A stretch of 64,000 nucleotides of DNA. Source: an uncultured Planctomycetota bacterium. GTDB taxonomy: Bacteria; Planctomycetota; Planctomycetia; Gemmatales; Gemmataceae. The notes beneath the pieces were generated by a model. That model saw only the letters and a program-made list of their open reading frames with translations. It had not been told where the DNA came from and searched no databases. The stretch spans positions 64,001-128,000 of the forward strand of contig CAWKHF010000008.1 of assembly GCA_963849325.1 (NCBI GenBank), in the 5' to 3' direction. The position numbers and the translations under genes are program-made. Below are positions 1-64,000 of the stretch, one piece after another (the first letter of the stretch is position 1; every line of letters begins with the position of its first letter).

Positions 1-620
1 CTGGACCGTCTCGCCGGCCGCGAGACGGCGGGCGATCTCGACGATCGTCTTCTCGCCCATGCCGTAGACGAGCAGGTCGGCCTTGCTGTCGAGCAGGATC
101 GAACGGCGGACGGTGTCGCTCCAGTAGTCGTAATGGGCCAGCCGGCGCAGCGACGCCTCGACGCCGCCGGCGATGACCGGCACGCCGGGGAACGCCTCGC
201 GGGCGCGGTGGCAATAGGGCAGCGTGGCGCGGTCGGGCGCAGGCCGATGCGGCCGCCGGGCGAATAGGCGTCGTCGTTGCGGACCTTCTTGTTGGCGGTG
301 TAGTGGTTGATGAGCGAGTCCATGTTGCCGGCGCTGACGGCGAAGAACAGGCGCGGCCGGCCGAACTGCCGCCACGGTTCGCAGCTGTGCCAGTCGGGCT
401 GGCTGAGCACGGCGACGCGGAAGCCGGCGGCTTCCAGCACGCGCGCCAGGATGGCCATCGCGAAGCTGGGATGATCGACGTAGGCGTCGCCGGTGACGAA
501 GACGACATCGACGTAGTCCCAGCCGCGCGCCCGCATCTCGGCGGCCGTCGTGGGAGCCAGCGGCGCGGCATAGCGTTCGTTCCACAAAGGCAGCGACAAA
601 CGGGGACTCGCGGGGTTCAT
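1..620 (-). CDS. ygiQ: YgiQ-family radical SAM protein, N-terminal part (runs off the window; frameshift ~235)
   Basis: Manual translation from ATG 620 gives [41 protein letters not shown] and [18 protein letters not shown], typical of the UPF0313/YgiQ N-terminus. Confidence 0.88.
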
Positions 621-637
621 GGTGCTAACTCGAAGAA

Positions 638-765
638 GATTTCACCGCAGAGGACGCAGAGAGCACAGAGAAATAACCAAATAATGTCAGGACGGTCGTC
701 CTCCGCCCTTTTATCTTATCTGTTTTGGACTTCTCTGCGCTCTCCGCGTTCTCCGCGGTGAAATC
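638..765. repeat. 9-nt-periodic inverted-repeat element
   Basis: gatttcaccgcagaggacgcagagagcacagagaa ... ttctctgcgctctccgcgttctccgcggtgaaatc around an AT-richer spacer. Confidence 0.85.
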
Positions 766-767
766 GG

Positions 768-1554
768 TTAGAGTTGGGGCATGCGGCCGTCGCAGACGTC
801 GCGCTCCCACTCGTCCAGCAGCGGCCAGCCGATGGCGCAGGTGCCGAAGTCGGCCATGTACTGATACTGCGTCAAGCGATCGATGGCCTTCTGCACGATG
901 CGCGGATCGCGGCGGAAAGACGGGACCGTGGCTGGGCAGCAAAAACTCGGCGTCGTCGCGGTTGATGCGCTTGAGCGAATCGATGAAGTCCGGCAGGTTC
1001 GAGCCGTGGTGGGCGTCGATGACGCCGACACAGCTATCCTTGTAAATGTTGTCGCCGCTGAAGAGCAGGTTGCCCATCTTGAAGCTGAGATGGCCCGGCG
1101 TGTGGCCGGGCGTGTGCCACACCTTCAGACGCAGGTCGCCGACGGCGATGGTATCGCCTTCGTTGAGGAGTATGTCGATCTTGCAAGGAGTTAAAGGAAT
1201 CTCGATGCCCTGAGCCTTGATGGAGGCGTAGGTCTGGATCTCATCGCCCGACTCCAGCGGGGCGACGCTGAGCGGATGGGCGGCCACCTTGGTTTTGAGG
1301 ACGTCCTTGGCGTGCGACAGACCCTGGATGTGGTCGGCGTCGGCGTGGGTGGCGATAATCATCTTGCAGGTGGACAGGTTGAAATCCATCTGGCGGATCA
1401 GTTCGATGATCTCGTCCACGCTATCGAGGTAGCCGATGTCGATGAGCAGGAACTCCTCGCCGCCGTCGAGCAGGTAGACGTTGACGCCCAGGCGCCGGCC
1501 GGCCTGGTAGTTCATCTCGATGACTCGGGGGAAGAGATACTTCCGCGCCAGCAT
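768..1554 (-). CDS. MBL-fold metallo-hydrolase (frameshift ~918)
   Basis: [23 protein letters not shown] and LLPSHG motifs; the C-terminus continues in ORF 768..1031. Confidence 0.85.
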
Positions 1555-1744
1555 GGTTGCGGTCCCCGCCAGAGAAGACAGTCCTGTCTGTCATGATAGG
1601 AGGGGAGGGGACCGATTCAAGCCTGTACAGTGCCGCGCCGGCGAGCGGCCCTTGTACGGCCCGCGTCCGGCTGCTGCAATGAAAGTGGGAGATGCACACC
1701 GGCATCGTCCCGAGCGGAGTTGGCGTTTTTTCAGCGAGAGCCCC

Positions 1745-2062
1745 ATGCCAAATTTGACAATCACCATTCCCCATCAACTCGGCCGCGACGAGGCCAAGCG
1801 ACGCATCGGCGAACAGGCCGTCCAGTTGCAGAGCCAGCACGGCGGCATGTTGGAGCGCGTCGAGCAGCGCTGGGAGGGCGACACGCTGCACTTTCTCGTC
1901 GCGGCGGTCGGCCAGTCCATCTCGGGCACCTTGCGCGTGGCCGAGCAAAACGTGCATCTGGAAGTCGAACTGCCGTGGATGCTGGCGATGCTGGCCGGCA
2001 CTGTGAAAAAGCAGATCGAGCAGCGGGGCCGCAACTTGCTGGGCCATCGTCCCGGTGGCTGA
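1745..2062 (+). CDS. Polyhydroxyalkanoic acid system (PHA_gran_rgn) family protein
   Basis: MPNLTITIPHQLGRDEAKRRI...WEGDTLHF...VHLEVELPWMLAML pattern. Confidence 0.75.
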   Translation: MPNLTITIPHQLGRDEAKRRIGEQAVQLQSQHGGMLERVEQRWEGDTLHFLVAAVGQSISGTLRVAEQNVHLEVELPWMLAMLAGTVKKQIEQRGRNLLGHRPGG

Positions 2063-2067
2063 GAGCT

Positions 2068-2946
2068 TCAATTCTTCGCCGGGTCGAACAGCAACGGAAA
2101 GAACTGTCCTTCAACCTTCTGTCCCTTGGCGACGACGGGAACGCCCTGGAGCAACGGCGTGTTCGTGTTGGAAACAACGCCGTCGCGGAAAACATTGAGG
2201 ACCGTGGCGCGTCGCGGCCGATCCGTCCGGTTCTCGTAGGAGCCGTGTACCATCAGCGGATGGTGGAACGCCGCTTCGCCCTTCTTCATTTCGATGGCGA
2301 CCGGCTGGAAGTTCGCCTTCTGCTGGGGAGAGAGCACGTTCTGGATGGCGTGCATGTCGCCGGTCAGGCCGGTGATGGGCAGCAGTTGCCAGCGATGACT
2401 GCCGGGAACGTAGTGCAGGCAGCCGTTGTCGCGCGTGGCGTCGTCCAGGCCGATCCAGCACGTCAGATGGGCCATTGGCTCCGTCCGCGTCCAGTACGAA
2501 TAATCCTGATGCCAGGCGACGACGCCGCCATGATGGGCCGGCTTGCAAAAGAGCTGATCGTGCCAGAAGCGCACGGCGCCGCCCAGAAGTTGGCTAGCCG
2601 GCACCATGAAGGCGGGATGCCACAACAGATCGTGGAAGCCCGGCTGGATGCGCCAGGCGCCCAGGGCGTGGAACAGCACGCGCGACGGGTCGGGCGATTC
2701 GTTCGAGTGGAACTCGTGGAAGAGGTCGTTGCCGGGGTGCTTGGGGTCGAACAACTCTTGCAGCTCCGCGCGCAGACGATCGACCTGCTCGTCGTTGAGG
2801 ATGCGGACGCCGGACAGGTAGCCCTGTTCGTGAAAGAAACTCACCTGCTCGTCGCGGAGGCGATAGCGTTCCCACTCGCTGGGAGACCGGGAAGGCGCGA
2901 GCAAATCACCAACCAAGTCGTGGCGCCGCGACAAATCTTCGACCAT
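2068..2946 (-). CDS. Phytanoyl-CoA dioxygenase (PhyH) family Fe(II)/2OG dioxygenase
   Basis: [36 protein letters not shown]....RR. Confidence 0.88.
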
Positions 2947-3038
2947 GAGACTCTTCTCCGCACTCGGCAGGCTTCATACGGTGACAGTGCGGACAGCTTA
3001 CGAGTTTCGCCCGGCGATTCCAGGGAGCGAGGCCCATC

Positions 3039-3608
3039 GTGAACGCATCATTTGTTGCCGAGAAGTTCGCGGCAGCGCTGCCGTATGACCGTTATGTCGG
3101 CACCGGCACCGACGAGCAGCGGCGACGCTGGCAGCAAGTGTACGCAGCGGCGCGGCTGACGGACGCGCAGAGGCAACTCGTGGCCGGCTTCGGACGCGAC
3201 ATGAAGGTGTTGATCGTCAGCGGCATCTGGTGCGGCGACTGCGTGCAGCAGTGTCCGCTCTTGCAGCGCATCGCCGAGGCCAACGCGGCGCGCATCGACC
3301 TGCGTCTGCTCGACCGCGACGAACATCGCGAACTGGCCGACAAGGTGCGCATCAACGGCGGCGATCGCGTGCCGGTGGCGCTGTTCCTGGCCGAGGACCA
3401 TGAGCTTTGCTCCGTTTTCGGCGATCGCACACTGAATCGCTACCGCGCCCTGGCGGCCCGGCAGCTGGGACCGTCGTGTCCCACCGGCATCGTGGCGCCG
3501 GGGGCGGAGGAACTGACCGCGACGCTGCAAGACTGGCTGAACGAATTCGAGCGCGTCCAACTGATGCTACGCCTCAGCGCGCGGCTGCGGCAGAAGCATA
3601 ACGATTGA
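3039..3608 (+). CDS. Thioredoxin-family protein (Thioredoxin_9-like)
   Basis: WCGDC active site and cis-Pro loop GGDRVP; GTG start. Confidence 0.8.
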   Translation: MNASFVAEKFAAALPYDRYVGTGTDEQRRRWQQVYAAARLTDAQRQLVAGFGRDMKVLIVSGIWCGDCVQQCPLLQRIAEANAARIDLRLLDRDEHRELADKVRINGGDRVPVALFLAEDHELCSVFGDRTLNRYRALAARQLGPSCPTGIVAPGAEELTATLQDWLNEFERVQLMLRLSARLRQKHND

Positions 3609-3740
3609 CCGGACGTCGAAGCGATCATCGGCGTGCGCAACCTGACGAAAGTTCACCCCGACGCCGCGCGGGCCGTGCGGGGCGTGACCTTCCGGGTGGC
3701 GCGGCGCGTTCTTCGTCTTCGCCTGCGCTAAGTTTCGTCC

Positions 3741-4076
3741 TCAGCCCCGGCTTTCCGGCCTGTCTTCGGGTGGTCGGCGCACTCCCTCTTCCGCCCTCGG
3801 CGAACGTCCTGGAAGGAACGCCAGGATGATCCCCAGAGCAGCGCCGATAACGGCGCCTCCTCCGACGAAATAGCGGAAGAAAGACTTCAGATCCTCGCGG
3901 AGATCGGGACGCTGCTTCTCGCACCAGAGGTCAATCAGGCCGAGCAGAGCGCCCCCAAGAATGGCTCCGACGAACGCACCGACGGCCAGTATCGCGATAA
4001 GTCCAAAGCAAGCTGGGCGGGTCGATTGTCCCTTGGAAGGTATCCGCTCGGTTGGGGGCAAGTCCGAATAGGGCAT
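3741..4076 (-). CDS. Small hypothetical membrane protein
   Basis: Two Gly-rich hydrophobic segments; RBS-like aaggaagg upstream. Confidence 0.5.
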   Translation of the reverse strand: MPYSDLPPTERIPSKGQSTRPACFGLIAILAVGAFVGAILGGALLGLIDLWCEKQRPDLREDLKSFFRYFVGGGAVIGAALGIILAFLPGRSPRAEEGVRRPPEDRPESRG

Positions 4077-4199
4077 GTCAACCCTTCCTTTCGCCTCCGA
4101 GAACGAAGGTATCTTGCACGCGCGCAACTCGAAAAGATCACCTGACGACTGCGGCGTGCCCGTGCCCTCCCCGTGGCCCGGTGCACGGTGCGGGAAGTA

Positions 4200-6673
4200 T
4201 TAAGAGGGCTGTTCCAAGCGCTGCAAGGCGTCGTAGGCATTCGGCGCCAGCGGGTTGCCCTCGTAGGCGGTGACCTGCTTGTAGCACTTGGCGGCACGGA
4301 CGCGGTCGCCGAGCTGCTCGTAAGCCTGGCCCATCTTGTATAGCGTCCGCGCGCCGCTCTTGGAACTTTGCCGGAAGTCGATCAGGCACGGCACGGCCAG
4401 GTCGGCCCGCCCCACCTCCAGATACAGGTCGCTCAAGAGCTGGCAGCTCTGATACCAGGCATCCTCATCCTCGCCGCTGGCGAACTTCTCCGGCTTGGGT
4501 TGACGCACTTCTTCGAGCACGGCGATGGCCTTGTCGCGCTCGCCGTAACGCAGCAGCACCTTGGCCAGCAGCACCTTCACCGTCCGGCTGTCGGGCTGGA
4601 CGATCCGCGCCAGCTGGACCAGGTGATGGGCCACGTCCAGCCATTCCAGTTCTGTGTATCGGCCATCGAGGATCGAACGAGCCTTGCGCAGACAGTAATC
4701 CACGTCGAACCAGGCGCGCACCGATTCCTGACGCGCCTGCATTTGCTCCGGCATCACCGAGTAATAGAAATCGTCCTTGCGTTGCAGCAGCTCCTTGTCC
4801 TTGGGGTTGTAGACCAACGCCTGATCGTTGACGCGCGCGGCCGACAGGGCATCGCCCTTCTTGGCGTAGAGGCTGGCCAGGGTGCGCAGCGTCTCCAGGC
4901 CGGCGCGCTCGGACTCGGCGTAAAGGTGATAGTCCTCGATGGCGGCGTCGAGGTCGCCGCGGGCCAGGGCGTCCTCGCCGAGTAGCTTGACGGTGGCGAA
5001 GTACGCTTGCCGCTCGGCGTCGGCGAGGTTCTTCTGGCCGACGGCCAGGCCGGCGCGCTTGGCCAGCTCGTAGTTATGACGGGCGTCCTCGACGTGGCCG
5101 GCGCGTGGTGCGCCTGGGCGATTTGCACGAAGATCGTCGGGCCAAGGGTCGGCAGACCGCGCGCGGCCATGCGCAGATACTCGCCGCCGCGCTGCCAGCG
5201 AGCGTTGTCGTCGATCAGGGCCAGGCCAAGCTGCTGCACGTACTCGTGATCGAAGTGCTGGGCCGCGATGCCCTGGCCGGCGAAGGCGTCGTACTCCGGC
5301 TCGGTCACGTCCTGGTACAGCAAGCGCTTGAGGCCCCACACCGTCTGATCGTCGGGCTGTTCGGCCAGGTGGCGCTCGACAGCGGCGATGGCCTCCATGC
5401 GCCGGCCGGGCAGTGCAAGTTGCGGCTGGCCGACACGGCGGCGCAGCTCGTCGTGCAGCAGCAGGGCCAGCTGCCAGGCCGACAGCAGGACGTGGTGTCG
5501 CTGGGGGTTGCCCGGCCCGTAGTGCGAGGGGTCGAGGACGTGCTCCAGCTCGACGGCGGCCTCGTCGAAGCGGCGGCCGTGCGTGTGGGCGACGGCGCGC
5601 CAGTAATCGACCGACGGCCGCATGGCCGGCTGCAAGCGCAGCACCAGGTCGAGCAGGCGATGCGACTCGTCGAGTTGGGCGGCGGACGGACCCGGTTGCA
5701 ACAGCAGCGAGCCGGCGCGCTGCAAGCACAGGTCGAGATCGACCAGGGCCAGCGTCTGCGGATCGTGGGCCAACTGCTCCAGGTCGAGCGAGCGATGGAC
5801 GTCCCAGAAGCCGTCGCGGGCCAGGCGGTTGTTGGGGTCTAGCTGCAAGGCCCGGCGGAACGCCTGCAAGGCGCGGCGATGACGGCCGACACGAGCGTAA
5901 CTGAGGCCGCGGAAAGCGTGCTTGAGGACGCGCAGGCCCGGCAACACCTTCATGGTGTAACCGAAATACACCAGCATCGGCAGCAGGAACGCCAGGGAAC
6001 GAATCTGCATATAATCATAAGTTAGGATGCCCAGGCCGAGGCCGAGGCTGGCGCACATGACGCCGATCTCGATTTCGGACTCCTCCTCGTGGCCGGCGAA
6101 GGTCAGCAGATAGAAGAAGGGGATGCTGAGCAAGACCTGCACGGCGAAGACGGTCGAGTCTTCGAGGTGGTGCATCTGGGCCAGGTCGCCGAACTTGCCG
6201 AGCCAGTAGAGGAGTCCGCCGACCAGGCCGGCGCCGAGGGCCAAAATCAGGCCGATGCGCGTGAGCCGATGACGCACCTGTCGCAGCGAACCGAAGGCCA
6301 GGCCGGCGAGGGCGCCGCCGCCCAGTGTCGGCAGGAACAAGTCGGTGAGCCGAGGTTGATCGCCGATCAGCTGGCGGACCCAGGCGATGCCGCCGAGCGT
6401 GCCGCCGAGGATGCCGGCATACACCAGCGTCGGGCTTTCCAGGAGCAGAAACAGCGCGAAGACGAGCAATCGGCCGCGAACGCGATAGCCCTCGCGCATC
6501 TTGGCCAGCGCCGCCACGAGCAAGGCGAGGAGCAGACCGCCCAGGGCCAGCAGATTGACGCGCACCAGCGCGTCCCAGGAATGGTCGGCCGCCGCCGCCT
6601 GCTGCAAGGCGGCGTACAGCACCAGGCCGAGGTAAACGCCCTTGAGGAGATATTCGGTTGGCAGCCAGCGCAT
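4200..6673 (-). CDS. Multi-pass membrane protein with long C-terminal TPR region (frameshift ~5100)
   Basis: ORF 4754..6673 (several TM helices, then AFRRALQLDPNN) joins ORF 4200..5729 (TPR motifs, e.g. LYKMGQAYEQLGD). Confidence 0.8.
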
Positions 6674-6782
6674 GAGAGGCCGTCTCGCGGAGAACTCGGG
6701 TTCGGTAGGACTGTTGTGAAGGGTAACGACTTGACAGGCGGATGGGAAGGGGCGCAGCCATTCAACCGCTTGCGGAGGAACT

Positions 6783-6852
6783 TCGTTTAGCCGCGACGCG
6801 CAGCGGAGCGCGGGAGCAATCCCGCGCTCCGCTGCGCGTCGCGGCTAAACGA
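6783..6852. repeat. REP-like palindrome, family A (copy 1)
   Basis: cgtttagccgcgacgcgcagcggagcgcggga ... tcccgcgctccgctgcgcgtcgcggctaaacg. Confidence 0.9.
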
Positions 6853-6858
6853 GCAATG

Positions 6859-7973
6859 TTACTTACGCGAAGGACCGTCCCCGAACGTCAGCTTTTCCAC
6901 GCTCGCTTGTCTGCGAAACTCGTCGAAGGAGATCTTTCCCTCTCCCACTTGATCGAGCAGTTTCTTCGGAGCGGAGATAATCAACTTGACGGGCAGAGCG
7001 ACCTCCGCCGGCTTGCCGGCAGCAGGATCGTCCCTGGTGTTCCCGTTCTCTTTCATGAGCGTGAGGGACTGATCCAGCGCGGACCGGGCCTCTTCGAGAC
7101 TGGATAGCATGAGGTACGCCTGGGCCAGTTTTCGAGCCAGCACAGCCATCTGCTGCCGGCCGGGCTTCATGTCCAGGGCCTTCCGATAGGTGTCCCTGGC
7201 CATTCCGTAGTGCTCCTGTTTCATGTGCAAATCGCCCAGCAATTCGAGATCGCGCACCTTCGCCGCGAGGTAATCGTCTGTTCCCTCGTTCGGCGCGTTC
7301 GATTCCCTTTTCGCCTTTCCCCCTTGAGACTTTGGTGTAGTCGAGGATTGGTCCTGACCGCGCACGGTGATAACGAGGGTTACGCTTTCGTTCTCGCCCA
7401 GCTGGGAGAAGTGACGGCCGTTCTCCGCCAACGCCTTCAGCAAGACGTCGCTTAACTCCGGCGGCTTGCTCGTTTCAGTTTTTTTGGGGGATTCCTTCTC
7501 CTTGCGAACCTCCCGGCGAGCACGCTCCCATTCGCTGACCGGCCGGGCCGTCTCGGCCTTGGCGGGAGATTGCAACGAGGACAGCGTGGCCGTGTAGACA
7601 ACGCCTTTGTCCTTCAGATACACACCTTCCAGCGAAGGAGAAACTACCTCTTGCCATACCATTAGCGTCCCGCCCGTGTCATACCAAATTGGCGGGGCGA
7701 CGAGCAACTGGCCGCCCAGCGGCATCACGCCCATGCCCATCATTCCACCCTGCATGCCCATCATCCCGCCTCGGTTCTGCGGATAGTTGGTCCGCGGGTA
7801 AAGGGGGTGCAGCTTGCGATCCAGGATGCGCCGAAGATCTCGATGTCCTCATACATCTTGTTGTGGTCGGGGACCACTTTGATTTTGGAGGAGAAGGTAT
7901 ACGTCTGGGCGCGGAGCAGGCCCGGCGTGAGGACGGCAACCGACAGGGCCAGCACAAGGCAGCGCGGCATCAT
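6859..7973 (-). CDS. Secreted hypothetical protein with a TPR motif (frameshift ~7832), third gene of the ECF operon
   Basis: Signal peptide MMPRCLVLALSVAVL; MYEDIEIF continues after the shift into a Gly/Met-rich stretch and LGDLHMKQEHYGMARDTYRKAL. Confidence 0.7.
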
Positions 7974-8597
7974 GGTTTCTCTCCTTTGCGTGTCAAAAGG
8001 TAAAGGGCGGCCACATCGTGTTCGGTCGTGCTCCAGCGCTGCTCTCCCTGCGCCTGGAGCACCTGAACGTATCGTTGCAGTCGATCAAGCCGTTCCCCGA
8101 AGCGCTGATCGCGGTCATCGGCATCTTGCTTGAGGGCGTGGATCAGCTCACGGAGCACGCGCAGCTCCGCCTCCGTCTCCGGCGGCAGCTCGGCCTTCAT
8201 CACGATCACTTTGGGCGGAGCGGGAACGGGTGTAGCCGAGGGTGGATCGCCCCAGTACACGACCATTTGTCCCGTCCCCATGCGAACCTCCAGCCGAAGG
8301 CCCAGGACGAGCAGCAGCACGGCCGCGACGGCGCCGACGACCACGGCCCCGCGCCGCCAGCGCCGGAGGCGACGCGCCTGCCGCGCGGCGTGGGTGCGAT
8401 ACAGTTGCGACAGGTCCACCGCGACATCGGGGATGGCAGCATCGTCCAGCAGGCGGCGGACGTTCTCCAGCGTTTGCTGCTCGCGGCGGCAAGCGGGACA
8501 GTGGGCGAGGTGTTCTCGCAGCGCCGCCTGTTCGTGCGAGCCGGCGTCGCCGTAGATCAGCAGCGGCAGGGCCGCGCGCAGCATCGGTGCATGTCAT
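7970..8597 (-). CDS. Zinc-binding anti-sigma factor (zf-HC2) with one TM helix (frameshift ~8582)
   Basis: MTC..., HLAHCPAC (HxxxCxxC), then a TM helix; ATGA overlap with the sigma gene stop. Confidence 0.85.
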
Positions 8598-9139
8598 GGC
8601 TCAGTCTCCGGGGTGTCGTCGCACAAAGGCCGCAATCGCGGCCGCAGACGCTCCAGCGCCGCGCGGAAGCGCGACTTGACGGTGCTGGCCGGCTCGCCCA
8701 GCAAACGGGCGATGTCCGCGAAGCTCATCTCCTCGTAATGGCGCAGGACGAGGACGAGGCGCAGCGGTTCGGGCAGATCGGCGATGGAGCGAGCGACCAG
8801 CCGGCCGCGCTCGGCTTGCTCACAGGCGTCCTCCGGCGATGGTCCGCGAGCGGCGGTCTCCACGTCGCCGAGGTCGAGAGGTTCCTTGCGGCGGCGCCGG
8901 TTGGCGTCGCGGGCCACGTTCAAGGCGATGCGGTACAGCCAGCGCGAGAACGCCCCGGTCTCCCGATAGCGCGTGCGGTGCTCAAAGACGCGCAGGAAGA
9001 CCTCCTGGCACAGATCGGCAACCAGTTCCGGGCGGCCGACGAGATGGAAGAGAAAGCGAGCGATGGGCTGCTGCCAACGGCGCACCAGCCCCTCGAAGGC
9101 CATCGGGTCGCCGTCCCGCCAGTCCAGGTCCGGTTCCAT
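8594..9139 (-). CDS. ECF RNA polymerase sigma-70 factor
   Basis: DLCQEVFLRV, FSRWLYRIALN, LPEPLRLVLVLRHYEEMSFADIA...TVKSR; start codon uncertain. Confidence 0.9.
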   Translation of the reverse strand: MEPDLDWRDGDPMAFEGLVRRWQQPIARFLFHLVGRPELVADLCQEVFLRVFEHRTRYRETGAFSRWLYRIALNVARDANRRRRKEPLDLGDVETAARGPSPEDACEQAERGRLVARSIADLPEPLRLVLVLRHYEEMSFADIARLLGEPASTVKSRFRAALERLRPRLRPLCDDTPETEP

Positions 9140-9236
9140 GCCCGCGCTGCTCGTGAGAACGATCGAGCCTTCCCTCTTACTTAAACGCGGCAGGAGTCGA
9201 AATCGACGAAAGATTTCGCGCCTCATGCGATGCTCT

Positions 9237-9305
9237 CGTTTAGCCGCGACGCGCAGCGGAGCGCGGGAGCCTCCTCCGCGCTCCGCTGCGCGTCGCGGCT
9301 AAACG
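9237..9305. repeat. REP-like palindrome, family A (copy 2)
   Basis: Arms match those of 6783..6852. Confidence 0.9.
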
Positions 9306-9333
9306 GACATTTCGATGGGACAAAATCCGATTC

Positions 9334-10083
9334 TCAACCCGAACGCCAGCGTTCCAGGGCCGAGCGGCAGTGTTCGAGCAAATGGAGATCGATTAACTCG
9401 TCTTCGAGCTGGTCCGGCGTGGGATGGGTCATTGCCTGGGCGATCTCATCGAGCAGCAGGTCGGCGAAGCGTTCGCGCGCGCGTTCGAGGGTCTTACGCA
9501 CGCCGGCGGCGGTCAGCGACTTACCGAGGACGCGGCCCAGCGGTTCCGTCATCTCGTGGGAGCGCAGTTCCGGATGATCGGCGCGGAAACGGAGCACGGT
9601 ATGGAAACACTGGCCGTTAGCCTTGTCGGCGTCGGCCAGGGCCGCCCAGGTACGGGCCAACAGTTCGTCGCGCCAGCTGGCCAGGAAGGCTTGCTCCTGG
9701 ACGGCGTCCGGTTCGCAGATGACGCCTGGCTCGGGAGAGTCCGGCGCCATCTGGCGCGGCAGGCGCTGACGCTTCTTGTGGTAATCGGCGACCAGGTGGA
9801 AGAGGACGCCCTTGACGTAATCGCGGAAGCGGCCACGCTGCGGATCGACGCGGCGCATGTCGCCGTGCAGAAAACGATAGGCGAACTCCTGGAACAGGTC
9901 TTCGGCGGCGTCGGCGCCGTGGAGGGCGCCGAGCAGGTAGCGGCGGACGGCGCCGCCGTAGCGCTCCAGCATCTGCCGCTGGGCGGCGCCGACCTCGTCG
10001 CCACTGTCGTGGTGTGCCTGGCTGACCAGCGACCAGAGCGTGGTAATCCGGCTCAGACGCAGGTTCGAGCTGGGTTCGTTCAT
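9334..10083 (-). CDS. ECF sigma factor, planctomycete type usually associated with Ser/Thr kinases
   Basis: ITTLWSLV, AEDLFQEF, DPQRGRFRDYVK, VRKTLERARERF...LEDELIDL. Confidence 0.82.
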   Translation of the reverse strand: MNEPSSNLRLSRITTLWSLVSQAHHDSGDEVGAAQRQMLERYGGAVRRYLLGALHGADAAEDLFQEFAYRFLHGDMRRVDPQRGRFRDYVKGVLFHLVADYHKKRQRLPRQMAPDSPEPGVICEPDAVQEQAFLASWRDELLARTWAALADADKANGQCFHTVLRFRADHPELRSHEMTEPLGRVLGKSLTAAGVRKTLERARERFADLLLDEIAQAMTHPTPDQLEDELIDLHLLEHCRSALERWRSG

Positions 10084-10274
10084 GAAGATCACTCCTCGTT
10101 GAGGACGTCGTTGCCGAACTCACTCCTTATTCTATGTCCGGCGAGCCGTCGATTGTCACACTTTTCCAACTCGGACGAACAAGAGGGTGGCAGGAAGGAT
10201 CGACGGGCTCCCTTGCAGGCGTGCTGCACCGGTCTTCCGCGACCCGAGTCTTGTCGCAGGAAAAGGAGAACGCC

Positions 10275-10730
10275 ATGTCTCGGATTCTGTTGAGCGCGGC
10301 CGCCGGGATGCTAACACTGGCACTGACCAGCCCCGTCCGAGCCGGCGGCCACAGCCACCCAACCGGCTCGCACTCCGCTCCTCATGTTGGCGTCGTCTCG
10401 TCTCGCCACGTGGCGCCCCACGGATACCAGGCCCGCTATGGCACGCGGTACGGTCGGGGTTACTACTTCCGTCCGGGTCATTTCCACTGGAGCCATCGCC
10501 ACTGGTCGCGCCGTTACCACCGCTGGTACTACTGGAACCCGTACCTGAGTTCCTGGTACTACTGGAACGCCCCGAGCAACGGCTACTTCCCCGCTGCCGG
10601 ACTCGGTAGTGCCGGGATGGATCTGCCGCCGGCGCCGACCGGCCCCGGAAGCATGCTGTCCCCCGCCGATGCCGACAACATGCTCTCGCCCGCCGGACCC
10701 GGTAACGACATCCCGCCCGCCGGTTATTAG
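10275..10730 (+). CDS. Secreted His/Tyr/Trp-rich protein
   Basis: RBS aaggaga; signal peptide; HWSHRHWSRRYHRWYYWNPYLSSWYYW; Pro-rich tail. Confidence 0.7.
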   Translation: MSRILLSAAAGMLTLALTSPVRAGGHSHPTGSHSAPHVGVVSSRHVAPHGYQARYGTRYGRGYYFRPGHFHWSHRHWSRRYHRWYYWNPYLSSWYYWNAPSNGYFPAAGLGSAGMDLPPAPTGPGSMLSPADADNMLSPAGPGNDIPPAGY

Positions 10731-10771
10731 CCTGGCCGGTAAGATACACACGGACGAGTGGGATTCCAAAA

Positions 10772-10818
10772 AGGGTGTTCGATCCATTTTTGCGAAGCAA
10801 AGATGGATCGAACACCCT
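10772..10818. repeat. Inverted repeat (REP-like or terminator)
   Basis: 16-bp perfect stem agggtgttcgatccat / atggatcgaacaccct. Confidence 0.75.
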
Positions 10819-10913
10819 GCTTTCTTTGGGGTCCCTCGCAGAGATGGCAGGGTGGATATAATGGGCAGGGAAGTATCTCCGTAGAGAGAAGGTCTCTTGT
10901 CAAGGAGTCGCGC

Positions 10914-11267
10914 ATGGAACCCCTCGTCATCGTTGACCGCGGAGGCACTCCGCGGTTGGCGAACAGCCGCATCAACGTCTACGACGTGGTTCATTACCTG
11001 GAGTACGGCCACAGCGCCAACTACATCGCCCTTGTCCTCGGTATCCGGCTGATCGAAGCGGAAGCCCTCATCCAGTACATCGAGGAGCACAAAGAAGAGG
11101 TCATGGCCGTCCATCGGCAGATCGAGGAACGCATCGCTCGTGGCAACCCGCCGGAGATTGCGGCCCGGCTGGCCGAGTCGCCGATGCACGCCAAGATCCA
11201 GGCACGGCTGGCTGAGATCTTGCGCAAGCGCGCACAGGAGAAGAACGGTGAAAGCGATCCTGGGTGA
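10914..11267 (+). CDS. DUF433 family protein (putative antitoxin)
   Basis: GGTPRLANSRINVYDVV...IA..L.I....AEALIQY; RBS aaggag. Confidence 0.82.
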   Translation: MEPLVIVDRGGTPRLANSRINVYDVVHYLEYGHSANYIALVLGIRLIEAEALIQYIEEHKEEVMAVHRQIEERIARGNPPEIAARLAESPMHAKIQARLAEILRKRAQEKNGESDPG

Positions 11268-11655
11268 CATCAACATTCAAGGCCACCTACGGGTTTTGCT
11301 CGCAATTCTGCAAAGAGATGACTGGCAGGAGTTCTGGAACGATCTCAACTTGGCCTTCCTGAAATTCCAAGACGTTGGCCTGTCGCCGCAAGCCACCGAT
11401 GCGGTCATTTGGCAAATGTGCCAGCAGCGGGACATGGTTCTGCTGACCGCGAATCGGAACCAGGCCGGCCCCGATTCGCTGGAAGCGACCCTGCGCACCC
11501 AGAATACAGCGAGCAGTTTGCCCGTCTTCACGATCGCCAACGCGCGGAGGGTGCTTACCAGCCGCGACTACGCGGAGCGCGTGGCGGCGCAGCTGCTCGA
11601 TTACCTGCAAGACATCGACCGCGTTCGCGGCACCGGACGATTGTACCTGCCCTGA
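11248..11655 (+). CDS. DUF5615/PIN-like protein (putative toxin)
   Basis: ILGDINI, GLSPQATDAVIW, VLLTANR; overlaps the DUF433 gene. Confidence 0.75.
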   Translation: MKAILGDINIQGHLRVLLAILQRDDWQEFWNDLNLAFLKFQDVGLSPQATDAVIWQMCQQRDMVLLTANRNQAGPDSLEATLRTQNTASSLPVFTIANARRVLTSRDYAERVAAQLLDYLQDIDRVRGTGRLYLP

Positions 11656-11672
11656 GACCGGCCGCGCGGCAC

Positions 11673-12983
11673 TCACGGATACAGACCGCGGCGCATCTTC
11701 TCCTTGGCGATCTTCTGCACGCCCAGACTCAGCGCCGCCGTGCGCATGCTCAGTTTGCGCTCGCGGGCCAGGTTGCGCACCTGATGGAAGGCGCGCAGCA
11801 TCAGCTGCTTGAGGCGCTGATTGACCTCCTCCTCGGACCACAAGAATTGCTGCATGTCCTGCACCCACTCGAAGTACGACACGGTGACGCCGCCGGCGTT
11901 GCAGAGCACGTCGGGGATGTGATAAATGCCGCTGTCGGCCAGGATGGCGTCGGCCTCCGGCGTCGTCGGGCCGTTGGCGCCCTCGGCGAGGATGCGGCAG
12001 CGCAGTCGGCCGGCGTTGTCGTGGTGGATGACGCGCTCCAGGGCGGCCGGCACCAGCACCGTACACGGCGTCAGCAGCAGGTCCGACGGCGCGATCGGCT
12101 CGGCGCCGGGAAAGTCCTTGAGCTGCTTGCCCTCGGCGACGTGGCGAGTCAGGGCGATGATGTCGAGACCCTTCAAGTTGCGGATCGAGCCGTAGCGATC
12201 GCCGACGGCCAGCACCTTGACGCCGTTCTTGACCAGCTCCTGGCAGGCGACCGAGCCGACGTTGCCGAAGCCCTGGACCACGGCCGTCGTCTCCTCCGGC
12301 CGCAGGTTCAACTCCTTCATCGCCTCCAGGATGCAGTAGACGACGCCGCGGCCGGTCGCCTCGCGGCGGCCGACGCAGCCGCCCAGCTCGACCGGCTTGC
12401 CGGTCACCACCTCCGGGCAGGCATAACCGATTTTCATACTATACGTATCCATGATCCAGGCCATGGTCTGCTCGTCGGTGCCCAGGTCGGGGGCCATCAC
12501 GTCCATGCGCGGGCCGATGACGCTCAGCACTTCCTCGGTGAAGCGCCGCGTCAATCGTTCCGCCTCGCCGCGCGACAGCAGCTCGGGATCGACGCCGACG
12601 CCGCCCTTGGCGCCGCCGAACGGCAGGTTCATGATGCCGCACTTCCACGACATCCACATGGCCAACGCCGCCACCTCGCCCAGATCGACTGAGGGATGAT
12701 AGCGCAGACCGCCCTTGGACGGCCCGCTGGTCAGACTGTGCTGGACGCGGTAGCCGGTGAAGACCTCGGTGCGGCCATCGTCCATGCGCACCGGGATGCT
12801 GACGACCAGGGCGCGCTTGGGCAGGCCCATGCGGCCGAGCACGCCCTTGTCGATGTCGATGACCTCGGCCACCGCGTCGAGCTGGCGGCAGGCCATTTGA
12901 AACGTCGGCGAATTCTCGAAGACCGAGTGGGGCGTATGGGGATGGTCGTGGTGATTGACGGAAGAGAGAACGACAGACGACAT
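11673..12983 (-). CDS. gdhA: Glu/Leu/Phe/Val dehydrogenase (glutamate dehydrogenase)
   Basis: KGGLRYHP, FGGAKGG, APDLGT, ATGRGV, QGFGNVG, EGANGPTT, NAGGVTVSYFEW. Confidence 0.93.
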   Translation of the reverse strand: MSSVVLSSVNHHDHPHTPHSVFENSPTFQMACRQLDAVAEVIDIDKGVLGRMGLPKRALVVSIPVRMDDGRTEVFTGYRVQHSLTSGPSKGGLRYHPSVDLGEVAALAMWMSWKCGIMNLPFGGAKGGVGVDPELLSRGEAERLTRRFTEEVLSVIGPRMDVMAPDLGTDEQTMAWIMDTYSMKIGYACPEVVTGKPVELGGCVGRREATGRGVVYCILEAMKELNLRPEETTAVVQGFGNVGSVACQELVKNGVKVLAVGDRYGSIRNLKGLDIIALTRHVAEGKQLKDFPGAEPIAPSDLLLTPCTVLVPAALERVIHHDNAGRLRCRILAEGANGPTTPEADAILADSGIYHIPDVLCNAGGVTVSYFEWVQDMQQFLWSEEEVNQRLKQLMLRAFHQVRNLARERKLSMRTAALSLGVQKIAKEKMRRGLYP

Positions 12984-13144
12984 GCAGCCTCCCTTGGCAA
13001 CGGGGTGCGCCGGGGCGGCGGCGCGATGACAAGGCCTCTGTCTTTATCCTAGCTCAGCCCGACGGAAAGGAAAACGGCCCTGAAAAAGTGGGATGCGGGC
13101 CGATGGTCGCGGTCTCTAATTCCCTGGAGCGGTCGTCATCCGCA

Positions 13145-13201
13145 TCCGAGCCTGAAGCGTAAGCGAAGCGTGTCATTCTTCGCTTACGCTTCAGGCTCGG
13201 A
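13145..13201. repeat. REP-like palindrome, family B (copy 1)
   Basis: tccgagcctgaagcgtaagcgaag ... cttcgcttacgcttcaggctcgga. Confidence 0.9.
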
Positions 13202-13312
13202 CGAGTTTTGCCCGGCGTTCCGCGGATGAGGATTCCCCGTCTCTTTCGATCCTTCACGGATCGGAATAGACACCTATCGGGTCCGTGTCAACCTTCCCCA
13301 AGGAGTTTCATC

Positions 13313-14851
13313 ATGATCTCATGGTTTCGCCGCTCGCGGCGAGCGGTCCTCGGTCAACGCCTTCCTCGTCGGATTTCGTGTCCTCTGACGCTGGAATGCC
13401 TGGAGCGGCGCGATCTGCCCGACGCCGGCATGGCCGGTTTCGTGGTCAGCAATCTCGCTTCGGACCTGCCCAACGTCGCCGCCCAGATGAACGCCCAGCT
13501 CATCAACCCCTGGGGCTTCGCCGAGACGCCGCAAGGGCAGTTTCAGGTCGCGGCCAACGGCAGCGGCGTCTCGCTGCGGCTGGACGCCCAGGGCAACATG
13601 ATCGGCCAGCCGGTCGTCCTACCGCCGCCGGCCGGCAGCGCCGCCGGCGCCACCACCACGCCCAACGGCATCTTTCTGAACGACACCCCGGACTTCGTCA
13701 TCACCGAGAACGGCCAGAGCGCCCCGGCCACCTTCCTCGCTTCCACCGAGGACGGCACCATCGTCGCCTTCAACCCGCAGCTGGACCCCACGCACGCCGT
13801 CGTCTTCGCTGACCAATCCGGCAGCGGCGCGGTCTACAAGCTGCTGGCCGAGGCTCCCAATGCGATGGGCAATTTCCTATTCGCCACCAACTTCCACAAC
13901 GGTACGGTGGACGTCTTCGACAAGACCGGCCAGAAAGTGACGCTGGGCCAGAACGGCTGGGGCACCTTCACCGACCCCAACGCTCCGGCCGGCTTCGCGC
14001 CGTTCGGCATCAAGGAAATCAACGGCATGCTGTTCGTCAGCTATGCCAAGCAGGACGTGGCGGGGGCCGGACACGACGACGTGGCCGGGGCGGGCAACGG
14101 CTTCATCGACACCTTCGACACGACCGGCCACTTCCTCGGCCGCTTCGCCTCGGGCAGCGCCGCCGGCGGCATGGCCCCGCTCAACTCGCCGATCGGCATG
14201 GCGGTGGCGCCGGCCGGCTTCGGTCCCAACGGCCAGTTCGGCGGTGCCCTCCTCGTCGGCAACTTCGGCGACAGTCACGTCAGCGCCTTCGACCTGAAGA
14301 CTGGCCAGTTCCTCGGCCAATTGTCCGACGCCCAGGGCAATCCCTTGACGCTCAACGGCGGCGTCGGCGGCAGCGGCACCAAGGGCCTATGGGGCATCGG
14401 CTTCGGCAACGGCCAGGGCGGCACCGACCCCAACACCCTCTATTTCGCTGCCGGCGTCAACGCCGAAGCGGACGGCCTGTTCGGCGCCGTGAAACTGGTC
14501 GGCGGCAACAATGGCAACGGCAACGGCGGAGGCAACGGCGGCAACGGCGGCAACGGAGGCAACGGCAATCCAGGGCAGAATAACGGCGGTGGGACGCCGG
14601 CCGTCAACCCGGTGCAGGTGCTCATCGACAAGGTGGTCACGGATTTCGTCCAGGTCGAACAGCAGTTCCTTCAGATGGCCATCGCCAACGCCTCGGGAAT
14701 GAATCCGCAGGCAATGGCCAGCGCGACCATCGCCTTCGACCAGGCCGTGGTACAGTTCTTCTCCGACGAAGTCTCGCTGGTGCTGACCCTGGACCAACAG
14801 TTCATCAATCAGTTCTTCAGCAATAGGAGCACCGCCATGGGGACCATGTGA
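13313..14851 (+). CDS. TIGR03118-family secreted protein with LEPR-XLL-like N-terminus
   Basis: LTLECLERRDLP; LINPWG, STEDGTI, FAPFGI, LLVGNFGD, GLWGIGFG, LYFAAG..E.DGLFG; Gly/Asn linker and extra helical tail. Confidence 0.85.
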   Translation: MISWFRRSRRAVLGQRLPRRISCPLTLECLERRDLPDAGMAGFVVSNLASDLPNVAAQMNAQLINPWGFAETPQGQFQVAANGSGVSLRLDAQGNMIGQPVVLPPPAGSAAGATTTPNGIFLNDTPDFVITENGQSAPATFLASTEDGTIVAFNPQLDPTHAVVFADQSGSGAVYKLLAEAPNAMGNFLFATNFHNGTVDVFDKTGQKVTLGQNGWGTFTDPNAPAGFAPFGIKEINGMLFVSYAKQDVAGAGHDDVAGAGNGFIDTFDTTGHFLGRFASGSAAGGMAPLNSPIGMAVAPAGFGPNGQFGGALLVGNFGDSHVSAFDLKTGQFLGQLSDAQGNPLTLNGGVGGSGTKGLWGIGFGNGQGGTDPNTLYFAAGVNAEADGLFGAVKLVGGNNGNGNGGGNGGNGGNGGNGNPGQNNGGGTPAVNPVQVLIDKVVTDFVQVEQQFLQMAIANASGMNPQAMASATIAFDQAVVQFFSDEVSLVLTLDQQFINQFFSNRSTAMGTM

Positions 14852-14910
14852 GGTCATCATGGCGTGGATTCGAGTCAGAAACCCGTTTGCTCGATAGCGG
14901 AGTTTAGAAG

Positions 14911-15076
14911 AAATTGAAAAGTGAAAAACAAAAAGTAAAAATTGAAAAATGACGAGGACGTGAGTGGCAGCCACTCGAGGTTAACGTCACTTTTCATTTT
15001 TCGCTTTTCATTTTTCACTTTTCACTTTTCACTTTTCACTTTTCACTTTTCACTTTTCATTTTTCACTTTTCATTT
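14911..15076. repeat. Heptamer (TTTTCAC/GTGAAAA) tandem repeats in inverted arrangement
   Basis: aattgaaaagtgaaaa... arm and a (ttttcac)n arm between convergent genes. Confidence 0.88.
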
Positions 15077-15553
15077 AGGAAGCCGGCACGGCTGGTTGGG
15101 TGAGCGCGGGTGAGGTCAGGTCGGCCGCCGCCGGCGTCCGAACCGTGAGGACGGGGCAAGGGGCCTTGCGCAGCACTGCCTCGGCCACGCTGCCCAGCAG
15201 CAGCCGGGCCAGCGCCGTCCGTCCGTGCGTGCCCATGACGATCAGGTCGCTGTGCATCTCGCCGGCCGGCGCAGGATCATGTCCACCGGATCGCCCTCCA
15301 TCACCTGCGATTCGATGCGGACGTGATGGGCCTGGCCTTCCAGCTGCCGGAGCTTGGCCAGGACCTCGTCGCGCGCCGGACCCGGATCGGACGCCATCGG
15401 CCCACCGCCGTAGACGAGCATCGGCGGCGGCAGGACGTGCAGCATCAGTAGGCGAGCGCCGTAGTCGCGCGCGACGGCGCAAGACAGGCGAAAGGCGAAC
15501 TCCGAATGTTCGGAGAAATCCGTCGGATGCAAGATCGCGCCGATCGATAACAC
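15075..15553 (-). CDS. Universal stress protein (frameshift ~15265)
   Basis: [22 protein letters not shown]...[20 protein letters not shown]. Confidence 0.9.
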
Positions 15554-15676
15554 GACAGCCTCCCCTTCCGCGGTAAAAAGGGTCTTACGGCAGGCGGTCC
15601 TCCGCGGAGTCTCTCCATTTCCGCAGCGCTTCCGAGTTTGTCAAGCAGGAGAGGCGGGATTTTTGCCCACAAGCCC

Positions 15677-15715
15677 GGAGCGTCGGCGACGGGCGGCGCC
15701 CGTCGCCGACGCTCC
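15677..15715. repeat. REP-like hairpin
   Basis: ggagcgtcggcgacgggc-ggc-gcccgtcgccgacgctcc. Confidence 0.8.
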
Positions 15716-15796
15716 CATGTTTGGGTTTGGAAACGAGAGGGCCGGTCTTTCTCCGCGATTTCTCATTTATTAGTATTTTCTAATTGACATTTCCAT

Positions 15797-15825
15797 TTGC
15801 CCTCTTCAAGAAATCCGCGTACATT
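15797..15825 (+). promoter_or_regulatory. Putative sigma-70 promoter for the DUF1559 gene
   Basis: TTGCCC-17 nt-TACATT in an AT-rich region. Confidence 0.3.
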
Positions 15826-15974
15826 GAATCCTAATACAACCGTCCTCAAAGAAGGTGGATGGCGAAAGGGAGGTCTCTCGTCTCGGCTCAATGACCCGTT
15901 GCGGGATTCTCACATCTCACCTCGGAAAGAATTAATGGATCGTTTTTGTAAGTCCTCTCCAAAGGAGTCTCGGG

Positions 15975-16826
15975 ATGTTTCAAGTGACTATTAGAAATCG
16001 TTCGCGTGCGTTCACGCTGATCGAGTTGTTGGTGGTGATCGCCATCATCGCCATCCTCATCGGTTTGCTGCTGCCCGCCGTGCAGAAGGTCCGCCAGGCC
16101 GCCGCACGCTCTCAGACCTTCAACAACCTCAAGCAGTTGGGCCTGGGCATGCAGAACCACCACGATACGATCAACTGCCTGCCCGATCCGGGAGCCCCAC
16201 GATTTGCCCAACGGCTCGCAATTCTCGGGAATGCAGCAGCGAGGGCCGTGGACCTACCAGATCCTTCCCTTCATCGAGCAGCAGGCCCTCTACAATCTCC
16301 CGGCGTGGAACGGCACTGCCGCCACGTCGGTAGCCAATCCCGTACCCGGCATCCCGGTCAAGGTCTTCATGGATCCCGGTCGGGGCCGCGCCATGTTGGA
16401 CCAGTCGTTCAACTCCGCCCTCACCGACTTCGCTCTCAACACCAATCCGTTCGGTACGACGAATTATGCCCTCTTCGAGGGGAAGGCCATGCGCACCTTG
16501 TTGTCCATCTCGGACGGGACGTCGAACACCGTCTTCGTCGGCGAGAAAGCGCTGGCCACCGGCCGTTACAACAACGGCACCGGCTTGAATGACGACGATC
16601 CCGCCTTTACGGGGAAAACCGGTTGCTTGCGTGCCACTTTCAATCTTTACCAGGATCCCTCCGGGGCAGGCACCGTCGCGGATTGGGGCTCGCCGTACCC
16701 CGGCGCGCGCCGTTCTGCATGTACGACGGCAGCGTCCGCATGATCAACTATAGCGCCACGGGCACGTCGCCGCTCTTTGGCGCCCTGCTCACCTCCAACG
16801 CAGGCGACATCTATACCGGGCCATGA
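15975..16826 (+). CDS. DUF1559 prepilin-type N-terminal cleavage/methylation protein (frameshifts ~16200, ~16705)
   Basis: [55 protein letters not shown]...GEK, DGSVR. Confidence 0.92.
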
Positions 16827-16920
16827 TCTTACCATTTTCTCGATTACCTAGCGGGGCGGCGCCGACGTTGTTACGCACGGCCCCGGATCGGACACCATCG
16901 GCCCGCAGCCAAAACGATTT

Positions 16921-16998
16921 CCTCCGAGCCTGAAGCGTAAGCGAAGAGAACGACAACCAAAGGTTGTCGTTCCTTCGCTTACGCTTCAGGCTCGGAGG
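16921..16998. repeat. REP-like palindrome, family B (copy 2)
   Basis: Same arms as 13145..13201, with an inner gaacgacaacc/ggttgtcgttc hairpin. Confidence 0.9.
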
Positions 16999-18567
16999 AG
17001 CGCAAACGTACACGTCGCCGGCTCGGCGGCGTTGACGAATTGGGCTCGCCCGTTCGCGGCCAGATGTTCGAGCACCAGGTAGATCGTCTCCGCCGAATCG
17101 GCGGCGCCGATGTCTCGGGCAATCTGCTCGGCCGTCCGCGGCGTCGCCGACAGGGCGTTGACAATCTTCGCTTGCAGCTCCAGCACGGCGGCGGCGGCCT
17201 TCTTGCCGGCCTCGACGCCCGGCTGGTGGTAGGCGTTGACGTTGACCAGGCTGCCGTAAAATCCCACCGCCCGCTCGAACAGGGCGATCAGCACGCCAAT
17301 CGTGCGCGGCGTCCACGCGCCGCACCGTGATCGTCACCGACTGGCGCTCGTTCTCGAACAGCGCCGCGCGGGTGCCGAGCAGAAAGCCGTGCAGATAATC
17401 GCCGGCGCCGACGCCCGGCTGCACCTCGACCTTGGCCCCGCCCGACTCCAGCACGCGAAGGAACGTCACGAAGAAATTGTTCACGCCGTCGCGCAGCTGC
17501 TGGACATACGCATGTTGGTCCGTTGATCCTTTGTTGCCGAACACGTTGATGCCCTGATCGACGCGCTGGCCGTCGAGGTCGAGCCGTTTGCCGAGCGACT
17601 CCATCACCAGCTGTTGCAGGTAACGGCTAAAGAGAAGTAGACGATCCTTATAGGGCAAAACGACCATGTCCTTCTGTCCCTTGCCGCCGGTGGCGTGATA
17701 CCACATCAGCGCCAAGCAGCGCCGCGGGGTTGCGGCGCGTGTCGTGCCGGCGCGTCACCTCGTCGCAGGCGGCGGCGCCGGCCAGCATGGCCTCGACATC
17801 GATTCCTTGCAGGGCGCCGGGGACCAGGCCGACCGCCGACATTTCGCTGGTCCGGCCGCCGACCCAGTCGAACATCGGAAAGCGCCGCAGCCATTTTTCG
17901 CCGACGGCTTGCTTGTCCAGGTGCGAGCCGGGCATGGTAACGGCGACCGCCTGCGGAGCGAAGACGAGTCCGGCCGCCTTGTAGGCGGCGGCGGTGACGA
18001 CCATGCCGTTGTGCGGCTCCGGCGTGCCGCCGCTCTTGGACATGACCAGGCACAGCGTCTCGCCGAGCTTGCCCTCCAGCACCGACAGCGTGCGCGCGAT
18101 GCCGTCGGGATCGGTGTTGTCGATGAAGTGCATCTGCATGCGATCGCGGCCGGGCTGGCCCAGGGCGTCGGCGACGAACTCCGGTCCCAGCGCCGAGCCG
18201 CCGATGCCGATGGACAGCACCTGCGTGAACCTCGCGGCACGCGGCGGCTTGATCTTGCCGGCGTGGACGTCGGCCGCGAACGACTTGATGCTCGCCACGC
18301 TGTCGCGGATCTCTTTGGTGATCTCCGGCTTCGGTGCGCAGCTCCGGGCGCGCAGCCAATAATGGCCGACCATGCGGTTTTCGTCGGGGTTGGCGATGGC
18401 CCCTTTTTCCAGGGCGTCCATCGCGTCATAGGCCCGCCGCATCGCCGGCTCCATGCGCTCAAGGAAACCGTCCTCGAAGTGCATGCGGCTGATGTCCAGT
18501 GTCAGGTCAATCGTCGGGCGCTGCAAAGATACTGCTGATAACGTTTCCACAAGTCCGCTGCGTTCAT
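16986..18567 (-). CDS. pgi: Glucose-6-phosphate isomerase (several frameshifts)
   Basis: [65 protein letters not shown]. Confidence 0.93.
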
Positions 18568-18588
18568 CGCTTCTATCTCCAAAAGAAG

Positions 18589-18685
18589 AAGAGTTAACCA
18601 CGAATCACACGAATCACACGAATAATGAATACAATGTCTTTTTTGTATTTATTCGTGTGATTCGTGTGATTCGTGGTTAACTCTT
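18589..18685. repeat. 9-nt-periodic inverted-repeat element
   Basis: Perfect 36-bp arms aagagttaaccacgaatcacacgaatcacacgaata and its reverse complement. Confidence 0.92.
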
Positions 18686-20332
18686 ATTATTGAGGGCGAG
18701 GCCGACGATGTGCCGGGCCTCCTCGACGATCGCTTGCAGATGCTTGTCGTCGCGGAAGCTCTCGGCGTAGATCTTGTAAATGTTCTCGGTGCCCGACGGC
18801 CGGGCCGCGAACCAGCCGCTGGCCGACACCACCTTCAAGCCGCCGATGGCCGCGTCGATTGCCCGGCGCTTGCGTCAGCTTGGCCGTGATCGGCTCGCCG
18901 GCCAGCGTCGTCGCCGTCACCATCTCCGGCGACAGCTTTTTCAGCACCGCCTTCTGTTCCGGGCTGGCCGGCGCGTCGATGCGCGTGTAGCAGGGCGAAC
19001 CGAAGCGGCGCGTCAATTCCTGGTAGTGCTCGCCGGGATCCTTGCCGGTGCGCGCGGTGATCTCCGCGGCCAGCAGGTCCATGATCGGGCCGTCCTTGTC
19101 CGTCGTCCAGACGCTGCCGTCTCGGCGCAGGAAGCTCGCTCCCGCGCTCTCCTCGCCGCCGAAGCAGATCGAGCCGTCGAACAGCCCCGGCGCGAACCAC
19201 TTGAAGCCGACCGGCACCTCCGCACAGCGTGCGGCTCGAGGTCGCGCGACCACGCGGTCGATCATGCTGCTGCTGACCAGCGTCTTGCCGACCGCCGCCG
19301 TCGTCGGCCAGTGCGGCCGGTGCGTCAGCAGATAGCGGATCGCCACCGCCAGGTAGTGGTTCGGGTTCATCAGCCCCGCCGACGGCGTGACGATGCCGTG
19401 CCGGTCGGCATCCGGGTCGTTGCCGAAGGCGACGCGATACTGGTCCTTCAGCTCGACCAGCTTCGCCATCGCGTAGGGGCTGGAGCAATCCATGCGAATC
19501 TTGCCGTCGTGATCGACCGTCATGAAGGCGAAGCGCGGATCGATCCCAGGATTGACAACCGTAATATCCAGACCGTAAATGTCCTTGATGGGCTGCCAGT
19601 AATGCACGGAGGCGCCGCCGAGCGGATCGACGCCGAGCTTCAGCCCCGCCGAGCGGATTGCCTCCATGTCGATGACGCTGGCCAGGTCCTTGACGTAGGG
19701 CAGGACGTAATCGTCTTCATGGGTCGTGCTCGCCTTGAGGGCGGCTTCATAGGGGATGCGTTTCACGTCCTTGTTATCGGCGCGAAGCAGGGCGTTGGCG
19801 CGGTCCTGGATCGCGGGCGGTGACGTCGGTGTCGGCGGGTCCGCCGTTGGGCGGATTGTACTTGAAGCCGCCGTCCTCCGGCGGATTGTGCGACGGCGTG
19901 ATGACAATGCCGTCGCCGAGGTGGTCGCGGCGATGGCGATTGTACATGAGGATGGCGTGCGAGATGACCGGCGTCGGTGTCACGCCGTCGTCGCGCTGCA
20001 GGACGGTCTCGACGCCGTTGGCGGCCAGCACTTCCAGGGCGGTGCGCTGGGCCGGGCCGGAGACGGCGTGCGTGTCCTTGCCCAGAAACAGCGGACCATC
20101 GATGCCCTGGTCGCGGCGGTACTCGCACAGCGCCTGCGTGATGGCGAGGATGTGCGCCTCGGTGAAGGTGCTGTCCAGGGGTGTACCGCGGTGGCCGCTG
20201 GTGCCGAAGCTGACCAGCTGCGCCGGGTCGCTCACGTCCGGCCGGCGCTCGATAGTAGTCGCGTTCGAGACGGGCCACGTCGATCAGTAGGTCGGCGGGA
20301 GCGGGTTTGCCTGCCAGTGGATGAAGCGTCAT
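18677..20332 (-). CDS. pgm: Phosphoglucomutase, alpha-D-glucose-phosphate specific (several frameshifts)
   Basis: [50 protein letters not shown]. Confidence 0.93.
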
Positions 20333-20361
20333 GTACGGTTCCTCTCCCAGCCGCCAGGCCC

Positions 20362-20685
20362 TCAATGCCCGGCGGTCAACTTCAGGCCGATGATACCGAT
20401 GAGGACCAGGGCGATGCACGCCAGCCGAAGGAAGGTCGCCGGCTCGGAGAACAGGACAATGCCCAGGATGGTCGTGCCGACGGCCCCGATGCCTGTCCAC
20501 ACGGCGTAAGCCGTGCCGATCGGCAGAGTGTCCACGGCCAGCACGAGAAAGTACGAACTCACCATCACGGCCAGCACCGTGAAGACGCTGGGCCAAAGCT
20601 TCGTGAAGCCGTCGGCGTACTTCAATCCGATCGCCCAGCCGATCTCGAACAATCCGGCAATCAGCAGGTACAGCCATGCCCTCAT
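20362..20685 (-). CDS. sugE: SMR family transporter, SugE/Gdx type
   Basis: AWLYLLIAGLFEIGWAIGLKY, LPIGTAYAVWTGIGAVGT, GIIGLKL. Confidence 0.88.
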   Translation of the reverse strand: MRAWLYLLIAGLFEIGWAIGLKYADGFTKLWPSVFTVLAVMVSSYFLVLAVDTLPIGTAYAVWTGIGAVGTTILGIVLFSEPATFLRLACIALVLIGIIGLKLTAGH

Positions 20686-20698
20686 CGCGGCTCCGGGA

Positions 20699-21291
20699 TC
20701 AATGTACGTGGCGGTCGTCATTCCACAGACGCAGGACCGGCTCGTCGAGGTTGTGTTCGTAGCCGAGGATGCTGAGCGAGGCGGTGGTCAGCAACAGCAA
20801 GCGCGCGTCCGGCACGGGCAGGCCGAGCCAGCGCGCCCCAGGACGCGCAGGAAATGTCCGTGCGAAAATAGCAGCACGTCGCCACCGACGCCGCGCAGCC
20901 GGGCGATGACACGGTCGGCTCGTGCGCCAACGGCGTCCAGCGATTCGCCGCCAGGGCAGCCATCGCGGAACAGATACCAGCCGGGACGCTCCTTGCGGAT
21001 GTCGGCAGTGCGCTTTCCCTCGTATTCACCGTAATCCCACTCGACCAACTCGGCGTCGGTTTCGGCCCGCGCACCGAAGCCGGCCAGCTCGCACGTCCGC
21101 TTCGCCCGCTGCAACGGACTGGTCAGCACCTTGGCGAAGTGCGTGCCCTTGAGGCGCTCGCCGAGGTTGCGGGCGTTGCGCTCGCCGCGCTCGGTCAGCG
21201 GGATGTCGGTGCGGCCGGTGTGCTGGCCCGACAGCGACCACTCCGTTTCGCCGTGGCGAGCGAGGTAGATTTTCGGGAATTTATCGCTCAT
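20699..21291 (-). CDS. Histidine phosphatase family protein (frameshift ~20835)
   Basis: LARHGETEWS, TSPLQRA, EWDYGEYEG, FSHGHFLR; C-terminus LGYEHNLDEPVLRLWND. Confidence 0.9.
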
Positions 21292-21322
21292 GGTTTGACC
21301 TCCGATGCTAAGAAGCTCTAAT

Positions 21323-21443
21323 CCAAAGAGCCTCACGCAAAGGCGCAAAGGGCGCAAAGAAATACAAAAAATAAGTGCCAGTCGCTTTGATCTTCTTCTC
21401 TTTTCCTTTGCGCCCTTTTGCGCCTTTGCGTGAGGCTCTTTGG
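21323..21443. repeat. 9-nt-periodic inverted-repeat element
   Basis: ccaaagagcctcacgcaaaggcgcaaagggcgcaaag ... ctttgcgcccttttgcgcctttgcgtgaggctctttgg. Confidence 0.9.
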
Positions 21444-21474
21444 TTGAGAGGCTCCAAGCCGCAAGCGGTCCGTC

Positions 21475-21740
21475 TTACGCCCCCTTCTCAACGTGCATGG
21501 CGGGGCTCCATTTCCACTCGCGCACCTCGGGCATGTCCTCGCCGTGTTTGTGGACGTACTGTTTGTGCTCGATCCGCTTGTCGCGGATGGCCTGCTTGGC
21601 GTAGGCCGCCCGCGCTCCCAGCGCCGGCACGCGGTCGATCACGTCGCCGCGGCAGGCCATGACGACGTTGGGATCGCCGCCCTGGTCGTTGCTGGCCCAC
21701 TCCCAGATGCCGATGCCGGCCGTGCTCGTCTTCGCGCAGG
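21475..21740 (-). pseudogene. xfp: Phosphoketolase remnant (C-terminal pieces only, internal deletion)
   Basis: GIGIWEWASNDQGGDPNVVMAC.GDV fused directly to IDRVP.LG.RAAYAKQ..RDK.IEHKQY...HGEDMPEVREWKW. Confidence 0.8.
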
Positions 21741-21961
21741 CTGCGAGATGATTGGTCACGACCAGCCGGAATTCTTCGGCCATCGTCGCGCGGTCGATCT
21801 GCTCACCCCGTTTCACCGGCAATTTCAAGACCAGGGCGTTGACGGTGATGTCGTTTCGGATTTCACACGAGAGGACGGTATATCGCAGGTTGTCGCCCTT
21901 GATCCTCATATTCCCCTCGCGCTGGAACAACCTTTCGTTTCGCGGCGATGCCGATATTCCG

Positions 21962-22993
21962 CTATCCCTCGCCCCGTACCGCGCGCACGAACGCCTCGAA
22001 GTTGGCGACCGGCGTGCCGCGATCGACGCCGTGATTGAGGTTGACGATGTGTCGCCGACCGCCGCCAGCCGCCACGCAGGCGCGCGTCGCCGCCGTCACC
22101 TGCTCCGGCGTACCCGCACGCAAAATCTCCTCATCCACGTTGCCCTGAAAGACCAGGTGCGGATAGTCGCGCCGCGCCGCCGCCAGATCGTGACGCACGC
22201 CCAGCGAAACCACGTCCGCCCCCGACGCCGCCATGAGCGGCAGATACGGCCCTTCCTTGACGAACAGGATGCGCGGTACGCCGGCCGCCTCGCGGAAGAT
22301 CGTCTCCTGGCGCGGCTGCGCCCACGCCTCGTATTCCGTGCGGTCGAGCAGGCCGGCCCACGAGTCGAAGAGTTGGTACACGTCGGCCCCCTCGGCGATC
22401 AGCGTGCGCAGGAAGTGGACCGTCGCGGTCGTGAGCCGGTCGAGCAGGGCGTCCCAGACGCGCGGCTGCTCGGCGGCGAAGCGGCGCGTGGCGGCGATGT
22501 CCTTGCCGGTGCCGATGCAGTACGTCGCCACGGTGAACGGCGCCCCGGCGAAGACCAGCACCGGCAGTTCGCCGCGCAGCTCCTGACGTACCAGACGCAG
22601 CAGATCGCGGATGTGCTGAAAGCGCCGCGGGTCGGGCTGTACCTCCAGACGTTCGACGTCGGCGAGCGTGCGGATGGGATGATCGGGCACCGGGCCTTGC
22701 GACGGCTGAAGGACGAAGGGTTGTCCCATCGCCACCGGCAGCGTGGTGATGTCGTAAAAGAGGATGATGCCATCGACGCCGAAGCGGCGCGGCAACAGCG
22801 ACGCTTTGGCGCTCAGCTCGACGTTCTCGGAGAACTCGTAGAACGACAGGCCGTCGCGGACGCGGTTGAATTCGGGGTCCCAGCGTCCGGCCTGGCGCAT
22901 GGCCCAGACCGGCGGCCGTTCGACGGCCTCGCCGCGCGCGGCACGAACGAGCAGATGAGGAGAAGGGGCGGCCGAGGGCGGATCGTTCGTCAT
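21962..22993 (-). CDS. hemE: Uroporphyrinogen decarboxylase
   Basis: PPVWAMRQAGR, FAGAPFTVATY, QLFDSWAG, QGNVD, NLNHGV. Confidence 0.9.
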   Translation of the reverse strand: MTNDPPSAAPSPHLLVRAARGEAVERPPVWAMRQAGRWDPEFNRVRDGLSFYEFSENVELSAKASLLPRRFGVDGIILFYDITTLPVAMGQPFVLQPSQGPVPDHPIRTLADVERLEVQPDPRRFQHIRDLLRLVRQELRGELPVLVFAGAPFTVATYCIGTGKDIAATRRFAAEQPRVWDALLDRLTTATVHFLRTLIAEGADVYQLFDSWAGLLDRTEYEAWAQPRQETIFREAAGVPRILFVKEGPYLPLMAASGADVVSLGVRHDLAAARRDYPHLVFQGNVDEEILRAGTPEQVTAATRACVAAGGGRRHIVNLNHGVDRGTPVANFEAFVRAVRGEG

Positions 22994-23035
22994 GGCGTGT
23001 TCCTTCCCTGCCGTTCGGCGCTCAGAAGCTGTAAC

Positions 23036-23146
23036 TTTTTGGCGAGCGGGGGGCGTAAGCCCCCTGTTTTTCGCCTTTTTGGCGAGCGGGGGGCGTAAGC
23101 CCCCTGTTTTTCGCCGTCAACAGGGGGCTTACGCCCCCCGCTCGCC
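23036..23146. repeat. REP cluster: two 40-bp direct copies plus one inverted copy
   Basis: (tttttggcgagcggggggcgtaagccccctgtttttcgcc)x2, then aacagggggcttacgccccccgctcgcc. Confidence 0.9.
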
Positions 23147-23248
23147 TATTAGGTTAGTGCCTCTCAGGCTCATTCTACGGTAAATGTCTCGGAATGGGCT
23201 GGTTTGCACCGACGCGGTTTGTTACATCTCCGAGCGAGGAGGCGCGGA

Positions 23249-23926
23249 ATGGTCCGATTAGCACTAGTGGGTTCGGATCAGCTGGTGGATCACGTGGAGA
23301 TTCCCCCTTGGGTGATCGACCTAGATTCCTTTCGGCGTTGGGCGGACAGTGACGACTTCCCCGACTGGGGCCGCATCGACTATATCAAAGGCGAGGTCTG
23401 GGTTGACATGAGTAAGGAGCAACTCTTCACGCACCTCGCCGTCAAAAATGAATTCAACATCGTCCTCGGCTCGATGGTCAAGATGGGGCAGTTGGGTCTT
23501 TATCTGCCGGACGGAGTGTTACTGAGCAACGTGGATGCCGACATCGCCGTGAACCCCGACGCTCTCTTCGCCTCCACGGACGCTCTTGCGGATCGCCTCC
23601 GCATTCTGGAAGGCAAGAAAGGCGGTTACGTTGAAATGGAAGGCTCCCCCGACATGGTGCTGGAAGTGGTGAGTGACAGTTCCGTTCGCAAAGACATGCA
23701 GCAGCTGCGCCAGGATTACTGGACGGCCGGCATCCGCGAATACTGGCTGGTCGATGCCCGGCCCGAACCGCTGATCTTCGACATCCTGCGTCACACGCCC
23801 AAAGGCTACCGCGCGACTCCGAAAAGAGACGGGTGGGTCAAGTCGGCCGTGTTCGGCAAATCGTTCCGCCTAACGCAGCGGCCGAACACCCTGGGACATC
23901 CCGAATATACCCTGGACGTGCGCTGA
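23249..23926 (+). CDS. Uma2 family PD-(D/E)XK endonuclease-like protein
   Basis: IDYIKGEVWVDM, VNPD, PDMVLEVVSDSS..KD, Y..AGIREYWLVD. Confidence 0.9.
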   Translation: MVRLALVGSDQLVDHVEIPPWVIDLDSFRRWADSDDFPDWGRIDYIKGEVWVDMSKEQLFTHLAVKNEFNIVLGSMVKMGQLGLYLPDGVLLSNVDADIAVNPDALFASTDALADRLRILEGKKGGYVEMEGSPDMVLEVVSDSSVRKDMQQLRQDYWTAGIREYWLVDARPEPLIFDILRHTPKGYRATPKRDGWVKSAVFGKSFRLTQRPNTLGHPEYTLDVR

Positions 23927-23953
23927 CATTGCTCATCTTCCTCGGACCAAGGT

Positions 23954-24688
23954 TTATCTTTCCAGCTTCGTTCCCACGTACAGCGTCGCAATCCCAAACG
24001 TCAGCGGATGCCAGTACACGTCCGTCAGACCGTGGCCGCGCAGCTTCTCGGCCAGCGCCTCGCCGTCGGGAAATTCCAGCACGCTGGCCGGCAGGTAGTT
24101 GTAGGCGTTGTCGCGGCTGCGCGACAGCATCTGGCCGACGCACGGCAGGACCCAGCGAAAATAAGCACGATACAGCCGGCCGAACAGCCAGTGGCGCGGC
24201 CGCGAAAACTCCAGGATCGCCACCCGTCCGCCCGGCCGCGTCACGCGCACCATCTCGGCCAGGCCTCGATCCGTGTCGGTCACGTTGCGCAGGCCGAACG
24301 CCACCGTCGTCAGCTGGAAGGTATCGTCGGCGAAGGGCAGGCGCTGCGTGTCGGCCTCGACGTAGCGGATACGGTCGGCGGCGCCGCGGCGGCGCGGTCT
24401 TGTCGCGGGCCGGCAGCAGCATCGGCAGACAGAAATCGGCGCCGAAGATCGGCACACGCTGGCCGGCGGCGCGGTCGTAGGCCAGGGCCAGGTCGCCGGT
24501 GCCGGTGCAAACGTCGAGGATGGGGCGCTGTCGTCGAACCGTGGCGGCGCCAGCCGCGTCGTCCGCCAGCGCCAGTAGCGATCGACGTTCAGGCTGAGCA
24601 GGTGGTTGAGCAGGTCGTAGCGCCGCGCGATGTCGCCGAACATCGTGCGGATGCGCGATTCACGCTTGTCGAGCAGGCTGCGCGACAC
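23954..24688 (-). CDS. ubiE: UbiE/MenG C-methyltransferase (compensating frameshifts ~24400-24525)
   Basis: [27 protein letters not shown] in the alternate frame, [31 protein letters not shown]. Confidence 0.9.
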
Positions 24689-24872
24689 GATGCTCCCTCA
24701 TGGATGGCGGAGTCGCGGCGCGGTTGCGAGCGCCGCGTTCTCCTCATACTATAGCGCCACGGATCGACGAGGGCCGCCGGCGGCTTGGCACCAAGCCGCC
24801 AGCGGCCTCTTTGATGACCGTCGACCGGGCCGATTGTCCCCGGATTGTCACGAAACCGAGGCGAGGTGGGCC

Positions 24873-26391
24873 ATCCGCATTCTGCTGGCGGCCTCTGAGG
24901 TGGTCGGCTTCGCCAAGACCGGCGGACTGGCCGACGTCGCCGGCGCCTTGCCGCCGGCCCTGGCCCGACGCGGCCTCGAATGCGCCGTCATCCTGCCCCT
25001 GTACCGCTGTGCTCGCGCCGCCCAGCCGGCCCCCGAACCCACCGAACACACCTTCGAGCGTGCCCATCCGCGACCGCTGCCGTCGCTGGCCGGCTGTGGC
25101 GCGCGACACTGCCCGACTCAGACGTACCTGTCTGTCTGGTCGAGCAGGACGACTACTTCGACCGCGACGACCCCGGACGACGGCCGCGGCCTGTACCAGT
25201 TCACGACGCCCAACGGCGGCCGCCGCGACTACGCCGACAACTGCGAACGCTTCGTCTTCTTCTGCCGCGCCGTCCTGGAAGCGCTCCGCCTGCTCGACTT
25301 CTGGCCCGACGTGCTGCACGTCAACGACTGGCAGACCGGACTGGTCCCCGTCTATCTGCGCGAGTTGTACCGCCGCACCGGCAGCGACCGGCTGCGGCCA
25401 GCTACGGACACATCGGCACCCTGTTCACCATCCACAACATCGCTTACCAGGGCACGTTTTGGCACCTGGACATGCCGCTGACCGGCCTGGACTGGCGGCT
25501 GTTCAACTACCGCCAGCTGGAGTTCCACGGCCAGCTGTGCTGCTCAAGGCCGGCATCGTCTTCGCCGACCTGGTCAACACCGTCAGCCCGACCTATGCCC
25601 GCGAGATCCAGACGCCCTACTACGGCTGCGGCCTGCAGGGCGTCCTCAACGAGCGGCGCGAGCGTCTGTTCGGCATCGTCAACGGTGTCGATTACCGCGT
25701 CTGGGATCCCGCCACCGACCCGCATCTGCCGGCCGACTACGATGCCGACGACCTCCAGCCCGGCAAGCCGCGTGCAAGGCCGACCTGCAACGGCGCGAGG
25801 GCCTGTCCGTCGAGCCGCAGGCACCGCTTCTGGGCGTGGTGGCCCGGCTGGTCGAACAGAAGGGCGTCGATTTGATCGTCAAGGCTGCTCCCGCGCCTGC
25901 TCGACCAGGGCGCTGCAACTCGTCGTGCTCGGCGAGGGCGATCCGGCGTATCACCGTATGCTGGAGGAGCTGCATCGCCGCTATTCCGGCCGGGTACGAC
26001 GCTGACCGTCGGCTTCGACGAGGACCTCGCTCACCGCATCGAGGCCGGGGCCGATCTGTTCCTGATGCCGAGCTTGTACGAGCCGTCCGGCCTCAATCAG
26101 CTCTATAGTATGAGGTACGGCACGCCGCCGGTGGTGCGGAGCACCGGCGGCCTGGCCGACACCGTCGTCGATAGCGACGCCGCCACGCTGGCGGCCGGCA
26201 CGGCGACGGGTTTCTGTTTCACGCCCTACACGGCCGACGCCCTCCGCGAGACGGTCGAGCGCGCCCTGGCCCTGTACCGCGGCCAGCCGCAGCCGTGGCG
26301 GCAGGTCGTCGTCACGGCCATGCGGCAGGATTGGTCCTGGGACCGCAGCGCCGGAGAGTACGTGCGGCTGTACGAGCGAATTGCGGGATGA
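24873..26391 (+). CDS. glgA: Glycogen synthase (many frameshifts; the start codon reads ATC)
   Basis: [83 protein letters not shown]. Confidence 0.92.
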
Positions 26392-26417
26392 GAAGCGACA
26401 GCAGGCGAAGGACGGAG

Positions 26418-26517
26418 GAAAGTGAAAATTGAAAAGTAAATAAATTGAAAAATGAATAGGCGATGACCGATATCTTCTCATTTTTCAATTTTTACTTTTC
26501 ACTTTTCAATTTTCAAT
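26418..26517. repeat. Heptamer (TGAAAAT/TTTTCAY) inverted tandem repeats
   Basis: gtgaaaattgaaaagt...tgaaaaatga / tcatttttcaatttttacttttcacttttcaattttca. Confidence 0.85.
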
Positions 26518-26541
26518 GAATCGACCTGACGGAGTGATGGC

Positions 26542-28805
26542 ATGGCGGACATCGCACTGGCATTCTTCTGGCACCAGCATCAGCCGTACTACCCCGACGA
26601 CGTGGCCGGCGAAAACCCCATGCCGTGGGTGCGCCTGCACGGCGTCAAGGACTACTACGGCATGGCCCTGCATCTGCTGGAATTCCCGGAGATGCACTGC
26701 ACCATCAACCTCGTGCCCAGCCTGCTGCTCCAGTTCGCGCCTACACCGAGCACAAGGCCAGCGACCGCTTCCTCGATGTGTCGCGCATCCCCGCCGACGG
26801 TCTGAGCGAAGACGACTGCCTGTTCCTGCTCGACCATTTCTTCATGGCCAACCCGGACCACATGATCCGGCCGTTCCCGCGCTACGCCGAACTGTACCAG
26901 CGCCGCGGCCGCGGGCGCGGAACAGCGCCCGCGAGGCTCTGCGCCGCTTCCAGGCCCGCGACCTGCGCGACCTGCAAGTGTGGTTCAACCTCACCTGGGT
27001 CCATCCCGCTGGCCTTCGAGCGCGACGACTGCCTTCGCGCCCTGCGCGACAAGGGCCGCCATTTCACGCGAGGACGACAAGGCCGCCCTGCTGGCCAAGC
27101 ACCTGGACATCCTCAAGCAAGATCATCCCGCTGCACCGCAAGCTGGCCGCGAGCGGGCCAGGTCGAGCTGACGACGACGCCGTACTTCCATCCGATCCTG
27201 CCGCTGCTGTTCGACAAGAAGCTGGCCCGCGAGGCGATGCCGGAGGTCAAGCTGCCGCGCTACACCGGCGGCTATCCCGAGGACGCCGCCGTCCACGTCC
27301 GCCGCGCCGTCGAGCAGCACGCGCGCCTCTTCGGCCGCCGGCCGCAGGGCATGTGGCCGGCCGAGGGATCGGTCTGCCAGACGATGATGCCGCTGCTGGC
27401 CCAGCACGGCATCCGCTGGATCGCCACCGACGAGGAGGTCCTCAGCGCCTCGACGCACGGCTTGGTCAGCCGCGACGGCAAGGGCCACGTCCGCAACCCC
27501 GAGCAGCTGTACCGGCCTTACAAGGTGCGCGAGGGCGATGCCGAGCTGGGCATCGTCTTCCGCGATCACGCCCTGAGCGACCTGATCGGCTTCCACTATC
27601 AGCGCAGCGAGCCGGCGGCCGCCGCCGACAATTTCCTCGGCTGCCTGCACGGCATCGGCCAGGTAGTGCACGGCGGACGAACCGGCCCTGGTCAGCGTCA
27701 TCCTCGACGGCGAGAACTGCTGGGAGCACTATCCCGGCGGCGGCGTCGCCTTCCTCCGTGCCCTCTACCAGCGCTGCACCAGCACGCCGGGCGTCACGCC
27801 CGGTGAAGATCGGCGACTACCTGGAGCAGTACCCGCCGCGCGACACGCTGCCGCACCTGTTCGCCGGCAGCTGGATCAGCCACAACTTCGCCATCTGGAT
27901 CGGCCACGAGGAGGACAACACGGCCTGGGACGCCCTGCACCGCACGCGCGAGTATCTGCTGCGCAAGACGGCAGTGACAGGCGACAGGAGACAAGGTGAC
28001 AAGGTGAACAGTGGCACCGATCCGGCGTCTGTCCCTGGTCCCTGTCCCCTGTCCCCTGTCACCACTTCGAAGGGCGTGGGAGGAGCTGTACATCGCCGAG
28101 GGCAGCGACTGGTTCTGGTGGTACGGCGACGACCACTCCAGCGCCCAGGATGCCCTGTTCGATTACCTGTTCCGCAAGCACCTGCAGAACGTCTACCTGC
28201 TGCTCGGCGACGAGCCGCCGCCGGAGCTGGCCCGGCCGATCAGCCGCAAGGGCCAGCGCGTCCACTACACGCACGCCGCGCGCCTTCCTCGACGTGAAGA
28301 TCGACGGCCGCTAGACCTTTTTCGAGTGGGTCAGCGCCGGCCGCTACACCTGCCAGAACGAGCGCGGTACGATGGCGATGGCGACGCAGGGGCCGCTGCG
28401 AAGAGCTGTACTTCGGCTTCGACCTGTCGCTGCTGCTGATCCGCATTGACTGCGATCGGCCCGGCGAAGAGCGCCCTGGCGGACTTCGACGTCTGTGCGC
28501 ATCGGCTTCGTCGAGCCGGCCGGCTGCGAGGTGCGCGTGTCCAATCCCGGCCGGCCGGACCAGCGGGCTGAATTGCTCCGCGATGGCGTCGCCGGTACCC
28601 GGTGTCCGGTCCGGCGGTGGGCATCGACCAGATCGCCGAGGCGGCCATGCCGTTCGACGCCCTGGGCGTCGAGGTGGATCAGCCGCTGCAGTTCTTCGTC
28701 GAGCTGCTGCGCGACGGTCAGAGCCACGACCGCGCCCCGCGCGAGGGCGCCATCGTGCTGACCCGGCCGTCGCCTGACTTCGAGCAGATCATGTGGGACG
28801 TGTAA
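26542..28805 (+). CDS. Glycoside hydrolase family 57 (amylopullulanase-like; many frameshifts and one in-frame TAG)
   Basis: [54 protein letters not shown]. Confidence 0.9.
27974..28063. repeat. Heptamer-type inverted repeat inside the GH57 CDS
   Basis: gtgacaggcgacaggagacaaggtgacaag ... tgtccctggtccctgtcccctgtcccctgtcacc. Confidence 0.75.
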
Positions 28806-28815
28806 CCAAGAAATA

Positions 28816-28953
28816 TAAGCCACAGATAAACACAGATAAACACAGATGAAGAAAAATAGAATGAAAACGAATTCGCGCGGAGGACAGATTGACGAGTTTG
28901 TCCCTCATTTTTGTGAATTTTATCCGTGTTCATCTGTGTTCATCTGTGGTTAA
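28816..28953. repeat. 9-nt-periodic inverted-repeat element
   Basis: ccacagataaacacagataaacacagat ... atccgtgttcatctgtgttcatctgtgg. Confidence 0.88.
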
Positions 28954-29009
28954 TTGGTTTTATGGACCAAACGCTGCAAGGGTTCGCCGCTTCACTGCGA
29001 GGTTTGCCG

Positions 29010-30035
29010 ATGCCGGAGCTGCGCAAGGATCCGATCGTCGGCCGCTGGGTCATCATCGCCACCGACCGGGCCAAGCGGCCGGTGGCGCCCGAGAGCGAGC
29101 CGCTCGTCCGCCGGGCAGCCTTCTGCCCCTTCTGCGAGGGCAACGAGGACAAGACGCCGCACGAGATCCTCGCCTACCGCGAGCGCAACAGCCAGCCCAA
29201 CGAGAAGGGCTGGCGCGTCCGCGTCGTGCCCAACAAGTTCCCCGCCCTGCAGATCGAGGGCGACCTGAACAAGCGCGGCGACGGCATCTACGACAAGATG
29301 AACGGCATCGGCGCCCACGAGGTCATCCTCGAATGCCCCTTCCACGAAACGCAGCATGGCCAACCTCACCGAGGACAACATCCGCGAGGTGCTCTGGGTC
29401 TACCGCGACCGCCTCGTGGACCTCAAGAAAGATCCGCGGCTGGTCTACGGCATGGTGTTCAAGAACGTCGGCGCCGCCGCCGGCGCCTCGCTGGAGCACT
29501 CGCACTCGCAGCTGATCGTCACGCCGATCGTGCCGATCAACGTCTGGGAGGAGATGACCGGCTCGCTGGAGTTCTTCAACTACCGCGGCCGCTGCATCTA
29601 CTGCGACATGATCCATCAGGAGCTGGCGACCGAGAAGCGCATCGTCCTGGACACGCCGAACTTCGTCAGCTTCTGCCCCTACGCCAGCCGCTTCCCGTTC
29701 GAGACGTGGATCCTGCCCAAGACACCACAACAGCCACTACGAGAACATCCAGAAGAACGAGGTGGACGAGCTGGGCACGGTGCTCAAGACGATCCTGCTG
29801 AAGCTGGAGGCGGCGCTGGACGAGCCGGCCTACAACTACATCATCCACACCTCGCCGTTCGACACGCAGATCGCTGCCGCACTACCACTGGCACATGGAG
29901 ATCATCCCGCGGCTGACGCGCGTGGCCGGCTTCGAGTGGGGCACGGGCTTCTACATCAACCCGGTGCCGCCGGAGCAGGCGGCGGAGTTCCTGCGGGAGA
30001 CCGAGGTGGATGTCACGGCGGGACGTCGGAAGTAG
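29010..30035 (+). CDS. galT: GalT-like HIT-superfamily nucleotidyltransferase (frameshifts)
   Basis: [61 protein letters not shown]...AGFEWG. Confidence 0.88.
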
Positions 30036-30094
30036 GCCGCTGTTGAAAGGGGATCGAGTGAAAAAATGATAGGGGATGGGAAAAACGACCGCGC

Positions 30095-30400
30095 TCACGA
30101 TTGGCCCCGCATCATGGCCCCCAGGTGTTTCTGCGCCTCGGTCAGGCGAGGAGTCTCGTTCAAGGCAGCCCAAAACGCGAACTGCTCCTCGGCAGTCAAA
30201 GTAATAGTCTGCTCCCGCGCAGCGCGCACCTCGCGCTGAGCCTGAGCGACCGTCACCTCACGCACGTAATCGCTGATACTGATTCGCCGCAGTTCCGCCG
30301 CCTGGACCAGAAACGCTTTGCTTTCGTCGTCGAGGCGGACCACAAGAGAGCGGGCGGTTCGGCCCTTCTTCGACTGGCCGGATGAGCGTGCCTTGGTCAT
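30095..30400 (-). CDS. DUF1778 (TacA/AtaR-like) RHH antitoxin, no toxin present
   Basis: SLVVRLDDESKAFLVQAAEL..ISISDYV...ITLTAEEQFAFWAAL..P. Confidence 0.82.
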   Translation of the reverse strand: MTKARSSGQSKKGRTARSLVVRLDDESKAFLVQAAELRRISISDYVREVTVAQAQREVRAAREQTITLTAEEQFAFWAALNETPRLTEAQKHLGAMMRGQS

Positions 30401-30424
30401 GGGACTAATCTCCTTCGTCCCTAA

Positions 30425-30447
30425 TTGAATAGCAAATGGATATACAA
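30425..30447. promoter_or_regulatory. Putative operator upstream of the DUF1778 gene
   Basis: Imperfect palindrome TTGAATA-N9-TATACAA in an AT-rich patch. Confidence 0.4.
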
Positions 30448-30490
30448 TCAAGTCTAGTGACAGACCCCAGTCCGTCGCGGACGTTCCGCG

Positions 30491-33400
30491 CTAGCGGCTC
30501 ATTCGGGTCGCCGATGTGCGCAGCACCCGCGCTTCCACGTCGGCGCCCTCGAAGAGCAATTCCTCGCCGTGTTGGCGGACCAACTCGACGAGGCGGCGCA
30601 TGAAGCCCAGTCCGGCGGCCGCCTGCGGCACGTCGAGCACTTGCGGCGACGCCTCCAGCAGCGGACGCGGCAAACATACGACCGTCTTGGCCCGCGCCCG
30701 CGTCAGGGCGACGTTGAGACGGTTCAGCCCGTAAATGAACTCCGCTTCGCGCAAGGCGAACTCGGGATCGGACACGCCGTAACTGACCAGCACGGCGTCG
30801 GCTTGCTGTCCCTGCATCTTGTCCACCGTATCGACGAACGGCGAACAGTGCCACCGCCGTCGCGCCGCCAGCTCGCGCTGAATGGCCCGAATCTGGGCAT
30901 GATGGGGACTGACGACGAAGACGCCGTGACGAAAGAAGGCATCGTCGTCCGCGTAGGGTCGGCCGTTGTCTTCGCGCAGCCCGTCGCGCAGGGCCGTCAC
31001 CAATTGGGCGATCAGGTCGGCCTCGATCGGATTGGCCCGCGAGGCGCGGATGCCATCGAGGACGACCACGACGAGCGGAAAATCCGGATCGAGGCACGCC
31101 GCCACGAGCGGATCGAGTCCGCGTTTGGGCGTGAAGGCGAGCCGGTGATGGGCCACGGCGGCGCTGCCGCACTGGTAGCGCGGGCCGTACAGCAACTCGG
31201 CGGCACAGCCGGTCAGCACGTCGTTCATGCGGAAGTTTTCCAGCAACGGCCGGACGAGACGACTCTCGGCGATCGGCGGATCGGAGCAGGGACAGACGGC
31301 CTCGAGGATGGAGCGGTGCAGCACGCGGTTCGCCGGGCGGCGTATCGGGATACAGGCCGGCAACGATGGGCGGCAGCTGCAAGTGATCGCCGGCCAGCAC
31401 GAGTCGGCCGTCGGTCCCGGCCAGGTAGGCGGCGATGGCCGCCTCCGGCACGCGCACCTGCGACGCCTCGTCGATCACCACCAGGTCGAACGGCGGCAGT
31501 TCCTGGCGTTTCTTGAGACAGGAATAGACCGTGGCGCCGAGCACGACCTGCTCGCCGTCGCTGAGCCACCCGCCCAGGTCCGCCTCGGCCACGACCTCGA
31601 CGCCGGGGTTGACGCCGCGCCAGTATTTTCGCCTTGCCGAGTAGCAAATCGAATGCCTCGGCCGGCAGGACGCGGCGTCGCTGGACGACCTGGCCCAGCA
31701 GGTTCTCGATGGCGGCATGCGTGAAGGCCGTCGCCAGGACACGGAAGGGCTGGCCGGTGCGGGCATGGGCCGCCGCCAGGGCGACGATGGTCGAGGCCAG
31801 GAAGTGCGTCTTGCCGGTGCCCGGCGGACCCCAGACCGCCGTGACGCGCTGGCCGCCAATCGCTCGAAACGCCTCGCGCTGGCTGGGCGTGAAACCGAGT
31901 TGAGCTTCCAGGCGCGTCGCATTCATCCGCACCTTCGCCGGCAAAGGCAGAGGCGTGGCGGTCTCCTCGGGCTGACGCAGCAGTCGCAGGAACAGGCTGG
32001 CTGGCCCGTCGTCGGCGCCCGTGGCGAGATCCAGTTCTTCGAGGAAGCGCACCAGCGTGTCGGTCGTGAAATCGGTGAAGCGCGGATAGAGCAGGAAGCG
32101 CTCGCCGGCCGCCGGCGCGCCGCCCTGGAAAGGGCGGCTGTAGTGCAGGCACAGACGAACGGCCCCGCCGGGCGCGGTGTGGACGTCCTCGATGCCGACG
32201 ATGGCGCGGTGAGGGCTATCCGGCCCACCGTGGATCTTGTTGCGATACCAGTAATCGGCGTACTCGACGCGAGCGCGGCGGCCGTCCTCGTTGTCGCGCA
32301 CCAGCAGCCAGGCCGGAAAGCCTCCCGTCTCCGGCTCGACGATCAGGCTGCCGATCACCTCCATCTCCGCCGCGACGATCGCCTTCAATTCGATGACTTG
32401 GCCGAGCAGGACTTGCGTGGCCCGCGCCTCGGCGCGGGCCTCGCGGACGGAGAGACAGCCCAGTAAACTTTCGTAGCGCGCGAAGAAGGCCAGGCGCGAC
32501 AACAGCGGCTCACGGATGCCGGCGCCCGTGGGCAGCGCGAAGCGCGGCGGCCAGGCGAACAGGTGCTTCTCGGCTCGTTGCCGCACGGCCCGGAGCAGAG
32601 CGGCCACCGCGAACAGATAAAGACGTGCTTGCTGATGGATCTCTTCAAGGTTCGTCGTCTGGCCACGATACCAGGCCGCGTGCAGCGCCTCGGCCCGCAG
32701 ACCGTGGCCGAGCGGGAAGTGATAATAATCGCGGCGCGTGTAGTGGAACGGACTGTCCAGCGCCGCCAGCACCTCCGGCAGCGTGTAGCTGACCTCGACC
32801 GGCAGGGCCAGCAGTCGCCCGACGGCGGATTGCAGGACGACCAGCGGATACGCCACTTCGCCGCCGGGATGGCGGTCGGCCCGCATCAGCTCCGGACCCT
32901 GGAAATGAAAGAGCAGCGTCATCGCTTTTTCGGCCAGGCCCGCCTCTTGCAACGCTTCGAGTAGGACGGTCAACAGTAGGCCGCGCTCGTCCTCGGTGTG
33001 GACGTAGGCTTGCAGAGTCAGCTTGTCCTTCCATTCCGACCGCTCCTCGTTGTAGCGATGGACGCGGCGAAACAGGTCATCGAGCCGCGTGAGGAATCGT
33101 CGCCGTACTTGCGCCGCCTCTTCGGGCCGACGGGCCAGCCATACGCACGGTCCCGCTTCGCCCTCGTCGTCCGTCAACGAGGGGGGGAACACGGCCTGGC
33201 GCACGTCCTCGCGGCCGGTGACGTACAGGCCGGCGAGGTAGATGGCCTGGCCGAGCGGTTCGCGCTGCAGCGTCAGGAAGACGGCGAGGTTTTCGCCGCG
33301 CGGCAAGTCCGTGGCGTCGGCGCCGTGCAGCCGCGGCTCGCGCGTCTGGAGGGCGGCGACGCACACGGCCAGTCGGTGTCGCTGGCCCGCCAGCGAGGCG

Positions 33401-34317
33401 CAGCGATCGAGCACCTCGTCGGCGTCGGCCCGCTTGAGGAAACCGCCGAGTTCCGTCAGCGTGTGTACGCCGGCCTCCTCGCGCAGGTGTCGTTTGCCGT
33501 AGGGCGTCAACTGCGCCAGGCGCGACACGTCGTTGGTGCGGCGCATCTCGTCGCGGCACGAGTCGAAGAACTCGCACCATTCGCAGCGGTCGTACAGGTG
33601 CCAGTGCGCCTCGCGTCCCTCGCCGGCGAGAATGCGGCCGAGGTCGTGGCGGAGAAAGCGCTCCAGGTGCGGTCGAAAATCGCCGAGGTTGAACGGCTCC
33701 GGCGCCGGCTGTTGGCCCAGCCACACGGCGCCGCGCTCGAGATCGACGTGGGCGTCGATGCCCTCGGCGTCGAGCACCGCCTGCAATTCCAGGGCGTAGA
33801 AGAGGACCTGCACGCGATGCGTCAGCTTCAAGGCCGCGCCGCGCTTGAGATCGACGATGCGCAATAGCCGGCCGCCGTCCGGGCTGGGCAGGACGGCGAT
33901 CAGGTCGGGATGATTGTCGCTGATGAGGACTCGTCGGCGATCGATGCCGTGGGCGTCGTAGAAGCTCGGCGGCGGCGCCAGTGTCGGTTGATAGAGGAAG
34001 CGACCGGCCGGCTCGCGGCGCAGATGGCGCAGCGTCTGGGCCAGCGGCAGGCGGCGCGTGTGCAGTTCCCCGGAACCGGCGGCGACGACGACCTGGCCGA
34101 CAAGGAGACGCTCGACGACTTCGCGTTCCCATTGGTAGCCGCTGGCGAGAATGGATTCGATGAGCGGGCTGCGATCGAAGGCGGGTTTGGGGATGTCCTG
34201 GCGTTGGCGTTCGCGCGGCGTGGCCGAGCTGTAATAGAGGAAGCGTTCGCAGTCGTGGAAGAAGTAGCGGGCGATGGTGGACGGACTGATGCGGAACGGC
34301 GGCGCGACAGCAGGCAT
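30491..34317 (-). CDS. Cas4/RecB-like [4Fe-4S] nuclease fused to an SF1B (Dna2/Upf1-like) helicase, ~1275 aa (frameshifts ~31625, ~31335)
   Basis: ISPSTI...HDCERF; HPDL..RIVDLK; HRVQVLFY; CEWCEFFDSC; WGPPGTGKT; IDEASQ; AGDHLQLPP; NFRMN; TVDKMQG; NRLNVALTRAR. Confidence 0.88.
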
Positions 34318-34333
34318 GGTCGGATCTCGATCG

Positions 34334-36887
34334 TCATTTCCGGAAACTCTGCAACAGCGCTCCGAACGCTTGCAGCGCCTGCTGGACCACTTCGGGAGGA
34401 GGCACCGGCAGCTTGATGTAACTCTCGCCGGTTTGCTCATCGCGTTGCACCAGCGACCGCGGCGCGGGACCATTGGCCGACGGCGCCGCGGCGCCCCCGA
34501 TACCGAGTTGCTGCAACAGCGCCATGCCGGTCTGCAACAGCGCCGACCACGGATCGGCGGTCGGCGTTGACCCCTCCTCCGTCTCGGCTTCGGCCGCCAG
34601 CGGCGAACGGACCATGCGCCTCCGCCCACGCCGACCCGCGCTCGGCTCCGGTCCCGCTCGCTCGTCGGGTGGGACGCGCAGCGCCTCCTCGGCGTCCTCG
34701 ATCATCGCTTCGGGGATGGCCGACGTCGCCGACTCGACCGTCTCCATGAACTTGTTGAGCCGGCTGCCGCCCAGGAAGACCTCCTTGTCGCCGCCGTCCA
34801 GCACGCCGGCGAACAGCGATTTCTTGAACTTGAGCACCGCCAACATGCCTTCCTCGATCGTGCCCTGGGCCACGAAGTTGACCACGCGCACCGGCTGCGT
34901 CTGGCCGAGCCGATGCACCCGGCCGATGCGCTGCTCCAGCACCGCCGGGTTCCACGGCAGGTCCATGTTCAGCACCACCGAGGCGTGTTGCAGGTTCAGG
35001 CCGACGCCGCCGGCGTCGGTGGACAGGAACACCCGGCAGCTCGGGTCATCGCGGAAACGATCGATCAGGTCCTTGCGCTTCGTGCTCGGCACGCCGCCGT
35101 GGAAGAGGACGTGTTCCCAGCGCCGCCCCTCGAAGCGCCGCACCAGCAGCTCGTGCATGCGCAGCCATTGGCTGAACACCACCGCCTTGGCGCCCGGCCG
35201 TTCGCAGCACCTCGTCGAGCAGCGTCGCCGCCTCGTCCGCCTTGGCGCCCATGGTCGCTGCTGATGATCGACGAGGTAGCTGCTGTCGCAGGCCATGCGC
35301 ATGCGCTGCAGCGCGATCATCAGCCGCCGCTGGTCCGCCTCCGACAGAAAGCGGTAGCGCCGCCACTTCTGCACGATGCGGGCGACGATCTCCAGGTTCT
35401 CCGAGTGGTGCTTGCGCTGCAGCTCCGTCATCGGCACGAAGATGTTGGTGTCGATGCGCTCGGGCAGCTGGTCGAGCACCTCGTCCTTGTGTCGCCGCAC
35501 CAGGATCGGCTCCAGCGTCTTGCCGATGCGGTCGAGGTCGCGGTAGCCGACGACCTTGCCGATCGGGATCGCGCACCTGGTGCTCGTGCAGCAGGCGGAA
35601 GGTCGGACCAAGGCGAAAGCGATCGACGAACTGCACGATGGAGATGAGTTCCTCCAGGCGGTTCTCCAGCGGCGTGCCGGTCAGGACGAGGGCGTAGGGG
35701 GCGGCGATCTTCTTGACGCTGCGGGCGGTGCGCGTGCTCCAGTTCTTGATCCGCTGGGCCTCGTCGAGGATGACGAGATCGGGCGCCCACGCCTCGATCA
35801 GGTCGAGGTCGCGATAAACCGTATCGTAATTGGTGATTTTGAAGAAGGCATCGGCGGCGAAATGGACCTCGCGGCGCGGACGCAGGCCGCCGACGACCTC
35901 GACAGAGCGGGCGCTGCAACGCTCGATCTCGCGCTGCCACTGGTGCTTGAGCGAGGTCGGGCAGACGATCAGGACGCGCTCGACGCCGAAGAGGCGGGCC
36001 ATGATCTCGGCGGCGGCGATGGCCTGGATCGTCTTGCCCAGGCCCATCTCGTCGCCGAGCAGGCAGCGGCCGGCCCGCGCGGCGAACAGGGCGCCCTCGC
36101 GCTGGTAGTCGTACAGCGACACTTTGAGGAGGTCTTTGAAGGCGGCGCTGCGGCTGCCGCGCGGGAACGCCTCGGCGATGCGCAGGCGGCGGCGCTCGGC
36201 GTCGCGCACCTCGGCGATGAAGGCGAGGACGTCGTCGTGGCAGCGCACCTCGTGTTCGTGACGGTTGGCGTCGGCGAGGAACGTCTCGAAGCGGCCGAAC
36301 GCCTCCGGCAGCAGGCTGCCGTCCACATCGAAGTAGCGCGTCGCCAGGCGAGCCAGAGCGGCGGGGCAGTCGCCGCCGGGCCGGAAGCGCACCTCGCGGC
36401 GGGCGCCGTAGTGCAGATAGACCTCGCTGGAAGGCGGCTGAAAGCCGGCACGGAGGGCGGCCACGCCGCCGCGCTTGCGCTCCAGCACGGCCAGCGCGAA
36501 TTCGATGTGCTTGCAGGTGCCGAGCGTGTTGGTGGCGAAGTCGGGGCAGGAGCAGTAGTTATCGCCCGGCTGCGCGCCGCGGACGTGGACGCGATAGGTG
36601 TTTTGCGTCTGCGGATTGGTGACGTCGAAGTCGGAGAAGATCGGATGATCGCCGACGTTGGTCAGGCGATAGTTCTGCTCGCGGCCGAACTGCCGCCGCA
36701 GCTGGACCTGCCAATCTTCCAGCGACATGCCCTCCGGCTTGTGCAAGCGCGACAACTTGGGTGGCCGGCGTTGTTTCGCTCGTGGCTCCGTCGGCGTTCG
36801 TTGTCGCGGCTGGCGCGGCGGTTCTGTCGTCGCCGGCCGGCGACGCGGCGGGTTGTTCGGTTCGAGCTTTTTCGGTCGCCATTGCAT
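34334..36887 (-). CDS. SWIM zinc finger + SNF2-family ATPase (frameshifts ~35570, ~35205-35260)
   Basis: CSCPDF...CKH; LYDYQ; GDEMGLGKT; LDEAQRIKN; LTGTPLEN; VFSQW; STDAGGVGLNLQ; DLPWNPA..EQRIGRVHRLGQ. Confidence 0.92.
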
Positions 36888-37115
36888 GAAGCATTCTCCC
36901 CTGTCTCCGCCGCCGAACGCCGGGCGGATGGTTCCCTCGACATTGTACGCGGGACGGGGACGAATTGCTGCCGCTCGTTACCAGCGCTGGCGGCTTCGGT
37001 AATCGGCGGGAATTGGGGGTGCATCGGTGAGGCGGATTCGTCATACTACAGCGCCCCAAGCTCAGCCGGGCACGGCCGTCAGGATGACGGCCCGGAAAGG
37101 AGAAAGGATTCCGCC

Positions 37116-39218
37116 ATGCCGCTTCGCTTCATTTTCGCGCTGCACAATCACCAGCCGGTCGGCAACTTCGGCCACGTCTTCGAGCACGCCTACCGCGACA
37201 GCTATCGGCCGTTCTTGGAGCTGCTCGACGAATACCCGGAAATCCCCATCGCCCTGCACACCAGCGGGCCGCTGATGGAATGGCTGGTCGAGCACAAGCC
37301 CGAATACGTCGATCGACTGCGTCGCATGGTTCGCCGCGGACAGGTCGAGATCCTGGGCGGCGGCTTCTACGAGCCGATCCTGCCCATGATTCCGCCGTGC
37401 GACCGCGTCGGACAGATTTCAACCTATAAAAACCATCTGGAAAATATCCTGGAAACGCGCGTGCGCGGCGCATGGGTGCCGGAACGAGTCTGGGAGCAGA
37501 ACCTGGTGACGGACCTCGCCGACGCAGGCGTCGAGTACACGGTCCTGGATGACCTGCACTTCCGCCAGGCCGGCGCCGAGGACGGCCAGTTGTTCGGCTA
37601 CCACCTGAGCGAAGACAACGGCCGATTGCTGCGTCTGTTCGCCGCCGCCGAGCCGCTTCGTTACCTGGTGCCCTACCGCGATCCCGCCGAGACGCTGGCC
37701 TACTTCGGCGAGTTGGCCGCGCGCCATCCCGACGCCGTCGTCGTCTTCGCCGACGACGGCGAGAAGTTCGGCGTGTGGCCGGAGATGTATCGCCACTGCT
37801 ACGAGCACGGCTGGCTGCGCCGCTTCTTCGACGCCCTGCGCGGCAACCGTCACTGGATTCAGCTGTGTACCTTCGCGCAGGCGCTGGACGAAACGAGTCC
37901 GGTCGGCCGGCTCTACCTGCCCGACGCCAGCTACCGCGAGATGACCGAGTGGGCCTTGCCGTTATCGCGGCTGTGCGATTACCGCGGTCTGGTCGGTGAA
38001 TTGCAGCACGATCCGCGCTGGGGCCGATTGCAGCGCTTCCTCCGCGCCGGCAACTGGCGCAACTTCAAGGTGCGCTATCCCGAGACGCAGGAGATGTATG
38101 CGCGCATGCTGCAAGTCAGCCGCCGCCTCCAGGACGCCAACGTCGATGCCGATACCTTGGCGAAGGCTCGGCGGGAGCTGTATCGCGCCCAGTGCAACTG
38201 TCCATGGTGGCACGGCACCTTTGGCGGCATCTACCTGCCGCACCTGCGCAGCGCCGTCTACGAACACCTCCTCGCGGCCGAGAACTTGCTGCGGGAGGCA
38301 GCGCCGCCTGCCGCCAACGGGATCGAGGCCGAGACGGCCGACTTCAACCTGGACGGCACGCCGGAGGTGTGCCTGGGCAACGATCATCTGGCCGCGTACT
38401 TTCACCCGGCCGTCGGCGGCTGCCTGTACGAACTCGACCTGCGGTCCATCCGCCACAACCTGCTGGCCACACTGGCGCGGCGGCCGGAGGCGTACCACGA
38501 CGCCATCCGCCACCATCACGGCGCGGCCTGGAAGCAGGTCGGACTCGATCACATGCTCCAGTACGACGACTACCTGCGCAAGAGCCTGATCGATCACTTC
38601 TACGAACCCGGCGTGACGCTGGAGCAGCTGGCCACGCGGCAGGAGCGCGAGCTGGGCGATTTCGTCACGGGCCGCTATGAGCATCGCCTGGAGCGCGGCA
38701 ACGGCGAGGCTCGGCTCATCCAGTGGCGCAACGGCCAGGTCGGCGAGCAGGCCGTGCGCGTCACCAAGGAAGTGCGCCTGACCGGCGACGGCGACGCCCT
38801 GGAAGTGTGGTACATTCTGGAGAATTGCCCGCGGCAAAATCCGCTTTACTTCGCCGTCGAGTTCAACTTCGCCGGCCTGGCGGCGGGCGCCGACGACCGC
38901 TACTTCTATCATGCCAGCCAGGCGCGGGCCGGCCAGCTGCAAACGCGGCAGGATTTGCCCGACGCCGACAAGATTGGCCTGGTCGATGAGTGGCGCGGCC
39001 TGGACGTGTCGCTGTCGCTGTCGCGGCGCGGACGCATCGGGGCGTTCCCCATCCAGACGGTCAGCCAATCGGAGGGCGGCTTCGAGCTGGTGCATCAGAG
39101 CACGGTTGTGATGCCGCAGTGGACCGTCGAGGCCGACGAGCACGGCCGTTGGGAAGTGACGCTGAGTCTGAAGTTGGACGCGGCGCGAGCGCTGTCGCGC
39201 TTGCGGAGTGCGGCGTAA
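37116..39218 (+). CDS. GH57 alpha-amylase/4-alpha-glucanotransferase
   Basis: HNHQPVGNF, EILGGGFYEPIL, GAWVPER.WEQ, ADDGEKFG.WP, ASYREM.EW, AQCNC.WWHG.FGG.YLPHLR, TVSQSEGGFE. Confidence 0.93.
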   Translation: MPLRFIFALHNHQPVGNFGHVFEHAYRDSYRPFLELLDEYPEIPIALHTSGPLMEWLVEHKPEYVDRLRRMVRRGQVEILGGGFYEPILPMIPPCDRVGQISTYKNHLENILETRVRGAWVPERVWEQNLVTDLADAGVEYTVLDDLHFRQAGAEDGQLFGYHLSEDNGRLLRLFAAAEPLRYLVPYRDPAETLAYFGELAARHPDAVVVFADDGEKFGVWPEMYRHCYEHGWLRRFFDALRGNRHWIQLCTFAQALDETSPVGRLYLPDASYREMTEWALPLSRLCDYRGLVGELQHDPRWGRLQRFLRAGNWRNFKVRYPETQEMYARMLQVSRRLQDANVDADTLAKARRELYRAQCNCPWWHGTFGGIYLPHLRSAVYEHLLAAENLLREAAPPAANGIEAETADFNLDGTPEVCLGNDHLAAYFHPAVGGCLYELDLRSIRHNLLATLARRPEAYHDAIRHHHGAAWKQVGLDHMLQYDDYLRKSLIDHFYEPGVTLEQLATRQERELGDFVTGRYEHRLERGNGEARLIQWRNGQVGEQAVRVTKEVRLTGDGDALEVWYILENCPRQNPLYFAVEFNFAGLAAGADDRYFYHASQARAGQLQTRQDLPDADKIGLVDEWRGLDVSLSLSRRGRIGAFPIQTVSQSEGGFELVHQSTVVMPQWTVEADEHGRWEVTLSLKLDAARALSRLRSAA

Positions 39219-39236
39219 GTAAATCGATTCGCTCGA

Positions 39237-39291
39237 TCGGAGCCCGCAACGTCAGCGAGGGATGTTCCCTCGCTGACGCTGCGGGCTCCGA
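39237..39291. repeat. REP-like palindrome, family C
   Basis: tcggagcccgcaacgtcagcgaggga-tgt-tccctcgctgacgctgcgggctccga. Confidence 0.85.
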
Positions 39292-39534
39292 CATTTCATT
39301 TCCTCGCGGATGCGCCATGCTCCGAAAAATCGCCACCCCATCCGCCCGTTCGCGGGTCGTCAACTGCTGATCGAGTCGCGCCGACGCTTGACAAGCGCGG
39401 CCGCGCGAATTAAGAGAGAGAAATGGATCGGGTCGATAGGGAAATCCTACATCCGCGTCGAGTTGGCCGGAACGGGCGGTTCGCGTCGCCGACCCAAACG
39501 CGGCATTCCTTTCCTCAATGCGAGGTCAGCGCTT

Positions 39535-40584
39535 ATGATGCTCTTCCTTGCCGCTCAACGTCGAAGCGGCTTCCGGACCTGGCTGCCGCTCCTGCTCCTG
39601 TGCATGGTTTGCCCGCCGGCCCGCGCCGGCGAATCCTGGGTCGGCAAGACGATCCTCGTCAAGAAAGCCGGCATCCGCATCGGTCACAGCGATGGCGAGG
39701 AGAGCGTCTATACTGCGACCCTGCGTGTCGTGAGCTACCGCGTGCTGGCCGAAGAGGGGAACTTTATCAAGGTGAATGAGAATGGGGTTGCCGATTGGTT
39801 TAGCAAGAACGACGCCGTGCTGCTGGAAAACGCGGTGGACTATTTTACCGATCGCATTCGCGCCAATCCCAGAGACGCTGCGGCCTACGTCCATCGCGGA
39901 GTGGCTTGGAGGTTGAAGGGTGAACTGGACATTGCCGTCAAGGATTACGACGAAGCCATACGACTCGACCCCAAACACGCTCCTGCCTTCATCCACCGGG
40001 GCATCGCCTACCGGGGCAAGAAAGACTACGACCGCGCCATCAAGGACTACGACGAAGCCATACGGCTCGACCCCAAATACGTCTGGCCCTTCATCAATCG
40101 GGGCAACGCCTACCAGGGCAAGAAGGTCTACGACCGCGCCATCAAGGACTACGACGAAGCCATACGGCTCGATCCCAAATTCGCCTACCCCTATGGAAAC
40201 CGGGCCGAAACGCGCTCCAAGATAAAGCAATACGCCGAGGCCGTCCGCGATTTCGAGATAGCATTGCAACTTCATCCGTCCTTGGACGGGCTGCACCGCG
40301 ATTACGCCCTCTTCCGCGCGACCTGCCCGGAGGCGAGCTACCGCGACGGCGAGAAGGCAGTGCAGTTGGCCCAAAAAGCGCTCGAGCTGGCCGGCCGAAT
40401 CGTGGACTGGGAGTATCGCGCCGCCCTCGCGGCCGCCTACGCCGAGACGGGCCAATTCGACAAGGCCGTGACGGAGCAGACCAGGGCTGTTGAGGACAAA
40501 TCGCTGGACCGCGAGGACCGCGCCAGGATGGAGCAACGGCTGAAACTGTACCGCGACAAAAAACCCTACCGGGACCAGGAGTGA
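39535..40584 (+). CDS. Secreted TPR-repeat protein
   Basis: Signal peptide; three YDEAIRLDPK repeats; ATCPEASYRDGEKAV..A; RLKLYRDKKPYRD C-terminus; start uncertain. Confidence 0.88.
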   Translation: MMLFLAAQRRSGFRTWLPLLLLCMVCPPARAGESWVGKTILVKKAGIRIGHSDGEESVYTATLRVVSYRVLAEEGNFIKVNENGVADWFSKNDAVLLENAVDYFTDRIRANPRDAAAYVHRGVAWRLKGELDIAVKDYDEAIRLDPKHAPAFIHRGIAYRGKKDYDRAIKDYDEAIRLDPKYVWPFINRGNAYQGKKVYDRAIKDYDEAIRLDPKFAYPYGNRAETRSKIKQYAEAVRDFEIALQLHPSLDGLHRDYALFRATCPEASYRDGEKAVQLAQKALELAGRIVDWEYRAALAAAYAETGQFDKAVTEQTRAVEDKSLDREDRARMEQRLKLYRDKKPYRDQE

Positions 40585-40592
40585 ATCCGCAG

Positions 40593-40633
40593 CCCTTGTC
40601 CCAACCTCTCTCCCTCGAAGCGGAGGAGAGGGA
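40593..40633. repeat. Degenerate single REP-like unit related to 43113..43212
   Basis: cccttgtcccaacctctctccctcgaagcggaggagaggga. Confidence 0.55.
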
Positions 40634-40736
40634 CGAGAGGAATCGCGGATACGCTTTGCGTCTGGCCGGACGCGGCCCATGTCGCGCTTGCGAACGGCGG
40701 CGCCAGAGGCGCGGGCGGGGTCGGCGCATCTCTCCA

Positions 40737-41177
40737 TCACGGCTGCCAGGTGACTTCGCGCAGGACATCGCGTTCGTAAATCTTCATGGCGTCGATGACC
40801 TGATCGCGGATCGCCGGTTCCTTGCTGAGATCATCGAGCAGTTGAATGATGTCCGTGGCGACCTGGACATGATAGACAGCTGCGGCTTCGTTGATCGGAC
40901 GGCTGAAATCGTAGTCCGCCTCGTTTCGAATACGCCGTAGCTGCTTCAAATATACCCCGGCGTTGCTTACATCCGGATGGCCCGAATTGCTCAGGCGCAG
41001 CCAAAGATACGCATGCGTCCGTTCGCTGCCGGGGACGCGGAAACCTCCTTGGAGGAGGATGCCGCGCACCTTGTGGAAGGCCGCGTAGTAGGCGCGGCTG
41101 ATGGCCGAACGCCAATCGGCTTGCCGCGAACCCGTACTGAGTTCGTCGGCCAATGCCAGGAAGCCTGTTTCATCCAT
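40737..41177 (-). CDS. HEPN-domain protein (UPF0332-like), copy 1
   Basis: WRSAISRAYYAAFH, HAYLW, LRRIRNEADYD. Confidence 0.85.
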   Translation of the reverse strand: MDETGFLALADELSTGSRQADWRSAISRAYYAAFHKVRGILLQGGFRVPGSERTHAYLWLRLSNSGHPDVSNAGVYLKQLRRIRNEADYDFSRPINEAAAVYHVQVATDIIQLLDDLSKEPAIRDQVIDAMKIYERDVLREVTWQP

Positions 41178-41528
41178 CAGCGTTTGATATCCAGCAGGAG
41201 GCAAAAGAGGTGTTTTCGCAGCGGGGGGTACAGACGATCCGACTCCCGATTCCATTGATTGTTGGCTACCCGCACTTCGTCCAGCGGGAGTCCGGCCACT
41301 TCCACATCAAAAATAATCTGCGTGTTGTAGCTCAACTCCGGATCTTCTTCGACGCTCACCTTTACGGAGCGCGCTGTGGGGAAGAGGCGATGAGTCGCCT
41401 CCAGCAGCGGTTGCAGACAATGTTCCGCCTGATGGGCGGCGGCGAAAGCGACAACGTCAGCGGGAAAAGCCGCCGTTGACGCCGTTGCTCGCGGTGCTGT
41501 CGCCGGTAGTCGTTTGCGGGATCGTCAT
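41177..41528 (-). CDS. Hypothetical HEPN partner, copy 1 (frameshift ~41465)
   Basis: MTIPQTTTGDS...PADVVAFAAA...CLQPLLEATHRLFPTAR...EEDPEL...LLLDIKR; TGATG coupling to the HEPN gene. Confidence 0.75.
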
Positions 41529-41555
41529 GGTCTTGATCTCCTTGGTCGGAAAGAA

Positions 41556-41995
41556 TCACGAATGCCAGGTCACTTCGTGCAAAACGTCGCGCTCGTAGAC
41601 CTTGATGGCGTCGAGGACCGGGGCGAGGATGGCGGCTTCCTTGGCGAGATCATCGAGCAATTGAATGATGTCGGTGGCGGCCTGAACCTGTTCCAGGGCG
41701 GCGGCCTGATCCAGCGGGTCGTCGAAATCGTAATCCGCCCAGTTCCGTGTACTTCGTAGATGGTCCAGTTGATGCCCAAGCTCCATAACGTCTGGGTGTC
41801 CGCAGTTGCTCAGGCGCAACCACAGGTAAGCGTGGGCCTTGTCCGCGGTCGGCACGACGAATCCGCCGCGTCGCAGAAGACGCCGCGCTTTGTGGAAGGC
41901 CGCGTAATAGGCACGGCTGATGGCGGAGCGCCATTCCGCCTCGGTGTCCCCAGGGACAGGGCGTCCGCCACGTTGAGGAAACCTGTCTCATCCAT
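41556..41995 (-). CDS. HEPN-domain protein, copy 2 (frameshifts)
   Basis: MDETGFLNVAD...WRSAISRAYYAAFH...HAYLWLRLSN...LRSTRNWADYD. Confidence 0.82.
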
Positions 41996-42345
41996 CAGCG
42001 TTTCAAATCCAGGCGTAGACGAAAGATGCAGGCGAGTATCGGGGAGCAGATACGAAGCAATTCCTGAATCCACTCTTTTCTCGCCGCCCGCGATTGGTCC
42101 AGGGAGAGTCCGGCCACCTGCACGTTATACAAAATATGGCGGTCGTCGCGGATCTCCGGATCGTCGTCGATCTGCACCTTGACGAATCGCGCCGTGGGGA
42201 AAATGCGGTGCGTCGCCTCCAACAAGGGTTGCAGGCAGTCTTGCACCCCGTTGGCGGCGGCGAAGGCGAGGACATCGGCGGGGAATGCGCCGTTGACGCT
42301 ATTGGTCGCGGCGCTGTCGCCGGTAGTCGTTTGCGGAGCGGTCAT
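41995..42345 (-). CDS. Hypothetical HEPN partner, copy 2
   Basis: MTAPQTTTGDS...FPADVLAFAAA...DDDPEIRDDRHILYNVQV...LRLDLKR; RBS aaggaga. Confidence 0.8.
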   Translation of the reverse strand: MTAPQTTTGDSAATNSVNGAFPADVLAFAAANGVQDCLQPLLEATHRIFPTARFVKVQIDDDPEIRDDRHILYNVQVAGLSLDQSRAARKEWIQELLRICSPILACIFRLRLDLKR

Positions 42346-42499
42346 CGGTTCGATCTCCTTTCCTTGTCTGTAATCGCATCCTACCCGATGCGCGTGCGCG
42401 GCGGCAAGCACGACCGGCCGGGAGGTTGACGCGGGCCGCATCCGCCCGCTACCTTGACCGGGACGCAACGGATCATGTCCTCTTTCGCGGGTATCTCTC

Positions 42500-43153
42500 A
42501 TGCGTGTTGGCGTCTTCGGCGGCACCTTCGATCCGGTCCACACCGGCCACCTTCTTCTGGCGGAGCAGGCCCGCGAACAGGGACGGCTCGACGAGGTTTG
42601 GTTCGTCCCCGCTCCGCGTCCACCGCACAAGGACGAGCCGGCCCTGACGCGCTTCGAGCAGCGCGTCGAGATGCTGGCCCTGGCGCTGGCCGGCAATCCC
42701 GCCTTCCGCATTGACGAGCTGGAGAAAGAGCGCGGCGGTCCCAGCTACACCGTGGACACGCTCGCCGAGCTGCGTCGCCGTCATCCCACTCACGAATTCT
42801 TCCTCCTCATCGGCTCCGACACGCTGCACGATCTGCCGCTGTGGCACGATCCGGCCGGCGTGCTCGAACGAGCCGGTCTGCTGGTCATGGCCCGGCCCAA
42901 CAGTCCCGTGCTGACGGTGGAACAACTGCGTGTACGGCTGCGTCTGCCCGACGGCGTGCCGTTGCGCCTGGAGGTAATGGAGATGCCGCAGATCGACATT
43001 TCCAGCCGCGACCTGCGCCGCCGCGCCGCCGCCGGCCGCAGTCTGCGCTACTTCCTGCCGCGCGCCGTGGAGTGCTACATCCACGACAAACGTCTCTATC
43101 GCTCCGACCATACTCCCCTCTCCCCCGCTTCGGGGGAGAGGGGTAGGGGGTGA
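42500..43153 (+). CDS. nadD: Nicotinate-nucleotide adenylyltransferase
   Basis: GVFGGTFDPVHTGH, PPHK, SYTVDTL, LIGSD, ISSRDLR. Confidence 0.95.
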   Translation: MRVGVFGGTFDPVHTGHLLLAEQAREQGRLDEVWFVPAPRPPHKDEPALTRFEQRVEMLALALAGNPAFRIDELEKERGGPSYTVDTLAELRRRHPTHEFFLLIGSDTLHDLPLWHDPAGVLERAGLLVMARPNSPVLTVEQLRVRLRLPDGVPLRLEVMEMPQIDISSRDLRRRAAAGRSLRYFLPRAVECYIHDKRLYRSDHTPLSPASGERGRG

Positions 43154-43212
43154 GGGGGCGGCTCTTCCCCCTCACCCCCTACCCCTCTCCCCCGAAGCGG
43201 GGGAGAGGGGAG
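43113..43212. repeat. REP doublet (cccctctccc...gggagagggg family)
   Basis: Long inverted repeat with an internal hairpin in each arm; overlaps the nadD 3' end. Confidence 0.88.
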
Positions 43213-43282
43213 AAGAAGCCGCTCGCTTGCCGGTGGGGCGTCTCATCCGGACAATAGAGTTCAATCGCCCGGAGGAGCGCTC

Positions 43283-44416
43283 ATGGACTATCCCGCGCAG
43301 CGACGCGAACGGCTGGCCCGCCTGCGAGCCGACGAGGGCATCGACGCCCTGCTGATCAGCAGCCCGGTCAACGTCACCTACCTGACCGGCTTCACCGGCG
43401 AGAGCAGCGTCCTCCTGCTCAGCCGCGACCGGACCCTGCTGGTCAGCGATCCGCGTTACACCGGCCAGCTCGCCGACGAATGTCCCGGAGCTGCGACGCA
43501 CATCCGGCCGCCGTCGCAGAAACTGCCCGAGGCCGTCGCCGAGGTGCTCGAAGCGTCTCGGCGTCCGCTCGGTCGGCTTCGAGAGCGGCGCCGTCACCGT
43601 GGCCGAGTTCGAGTTCCTCCGCGGTCTGACGCCGAGCCTGGACTGGAAGGGCGGCGACGACCGCGTCGAGCGGCTGCGCGTGGTCAAGGACGACTCGGAG
43701 CTGGCGCCAGATCCGCGACGGCCATCGACGTGGCCGAGCGCGCCTTCACCGTCTTCCGCGCTCTGCTGCGGCCCGAAGACACGGAGAAGGACCTGTGCGA
43801 CGCCCTGGAGCACTACGTCCGCCGGGCCGGCGGCGCGGGCACGTCGTTCCCGCCCATCGTGGCCGTGGGCGAGCGGGCCGCCCTGCCGCACGCGCCGCCG
43901 ACGGATCGCAGGGTGGACTCGGGCGAGCTGCTGCTGGTGGACTGGGGCGTCAGCGGCCGCTGCTACAAAAGCGACTTGACACGCGTTCTGGCTACCCGTA
44001 CAACGGCTCCTTTCTCCGGCACAGCCGTCGACGTCCGAAACTGGAAGAGGTCTATGCGGTGGTGCTGCGGGCGCAGGAGGCGGCGCTGCGGGCCGTGCGG
44101 CCCGGCGTGTCCACGCCGTGACATGGACGCCGCCGCTCGCGGCGTCATCGCCGAGGCGGGCTACGGCGACTACTTCGGCCACGGCCTGGGCCACGGCATC
44201 GGCCTGCAGATCCACGAGGCGCCGTGGCTGCGGCCCAACTCCGACACGCTGGTCGAGGCCGGCATGGTCTTCACCATCGAGCCGGGCATCTACCTGCCCG
44301 GCTGGGGCGGCGTGCGGATCGAGGACGACGTGCTGGTCACGCCCGACGGCGTCGAGCTGCTGACCCACCTGCCGCGCGACCTCGATGCCATGCGCGAAAC
44401 AAGTTCTGAGTTCTGA
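43283..44416 (+). CDS. Xaa-Pro aminopeptidase (M24B; frameshifts)
   Basis: NVTYLTGFTG, YKSDLTR, HGLGHGIGLQIHEAP, TIEPGIY, GGVRIEDD. Confidence 0.92.
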   Translation: MDYPAQRRERLARLRADEGIDALLISSPVNVTYLTGFTGESSVLLLSRDRTLLVSDPRYTGQLADECPGAATHIRPPSQKLPEAVAEVLEASRRPLGRLRERRRHRGRVRVPPRSDAEPGLEGRRRPRRAAARGQGRLGAGARSATAIDVAERAFTVFRALLRPEDTEKDLCDALEHYVRRAGGAGTSFPPIVAVGERAALPHAPPTDRRVDSGELLLVDWGVSGRCYKSDLTRVLATRTTAPFSGTAVDVRNWKRSMRWCCGRRRRRCGPCGPACPRRDMDAAARGVIAEAGYGDYFGHGLGHGIGLQIHEAPWLRPNSDTLVEAGMVFTIEPGIYLPGWGGVRIEDDVLVTPDGVELLTHLPRDLDAMRETSSEF

Positions 44417-44482
44417 GTTCTGAGTTCTGAGTGAAAACAATGGACTATCTTCACTCAAACTCAGAACTCAGAACTCAGAACT
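44402..44482. repeat. Heptamer (GTTCTGA/TCAGAAC) inverted tandem repeats
   Basis: (agttctg)4 ... (ctcagaa)3. Confidence 0.9.
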
Positions 44483-44499
44483 GACGAAGGGAGATCGCG

Positions 44500-44987
44500 T
44501 TGGCCGACGATGCACGCAATAATCCCGGTCCCTTCGACGTGCGGACGATCGAGCAGCTCGTCGCGCTGATGAGCCAGCACGACCTGAGCGAGATCGACCT
44601 GCGCGAGGGCGAACAGCGCATCCGCCTGCGTCGCGGCGTGGCGGCGTCGGCCGTCGCCCGTTGCCGTCGAACCGCCGGCCTTCGTCGGCCACTCCGGCGC
44701 CGAAAGCCGCCGGAAGCGGCCGCCGACGCCGCCGGCTCGTCAAGCTCCATCGAGATCAAGAGCCCGCCGTCGGCACCTTCTACGCCCAGGCCAAGCCCGG
44801 CGCGCCGCCCTACGTCAGCGTCGGCGTCCGCGTCACGCCCACCACCGTCGTCTGCCTGATCGAGGCCATGAAGATCTTCAACGAGATCACCGGCCGACTG
44901 CAGCGGCGTCATCCCGAAGTGCTGGTCAAGAACCAGGAGTCGGTCGAGTTCGGCACGGTGCTGTTCCGAGTCGATCCCAACGCCTGA
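44500..44987 (+). CDS. accB: Acetyl-CoA carboxylase biotin carboxyl carrier protein (frameshifts)
   Basis: HDLSEIDL; VGTFY; IEAMKIFNEI biotinylation motif; VEFGTVLF. Confidence 0.92.
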
Positions 44988-44991
44988 GCAA

Positions 44992-45052
44992 TCAGGGGTC
45001 AGGGGTCAGGGGTCAGCAAGCTCTGACCCCTGACCCCTGACCCCTGACCCCT
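44992..45052. repeat. Heptamer (TCAGGGG/CCCCTGA) inverted tandem repeats
   Basis: (tcagggg)3 ... (tgacccc)4 between accB and accC. Confidence 0.9.
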
Positions 45053-45056
45053 ACTT

Positions 45057-46414
45057 ATGTTTCAACGCATCCTGGTCGCCAACCGCGGAGAGATCGCCCT
45101 GCGGGTCATCCGCGCCTGCCAGGACCTGGGCATCGAGGCCGTCGCCGTCTACAGCGAGGCCGACCGCGACGCGCCGTACCTCGACCTGGCCGACGAGGCC
45201 ATCTGCATCGGCCCGGCCGCGGCGACGCGAGAGCTACCTGAAGATCGCCGCGACTCATCAGCGCCGCCGAGGTCGCCGACGTGCAGGCCATCCATCCCGG
45301 CTACGGCTTCCTGTCGGAGAACGCCCACTTCGCCGAGGTCTGCCGGGATTGCAAGATCGAGTTCATCGGCCCGCCGCACGAGGCGATGCATCGGCTGGGC
45401 AACAAGAACGAGGCCCGCAAGCTGGCCCAGAAGGCCGGCGTGCCCGTCGTGCCCGGCAGCGAAGGGCTGATCGAGAACGACGAGGAGGCGCTGCACCTGG
45501 CCCGCGGCGATCGGCTTCCCGGTGCTCATCAAGGCGGCGGCCGGCGGCGGCGGCCGCGGCATGCGCGTGGCCCGCGACGACACTCAGCCTGCAGACCGGA
45601 CTCCAGGCCGCCCGCCAGGAGGCCGAGAACGCCTTCAAGGACGGCAGCGTCTACCTGGAGAAGTACATCGAGCAGCCGCGGCACGTCGAGGTGCAGATCC
45701 TCGGCGACCGCCACGGCAACGTCGTCCACCTCTGGGAGCGCGACTGCTCGCTGCAGCGCCGCCATCAGAAGCTGGTCGAGGAATCGCCGGCGCCGAACCT
45801 GCCCGACGCGGTGCGCGAGGCCATGTGCGACGGCGGCCGTGCGCCTGGCCAAGACGGCCGGCTACTACAACGCCGGCACCTGCGAGTTCCTGGTCGATAA
45901 GCAGAACCGCTTCTACTTCATCGAGGTCAACGCCCGCATCCAGGTCGAGCACCCGGTCACCGAGCTGGTCACCGGCATCGACCTGGTCAAGCGAGCAGAT
46001 CCGCATCGCCGCCGGCGAGCCGCTGCCGTTCCGCCAGGAGGACATCGCGCACCGCGGCTGCGCCATCGAGTGCCGCATCAACGCCGAGGACCCCGCCGCA
46101 CGACTTCCGGCCCTCGCCCGGCCTCGATCACGCGCTGGCAGCCGCCCGGCGGTCCCGGCGTGCGCCTCGACACGCACGTCGTCGCCGGCTACCGCGTGCC
46201 GCCCAACTACGATTCGCTGGTCGCCAAGCTGCTCGTCCACCAGCCGACCCGCGCCGAGGCGCTGGCGTGCATGCGCCGCGCCCTCGACGAGTTCGTCGTC
46301 GAGGGCATCAAGACGACCATCCCGCTCCACCGCGACATCTTCAACCATCCGGCCTTCATCGACGGCCAGGTCGATACGACGTTCATCGAGCGGACGTGGC
46401 AGAAGAAGGCGTGA
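45057..46414 (+). CDS. accC: Biotin carboxylase (many frameshifts)
   Basis: [81 protein letters not shown]. Confidence 0.95.
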
Positions 46415-46444
46415 CCGCGTTCCGAGAAAGGACAGCATCCCGTT

Positions 46445-47800
46445 ATGAGATCTTTTACCGCTCTTGCTCTCCTTTTCTCGCTTTTCTTCCTCCCGCTTCG
46501 GGCGGACGAGTTTACCAAGGAAAAGCTCGACAACTGGCACCAGTGGCGCGGCCCGCGGGCCGACGGCACGGCGCCGCACGGCAAGCCGCCTCTCAAGTGG
46601 GACGACCAGACCAACATCCGCTGGAAGACGGCGCTGCCCGGACTGGGCAGCGCGACGCCGATCGTCTGGGGCGATCTGATCTTCGTGCTGACCGCCGTCG
46701 ATACCGGCCGTCAGGCCGCGCCGGCCGACATCCCCAAACCGGACCCGCGCTTCCGCAAGCAGACCGTACCGCCGACGACGTATCATCAGTTTCTCGTCCT
46801 GGCCATCGAGCGCAACAGCGGCAAGGTCCGCTGGCAACAGGTCGCCGCCGAGGCCGTCCCCCACGAAGGGCATCATCCGACGCACAGTTACGCCGCCTCT
46901 TCGCCGACCACCGACGGCAAGTTCCTCTACGTCTCGTTCGGTTCCTTCGGGCTGTACGGCTACGATTTCGCCGGCAAACTCCAGTGGAAACGCACCGACC
47001 TGCCGCGCCTGGAGACGCGCTACGGCTGGGGCGAGGGCGCCTCGCCGACGCTGCACGGCGATGCCCTGATCGTGCCTCGGGACCAGGAGGGCGCCTCGTT
47101 CCTGATCGTCCTGGACGCCCACACCGGCAAGACGCGCTGGAAGGTCGAGCGCGAGGAAGTCACCACCTGGGCGACGCCGCTGGTCGTCGATTACCGGGGC
47201 CGGACCCAGGTCATCGTCCCGGCGACGAAGCGCATCCGCAGTTACGACCTCGCCGACGGCCGGGTCATCTGGGAGTGCGGCGGACTGACCGTCAACTGCA
47301 TTCCGTCCGCCGTGCGCTTCGGCGATTCGGTCATTTGCCTGAGTGGCTACCGTGGTGCCGCCGCCTTCCGCATTCGCCTCGACGCGACCGGCGACATCAC
47401 CGGCAGCGACAAGATCGTCTGGTCGTACAAGCGCGGCACGCCCTATGTGCCGTCGCCGTTGTTGACGGGCGATCGGCTGTATTTCACCTCCACTAACGAG
47501 CCATTGTTGACGTGTCTGAACGCGAAGACGGGCGCGGTCATCCTGGACCGCGAACGGCTGCGGGGGCTGGGCAGCCTGTACGGCTCGCCGATCGAGGCGG
47601 ACGGCCGCATTTACCTCACCGACCGCGACGGCACGACGATGGTGCTCCAGCGCGGCGACAAGGTGAAGGTGCTGTCGGTCAACCGCCTGGACGAGCCGAT
47701 CGATGCCTCGCCGGTGGTGGTCGGCAAGCAGTTGTTCCTGCGCGGGGCGAAGCACCTGTTTTGCATCGAGGGTGAGGGACCGCGTGGTCCCCAGCGATGA
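46445..47800 (+). CDS. Secreted PQQ-like beta-propeller protein
   Basis: Signal peptide; [26 protein letters not shown]; repeated SP/TP blade motifs. Confidence 0.88.
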
Positions 47801-47846
47801 TTCCCCCTGCCAACAACCTGTTTTCCCCAATGGCGAGCGGAGGCCG

Positions 47847-48038
47847 TTATTTGAAACGCCAGAAGCGATGGCCACAATCGCGGCACCGATAGGGCCGAAC
47901 CAGCAACGCACCGAGGAGACTCTCCGCGGAGGATCGCTGGGAGAGGCGCGTATTCCGGCTCTTGCAATGGGGACAGACCTTGGCGGGGGGCCGCCAGGCG
48001 TTCACGATCCGGCGAGTCATCGTTGACTCCGAAATCAA
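47847..48038 (-). CDS. Small zinc-ribbon protein
   Basis: CPHC...RPYRCRDCGHRFW; start uncertain. Confidence 0.6.
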   Translation of the reverse strand: MISESTMTRRIVNAWRPPAKVCPHCKSRNTRLSQRSSAESLLGALLVRPYRCRDCGHRFWRFK

Positions 48039-48144
48039 GCGTTACCACTACGCTGGGGAGGCGACGAGTCTGGAGAGAGAATATGTAAGATAAGAACGAA
48101 TGGAAGTGAGTTTGGCAAGTAAAAAAAGCAAAAAGCGGAGAACT

Positions 48145-48203
48145 TCCGAGCCGCGAGCGTCAGCGAGCGGGAACGTCCCGCTCGCTGACGCTCGCGGCTC
48201 GGA
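48145..48203. repeat. REP-like palindrome, family C variant
   Basis: tccgagccgcgagcgtcagcgagcggga...tcccgctcgctgacgctcgcggctcgga. Confidence 0.85.
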
Positions 48204-48213
48204 CCATGAGACA

Positions 48214-49794
48214 TTACTCCTCCACTGGCATCTGATAGCACACGGCTTCCTTATCGTTGCGCACCAGCAGATACGGCCCGGACAGGACGGGGTTGTTCCA
48301 CGTCATGCTCGGGAGCGCCGGCAGGCGGCCCAGTTCCCGGAACTCGTCGGGGTTGGCCTCGACCAGTGCCACGTATCCCTCCTCGGCCTGCACGAGGAGG
48401 AGGTCGCCGACAAGCAGCACCTGGCCGAATTTGTAGCGCTCGCCCTTCCACTTCCGCTCGCCCGTCTGGAGATCGATGCAGGCGAGGTAGCGGTCGTCCA
48501 GTCCGAAGGCGCGGTCGTGGGCCATGACGACGTTGGAGAACTGCGTCCGCATGTTGCGGTTCTGCCACAGTGTCTCCAATTTCCATGCGCCGTCAGCGTC
48601 TCTGGTGATGTGCAGCAGGACACAGCCGACGCCGTAGCCGGCCGACAGAAAGACGCGGTCGCCCGACAGCGGCACCGGCTGCGACGCCTTGGCCCAGTCG
48701 CTGGGCCAGGAGAAGTCCCACAGCACCTTGCCGTCCGTCGGATCGTGGCCGGTGACGCTGTGGGCGTTGACGCTGAGGATTTGCCGTTTGCCCGCCAGCG
48801 TCGCCAGCGCCGGTGAGCTGTAGCTGGCATCATCCGTGCCGGCCTTCCACAGCGGTTTGCCCGTGTCCTTGTGATACGCCAGGAGCGATGGACCCTTCTC
48901 TCGGCCGCCGGTGACGATCACCTTGTCGTCCAGGACCAGCGGCGAACACGCCTTGCCCCAGATGACGTTGGTCAGATTATTTTCGGCGAGAGTGTCGTGC
49001 GACCAGAGATTGTCGCCGGTGGCGGCGTCGAGGCAGTCGAGGATGCCGGTGCCTCCGAGCGTGTAGACACGGCCTTCGGCGAGAGTGGGTGTGGCTCGCG
49101 GACCATCGCCGCCCTGCTTGTCGTGGAAGCGCGCCTCGTGTCCGTGCTTCCAACGCACCTTGCCGGTCTTCAATTCGTAGCAGACGACCAGCTCCTGATC
49201 GCCGCGCTGCTCCTGGGTGACAGCGTAATCGCCGGCGACGGCGAAGGCGGACCAGCCCAGGCCGATCTTCCGCCGCCACAGTTCTTTCGGTGGGTGGGCC
49301 TTCCAGTCACGGGCCAGTCGGACGCCGTGGACCACGCCATCGCGGTCTCGGCCGAGGAATTGTGGATAATTCGTATCCTTATCAGCGGTCAATTCGACGC
49401 CCTTGACCTCGGCTGCCGTCGGTTCGACCCGCAAGTCCTCCAGTGACGCCTCGGTGCGCGGCGTCCACTTCCACTTCAGCCGCGGCACGCCGGAACCGCT
49501 GAGGGAGCCGTTGAACTCCAGCACTTGACCCAGGCCGAACAGGATACCGGCCACCGCGGCGCTGGCGCCGATCAACAGGGCGAAGCGCTGCCACCAGCGC
49601 AGCCCGCTGAAGAACAGCATCCAGACGATCAGCAACAGCGGCGTTGCCAGGATGATGCCCGACAGGATGTGAAATTGCAGTACGGGTTCGAGAGCGTCGG
49701 TCAGCACGATGGCCGCGAAGCCGCCGCCGCCCAGAAGAAGCGTCGCCGCCGGCATCCACAGCCGTTTCAGCCGACGCGGTTGAGTCGTCTCCAT
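48214..49794 (-). CDS. Membrane-anchored PQQ-like beta-propeller protein
   Basis: Three N-terminal TM helices; YPQFLGRDRDG; GDGPRATPT; TWNNPVLSG. Confidence 0.88.
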   Translation of the reverse strand: METTQPRRLKRLWMPAATLLLGGGGFAAIVLTDALEPVLQFHILSGIILATPLLLIVWMLFFSGLRWWQRFALLIGASAAVAGILFGLGQVLEFNGSLSGSGVPRLKWKWTPRTEASLEDLRVEPTAAEVKGVELTADKDTNYPQFLGRDRDGVVHGVRLARDWKAHPPKELWRRKIGLGWSAFAVAGDYAVTQEQRGDQELVVCYELKTGKVRWKHGHEARFHDKQGGDGPRATPTLAEGRVYTLGGTGILDCLDAATGDNLWSHDTLAENNLTNVIWGKACSPLVLDDKVIVTGGREKGPSLLAYHKDTGKPLWKAGTDDASYSSPALATLAGKRQILSVNAHSVTGHDPTDGKVLWDFSWPSDWAKASQPVPLSGDRVFLSAGYGVGCVLLHITRDADGAWKLETLWQNRNMRTQFSNVVMAHDRAFGLDDRYLACIDLQTGERKWKGERYKFGQVLLVGDLLLVQAEEGYVALVEANPDEFRELGRLPALPSMTWNNPVLSGPYLLVRNDKEAVCYQMPVEE

Positions 49795-49993
49795 CGCTTT
49801 TCATCCTCCGTAATGGGTGCGCCACGGAGCGCGGGTTTCCTGCCTTCATTGTAGGCCGATATCGTCATGCAGATTACATGAGTGGCACATAAGGGCTTGC
49901 CACAAGTTACTGGTAACCAAGACACTTGTGTCTCGCCTAATCCGTGCATGCCCATTTATGCTGGTACTCATTACATGGCCATTACATAAGGAT

Positions 49994-51460
49994 TCACGCC
50001 CAAAACGGCACGTATTTGGCGTAGCGCTTTGAGGCGCTATCTGGGTCGTACAGCTTGATCAAACCCTCCTTGAGCGTCTCCTTGATGATCTTCGAGGCGA
50101 TCGGATAGTTCGTATCGCTGATGGCGAAGCGTTGCCGCAGGGAGGCGTTGGTCATCTGCTTATTCGAGACGTGGCAAAGGCAAGCGTGCTGGTAGCAGGC
50201 ACGGATTCGATCCTTGGCGTCCATGTCCGCCAAGCGCTGGTAGGCGAACAACGTGGCTTTGGTATGACCTTCGATCACGGTGAAGTCTGGGGCGGGCAGC
50301 TGAAACAACTCGATTTGGGAGACGACTTTGTCGATGCCGCTGCCGCGTTCTTCGCAGATGTTCATCCTGCGCATGAAAGAAGCGAGGGACTCGTTGCGGG
50401 AGCGCGGCGGTGTATCGATGAAGCGCAAAGTGTTCATCAGGGGAGTTCCCGGATTGGTGATTTCCATCCGATCCGCGAAGATTTCCACCATCGGTCCCGC
50501 GCCTGTCACCGTAAAGTCCTGATGGATCAAGGCGTTGGCGATCAGTTCCCGAACAGCGATTTCGGGATACATCCGCTCTTCCTGCCGGAACGCCTGGCCG
50601 ATTTGTTCATTCTGCGGTAGCTGCGAGTTGATGAAAGCGATGGCCGCTTCAAAGCCCACGGCATAGCCCTTCCGAGCGGCCGGATCGCTCCATTCCCGGT
50701 TCGTCAGAACCCGATTCTCTCCCCGATAGACCATCACTCGCAATGCCTTGCGCGAAAGTCGCTCGAAATTATCCAAGTTTTTGGCGAAGAGGACCGCCCC
50801 CAAATTGGTGACATCGAAGTGATCGCCTCCCTTGGAGACAATGATCTTTTCATCGACCAATCGATCCACGATGGCGGCGCGGTTCTGCGGCAGCCTCCGC
50901 CGAGTCAATTCAAAGTACGCCGGGTAGTCCAGTAGCGTCAATACCTGGTCGGAAGTCACCTTGGGACGAGCAATTCCGCTTTCAAACGTGACTTCCGCGA
51001 AGATCGCCCACAGCGCTCGCTCCTTCTCGGGGAACTCCCGAAGACGCATTTTCTGGCTGCCGATACGAATGAATTCCGCGTCCTTGAAACGAACAGGTAC
51101 GTGAGATGCCGGAGCCACTTCCATCAAGACAACGGGGTGGCCCTCGAACACCAACTCGCGGAGGTGAAAATCGATACGCGGCGACAGCTGGAGGGCCAAC
51201 CAGCCTTCCAGAGCCTGGCCGCCTTTCTTCTCCCGCTTGGGCTTGAAGGTGGTGCCCACTACTCGCCGGCTGGAATCCTCGATACCCCAAATGAGGTAGC
51301 CTGCTTCTTTACGGTGCAAGGCAGCCGAATTGGACAAAGCAGACAGATACTCCCCGATCTGCTCCGGATCGGAGTTGTTGTGCTTCCACTCGACCCATTC
51401 CGTCTCCGCGGGGAGTGCGAGTAGATTGTGGAGCAGATGAGATAGGGACGCCTCCGTCAT
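49994..51460 (-). CDS. AlbA_2 (Schlafen-like) domain + HATPase_c_4/RecG-C-like domain protein
   Basis: ETEWVEWKHN, SALSNS...GYLIWGIED; YPEIAVRELIANALIHQDF; EITNPG; RNESLA; EERGSGIDK. Confidence 0.85.
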   Translation of the reverse strand: MTEASLSHLLHNLLALPAETEWVEWKHNNSDPEQIGEYLSALSNSAALHRKEAGYLIWGIEDSSRRVVGTTFKPKREKKGGQALEGWLALQLSPRIDFHLRELVFEGHPVVLMEVAPASHVPVRFKDAEFIRIGSQKMRLREFPEKERALWAIFAEVTFESGIARPKVTSDQVLTLLDYPAYFELTRRRLPQNRAAIVDRLVDEKIIVSKGGDHFDVTNLGAVLFAKNLDNFERLSRKALRVMVYRGENRVLTNREWSDPAARKGYAVGFEAAIAFINSQLPQNEQIGQAFRQEERMYPEIAVRELIANALIHQDFTVTGAGPMVEIFADRMEITNPGTPLMNTLRFIDTPPRSRNESLASFMRRMNICEERGSGIDKVVSQIELFQLPAPDFTVIEGHTKATLFAYQRLADMDAKDRIRACYQHACLCHVSNKQMTNASLRQRFAISDTNYPIASKIIKETLKEGLIKLYDPDSASKRYAKYVPFWA

Positions 51461-51623
51461 GGATCGATCTCGCCAATCTCAAGAGGATTGTTGCCAAGGA
51501 AGTCCCTTGCCAAGCTGCGGGCTACTGAGGACAGATGGATCGCTCATTTCCCCCTGGGTAGCTGAGATACCACGTCCTTCATTCTACGGATAGAGGACAA
51601 CGAAAGTTGCGCAACGGCGAGTG

Positions 51624-52310
51624 TCAGCGCGTGCTTTTGTCCGTGCCCTCGGCCGGCGTCGTTTCGTCGCTCTTGGGCGTTTTCGGCGCCGGCGGCACGG
51701 GCGGCCGTGGCGCCAACGGATCGAGATGGGTGAAATCGACGAGGATCGTGGCGCCGCCACGGATGGCGATGTGGCGAACGTCCTCGACCGGCTTGCCGTC
51801 GAACAGCCAGCGCGCCCGCACCTCGTAGACGTAGCCCTTGGCGGGATCGAGCGGCGGTGAACGATAATGGCGCCGCATGCCGGTGCTGCGCATCTTCCGG
51901 CCCTCCAGCCAAACCTCGGCGTCTAAAGGCACCTGCACCTGGAGCAGCGCCGTCAGCGACATGGCCGGCGGCAGGGCGGCGTAGGCCGACGGCGGACCGT
52001 ATACCGGCAGCGGTGACGGCGATTCCGTCGTGTAGCTGGTGCGGCCGTAGGTGAAGTACGCGGCGCTGGGCACGGAAGCCGGGTTCGGACCAGGGCCGTA
52101 GCCGTAAGCGGAGGGAGGCAAGTTGATGCCGAGGAAGGGCACGATGCCTCCACCGCCCTGGCTGGCCCCCCCGGCGGTGGGACCTCCGACAGCGGGACCG
52201 GGACCGCGAAAACCCATGCCCTGGGGCCACTGACCGAAGCTCTCGGGAGTGATCGCCGCCAACACAACCAGGGCCAGCCCCACTATCTGTATCGAAAACC
52301 CGCGTTGCAT
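51624..52310 (-). CDS. TIGR03000 domain secreted protein
   Basis: Signal peptide; VQVPLDAEVWLEG...RHYRSPPLDP.KGYVYEVRARW...VDF. Confidence 0.85.
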   Translation of the reverse strand: MQRGFSIQIVGLALVVLAAITPESFGQWPQGMGFRGPGPAVGGPTAGGASQGGGGIVPFLGINLPPSAYGYGPGPNPASVPSAAYFTYGRTSYTTESPSPLPVYGPPSAYAALPPAMSLTALLQVQVPLDAEVWLEGRKMRSTGMRRHYRSPPLDPAKGYVYEVRARWLFDGKPVEDVRHIAIRGGATILVDFTHLDPLAPRPPVPPAPKTPKSDETTPAEGTDKSTR

Positions 52311-52382
52311 GATCGATTCTCTTCGGTGCTCGTTCCACGGCAAGCGGCGAAAGGCGCTTCAGATGAACACTACAACATGATT

Positions 52383-54663
52383 TCACAGCATGTTGAACGG
52401 ATCCACGTCCAGCGTGAACTCCACGCCGGCCGGCGGCCGCTGGGCCGGCAGCACGGCACGGAGCACCTGGTGCAGCGCGGCCGGACTCGGCGATTGCAGC
52501 TGGAAGTGGAAGCGGTAATAGCCCTTCAGCCGGAACACCGGCGCCTCGGCCGGCCCGAGCAGGCGCACTTCCGGCGGCGCCGGCGCGGCCAGCGCTTGCA
52601 AGGCTCGCTGGAAGGCGTCGGCGAGTTGGTCGGCGAAGGCGGCCGCCGCCTGCTGCTCGCGGCTGCGGACGATGATCCGGGCCAGCCGCTGATACGGCGG
52701 ATAATTGTGCTGTCGGCGGTGCGTCATCTCGGCGGCGACGAAGCCGGCGTAGTCGTGCGTCGCCGCCAGCGCGATGCACGGATGCTCCGGCGTGAACGTC
52801 TGCACCAGCACCCGGCCGCCGCGCGGCCCGCGGCCGGCCCGGCCCGCCACCTGCGACAACAACTGGAACGTCCGCTCCGCCGAGCGGAAGTCCGGCACGT
52901 GCAGGCCCACGTCGGCGTTGACCACGCCCACCAGCGTCACGTTCGGGAAATCCAGTCCCTTGGCGATCATCTGCGTGCCGAGCAGGATGTGGATCAGACC
53001 CTTCGCGGAACGCCGCCAGGACGCGGGCATGGCTGCCCGGCTTCCGCATCGTGTCGCTGTCCATGCGGCGCACGACGTAGTTGGGGAAACGCTCCTCGAT
53101 CTCGGCTTGCAACTTCTCCGTGCCCAGTCCCTGATAGCGCACCGCCGACTGGCCGCACAGGGGGCAATTGCGCGTGCGGCTCCTGCTCGTAGCCGCAGTA
53201 GTGGCAGAGCATGATGTCGCGTTCTTTGTGGTACGTCAGCGCCAGGTCGCAGAAGCGGCACGACTCGACGTGGCCGCACGACGGGCAATGGACGTGCGTC
53301 GAGAAGCCGCGGCGGTTGAGCAGCAGCATCACCTGCCCGCCGTCCTTGAGCGCCTCGCGCATGGCCTGTTCCAGGCGCGTCGCTGAGGGCCGACGGCCGG
53401 CCGCGTGCGCGGCGGCTCGTGGCGCAGGTCGATCAGCGCCACCGTGCGGCAGCGGCCGGTCGAGCACGCGCTGCGGCAGACTCAACAGCGTGTACTGGCC
53501 GCGCTGGGCGTTGTGCCAGCTCTCCAGCGACGGCGTGGCCGAGCCGAGCAGGATCGGGATGTTCTCCAGCCGGGCGCGCATGACGGCCACGTCGCGGGCG
53601 TGGTAGCGCGGCGTCGATTCTTGCTTGAACGTGGCTTCGTGTTCCTCGTCGATGACGATGAGGCCGAGCTGCTGCGCCGGGGCGAAGACGGCGCTGCGGG
53701 CGCCGACGACGACCTGGACCTGGCCGGCGGCGACGCGCCGCCAGTGGCCGCCGCGCTCGGCGTTGCCGAGGTGGCTGTGCAGCACGGCCACCTCGCCGCA
53801 GCGGCCGCGGAAGCGCTGGATCGTCTGCGGCGTCAGGCTGATCTCCGGCACCAGCACCAGGGCTTCCTTGCCCTGGCGCATCACCTCCTCGATGGCCCGC
53901 AGGTAAATCTCCGTCTTGCCGCTGCCGGTGACGCCGTGCAGCAGAAAGGCGTGAAAGCCGCCCTGTTGCAAGGCCGGCTCCAGTCGCTCCCAGACGGCGA
54001 GCTGATCGTCGTTGAGCGTGATCGGTCCGGCCGGCACCGCTTCCTCGTGGGTGCTATCGACGAACTGATCGATGCGCCGGGCCACGCGCCGCGCCAGTCC
54101 CTTGAGCACCAGCGCCTCGATCGGACCCGGCCCGCACTTGGCCTGCCGCGCCAGCTGCTTCGCCTCGACGGCCTTGCCGGCCTTCCGCAACAGCTCCAGT
54201 ACGGCCGTCTGCTTGGCCGTCAGCGTCGGCCGGGCGGCCGTCGCGCCTCGGGCACGGCCTCGACGAAGGTCCGTGTGCGCGTGCCGGCCTTGTCGCGCGC
54301 CCCGGCCGGCACGACGGCGTTGAGCACCTGGCCCCAGCCGCACAGGTAATAGTCGGCCATCCAGCGCGTCAGGCGCAGCAGGTTGTCGGTCAGCAGCGGC
54401 TCGTCGTCGAGCACGCCGACGAGTTCCTTGACCGGCCGCTGGCGGCGGCGTCTCGCTGAGGCGGACGCAGTAGCCGACGGTCGCCTTGTCGCCGCGGCCG
54501 AACGGCGCGCGGACGCGCTTGCCGACGGCGATGCGCCGCGCAGCTCGTCGCCGACGGCGTAGGTGAAGGCGTGGTCGAGCGGCCGATCGAAGACGACGTC
54601 GGCGAACAGGCCGGCCGTCGGCCCAGCCGCGGACGCTTCGGGGCTAAACAGATCGCGTTGCAT
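52383..54663 (-). CDS. priA: Primosomal protein N' (frameshifts)
   Basis: LHGVTGSGKTEIY, LVPEISLTPQ, IDEEHE, GSATPSLES, LLNRRGF, four CxxC-type motifs, GTQMIAKGLDFP, QVAGRAGR. Confidence 0.95.
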
Positions 54664-54908
54664 AGTCTGCGTCACAGGCGACTCCCGGATGTGGCCTCCT
54701 CGGATCACTGTTCACCAGTCCAGTTTACCTCGCCGGCAGGGCCGATACGAGGTCCGTAGGCCGCATCGCGCGGAGTCTTCCTGTATTTTCGGCTTCGGCG
54801 GCGCGGCTGAATCAGCCGGAGGCCGCTCTCGTCCACTTTGGTGGAAGGACGGTCCCTGAAAGACTCCCAACTTGGAAGTTGGGGACATTCCTATCGTGGA
54901 GAAGAACC

Positions 54909-55466
54909 ATGCCAACCGAGTGGGAAAAGATGCTGGCCGGGGAGTTGTATGACCCGCTCGACCCCGAGCTGGTGCGTGCCAGGGACCGGGCCCGAGACCT
55001 GTGCCAGGACTTGAACGCCACCCGTGAAAAAGACCAGGAAGCCCGCCGCCGCATTCTCACGGCCCTCTTTGGCCGGGGCGGTGCGTCGGTCTGGATGCAG
55101 CCTCCCTTCTTCTGCGACTACGGGTCGAACATCCTTCTCGGCGAGCGGGTGTTCTTCAACTTCAACTGCGTCGTCCTCGACGTATGCCAAGTGAAGATCG
55201 GGGATTACACCCTGTTCGGCCCGGCGGTCCAGATTTACACGGCCACTCATCCGATGAACGCCGAGCTGCGGCGAAGGCAGGAGTTCGCCAAGCCCATCGA
55301 GATCGGCTCCGACGTGTGGGTCGGCGGCGGAGCGATCGTCTGTCCCGGCGTGCGGATCGGCTCGAAGACGGTCATCGGCGCGGGAAGCGTGGTAACACGA
55401 GACATCCCGGACGGCGTGTTCGCCGCCGGCAACCCGTGTCGGGTCATCCGCGAGATCACGGAGTAG
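54909..55466 (+). CDS. maa: Maltose/sugar O-acetyltransferase
   Basis: EKMLAGELYD, PPFFCDYGSNI, hexapeptide repeats, AAGNPCRVIR. Confidence 0.9.
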   Translation: MPTEWEKMLAGELYDPLDPELVRARDRARDLCQDLNATREKDQEARRRILTALFGRGGASVWMQPPFFCDYGSNILLGERVFFNFNCVVLDVCQVKIGDYTLFGPAVQIYTATHPMNAELRRRQEFAKPIEIGSDVWVGGGAIVCPGVRIGSKTVIGAGSVVTRDIPDGVFAAGNPCRVIREITE

Positions 55467-55478
55467 AGGGCGGCCGAG

Positions 55479-56835
55479 CTAGGCGGCGCGCGGCCGGGGT
55501 TGCTCCGGTCCTTGCGACGTCCTCGACGACTCCGCAGAAACGACTGTCTGAGCATGGCGGATTCGCCGAGTGTAGGACCAGCAGCAGGCGCCGGCCATGA
55601 CGATCGCCGCCCAGAAGTCCTTGCCTTGATGCAGCCAAGAGATCCAGGACCAGGCCGTGACGTGGCCGGCACATTTCGGCGCGGCGCACACAACGACCAC
55701 CAGAAGCAGACTGCCGAGAGCGACCCTCCAGCCCGGCGCGGCGGTACACGGCGTCCGCCAGCAGGACAGCGGCCGGGGTCAGTGCCGTGAAATTACATCC
55801 CCAGGCGCGCGGGTGGGCCAGCGTCAGGAAGATCATCAGCAGCGACAGGTGCAGAGGATCGCGGAGCCTCGCCAGTTCCGGCGTCGGCCCGCCGCCGTCT
55901 CGCCGCCGGCTTCGGAACATCGCGGCGTAACCGATAGCGGCCAGGACGAGGACGAGGGCGGGGTAGGCGCGTTCGAGACCCCGCAGCCGATCCGGGGAAT
56001 AGCACGTTTGGCCGTTGCTGATGCCGGGCAGGCGGGCCAACTCCGCCAGCAAGGATTGATTTTCCGTGCGGCACGTTTGCGAGCGGATCTGGGTGTTTTG
56101 ACAGTGCCGGACCCAATCGAGGTGCAGACGAACGGCCCCCTCGCAACCGACCCACGGCCCCGGCACGGCCAGAAGGGCCAGACCACCCGTCAAGGCGCCG
56201 GCTAGACCTCGCCAATCACGGCGAACGACGAGGTAGGGCAGCAGCAGGCCGGGCGCGAGCTTCAGGGCCGTGGCGGCGGCGAGCAGTACGCCGCCGAGGA
56301 ACGGTCGGTCCCGGCGCTGGCACACCATCCAGCCCAGGCACAACATCGTCATCAAGCGCCCCGCCTGGCCGGCGCGCACGTTGGACCAGAAGTAACTGCC
56401 CAGCGGCAAGACGATCAACCACACCAGCCCCCAACTCTTCCCCAGTCGGCTTTCTTCCTCGGAAACCAACCGCAGGGCCAGAAAAACACAGGCCGCCACG
56501 AAGATCCAGTTCAACACCGTCCAAAGGCGGCACGCCCACAGATAATCCAGGTAGCTCAAGGGCAGAAAGAAGTAGGCGTAGGCGGGGGCATAAACGAACG
56601 CCCCGGTGGGGCCGTGCTTGTCGATCGTGTAGATGGACCCTCCCCGTGCCGCGGCGCCGGCGGCGCGGTAGTAGGCTCCGAAGTCCAGATCCTGAAAGTC
56701 TTCCGTTTTGCCCACCGTCCGCAGCAGCGAAAACAGGACGGCCAAGCCCAGAAGCAGTACGGTTGCGCGGCCCAGATAGGGCGTTACCTTTTGTGACGGA
56801 AGGGTGGCCCCCGAGGGAGTCAAACCGGGCGGCAT
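55479..56835 (-). CDS. Glycosyltransferase family 87 (GT-C) membrane protein (frameshift ~55735)
   Basis: DFGAYY.A, FVYAP, AGQ, ALKLAPG, ENQSL; multiple TM helices. Confidence 0.8.
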
Positions 56836-57102
56836 CACGGTGGCTTCCCCTCCGTGTGCCTGGGGAGGACACGGCGGTGACACCTTTCCTTGGTGAAAAA
56901 ATCCCTGACGCCGCCTTCCCGCGGACGTCAACACACTATCACTCTGCTGGATCGGCCCTCCCCTACTTGCTCGGCGAGCAATCCGATGGAAAAACGGCGG
57001 AGGGGAGAACTTTTCCGAGGAGTGGCAGCGCCGGAAGCGAATGTGTCAATCGTTCGGACGATGGGAGGCGGCGGAGGAAACGGAGCGAAAAGGCCAGGCG
57101 GA

Positions 57103-57702
57103 TCATTCATCCCGTTCGGACAGGTTCAGGTCATCGAGGAGGCTCTGCCGCACTTCATCGCCGAGGAGGGCGCTGTCGTGCTGGGTCTGGGCCCGGCGGA
57201 CGCCGAAATGGGCAGGCAAGTCGAAGTCGGCCAGCAGTCCGCGGCCGCGCTCATCGAGGACGAACTGGACCCAGTGGGCGGTGCCGATGCAGCGGTCCTC
57301 GGGCCGGCAGGTGATCAGGTTGGCCGGATAGCGCGCCTCGCCGATGTGCAGGCACAGTTCGTCACCGCGTAGATCCTGCCAGGCTTGCAGCTCTTCGCGC
57401 AGGCGTTTGTCGTCGGCCCGCAGCAGCAGGGCGGCTTGCAGACGGTTGCGCCGCGGCAGCAGACGATTGTACAGGTCCAGCTCCTGCTGCACGCGGGCCG
57501 GCTCGCTCAGCCGCGCCACGCGCAGCACCTCCTGCAAGCGGAACCACAGCGTTTGCCGATTCTCGAACAGCAGCGTCAAATGGGAGCCGATGCGAACGCG
57601 GCGATAGCGGTCGAGGTAGCGGCCGTTCGCCTCGAAGAACTCGCGGCGGCGCGGAGCGTATTCTTCCAGCGGCAGCAGGTCGTCCAGGGTCAGCGCCTTC
57701 AT
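57103..57702 (-). CDS. DUF3501 family protein
   Basis: LTLDDLLPLEEY..RR.EF...RRVRIGSHLTLLFENRQTLWFRLQEVLRV...QELDLYNRLLP; AHWVQF. Confidence 0.82.
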   Translation of the reverse strand: MKALTLDDLLPLEEYAPRRREFFEANGRYLDRYRRVRIGSHLTLLFENRQTLWFRLQEVLRVARLSEPARVQQELDLYNRLLPRRNRLQAALLLRADDKRLREELQAWQDLRGDELCLHIGEARYPANLITCRPEDRCIGTAHWVQFVLDERGRGLLADFDLPAHFGVRRAQTQHDSALLGDEVRQSLLDDLNLSERDE

Positions 57703-58451
57703 CGCAGGGACTCCGTTCCCTTTTCCGGCGGCAGGATCAGGTTCACGTACAGCACGGCGGCCAGCAGGGCACCAAGGAGGGGTCCGCCCACGTAGATGAC
57801 CGCGTCCGCCAACCAGGCCAGCCGCGGCACCCCCGGTACGGTGGCTTCCCACACGGCCGGGCCGAACCAACGGGCCGGGTTGGCGGCGCCGCCGGTGAAG
57901 CGGAAGCCGAACAGCACGGCGGCGGTCTGGGCCAGGCCGACGATCAGGCCGCCCAGCCGCGGCGCGCGTCGATCGAACAGCGTGGCGAAGGCGGCCAGCG
58001 TCACCAGACACGTCAAAAACAGCTCGAACGCCGTGCCGCTGACCAGGTGACGCGCTTCGAGGACGCCGCTCTCCGGGGCGAACGCCTTCAGGTATGGCGC
58101 TCCCAGGTGCGTCTTGGCGAGCACATCCTCGTGGAACGTCAGGCGGAGTACGAGGCCGGCCAGGGTGGCGCCGAGCAGCTGCATGAGGACCAGCCAGCCG
58201 GCCCGGGCATTGTCCAGGCGCTTGAACACCCACAGCATGATCGTGATGGCCGGATTGAGACAGCCAGGCGAGACAGGGAAAGTGACGGTGAGTGCGACGG
58301 CGAGGGTGAAGCCCTCGGCCAGCGCCAGCCCCGTCACCGACAGCGCCGGCACGCCGGTCAGGTCCGCCGCGCACACGGTGCCGGCGCCGACCAGGACCAG
58401 AATGAAAGTGCCGACCAGCTCGGCGAGGTACGTCCGCAATGGATTGTCCAT
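57699..58451 (-). CDS. Aquaporin (MIP family)
   Basis: AELVGTFILV, CLNPA, QLLGA, FE...T, TGGAANPARWFGPA. Confidence 0.9.
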   Translation of the reverse strand: MDNPLRTYLAELVGTFILVLVGAGTVCAADLTGVPALSVTGLALAEGFTLAVALTVTFPVSPGCLNPAITIMLWVFKRLDNARAGWLVLMQLLGATLAGLVLRLTFHEDVLAKTHLGAPYLKAFAPESGVLEARHLVSGTAFELFLTCLVTLAAFATLFDRRAPRLGGLIVGLAQTAAVLFGFRFTGGAANPARWFGPAVWEATVPGVPRLAWLADAVIYVGGPLLGALLAAVLYVNLILPPEKGTESLR

Positions 58452-58678
58452 GTGTCCATCCGCCTATTGGGACGCCGTATTCAAACGCGAACGGCGGAAC
58501 GTGTCAAGCCGCAAGCGGTCGTTTGCGTCGCTGTGAACTTTGTCGGCGCGCCCGTGCTCGAAAGAAACGTTCGACGAAGCGGTGAGGTCTCGCATTCGCG
58601 CTCGTCTTACTTACGCAGACGCTAGTCGTAACTGGCAGTCGGTCGGCTAGGTCCGACCCTGCAAAGGAGTAAAGTGTC

Positions 58679-59137
58679 ATGTCGCAGATGAATCGGCGAG
58701 AAGCTCTCGTGGCCACGCTGGCTGGTGCGGCGGCTCTTACGGCCTCGACTGCGGCACGCGCCGAGAAGACCGATGGCGTTGGGCCGGCCAAGTTAATCGA
58801 AGTGATGGAGAGCTACCGGAAGAAGATGCCCCCGGCACAAGGACTGGGTGAGGAGAACGGCCTTTCCTTCAAAGGCATCGAGCCATTCACCGAGAGTCAT
58901 CTTGCCGGGGTGGCGAGGCGTCTGGGGATCAAATCGGAGGCCGAATGCATGGTGCTGCTGACCTATCTCAAGGACGCAGACCTCAAGATTCGCTTCGTTG
59001 CCATCCAGGCGATCGAGAGCGTTGTCAAAGCTTATCCGAGTGGGATGTCCATCGAAAACGTCACGGACACGGCCTCCAAAGGGCACCGCAAGATGGTGCG
59101 GCGGTTCGTGGAGCGGATCCAAAAGCTCCACGTCTAA
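58679..59137 (+). CDS. Tat-exported hypothetical protein
   Basis: MNRREAL twin-Arg signal and ARA cleavage site; RBS aaggag; HEAT-like LKDAD.KIRFVAIQAI. Confidence 0.7.
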   Translation: MSQMNRREALVATLAGAAALTASTAARAEKTDGVGPAKLIEVMESYRKKMPPAQGLGEENGLSFKGIEPFTESHLAGVARRLGIKSEAECMVLLTYLKDADLKIRFVAIQAIESVVKAYPSGMSIENVTDTASKGHRKMVRRFVERIQKLHV

Positions 59138-59201
59138 CAAGTCGCCGTGGCAGACTGCGGCCTATGCCGCGAGTGGCGAAGAGCGCCGAGCCGCAAGTAA
59201 C

Positions 59202-59395
59202 TCAGGGTTCGGTCAGTGTCCAGCGCACCTCCGCCCCCTCGCCCGCTGCGAGCGGGACGCGCAGCCGCGCCGTCCGCGGCGCCGAATCGTTCGCGTGCCA
59301 GTATTCGTGCCACAACATCCGTTCGTATTCGCCCGCCGGCAGACGGAATTGTCCGTCGGTCTCGCTGAGCGCGGCCGGCGCCTGTCCAGCACCCA
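59202..59395 (-). pseudogene. Diverged duplicate of the 3' end of the 61024..61825 gene
   Basis: PAALSETDGQFRLPAGEYERMLWHEYWH...GEGAEVRWTLTEP versus PAALSATDGQFRLLTAAPLGEYELLLWHEDWH...GEGAEVRWTLSEH. Confidence 0.85.
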
Positions 59396-59733
59396 GAGCC
59401 AAGAAAAGAGGCAAGAAAAGTTCCCAAAGAACGAAATTCTTCACTATTGTATGAGGACACCGAAGTGCCGCAAGACCAACTTTCCGGCTTCCGTCGCAGC
59501 GGTACGAACCTCCTGCTAATGCCGCCGTTTCGCCATCGACTTCCGAGAAGGATGTCCCGAGAAATCAAAGGGGTCGAGATGGGGGATGGTAGTCGGTTAT
59601 GCTGGCCGACTGCGACATTTCAATAACGGGCATGGACCCTCGGGAGGCTGGGCGCTGGAGGATTGAAGCGATAGCATGGTGTTGGCGCGGTCTGCGACAA
59701 CCGAGCAGAGGTCCGAGGGCAAGGACTGACGCT

Positions 59734-60156
59734 ATGACCAGGGCGGAATGGCAGCGGATTGCCGAGGAACGAGTCAAGGACGCCCTCGCCCTGATAACGG
59801 CCTCCCAGTGGTCTGGCGCCTTTTACCTTGCCGGCTACGCGGTCGAGTGTGGTCTCAAGTCTTGCGTGCTTCGCCGCCTTTCCGCGGCGCCCGAGTTGAT
59901 CTTTCTGGACAAGCGATTCTCCAAAAAGTGCTGGACGCACGACTTGGAAGACCTGGTGAAACTTGCTGACCTCCATTTGGATCGGGACGCCGCGGTCGCC
60001 GCAAACGTCGCTTTGGGTATGAACTGGCAGACCGTCAAGGTGTGGAACGAGCAGGATCGCTACCGCATGAAGACCGAGCTGGAAGCGCGGGAACTGGTCA
60101 TCGCCGTCACAGACAACACAAATGGGGTGCTGCCATGGATCAAGGGCCACTGGTGA
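59734..60156 (+). CDS. HEPN-domain protein
   Basis: AEERVKDA..L...W.GAFYLAGYAVECGLK, THDLEDL, WNEQDRY. Confidence 0.82.
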   Translation: MTRAEWQRIAEERVKDALALITASQWSGAFYLAGYAVECGLKSCVLRRLSAAPELIFLDKRFSKKCWTHDLEDLVKLADLHLDRDAAVAANVALGMNWQTVKVWNEQDRYRMKTELEARELVIAVTDNTNGVLPWIKGHW

Positions 60157-60791
60157 TCGAGCAGATTGACGCAGGCTCGGAATTCATCGACCGGCTTGAT
60201 GAGTATGTCCGTGTCCGTGCTGCTTTCTGGATGAAGACCAGTGACTCCGGACGATGGTATCTCTACGTCGCGTCCGACCAAATCAACGACAGCACCAAAA
60301 AGGCGGCCTACGCGGAGGTCTCGCGGGTGGCAAGAGAAATGGACAATCCGAACCTGGACCAGTTCCAGGTAATGCTTATCGGGTCAGACGACCCGCTTGC
60401 GCGGGCGGCCCTCAACGTTCATCAGCGCTTCGCGGCGAGAGTGCCTACCCGCGTCAGGGACAATCCGTTTGGCGGCGTGAGCGTCGAAGAGGTATACATC
60501 TATCCGCCGCCTCATGGGGCCGAGGCGGAGAAATGGCGCGGCGTCGAGGTCAAGTGGTGGCCGGAACCGGACGGGGCCTACCACGTCGAGTTCTGGCCGC
60601 GCGAAGCGGCGCAAATGGTCCGGCCAGGGGGCGAGCCGAAGAGGATACCGCGGCCTGCGGCGGTACGGGTGGAAGACGGGAAGGTCATTGAGTATAGACC
60701 ACCCGAAAAGGATCTGCCTCATTTGACGAAAGACGATTACGAGAAGAAGGCCTTGGAGGCGGTAGAACAAATGGCCGGCAACGGGAGTTGA
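60135..60791 (+). CDS. Hypothetical HEPN partner with C-terminal extension
   Basis: Overlaps the HEPN stop; MDQGPLVIEQIDAG..AAFW...WYLYVAS...EEVYIYP plus ~65 extra aa. Confidence 0.75.
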   Translation: MDQGPLVIEQIDAGSEFIDRLDEYVRVRAAFWMKTSDSGRWYLYVASDQINDSTKKAAYAEVSRVAREMDNPNLDQFQVMLIGSDDPLARAALNVHQRFAARVPTRVRDNPFGGVSVEEVYIYPPPHGAEAEKWRGVEVKWWPEPDGAYHVEFWPREAAQMVRPGGEPKRIPRPAAVRVEDGKVIEYRPPEKDLPHLTKDDYEKKALEAVEQMAGNGS

Positions 60792-61023
60792 CCGAAATGT
60801 GGAAAGGGAAAGTGGATAAGGCGTTGCGAATCTTTTTAGATCGCAGAAGTTCTCTATCGTTTTTCATTAGCCTTGTTGCCCCTACCTTTTCACTCTCCCT
60901 GGGCCGGCGCAACTCCAGGGCATCGACCTTGCCATGTTCTGGAATTCGTTCGGAATCCAGTTCTGCTGGACGGAATCATCGGGGCTGCGTCCCTCTCGTG
61001 CTCCCAACTATGCCGCAAGCGGT

Positions 61024-61825
61024 TCAATGCTCGGACAGCGTCCAGCGTACCTCTGCCCCCTCGCCCGCTCCGAGTTGGATGTGCAGGAGTACAGCCCGCG
61101 GCGCCGAACCGTTGACGTGCCAATCCTCGTGCCACAACAGCAGTTCATATTCGCCCAGCGGCGCCGCCGTCAACAGGCGGAATTGTCCATCCGTCGCGCT
61201 CAGCGCGGCCGGCACGCCGTCCAGCACCCACAAATAAGCCGGCACCCTGTCCGGCCGCAGCTGCGAACGCACCTCGATCAGCCCGGCAGACGAGAGCGGA
61301 AACGTCCGCCGATCGCCGCGCGGGATCGTCGCGCTGAAGGTGGCGGCGCCGGATGCCTGGAAGTCCGCACGTTCCTCAACGCTGCGTAGTTCGAGGCTGC
61401 CGCCCTTGGGGGCCAGTACGATGTGCGGCCGATATTCGCCGCGTTCGGCCACCAGCCGCGCCGGCTCCATCGACCGTGGCGCGGCCGGCTTGCCGCCGTA
61501 CAACAACTGAATCACGGTCCAGGCCACGCCATGCGTCGCCGCATCGATGCGCAGGCGTGGCGTCGAAGGGATCGGCTCTTTTCCCTCCCAGCGAACGACG
61601 CCGCGAAGGATGCCGGCCTCCTTGTTTATGATGATTTCAGGGTTGGTTCGCCGCGCCGCCGCCACGGGCGCCTCGATTTTCTTGCCGGGAACCGAGATAG
61701 GCGCGGCGATCGGCCGAACGGGAGACGGTTTCTCCTTCGTGGTGTCGTGCGGGACCGTCGTCACCGGCGCGCGAGCAGCCGATCAGAAGGGACAGCAACA
61801 CCGCCAGACCATGCCGGTGCTTCAT
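61024..61825 (-). CDS. Lipoprotein with carboxypeptidase-regulatory-like/cupredoxin-like fold (frameshift ~61765)
   Basis: Lipobox LIGC; G.LRGVVRWEG; GVAWTVI; YRPHIV; TDGQFRL..P.GEYELLLWHE. Confidence 0.7.
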
Positions 61826-61863
61826 GGTGCGGACCTCGTGGAATGAGGACGGGACGGGAACCA

Positions 61864-63360
61864 TCACTTCGCGCGCGGCGGCGTCTTGACGATCGGATCG
61901 ACGTCGCCGCCGTTGAGCGCGGTCAGGAACAGGACCAGGGCGTCGATCTCGGCGCTGCTCAGATCGAGCAGGCGCGTTCGGCCGTCCTTGCCGAGCATCT
62001 CCGGGTCGAGGTAGTTGTTGCGCTCTGCGCCGATGTTGTAGAACTCGACCACCTCGCGCAGACGGCCCTTGTCGCCGTCGTGGAAATACGGCGCGGTGCG
62101 GAGCAGGTTGCGTAGCGTCGGCGTCTTGTAGGCGTCGATGAGATGGCGGTCCTTCTGGCCGATGGGCACCTGAGCGAAGCGGCCGCCCTCCTGGCCCGGC
62201 TTCGACGCGAGGCCGACGCCGAGGTTGTGGAAGTCATTGTCGGTGAAGGTCCGGCCGCTGTGGCAGCGATAGCAGTGCATGAGCGACCGCCCCTCGTCGC
62301 GGCCGTAAAACAGCAGATAACCACGGATCAGATCGGCGGCCACATCGGCCTTCTTCGCCTTCTCCCGACCCAACTCCTTCAGGGCGGCGTCATCGAGGAC
62401 CGCCTCGTAATGCTCCGCCTTCAACGTCGGACTATGTTTCTGGGTCTGCACGCGCAGGGCGCGGTCGTGGACGGAGTCGCCCGACAGGAGAGTGCGCAGA
62501 TAGGTGGCCAGCGCCCGGCCAACGGTGTCCTGGGTGATGTTGGTCCTCTGCTTGCCGTCCTTCTCGCCCGGCGGCGTGCCGAAGACCTCGTTGAAAGCCG
62601 GGTGGTAGTTCGGTTTGTTCCGCAGGCGATGGATGACGCCGGCCCAGGTATGGCGGAACGGCCCCGGTTTGTCCGGTTCGCGCTCGTCTTCGAGGGTGCG
62701 CTGGACCACTTCTTCGAGACGGCCGGACCGGCCGTCCCAGAACTGCCGGCGGTTAAAGACACCGTTGACCAACGTGGGCGTGTTGAAGCTGTCACGGTGG
62801 GTGCGTTCGCCGTCAGCGAAGCCATGCTCCGGCTGGTGACAGGTAGCGCAGGACGTGCCCGGCTTCGCTTCCAGCCAGGAGTCGTCGAAGAACAACCGCT
62901 GGCCCAGCTGCCATTTGCCGAGCGTCAGCGGATTGCCGGCCGGGACGTACTCACTGGGATCGGGCAGACCGAGCGGCACCTTGATGCGGACGATGGCGGC
63001 GCTACTGCCGGCGACGGCGCCGGCGGCCAGCGGCGGCAGACCGACGACCGCCGCCGCCTGGCCCGGCCTGGTCAACGGCGGCGCGTTCCAGAACGCCGGC
63101 AGCTTGGCCCACTCCTCCGGCGCCTTCTCGGCATGGACGAAATCAATGAGTACGTCAGGCTTGGGTGGCGTGAAGACGTCGATCCACTGGATGTCGGGGT
63201 CGAGCGGTTCGCGGCTCGCCTGGTGGGGTGTTTCGGGAGCCGGTTGCGTCTTCGCCGGCGCCTCGGCTCCCGGTCGAGGTCCGTAGCGCTCGGCCCGCTG
63301 ACATCCGCTCAGGAGAAATACCAGGGCGAGGCAGCACGGCAAACCGCGGAGGAGACGCAT
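61864..63360 (-). CDS. Di-heme cytochrome c peroxidase family lipoprotein (MauG/BthA-type)
   Basis: Lipobox LSGC; LG.RLFFD; CATCH; QFWDGR; CYRCH; YKTPTLRN...APYFHDG...VVEFYN. Confidence 0.9.
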   Translation of the reverse strand: MRLLRGLPCCLALVFLLSGCQRAERYGPRPGAEAPAKTQPAPETPHQASREPLDPDIQWIDVFTPPKPDVLIDFVHAEKAPEEWAKLPAFWNAPPLTRPGQAAAVVGLPPLAAGAVAGSSAAIVRIKVPLGLPDPSEYVPAGNPLTLGKWQLGQRLFFDDSWLEAKPGTSCATCHQPEHGFADGERTHRDSFNTPTLVNGVFNRRQFWDGRSGRLEEVVQRTLEDEREPDKPGPFRHTWAGVIHRLRNKPNYHPAFNEVFGTPPGEKDGKQRTNITQDTVGRALATYLRTLLSGDSVHDRALRVQTQKHSPTLKAEHYEAVLDDAALKELGREKAKKADVAADLIRGYLLFYGRDEGRSLMHCYRCHSGRTFTDNDFHNLGVGLASKPGQEGGRFAQVPIGQKDRHLIDAYKTPTLRNLLRTAPYFHDGDKGRLREVVEFYNIGAERNNYLDPEMLGKDGRTRLLDLSSAEIDALVLFLTALNGGDVDPIVKTPPRAK

Positions 63361-63382
63361 GGCTATCCCTCCCTCGCCATCC

Positions 63383-63763
63383 TCATTTCTTGGCGCTGGC
63401 GGCGCGTTGCTCGACGGCGAGGTCGGCGAGCATCTTGGCGACGGCGTTGAGACGCTCCTGATTCTTGGCGATGTATTCCTCGGGCCCGCCCTTGTTGGCG
63501 ACGTGCTCGGCGATGGTCGGCGAGTCCACCATGTCGATGGCGTCCCACGGACACCAGCGCTCGCACAACGCGCAGCCGATGCAGCGTTCCAGGTCGATGT
63601 CCACGAACGACTGCAAGGACGGCAGGTCTTCGCCGGGCACCTTGTAGATGCAGTCCACCGGACAGACCTCGATGCAGGCCTCGCAGCCGGTGCAGTTGTC
63701 CGCCCGCACGACCGCCAGTTCCTTGGGGAGTTTCTTGCGTGCCTTGCCCGCGCCTTTCGCCAT
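63383..63763 (-). CDS. 2[4Fe-4S] ferredoxin
   Basis: CTGCEACIEVCP and CIGCALCERWCP. Confidence 0.92.
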   Translation of the reverse strand: MAKGAGKARKKLPKELAVVRADNCTGCEACIEVCPVDCIYKVPGEDLPSLQSFVDIDLERCIGCALCERWCPWDAIDMVDSPTIAEHVANKGGPEEYIAKNQERLNAVAKMLADLAVEQRAASAKK

Positions 63764-63862
63764 GATGACCCTCGTTCGAGCGATGTCGTGAATGATCCCG
63801 CGTGGATGCACTCTATCTTAGCAGCCCGCCGTCTCGATGTCAGCAAACGCTGGGCGGAGATT

Positions 63863-64000
63863 TCAAGCCGGCGCATAGCGTGTCAGCCCCGGTACGCGGT
63901 CGAAGTCGGTGTCGTTGCTGGCGATGTTCGTCAAACCGTTCACCTGCATCACGGCCACAATCAAGCCATCGTTGGTCAGCAGGCCGATCTGCTGACAGAG
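63863..64000 (-). CDS. PIN-domain (VapC-like) protein, C-terminal part (enters from outside the window)
   Basis: Manual translation: LCQQIGLLTNDGLIVAVMQVNGLTNIASNDTDFDRVPGLTRYAPA*. Confidence 0.8.
   Translation of the reverse strand, partial: LCQQIGLLTNDGLIVAVMQVNGLTNIASNDTDFDRVPGLTRYAPA

Follow-up and report, generated by a model that had tools for sequence, protein, structure and literature searches.

A SWIM-SNF2 ATPase gene next to a Bad-type nuclease-helicase gene: a possible two-motor DNA-processing operon of a planctomycete chromosome

The window, a 64-kb stretch of planctomycete DNA analysed as a whole, contains two co-oriented minus-strand genes, read from the sequence in the order SWIM-SNF2 ATPase gene (gene 1) and Bad-type nuclease-helicase gene (gene 2; Table 1). 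The 16-nt gap between them, reported in an earlier sequence-only reading, was located at 34333-34318. An operon promoter presumably lies in the 228-bp region separating gene 1 from a divergent gene for a GH57 enzyme, where no match to a sigma-70-like promoter was found.

Table 1. Coordinates of the two genes, their domains and motifs, and the breaks in their reading frames (positions in the 64-kb window)
Feature	Coordinates	Strand	Landmarks and evidence
Gene 1, SWIM-SNF2 ATPase	34334..36887	-	ATG 36887, TGA 34336-34334; frame broken in the assembly
SWIM signature CxCx10CxH, CSCPDFATNTLGTCKH	36507..36554	-	C112, C114, C125, H127; translation
SNF2 N-terminal RecA lobe	35568..36134	-	motif I 36056-36030, II (DEAQ) 35771-35742, III 35684-35658
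SNF2 C-terminal RecA lobe (Helicase_C), motifs IV-VI	34901..35206	-	Pfam, translation
Conserved 40-aa C-terminal tail of gene 1, after a variable low-complexity linker	34337..34456	-	orthologue alignment, translation
Gene 1 frameshift 1, extra C in GAT[C]GGC	35562..35570 (~35568)	-	alignment to orthologues
Gene 1 self-compensating frame-change cluster	35200..35262	-	alignment to orthologues
Spacer, 16 nt, gene 1 stop to gene 2 start	34318..34333	-	
Gene 2, Fe-S nuclease / SF1B helicase	30491..34317	-	ATG 34317-34315, stop 30493-30491; frame broken twice
Cas4/Dna2-type PD-(D/E)XK nuclease domain	33523..34317	-	C23 34251-34249; CxxCx5C 33585-33556; D138, D156-x-K158, Q170xxxY174
Central region, aa ~335-800	31918..33315	-	AF2 model, Pfam/PDB searches
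SF1B (Upf1/Dna2-like) helicase core and ~50-aa conserved C-terminal extension	30494..31890	-	
Gene 2 helicase motifs	Walker A 31830-31807; motif II 31487-31458; motif III 31397-31368	-	
Gene 2 frameshift 1, extra A in GAAA[A]TAC	31620..31634 (~31625)	-	alignment to orthologues
Gene 2 frameshift 2, extra C in CCG[C]GTG	31326..31369 (~31335)	-	alignment to orthologues
Divergent intergenic region, 228 bp, gene 1 versus GH57 4-alpha-glucanotransferase gene	36888..37115	.	

Both features first ascribed to gene 1, a SWIM finger and a full SNF2 motif set, were recovered. The four SWIM residues were invariant in an alignment of orthologues (14/14), the Pfam SWIM match being sub-threshold (17.0 bits, cut-off 19.6), and every SNF2 motif was present in translation (GDEMGLGKT, ILDEAQRIKN, LTGTPLENR, VVFSQW, STDAGGVGLNLQ and WNPAVLEQRIGRVHRLGQ). 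Pfam SNF2-rel_dom and Helicase_C were matched at 3.6e-31 and 9.4e-24, respectively, and the closest solved relative of the SNF2 core was the Sulfolobus Rad54-like protein 1Z63 (E 6e-61). The N-terminal part, searched as an AF2 model, yielded no PDB fold at E ≤0.001, and the conserved C-terminal tail may be a docking element. Orthologues measure ~850-860 aa, and across the first 440 aa, identity was 71% or more in all 120 matches listed. The SNF2 core is common to defence SNF2 helicases (ZorD, DpdE, DrmD, BrxHII), the NCBIfam families SCO1167/SCO6262 and a pilus-regulating Snf2; however, these matches span residues ~252-700 only and cover neither the first 250 aa, which hold the SWIM finger, nor the C-terminal tail. 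Scores fell far under the curated cut-offs (231 bits for helic_SCO1167 versus 1200, 227 versus 1100, and 133 versus 500 for DpdE), and no NCBIfam model came near its cut-off for either protein.

The ~1275-aa product of gene 2 comprises, as originally read, a PD-(D/E)XK nuclease with a split C...CxxCx5C cysteine set and an SF1B helicase, separated by a central region of ~470 aa. Nuclease motifs were evident in translation (FFHDCERF with C23, ISDNHPDLI with D138, DLK with D156 and K158, and QVLFY), as was the cysteine cluster CEWCEFFDSC (C245, C248, C254); C23, D138, D156, K158, Y174 and the three clustered cysteines were invariant in all 18 aligned relatives, including archaeal ones. Pfam Cas_Cas4 was present in 12/18 gene 2 relatives, and Foldseek matched the modelled nuclease (AF2) to Cas4 8D3L_I with a TM(target) of 0.54 and a probability of 1.0. 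The central region matched neither a Pfam family nor a PDB sequence and was modelled as an alpha/beta domain (~335-640), a beta-barrel (642-745) and then helices leading into the helicase. The latter carries GPPGTGKT (Walker A), DLVVIDEASQ, LAGDHLQLPP, NFRMN, VDKMQGQQAD and LNVALTRAR, and matches Pfam AAA_11 and AAA_12.

Intact gene 2 orthologues of 1256-1357 aa made up 99 of the 119 matches listed (49-84% identity), and these, together with the invariant catalytic and cysteine residues, mark both genes as genuine and constrained. At rank 50 of the match lists, identity was 66% for the GH57 enzyme, 70% for gene 2 and ~75% for the SNF2 protein; both genes are thus at least as conserved as their GH57 neighbour.

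The pair had initially not been recognised as a named system. The three-domain layout of gene 2 fits the Bad (bacterial DNA2-like) helicase-nuclease of Geobacillus stearothermophilus, whose biochemistry was published in 2020 (Wilkinson et al., NAR 2020; PMC7430649); Bad likewise has nuclease and SF1B helicase domains separated by an unexplained central domain. The active-site residues D150 and K815 of Bad (PMC7430649) have D156 and K836 as equivalents in gene 2, and Methanoculleus, included in the alignment given there, also supplies full-length relatives of gene 2 with 36-38% identity. In a quick tree, planctomycete gene 2 proteins formed their own clade beside a Methanoculleus-containing clade. 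According to the same paper (PMC7430649), Geobacillus bad adjoins a Type III-like methyltransferase gene, whereas gene 2 adjoins a SWIM-SNF2 ATPase gene and has no DNA methyltransferase nearby. Gene 2 is of an already named kind and its SWIM-SNF2 partner is new; the pairing of the two seems undescribed.

The Dna2-type architecture proposed at the outset held: mouse DNA2 was the best solved match to the helicase half (profile search, E 2.9e-33) and DNA2 5EAN ranked first in Foldseek for the gene 2 model, eukaryotic Dna2 sharing an Fe-S PD-(D/E)XK nuclease ahead of an SF1B 5'-3' motor. Partnership with a second motor is a further likeness; forks that SNF2-family enzymes have remodelled are among the substrates of Dna2. 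Cooperation of Dna2 with RecQ-type helicases in resection is also described (PMC7430649, PMC5393063). Gene 2 is not an orthologue of Dna2; the overall TM-score with the gene 2 model was 0.16, the nuclease domain matches weakly by sequence, and gene 2 has the additional central region and lacks an N-terminal OB or RPA-binding part.

The suggestion that such a nuclease-helicase works with a second motor agrees with the family at large. A UvrD-type helicase was fused in three of the four gene 2 family representatives of at least 1600 aa, one such fusion nesting within planctomycete-type sequences (quick tree), and another relative (L003) has an overlapping UvrD-PDDEXK gene upstream. The module is divided in two on plasmids of alphaproteobacteria, where its helicase half forms one protein with the YprA-type SF2 helicase DpdJ. 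In the example from a Dpd island of Skermanella rosea pSR-1, a ~770-aa nuclease protein aligns with residues 9-529 of a gene 2 orthologue (24% identity, E 4e-18) and keeps the cysteines and nuclease motifs; it is followed by DpdJ (PADLOC PDLC02895), residues 47-460 of which align with the gene 2 helicase half (39% identity, E 1e-57). A nuclease, an SF1B motor and an SF2 motor thus occur in both arrangements, the SF2 motor here being the separate upstream SNF2 protein. The neighbours of the Dpd variant (DpdA, DpdB, QueE, QueD, DpdF, DpdH and an adjacent integrase) were absent from the 64-kb window. RecBCD/AddAB similarly combines a pair of motors with a nuclease to work on DNA ends, and AddB has the same iron-staple nuclease according to the Bad paper (PMC7430649); however, the present motor is SNF2 rather than SF1A, and homology is limited to the nuclease and a RecD-like core (recD models 40 bits versus a cut-off of 310).

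We tentatively favour a two-motor reading, in part because Bad-family relatives recurrently come with a second motor, UvrD-type or YprA-type, by fusion or abutting. We infer that the two proteins are physically or functionally coupled, and that the locus is a chromosomal two-gene operon for DNA processing, most likely in chromosome maintenance, with frameshifts introduced by assembly (probability of roughly 0.45).

The sequence-only reading had put forward a defence role, which the data for this locus do not bear out and which we regard as possible at best: the pair would be a modification-independent anti-phage or anti-plasmid system fixed in the planctomycete lineage, its SNF2 protein scanning DNA and its Bad protein starting at ends or nicks to degrade foreign DNA much as RecBCD or Hachiman would, without a methyltransferase. 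It is a live rival because distant gene 2 relatives sit in defence islands: one (L005) is flanked by GmrSD, a Pycsar-type TIR protein and a D12 methyltransferase, another (L006) lies within an R-M-like cluster, and the split form occurs within plasmid Dpd islands. Taken together, the distant relatives adjoin methyltransferases, UvrD-type helicases or defence genes, and Geobacillus bad too adjoins a methyltransferase gene (PMC7430649). A restriction role is proposed for Bad itself in that paper (PMC7430649). The top PADLOC matches were also defence helicases, DpdJ for gene 2 (6.7e-60) and ZorD and DpdE for gene 1 (2.6e-62 and 4.4e-58), but these span generic motor cores only, that of gene 2 covering positions 46-464 of the 2112-position DpdJ model. 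None of the 46 other ORFs of the window matched PADLOC at 1e-6, and the window held no self/non-self component, DNA methyltransferase, tRNA or integrase. With flat, native-looking base composition, no flanking repeats found around the pair, no mobility genes, and neighbours serving glycogen, sugar and haem metabolism, the setting appears housekeeping-like; the orthologues are, besides, highly conserved and uniform in length.

Less probable still is that the genes simply lie side by side, whether or not they share a transcript, and do unrelated jobs; SNF2 could, for example, act in transcription as a RapA-like factor, with Bad working alone as a nuclease-helicase. After purification, Bad is active by itself as a monomer (PMC7430649), and clusters of SNF2 look-alikes of ~790-850 aa are frequent across several phyla, although these are leads only. 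As for adjacency, which had been singled out for checking, six contigs, inferred from equal size, were common to the gene 1 and gene 2 match lists versus 0.36 expected per offset (0/1000 other offsets reached six), these six being the sole basis for adjacency in other genomes. By contrast, no SNF2 gene was found near any of six distant full-length gene 2 relatives (≤10 kb of flank on each side, less at contig ends), so the SNF2 pairing is lineage-specific. Among the matches listed, 0/8 gene 2 and 0/11 SNF2 contigs of at least 100 kb could be matched by size, which is unexpected if adjacency were universal, although the lists stop at 120 entries and the contig metadata are incomplete. No conserved synteny was seen for the GH57 gene (one coincidence with each gene, chance level 0.4-0.5). 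Against unrelated neighbours stand the shared contigs, the co-orientation and 16-nt gap, and the repeated joining of the Bad family to a second motor through fusion or gene overlap.

Polishing of the frameshifts, advised from the start, proved apt. The intact gene 1 orthologue P0123 aligned by tblastn in two parts, residues 1-442 with 36887-35562 (85% identity) and 441-857 with 35566-34337 (81%), and the gene 2 orthologue P0002 in three frames (residues 3-900, 898-1000 and 986-1271). Where resolved, each frameshift was a 1-nt insertion; in the frame-change cluster of gene 1, the orthologue sequence ...DH..GxKADEAATLLDE.LE... is scattered across three frames. In the same window PriA (52386-54643) and phosphoglucomutase (18690-20283) are likewise split, and PGI, glycogen synthase and GalT are cut short. 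Single-base insertions, similarly broken housekeeping genes and intact orthologues of ~850 and ~1275 aa with up to 85% identity point to assembly errors rather than decay, both genes being intact in life. Decaying pseudogenes with genuine frameshifts, as at least five frame changes within 6.4 kb might suggest, are highly improbable given the lack of in-frame stops and deletions, the 79-86% identity of all pieces to intact orthologues, a GC3 matching the high level of other genes, and the equal breakage of essential genes (priA).

In the favoured two-motor operon, the gene 1 product would be a SWIM-finger SNF2 motor tracking double-stranded DNA without unwinding it, and the gene 2 product a putative iron-staple [4Fe-4S] PD-(D/E)XK endonuclease ahead of a 5'-to-3' SF1B motor, with a family-specific central region between them. 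The SNF2 motor may engage or remodel duplex or branched DNA, exposing or feeding a 5' single-stranded tail that the Bad protein would thread, translocate on and cut. In the planctomycete lineage, end resection or stalled-fork/flap processing would be candidate tasks, in parallel with eukaryotic Dna2 and its partner motor rather than with mobile restriction-type defence.

Two co-oriented genes, a SWIM-SNF2 ATPase gene (gene 1) followed by the gene of a Bad-type Fe-S nuclease/SF1B helicase (gene 2), occupy positions 36887–30491, and both reading frames are interrupted in the assembly as given. We read the pair as a chromosomal two-motor DNA-processing module, with a probability of roughly 0.45, somewhat short of even odds. 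The SNF2 motor would track or remodel duplex or branched DNA, and the Bad protein would then thread the 5′ strand and cut it. The sequence-only reading had proposed a translocase acting together with a degrading nuclease-helicase, and this idea was right; we infer the physical coupling of the two proteins, their DNA substrates and their cellular role.

Coordinates of the gene pair and its frame breaks (window positions), and of the ~770-aa nuclease genes in loci carrying a split module with DpdJ (locus positions)
Feature	Position or extent	Strand
Gene 1	ATG 36887 to TGA 34336–34334	minus
Spacer, gene 1 to gene 2	16 nt	minus
Gene 2	ATG 34317 to stop 30493–30491	minus
Gene 1 frame change	~35568	minus
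Gene 1 short self-compensating stretch	~35262–35200	minus
Gene 2 frame changes	~31625 and ~31335	minus
~770-aa Fe-S nuclease gene, L056 (Skermanella pSR-1)	28899–31211	
~770-aa Fe-S nuclease gene, L053	5004–7289	
~770-aa Fe-S nuclease gene, L057	8989–11295	

The N-terminal ~265 residues of the gene 2 product (~1275 aa) form a Cas4/Dna2-type PD-(D/E)XK nuclease, in which C23, D138, D156-x-K158, Q170xxxY174 and C245-xx-C248-x5-C254 were located. The four cysteines follow the iron-staple pattern C...CxxCx5C, and C23, C245, C248, C254, D138, D156, K158 and Y174 were invariant in 18/18 aligned relatives, archaeal proteins included. An SF1B helicase makes up the C-terminal ~470 residues, and its motifs I–VI were all located (Pfam AAA_11 and AAA_12); the best match of a gene 2 profile was the helicase half of mouse DNA2 (E = 2.9e-33), with IGHMBP2 and Upf1 ranked lower. 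The central region (~335–800, ~470 residues) is conserved across relatives; Pfam recognised it in none of 18 relatives at E up to 1, and it had no PDB sequence match. In an AF2 model of residues 1–895 (pLDDT 83, pTM 0.74), this region folds as an alpha/beta domain (~335–640), a beta-barrel (642–745) and helices leading into the helicase. Foldseek ranked DNA2 (5EAN) first (E = 2.7e-5, TM-score 0.16 over 969 columns), the target-normalised TM-score for Cas4 (8D3L_I) was 0.54, and DNA polymerase alpha cores were matched weakly (E ~ 2e-3, TM 0.15). The Pfam domain RNase_H_2 was found in 0/18 family members. Since the first strand reads [T/S]-x-[Q/E/N]-x-[D/E] and lacks DxE, an RNase H/PolB-exonuclease-like central fold is kept as a weak, model-based lead only.

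This anatomy is that of the bacterial DNA2-like helicase-nuclease Bad of Geobacillus stearothermophilus (Wilkinson et al., NAR 2020, PMC7430649): a four-Cys RecB-family nuclease, an unmatched central domain and a C-terminal SF1B helicase were all found in gene 2. According to that paper, Bad carries an Fe-S cluster, acts as ssDNA-dependent ATPase, 5′-3′ translocase/helicase and ssDNA endonuclease, and has a conserved central domain of no recognisable family that is absent from eukaryotic DNA2; the positions altered in its mutants D150A and K815A correspond to D156 and K836 of gene 2. A supplementary figure legend of the same paper places several Methanoculleus proteins in the Bad alignment, and Methanoculleus proteins are full-length relatives of gene 2 (36–38% identity, E = 0, among the genome-scan matches listed). 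Judged by sequence, gene 2 is a member of the described Bad family, tied to Geobacillus Bad indirectly via these relatives, and would be expected to share its Fe-S cluster and its ATPase, translocase and endonuclease activities. The sequence-only reading had described the domains, motifs and Cys set of both genes correctly; it had recognised no named system, and for gene 2 this no longer stands. This is a small family, since a search of 1.84 billion representatives with the first 800 residues of gene 2 retrieved 179 clusters at E ≤ 1e-30.

Several closer assignments were considered and set aside. Eukaryotic and archaeal Dna2 couple nuclease to helicase via a beta-barrel and stalk, without a large central insert, whereas gene 2 has an extra ~300-aa domain and a TM-score of 0.16 against DNA2, and is not a Dna2 orthologue. 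Nor is it DpdJ, of whose 2112 model positions only 46–464 were matched, leaving out the YprA-type SF2 helicase portion. The Dpd system was rejected, with DpdA/DpdB/DpdC and preQ0-pathway genes absent (PADLOC 0/46 other window ORFs; none by Pfam). Bad and an adjacent methyltransferase have been proposed as a putative restriction module (PMC7430649); here, no DNA methyltransferase domain was present in 32 Pfam-scanned window ORFs, the sole methyltransferase being UbiE-type. PADLOC lists held no further named nuclease-helicase defence protein beyond the helicase-core matches MkoA/MkoC, Hhe, PDC-S37 and PDC-S68.

The gene 1 product (~850 aa) has both RecA lobes of an SNF2 ATPase with motifs I–VI all located (Pfam SNF2-rel_dom 3.6e-31, Helicase_C 9.4e-24). 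With a profile of 14 orthologues, the best solved match was the Sulfolobus Rad54-like SNF2 core 1Z63 (E = 6e-61), and eukaryotic remodelers ranked after it. The SWIM signature CxCxnCxH is present as C112-x-C114-x10-C125-x-H127, invariant in 14/14 orthologues, and is a predicted zinc finger; the Pfam SWIM score was 17.0 bits, just below the 19.6 cut-off. In the orthologue alignment, ~45 basic, variable residues precede a conserved stretch (~50–260), and behind the motor a variable low-complexity linker leads to a conserved helix, DPWxGLLQxGMALLQQ, and a conserved 40-residue C-terminal tail. For the N-terminal 260 aa, which bear the SWIM signature, an AF2 model (pLDDT 76) matched no PDB fold at E ≤ 0.001, ZSWIM8 appearing only at E = 2, and this part had no PDB sequence match.

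No curated family cut-off was reached by gene 1, the best scores being 231 bits against a cut-off of 1200 for the SCO1167/SCO6262 helicase and 227 against 1100 for the pilus-regulating Snf2. ZorD of Zorya (121 bits vs 1500) and DrmD of DISARM (142 vs 610, 138 vs 950) were rejected as core-only matches without partner genes in the window, and DpdE (NCBIfam, 133 bits vs a cut-off of 500) as a core-only match. Among plasmids, 1115 records were matched at 27–36% identity, none with at least 80% coverage.

Distant relatives of gene 2 have other partners. No SNF2 gene was found near any of six full-length relatives (0/6, within up to 10 kb of flank on each side, less at contig ends), and when the two SNF2 pieces were compared with the full set of 52 loci by tblastn, the strongest match had an E of 0.18. 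In a Syntrophorhabdaceae relative (L003), a UvrD-PD-(D/E)XK gene overlaps upstream of the Bad-type gene, and NERD-UvrD and RecQ genes lie downstream; the four, RecQ with an extra HTH, share one strand (7266–18285) in a dense helicase-nuclease cluster. Among the best 150 representatives, only four proteins reached at least 1600 aa, three as fusions with a UvrD-type helicase and the fourth with an RNase_T exonuclease, and none was fused to SNF2. In these four (P0361, P0365, P0380, P0405), the UvrD-type SF1A part is C-terminal once and N-terminal twice, and the RNase_T part is DnaQ-like; a bipolar SF1A, SF1B and nuclease fusion would resemble RecBCD in one chain. In a rapid tree built with FastTree from 61 N-terminal modules, the planctomycete-type sequences lay together with the UvrD fusions in one well-supported clade, with Methanoculleus and L003 in the sister clade and the split forms and two further full-length relatives (L005, L006) as long-branched outliers.

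The split forms occur on alphaproteobacterial plasmids as a ~770-aa protein followed by a ~2100-aa DpdJ. The former aligns with residues 9–529 of the gene 2 type (24% identity, E = 4e-18) with Cys and nuclease motifs kept, and the helicase half has its counterpart in the first 460 residues of DpdJ (39% identity, E = 1e-57). In Skermanella pSR-1, the split pair sits inside a full Dpd island (DpdA, two DpdB, QueE, QueD, DpdF, DpdH and an integrase). The ~770-aa nuclease gene lies directly upstream of, and overlaps, one DpdJ subtype, and is annotated as hypothetical only. Its product appears to belong to these Dpd islands as a component so far unlisted, and a gap in PADLOC 2.0 is exposed, which has no model for this partner of one DpdJ subtype (0 matches for two tested proteins). 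Across relatives, a second motor alongside the nuclease-SF1B module seems to be the common thread.

The company kept by some relatives is of a defence type: L005 is flanked by GmrSD, a Pycsar-type TIR protein and a D12 methyltransferase, and L006 lies within an R-M-like cluster, while the surroundings of two Methanoculleus loci held nothing telling. This speaks for the main rival, a modification-independent defence role, which we consider possible and on the whole doubtful. The locus itself, however, lacks the marks of a defence island, and the defence candidacy put forward in the sequence-only reading found no backing there. GC content was flat across the 64-kb window, a tRNA scan of it found none, no repeats flanking the pair were found, no DNA methyltransferase or integrase domain occurred in 32 window ORFs scanned against Pfam, and none of the 46 other window ORFs matched PADLOC at 1e-6. 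The neighbours include genes for glycogen synthase, GH57 (4-alpha-glucanotransferase), phosphoglucomutase, PGI, a GalT-like protein, hemE, gdhA and priA.

Sugar and glycogen metabolism genes lie on both sides of the pair (17651–29913 and 37116–39215), namely those for PGI, phosphoglucomutase, a glycogen synthase-like protein, a GalT-like protein and GH57, with no evident functional link to it. Two inverted repeats, TTACC-N15-GGTAA with inner AGCGCT (36978–37002) and a 19-nt hairpin GGCCGTCAGGATGACGGCC (37074–37092), lie between gene 1 and the divergent GH57 gene and may be operator or 5′-UTR elements; a promoter/terminator scan of the locus gave nothing above chance. Two adjacent sigma-70/ECF-type sigma factor genes are located at 8597–10119 on the minus strand.

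A further proposal, in our judgement rather unlikely, is a planctomycete core genome-maintenance machine in which a remodeler-type SNF2 motor and a Dna2-like nuclease-helicase would form a bacterial counterpart of eukaryotic Dna2 and its partner motor. Such a machine could carry out long-range resection of ends or break down remodelled forks, and might take the place of RecBCD/AddAB in these bacteria; through its conserved C-terminal tail, the SNF2 protein would dock onto the Bad protein. Literature searches found no paper on Planctomycetes with AddAB and RecBCD.

Conservation of the pair was assessed from match lists. The gene 2 search gave 176 matches; among the 120 listed, 99 of 119 non-self matches were 1256–1357 aa long, identity ranged from 84% down to 49%, and named matches came from Gemmataceae, Planctomycetia and Bremerella cremea. 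Identity to the SNF2 N-terminal part was at least 71% in all 120 matches listed. For GH57, identity fell from 87% to 66% by rank 50, where gene 2 stood at 70% and SNF2 at ~75%; by these identities, therefore, neither gene is evolving faster than a metabolic enzyme.

Six contig sizes (6714, 12801, 13193, 18416, 18888 and 27322) were common to the gene 2 and SNF2 lists, against 0.36 expected per offset, and 0/1000 other offsets reached six; both lists stop at 120 entries with patchy contig data, and the window's own SNF2 ORF was absent from the SNF2 list. Among listed contigs of at least 100 kb, there were no size matches between eight gene 2 and 11 SNF2 contigs. We infer adjacency of the two genes elsewhere from the shared sizes, universal adjacency being unsupported by the large contigs. 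That the two are independent neighbours is in our judgement improbable. Five more contig pairs differ by exactly 55 nt (8749/8694, 5169/5114 twice, 4407/4352 and 15208/15153), which looks as though the same contigs had been measured by two size conventions; in that case they would be further co-located SNF2/Bad pairs. Conserved synteny with GH57 found no support, with one identical-size contig per list, at the chance level of 0.4–0.5.

Break sites were mapped by aligning intact orthologues back to the window DNA, and those that could be resolved are one extra base each: GAT[C]GGC, CTG[C]GAA, GAAA[A]TAC and CCG[C]GTG. The broken pieces of both genes retain 79–86% identity to intact orthologues and a high GC3, as in real genes, and core genes are broken likewise: PriA (52997–54643/52386–53432) and phosphoglucomutase (19777–20283/18690–19979) are split in the same way, and the truncated PGI, glycogen synthase and GalT-like genes match parts of Pfam models only. 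These three observations argue for assembly error, not gene decay, and that the pair consists of pseudogenes, despite its interrupted frames, is very improbable. Frame breaks run throughout core genes at 17651–20283, 24700–25875, 29302–29913 and 52386–54643, and gene calls in this contig need frameshift-aware handling.

No paper was found joining SWIM, SNF2 and Dna2 in bacteria, and none of the papers on 'bacterial DNA2-like' proteins, judged by titles and abstract openings, assigned Bad a role in the cell. The pairing of SWIM-SNF2 with Bad in Planctomycetes therefore looks new, within a gene 2 family that is itself known. Titles and abstract openings on bacterial SWIM-SNF2 zinc-finger helicases likewise yielded nothing related.

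For the two-motor module, the locus adds a well-conserved Bad-type lineage paired with a SWIM-SNF2 translocase, and a Bad-type enzyme seems always to be accompanied by a second DNA motor of the SNF2, UvrD or YprA type. On these grounds taken together, we offer the hypothesis that Bad-type enzymes supply the nuclease arm in machines with two motors. If the pair is a repair module, bacteria would have a surprising parallel to SNF2-assisted Dna2 action in eukaryotes; if it serves defence, it would represent a new system that is independent of modification and shares its parts with Dpd.
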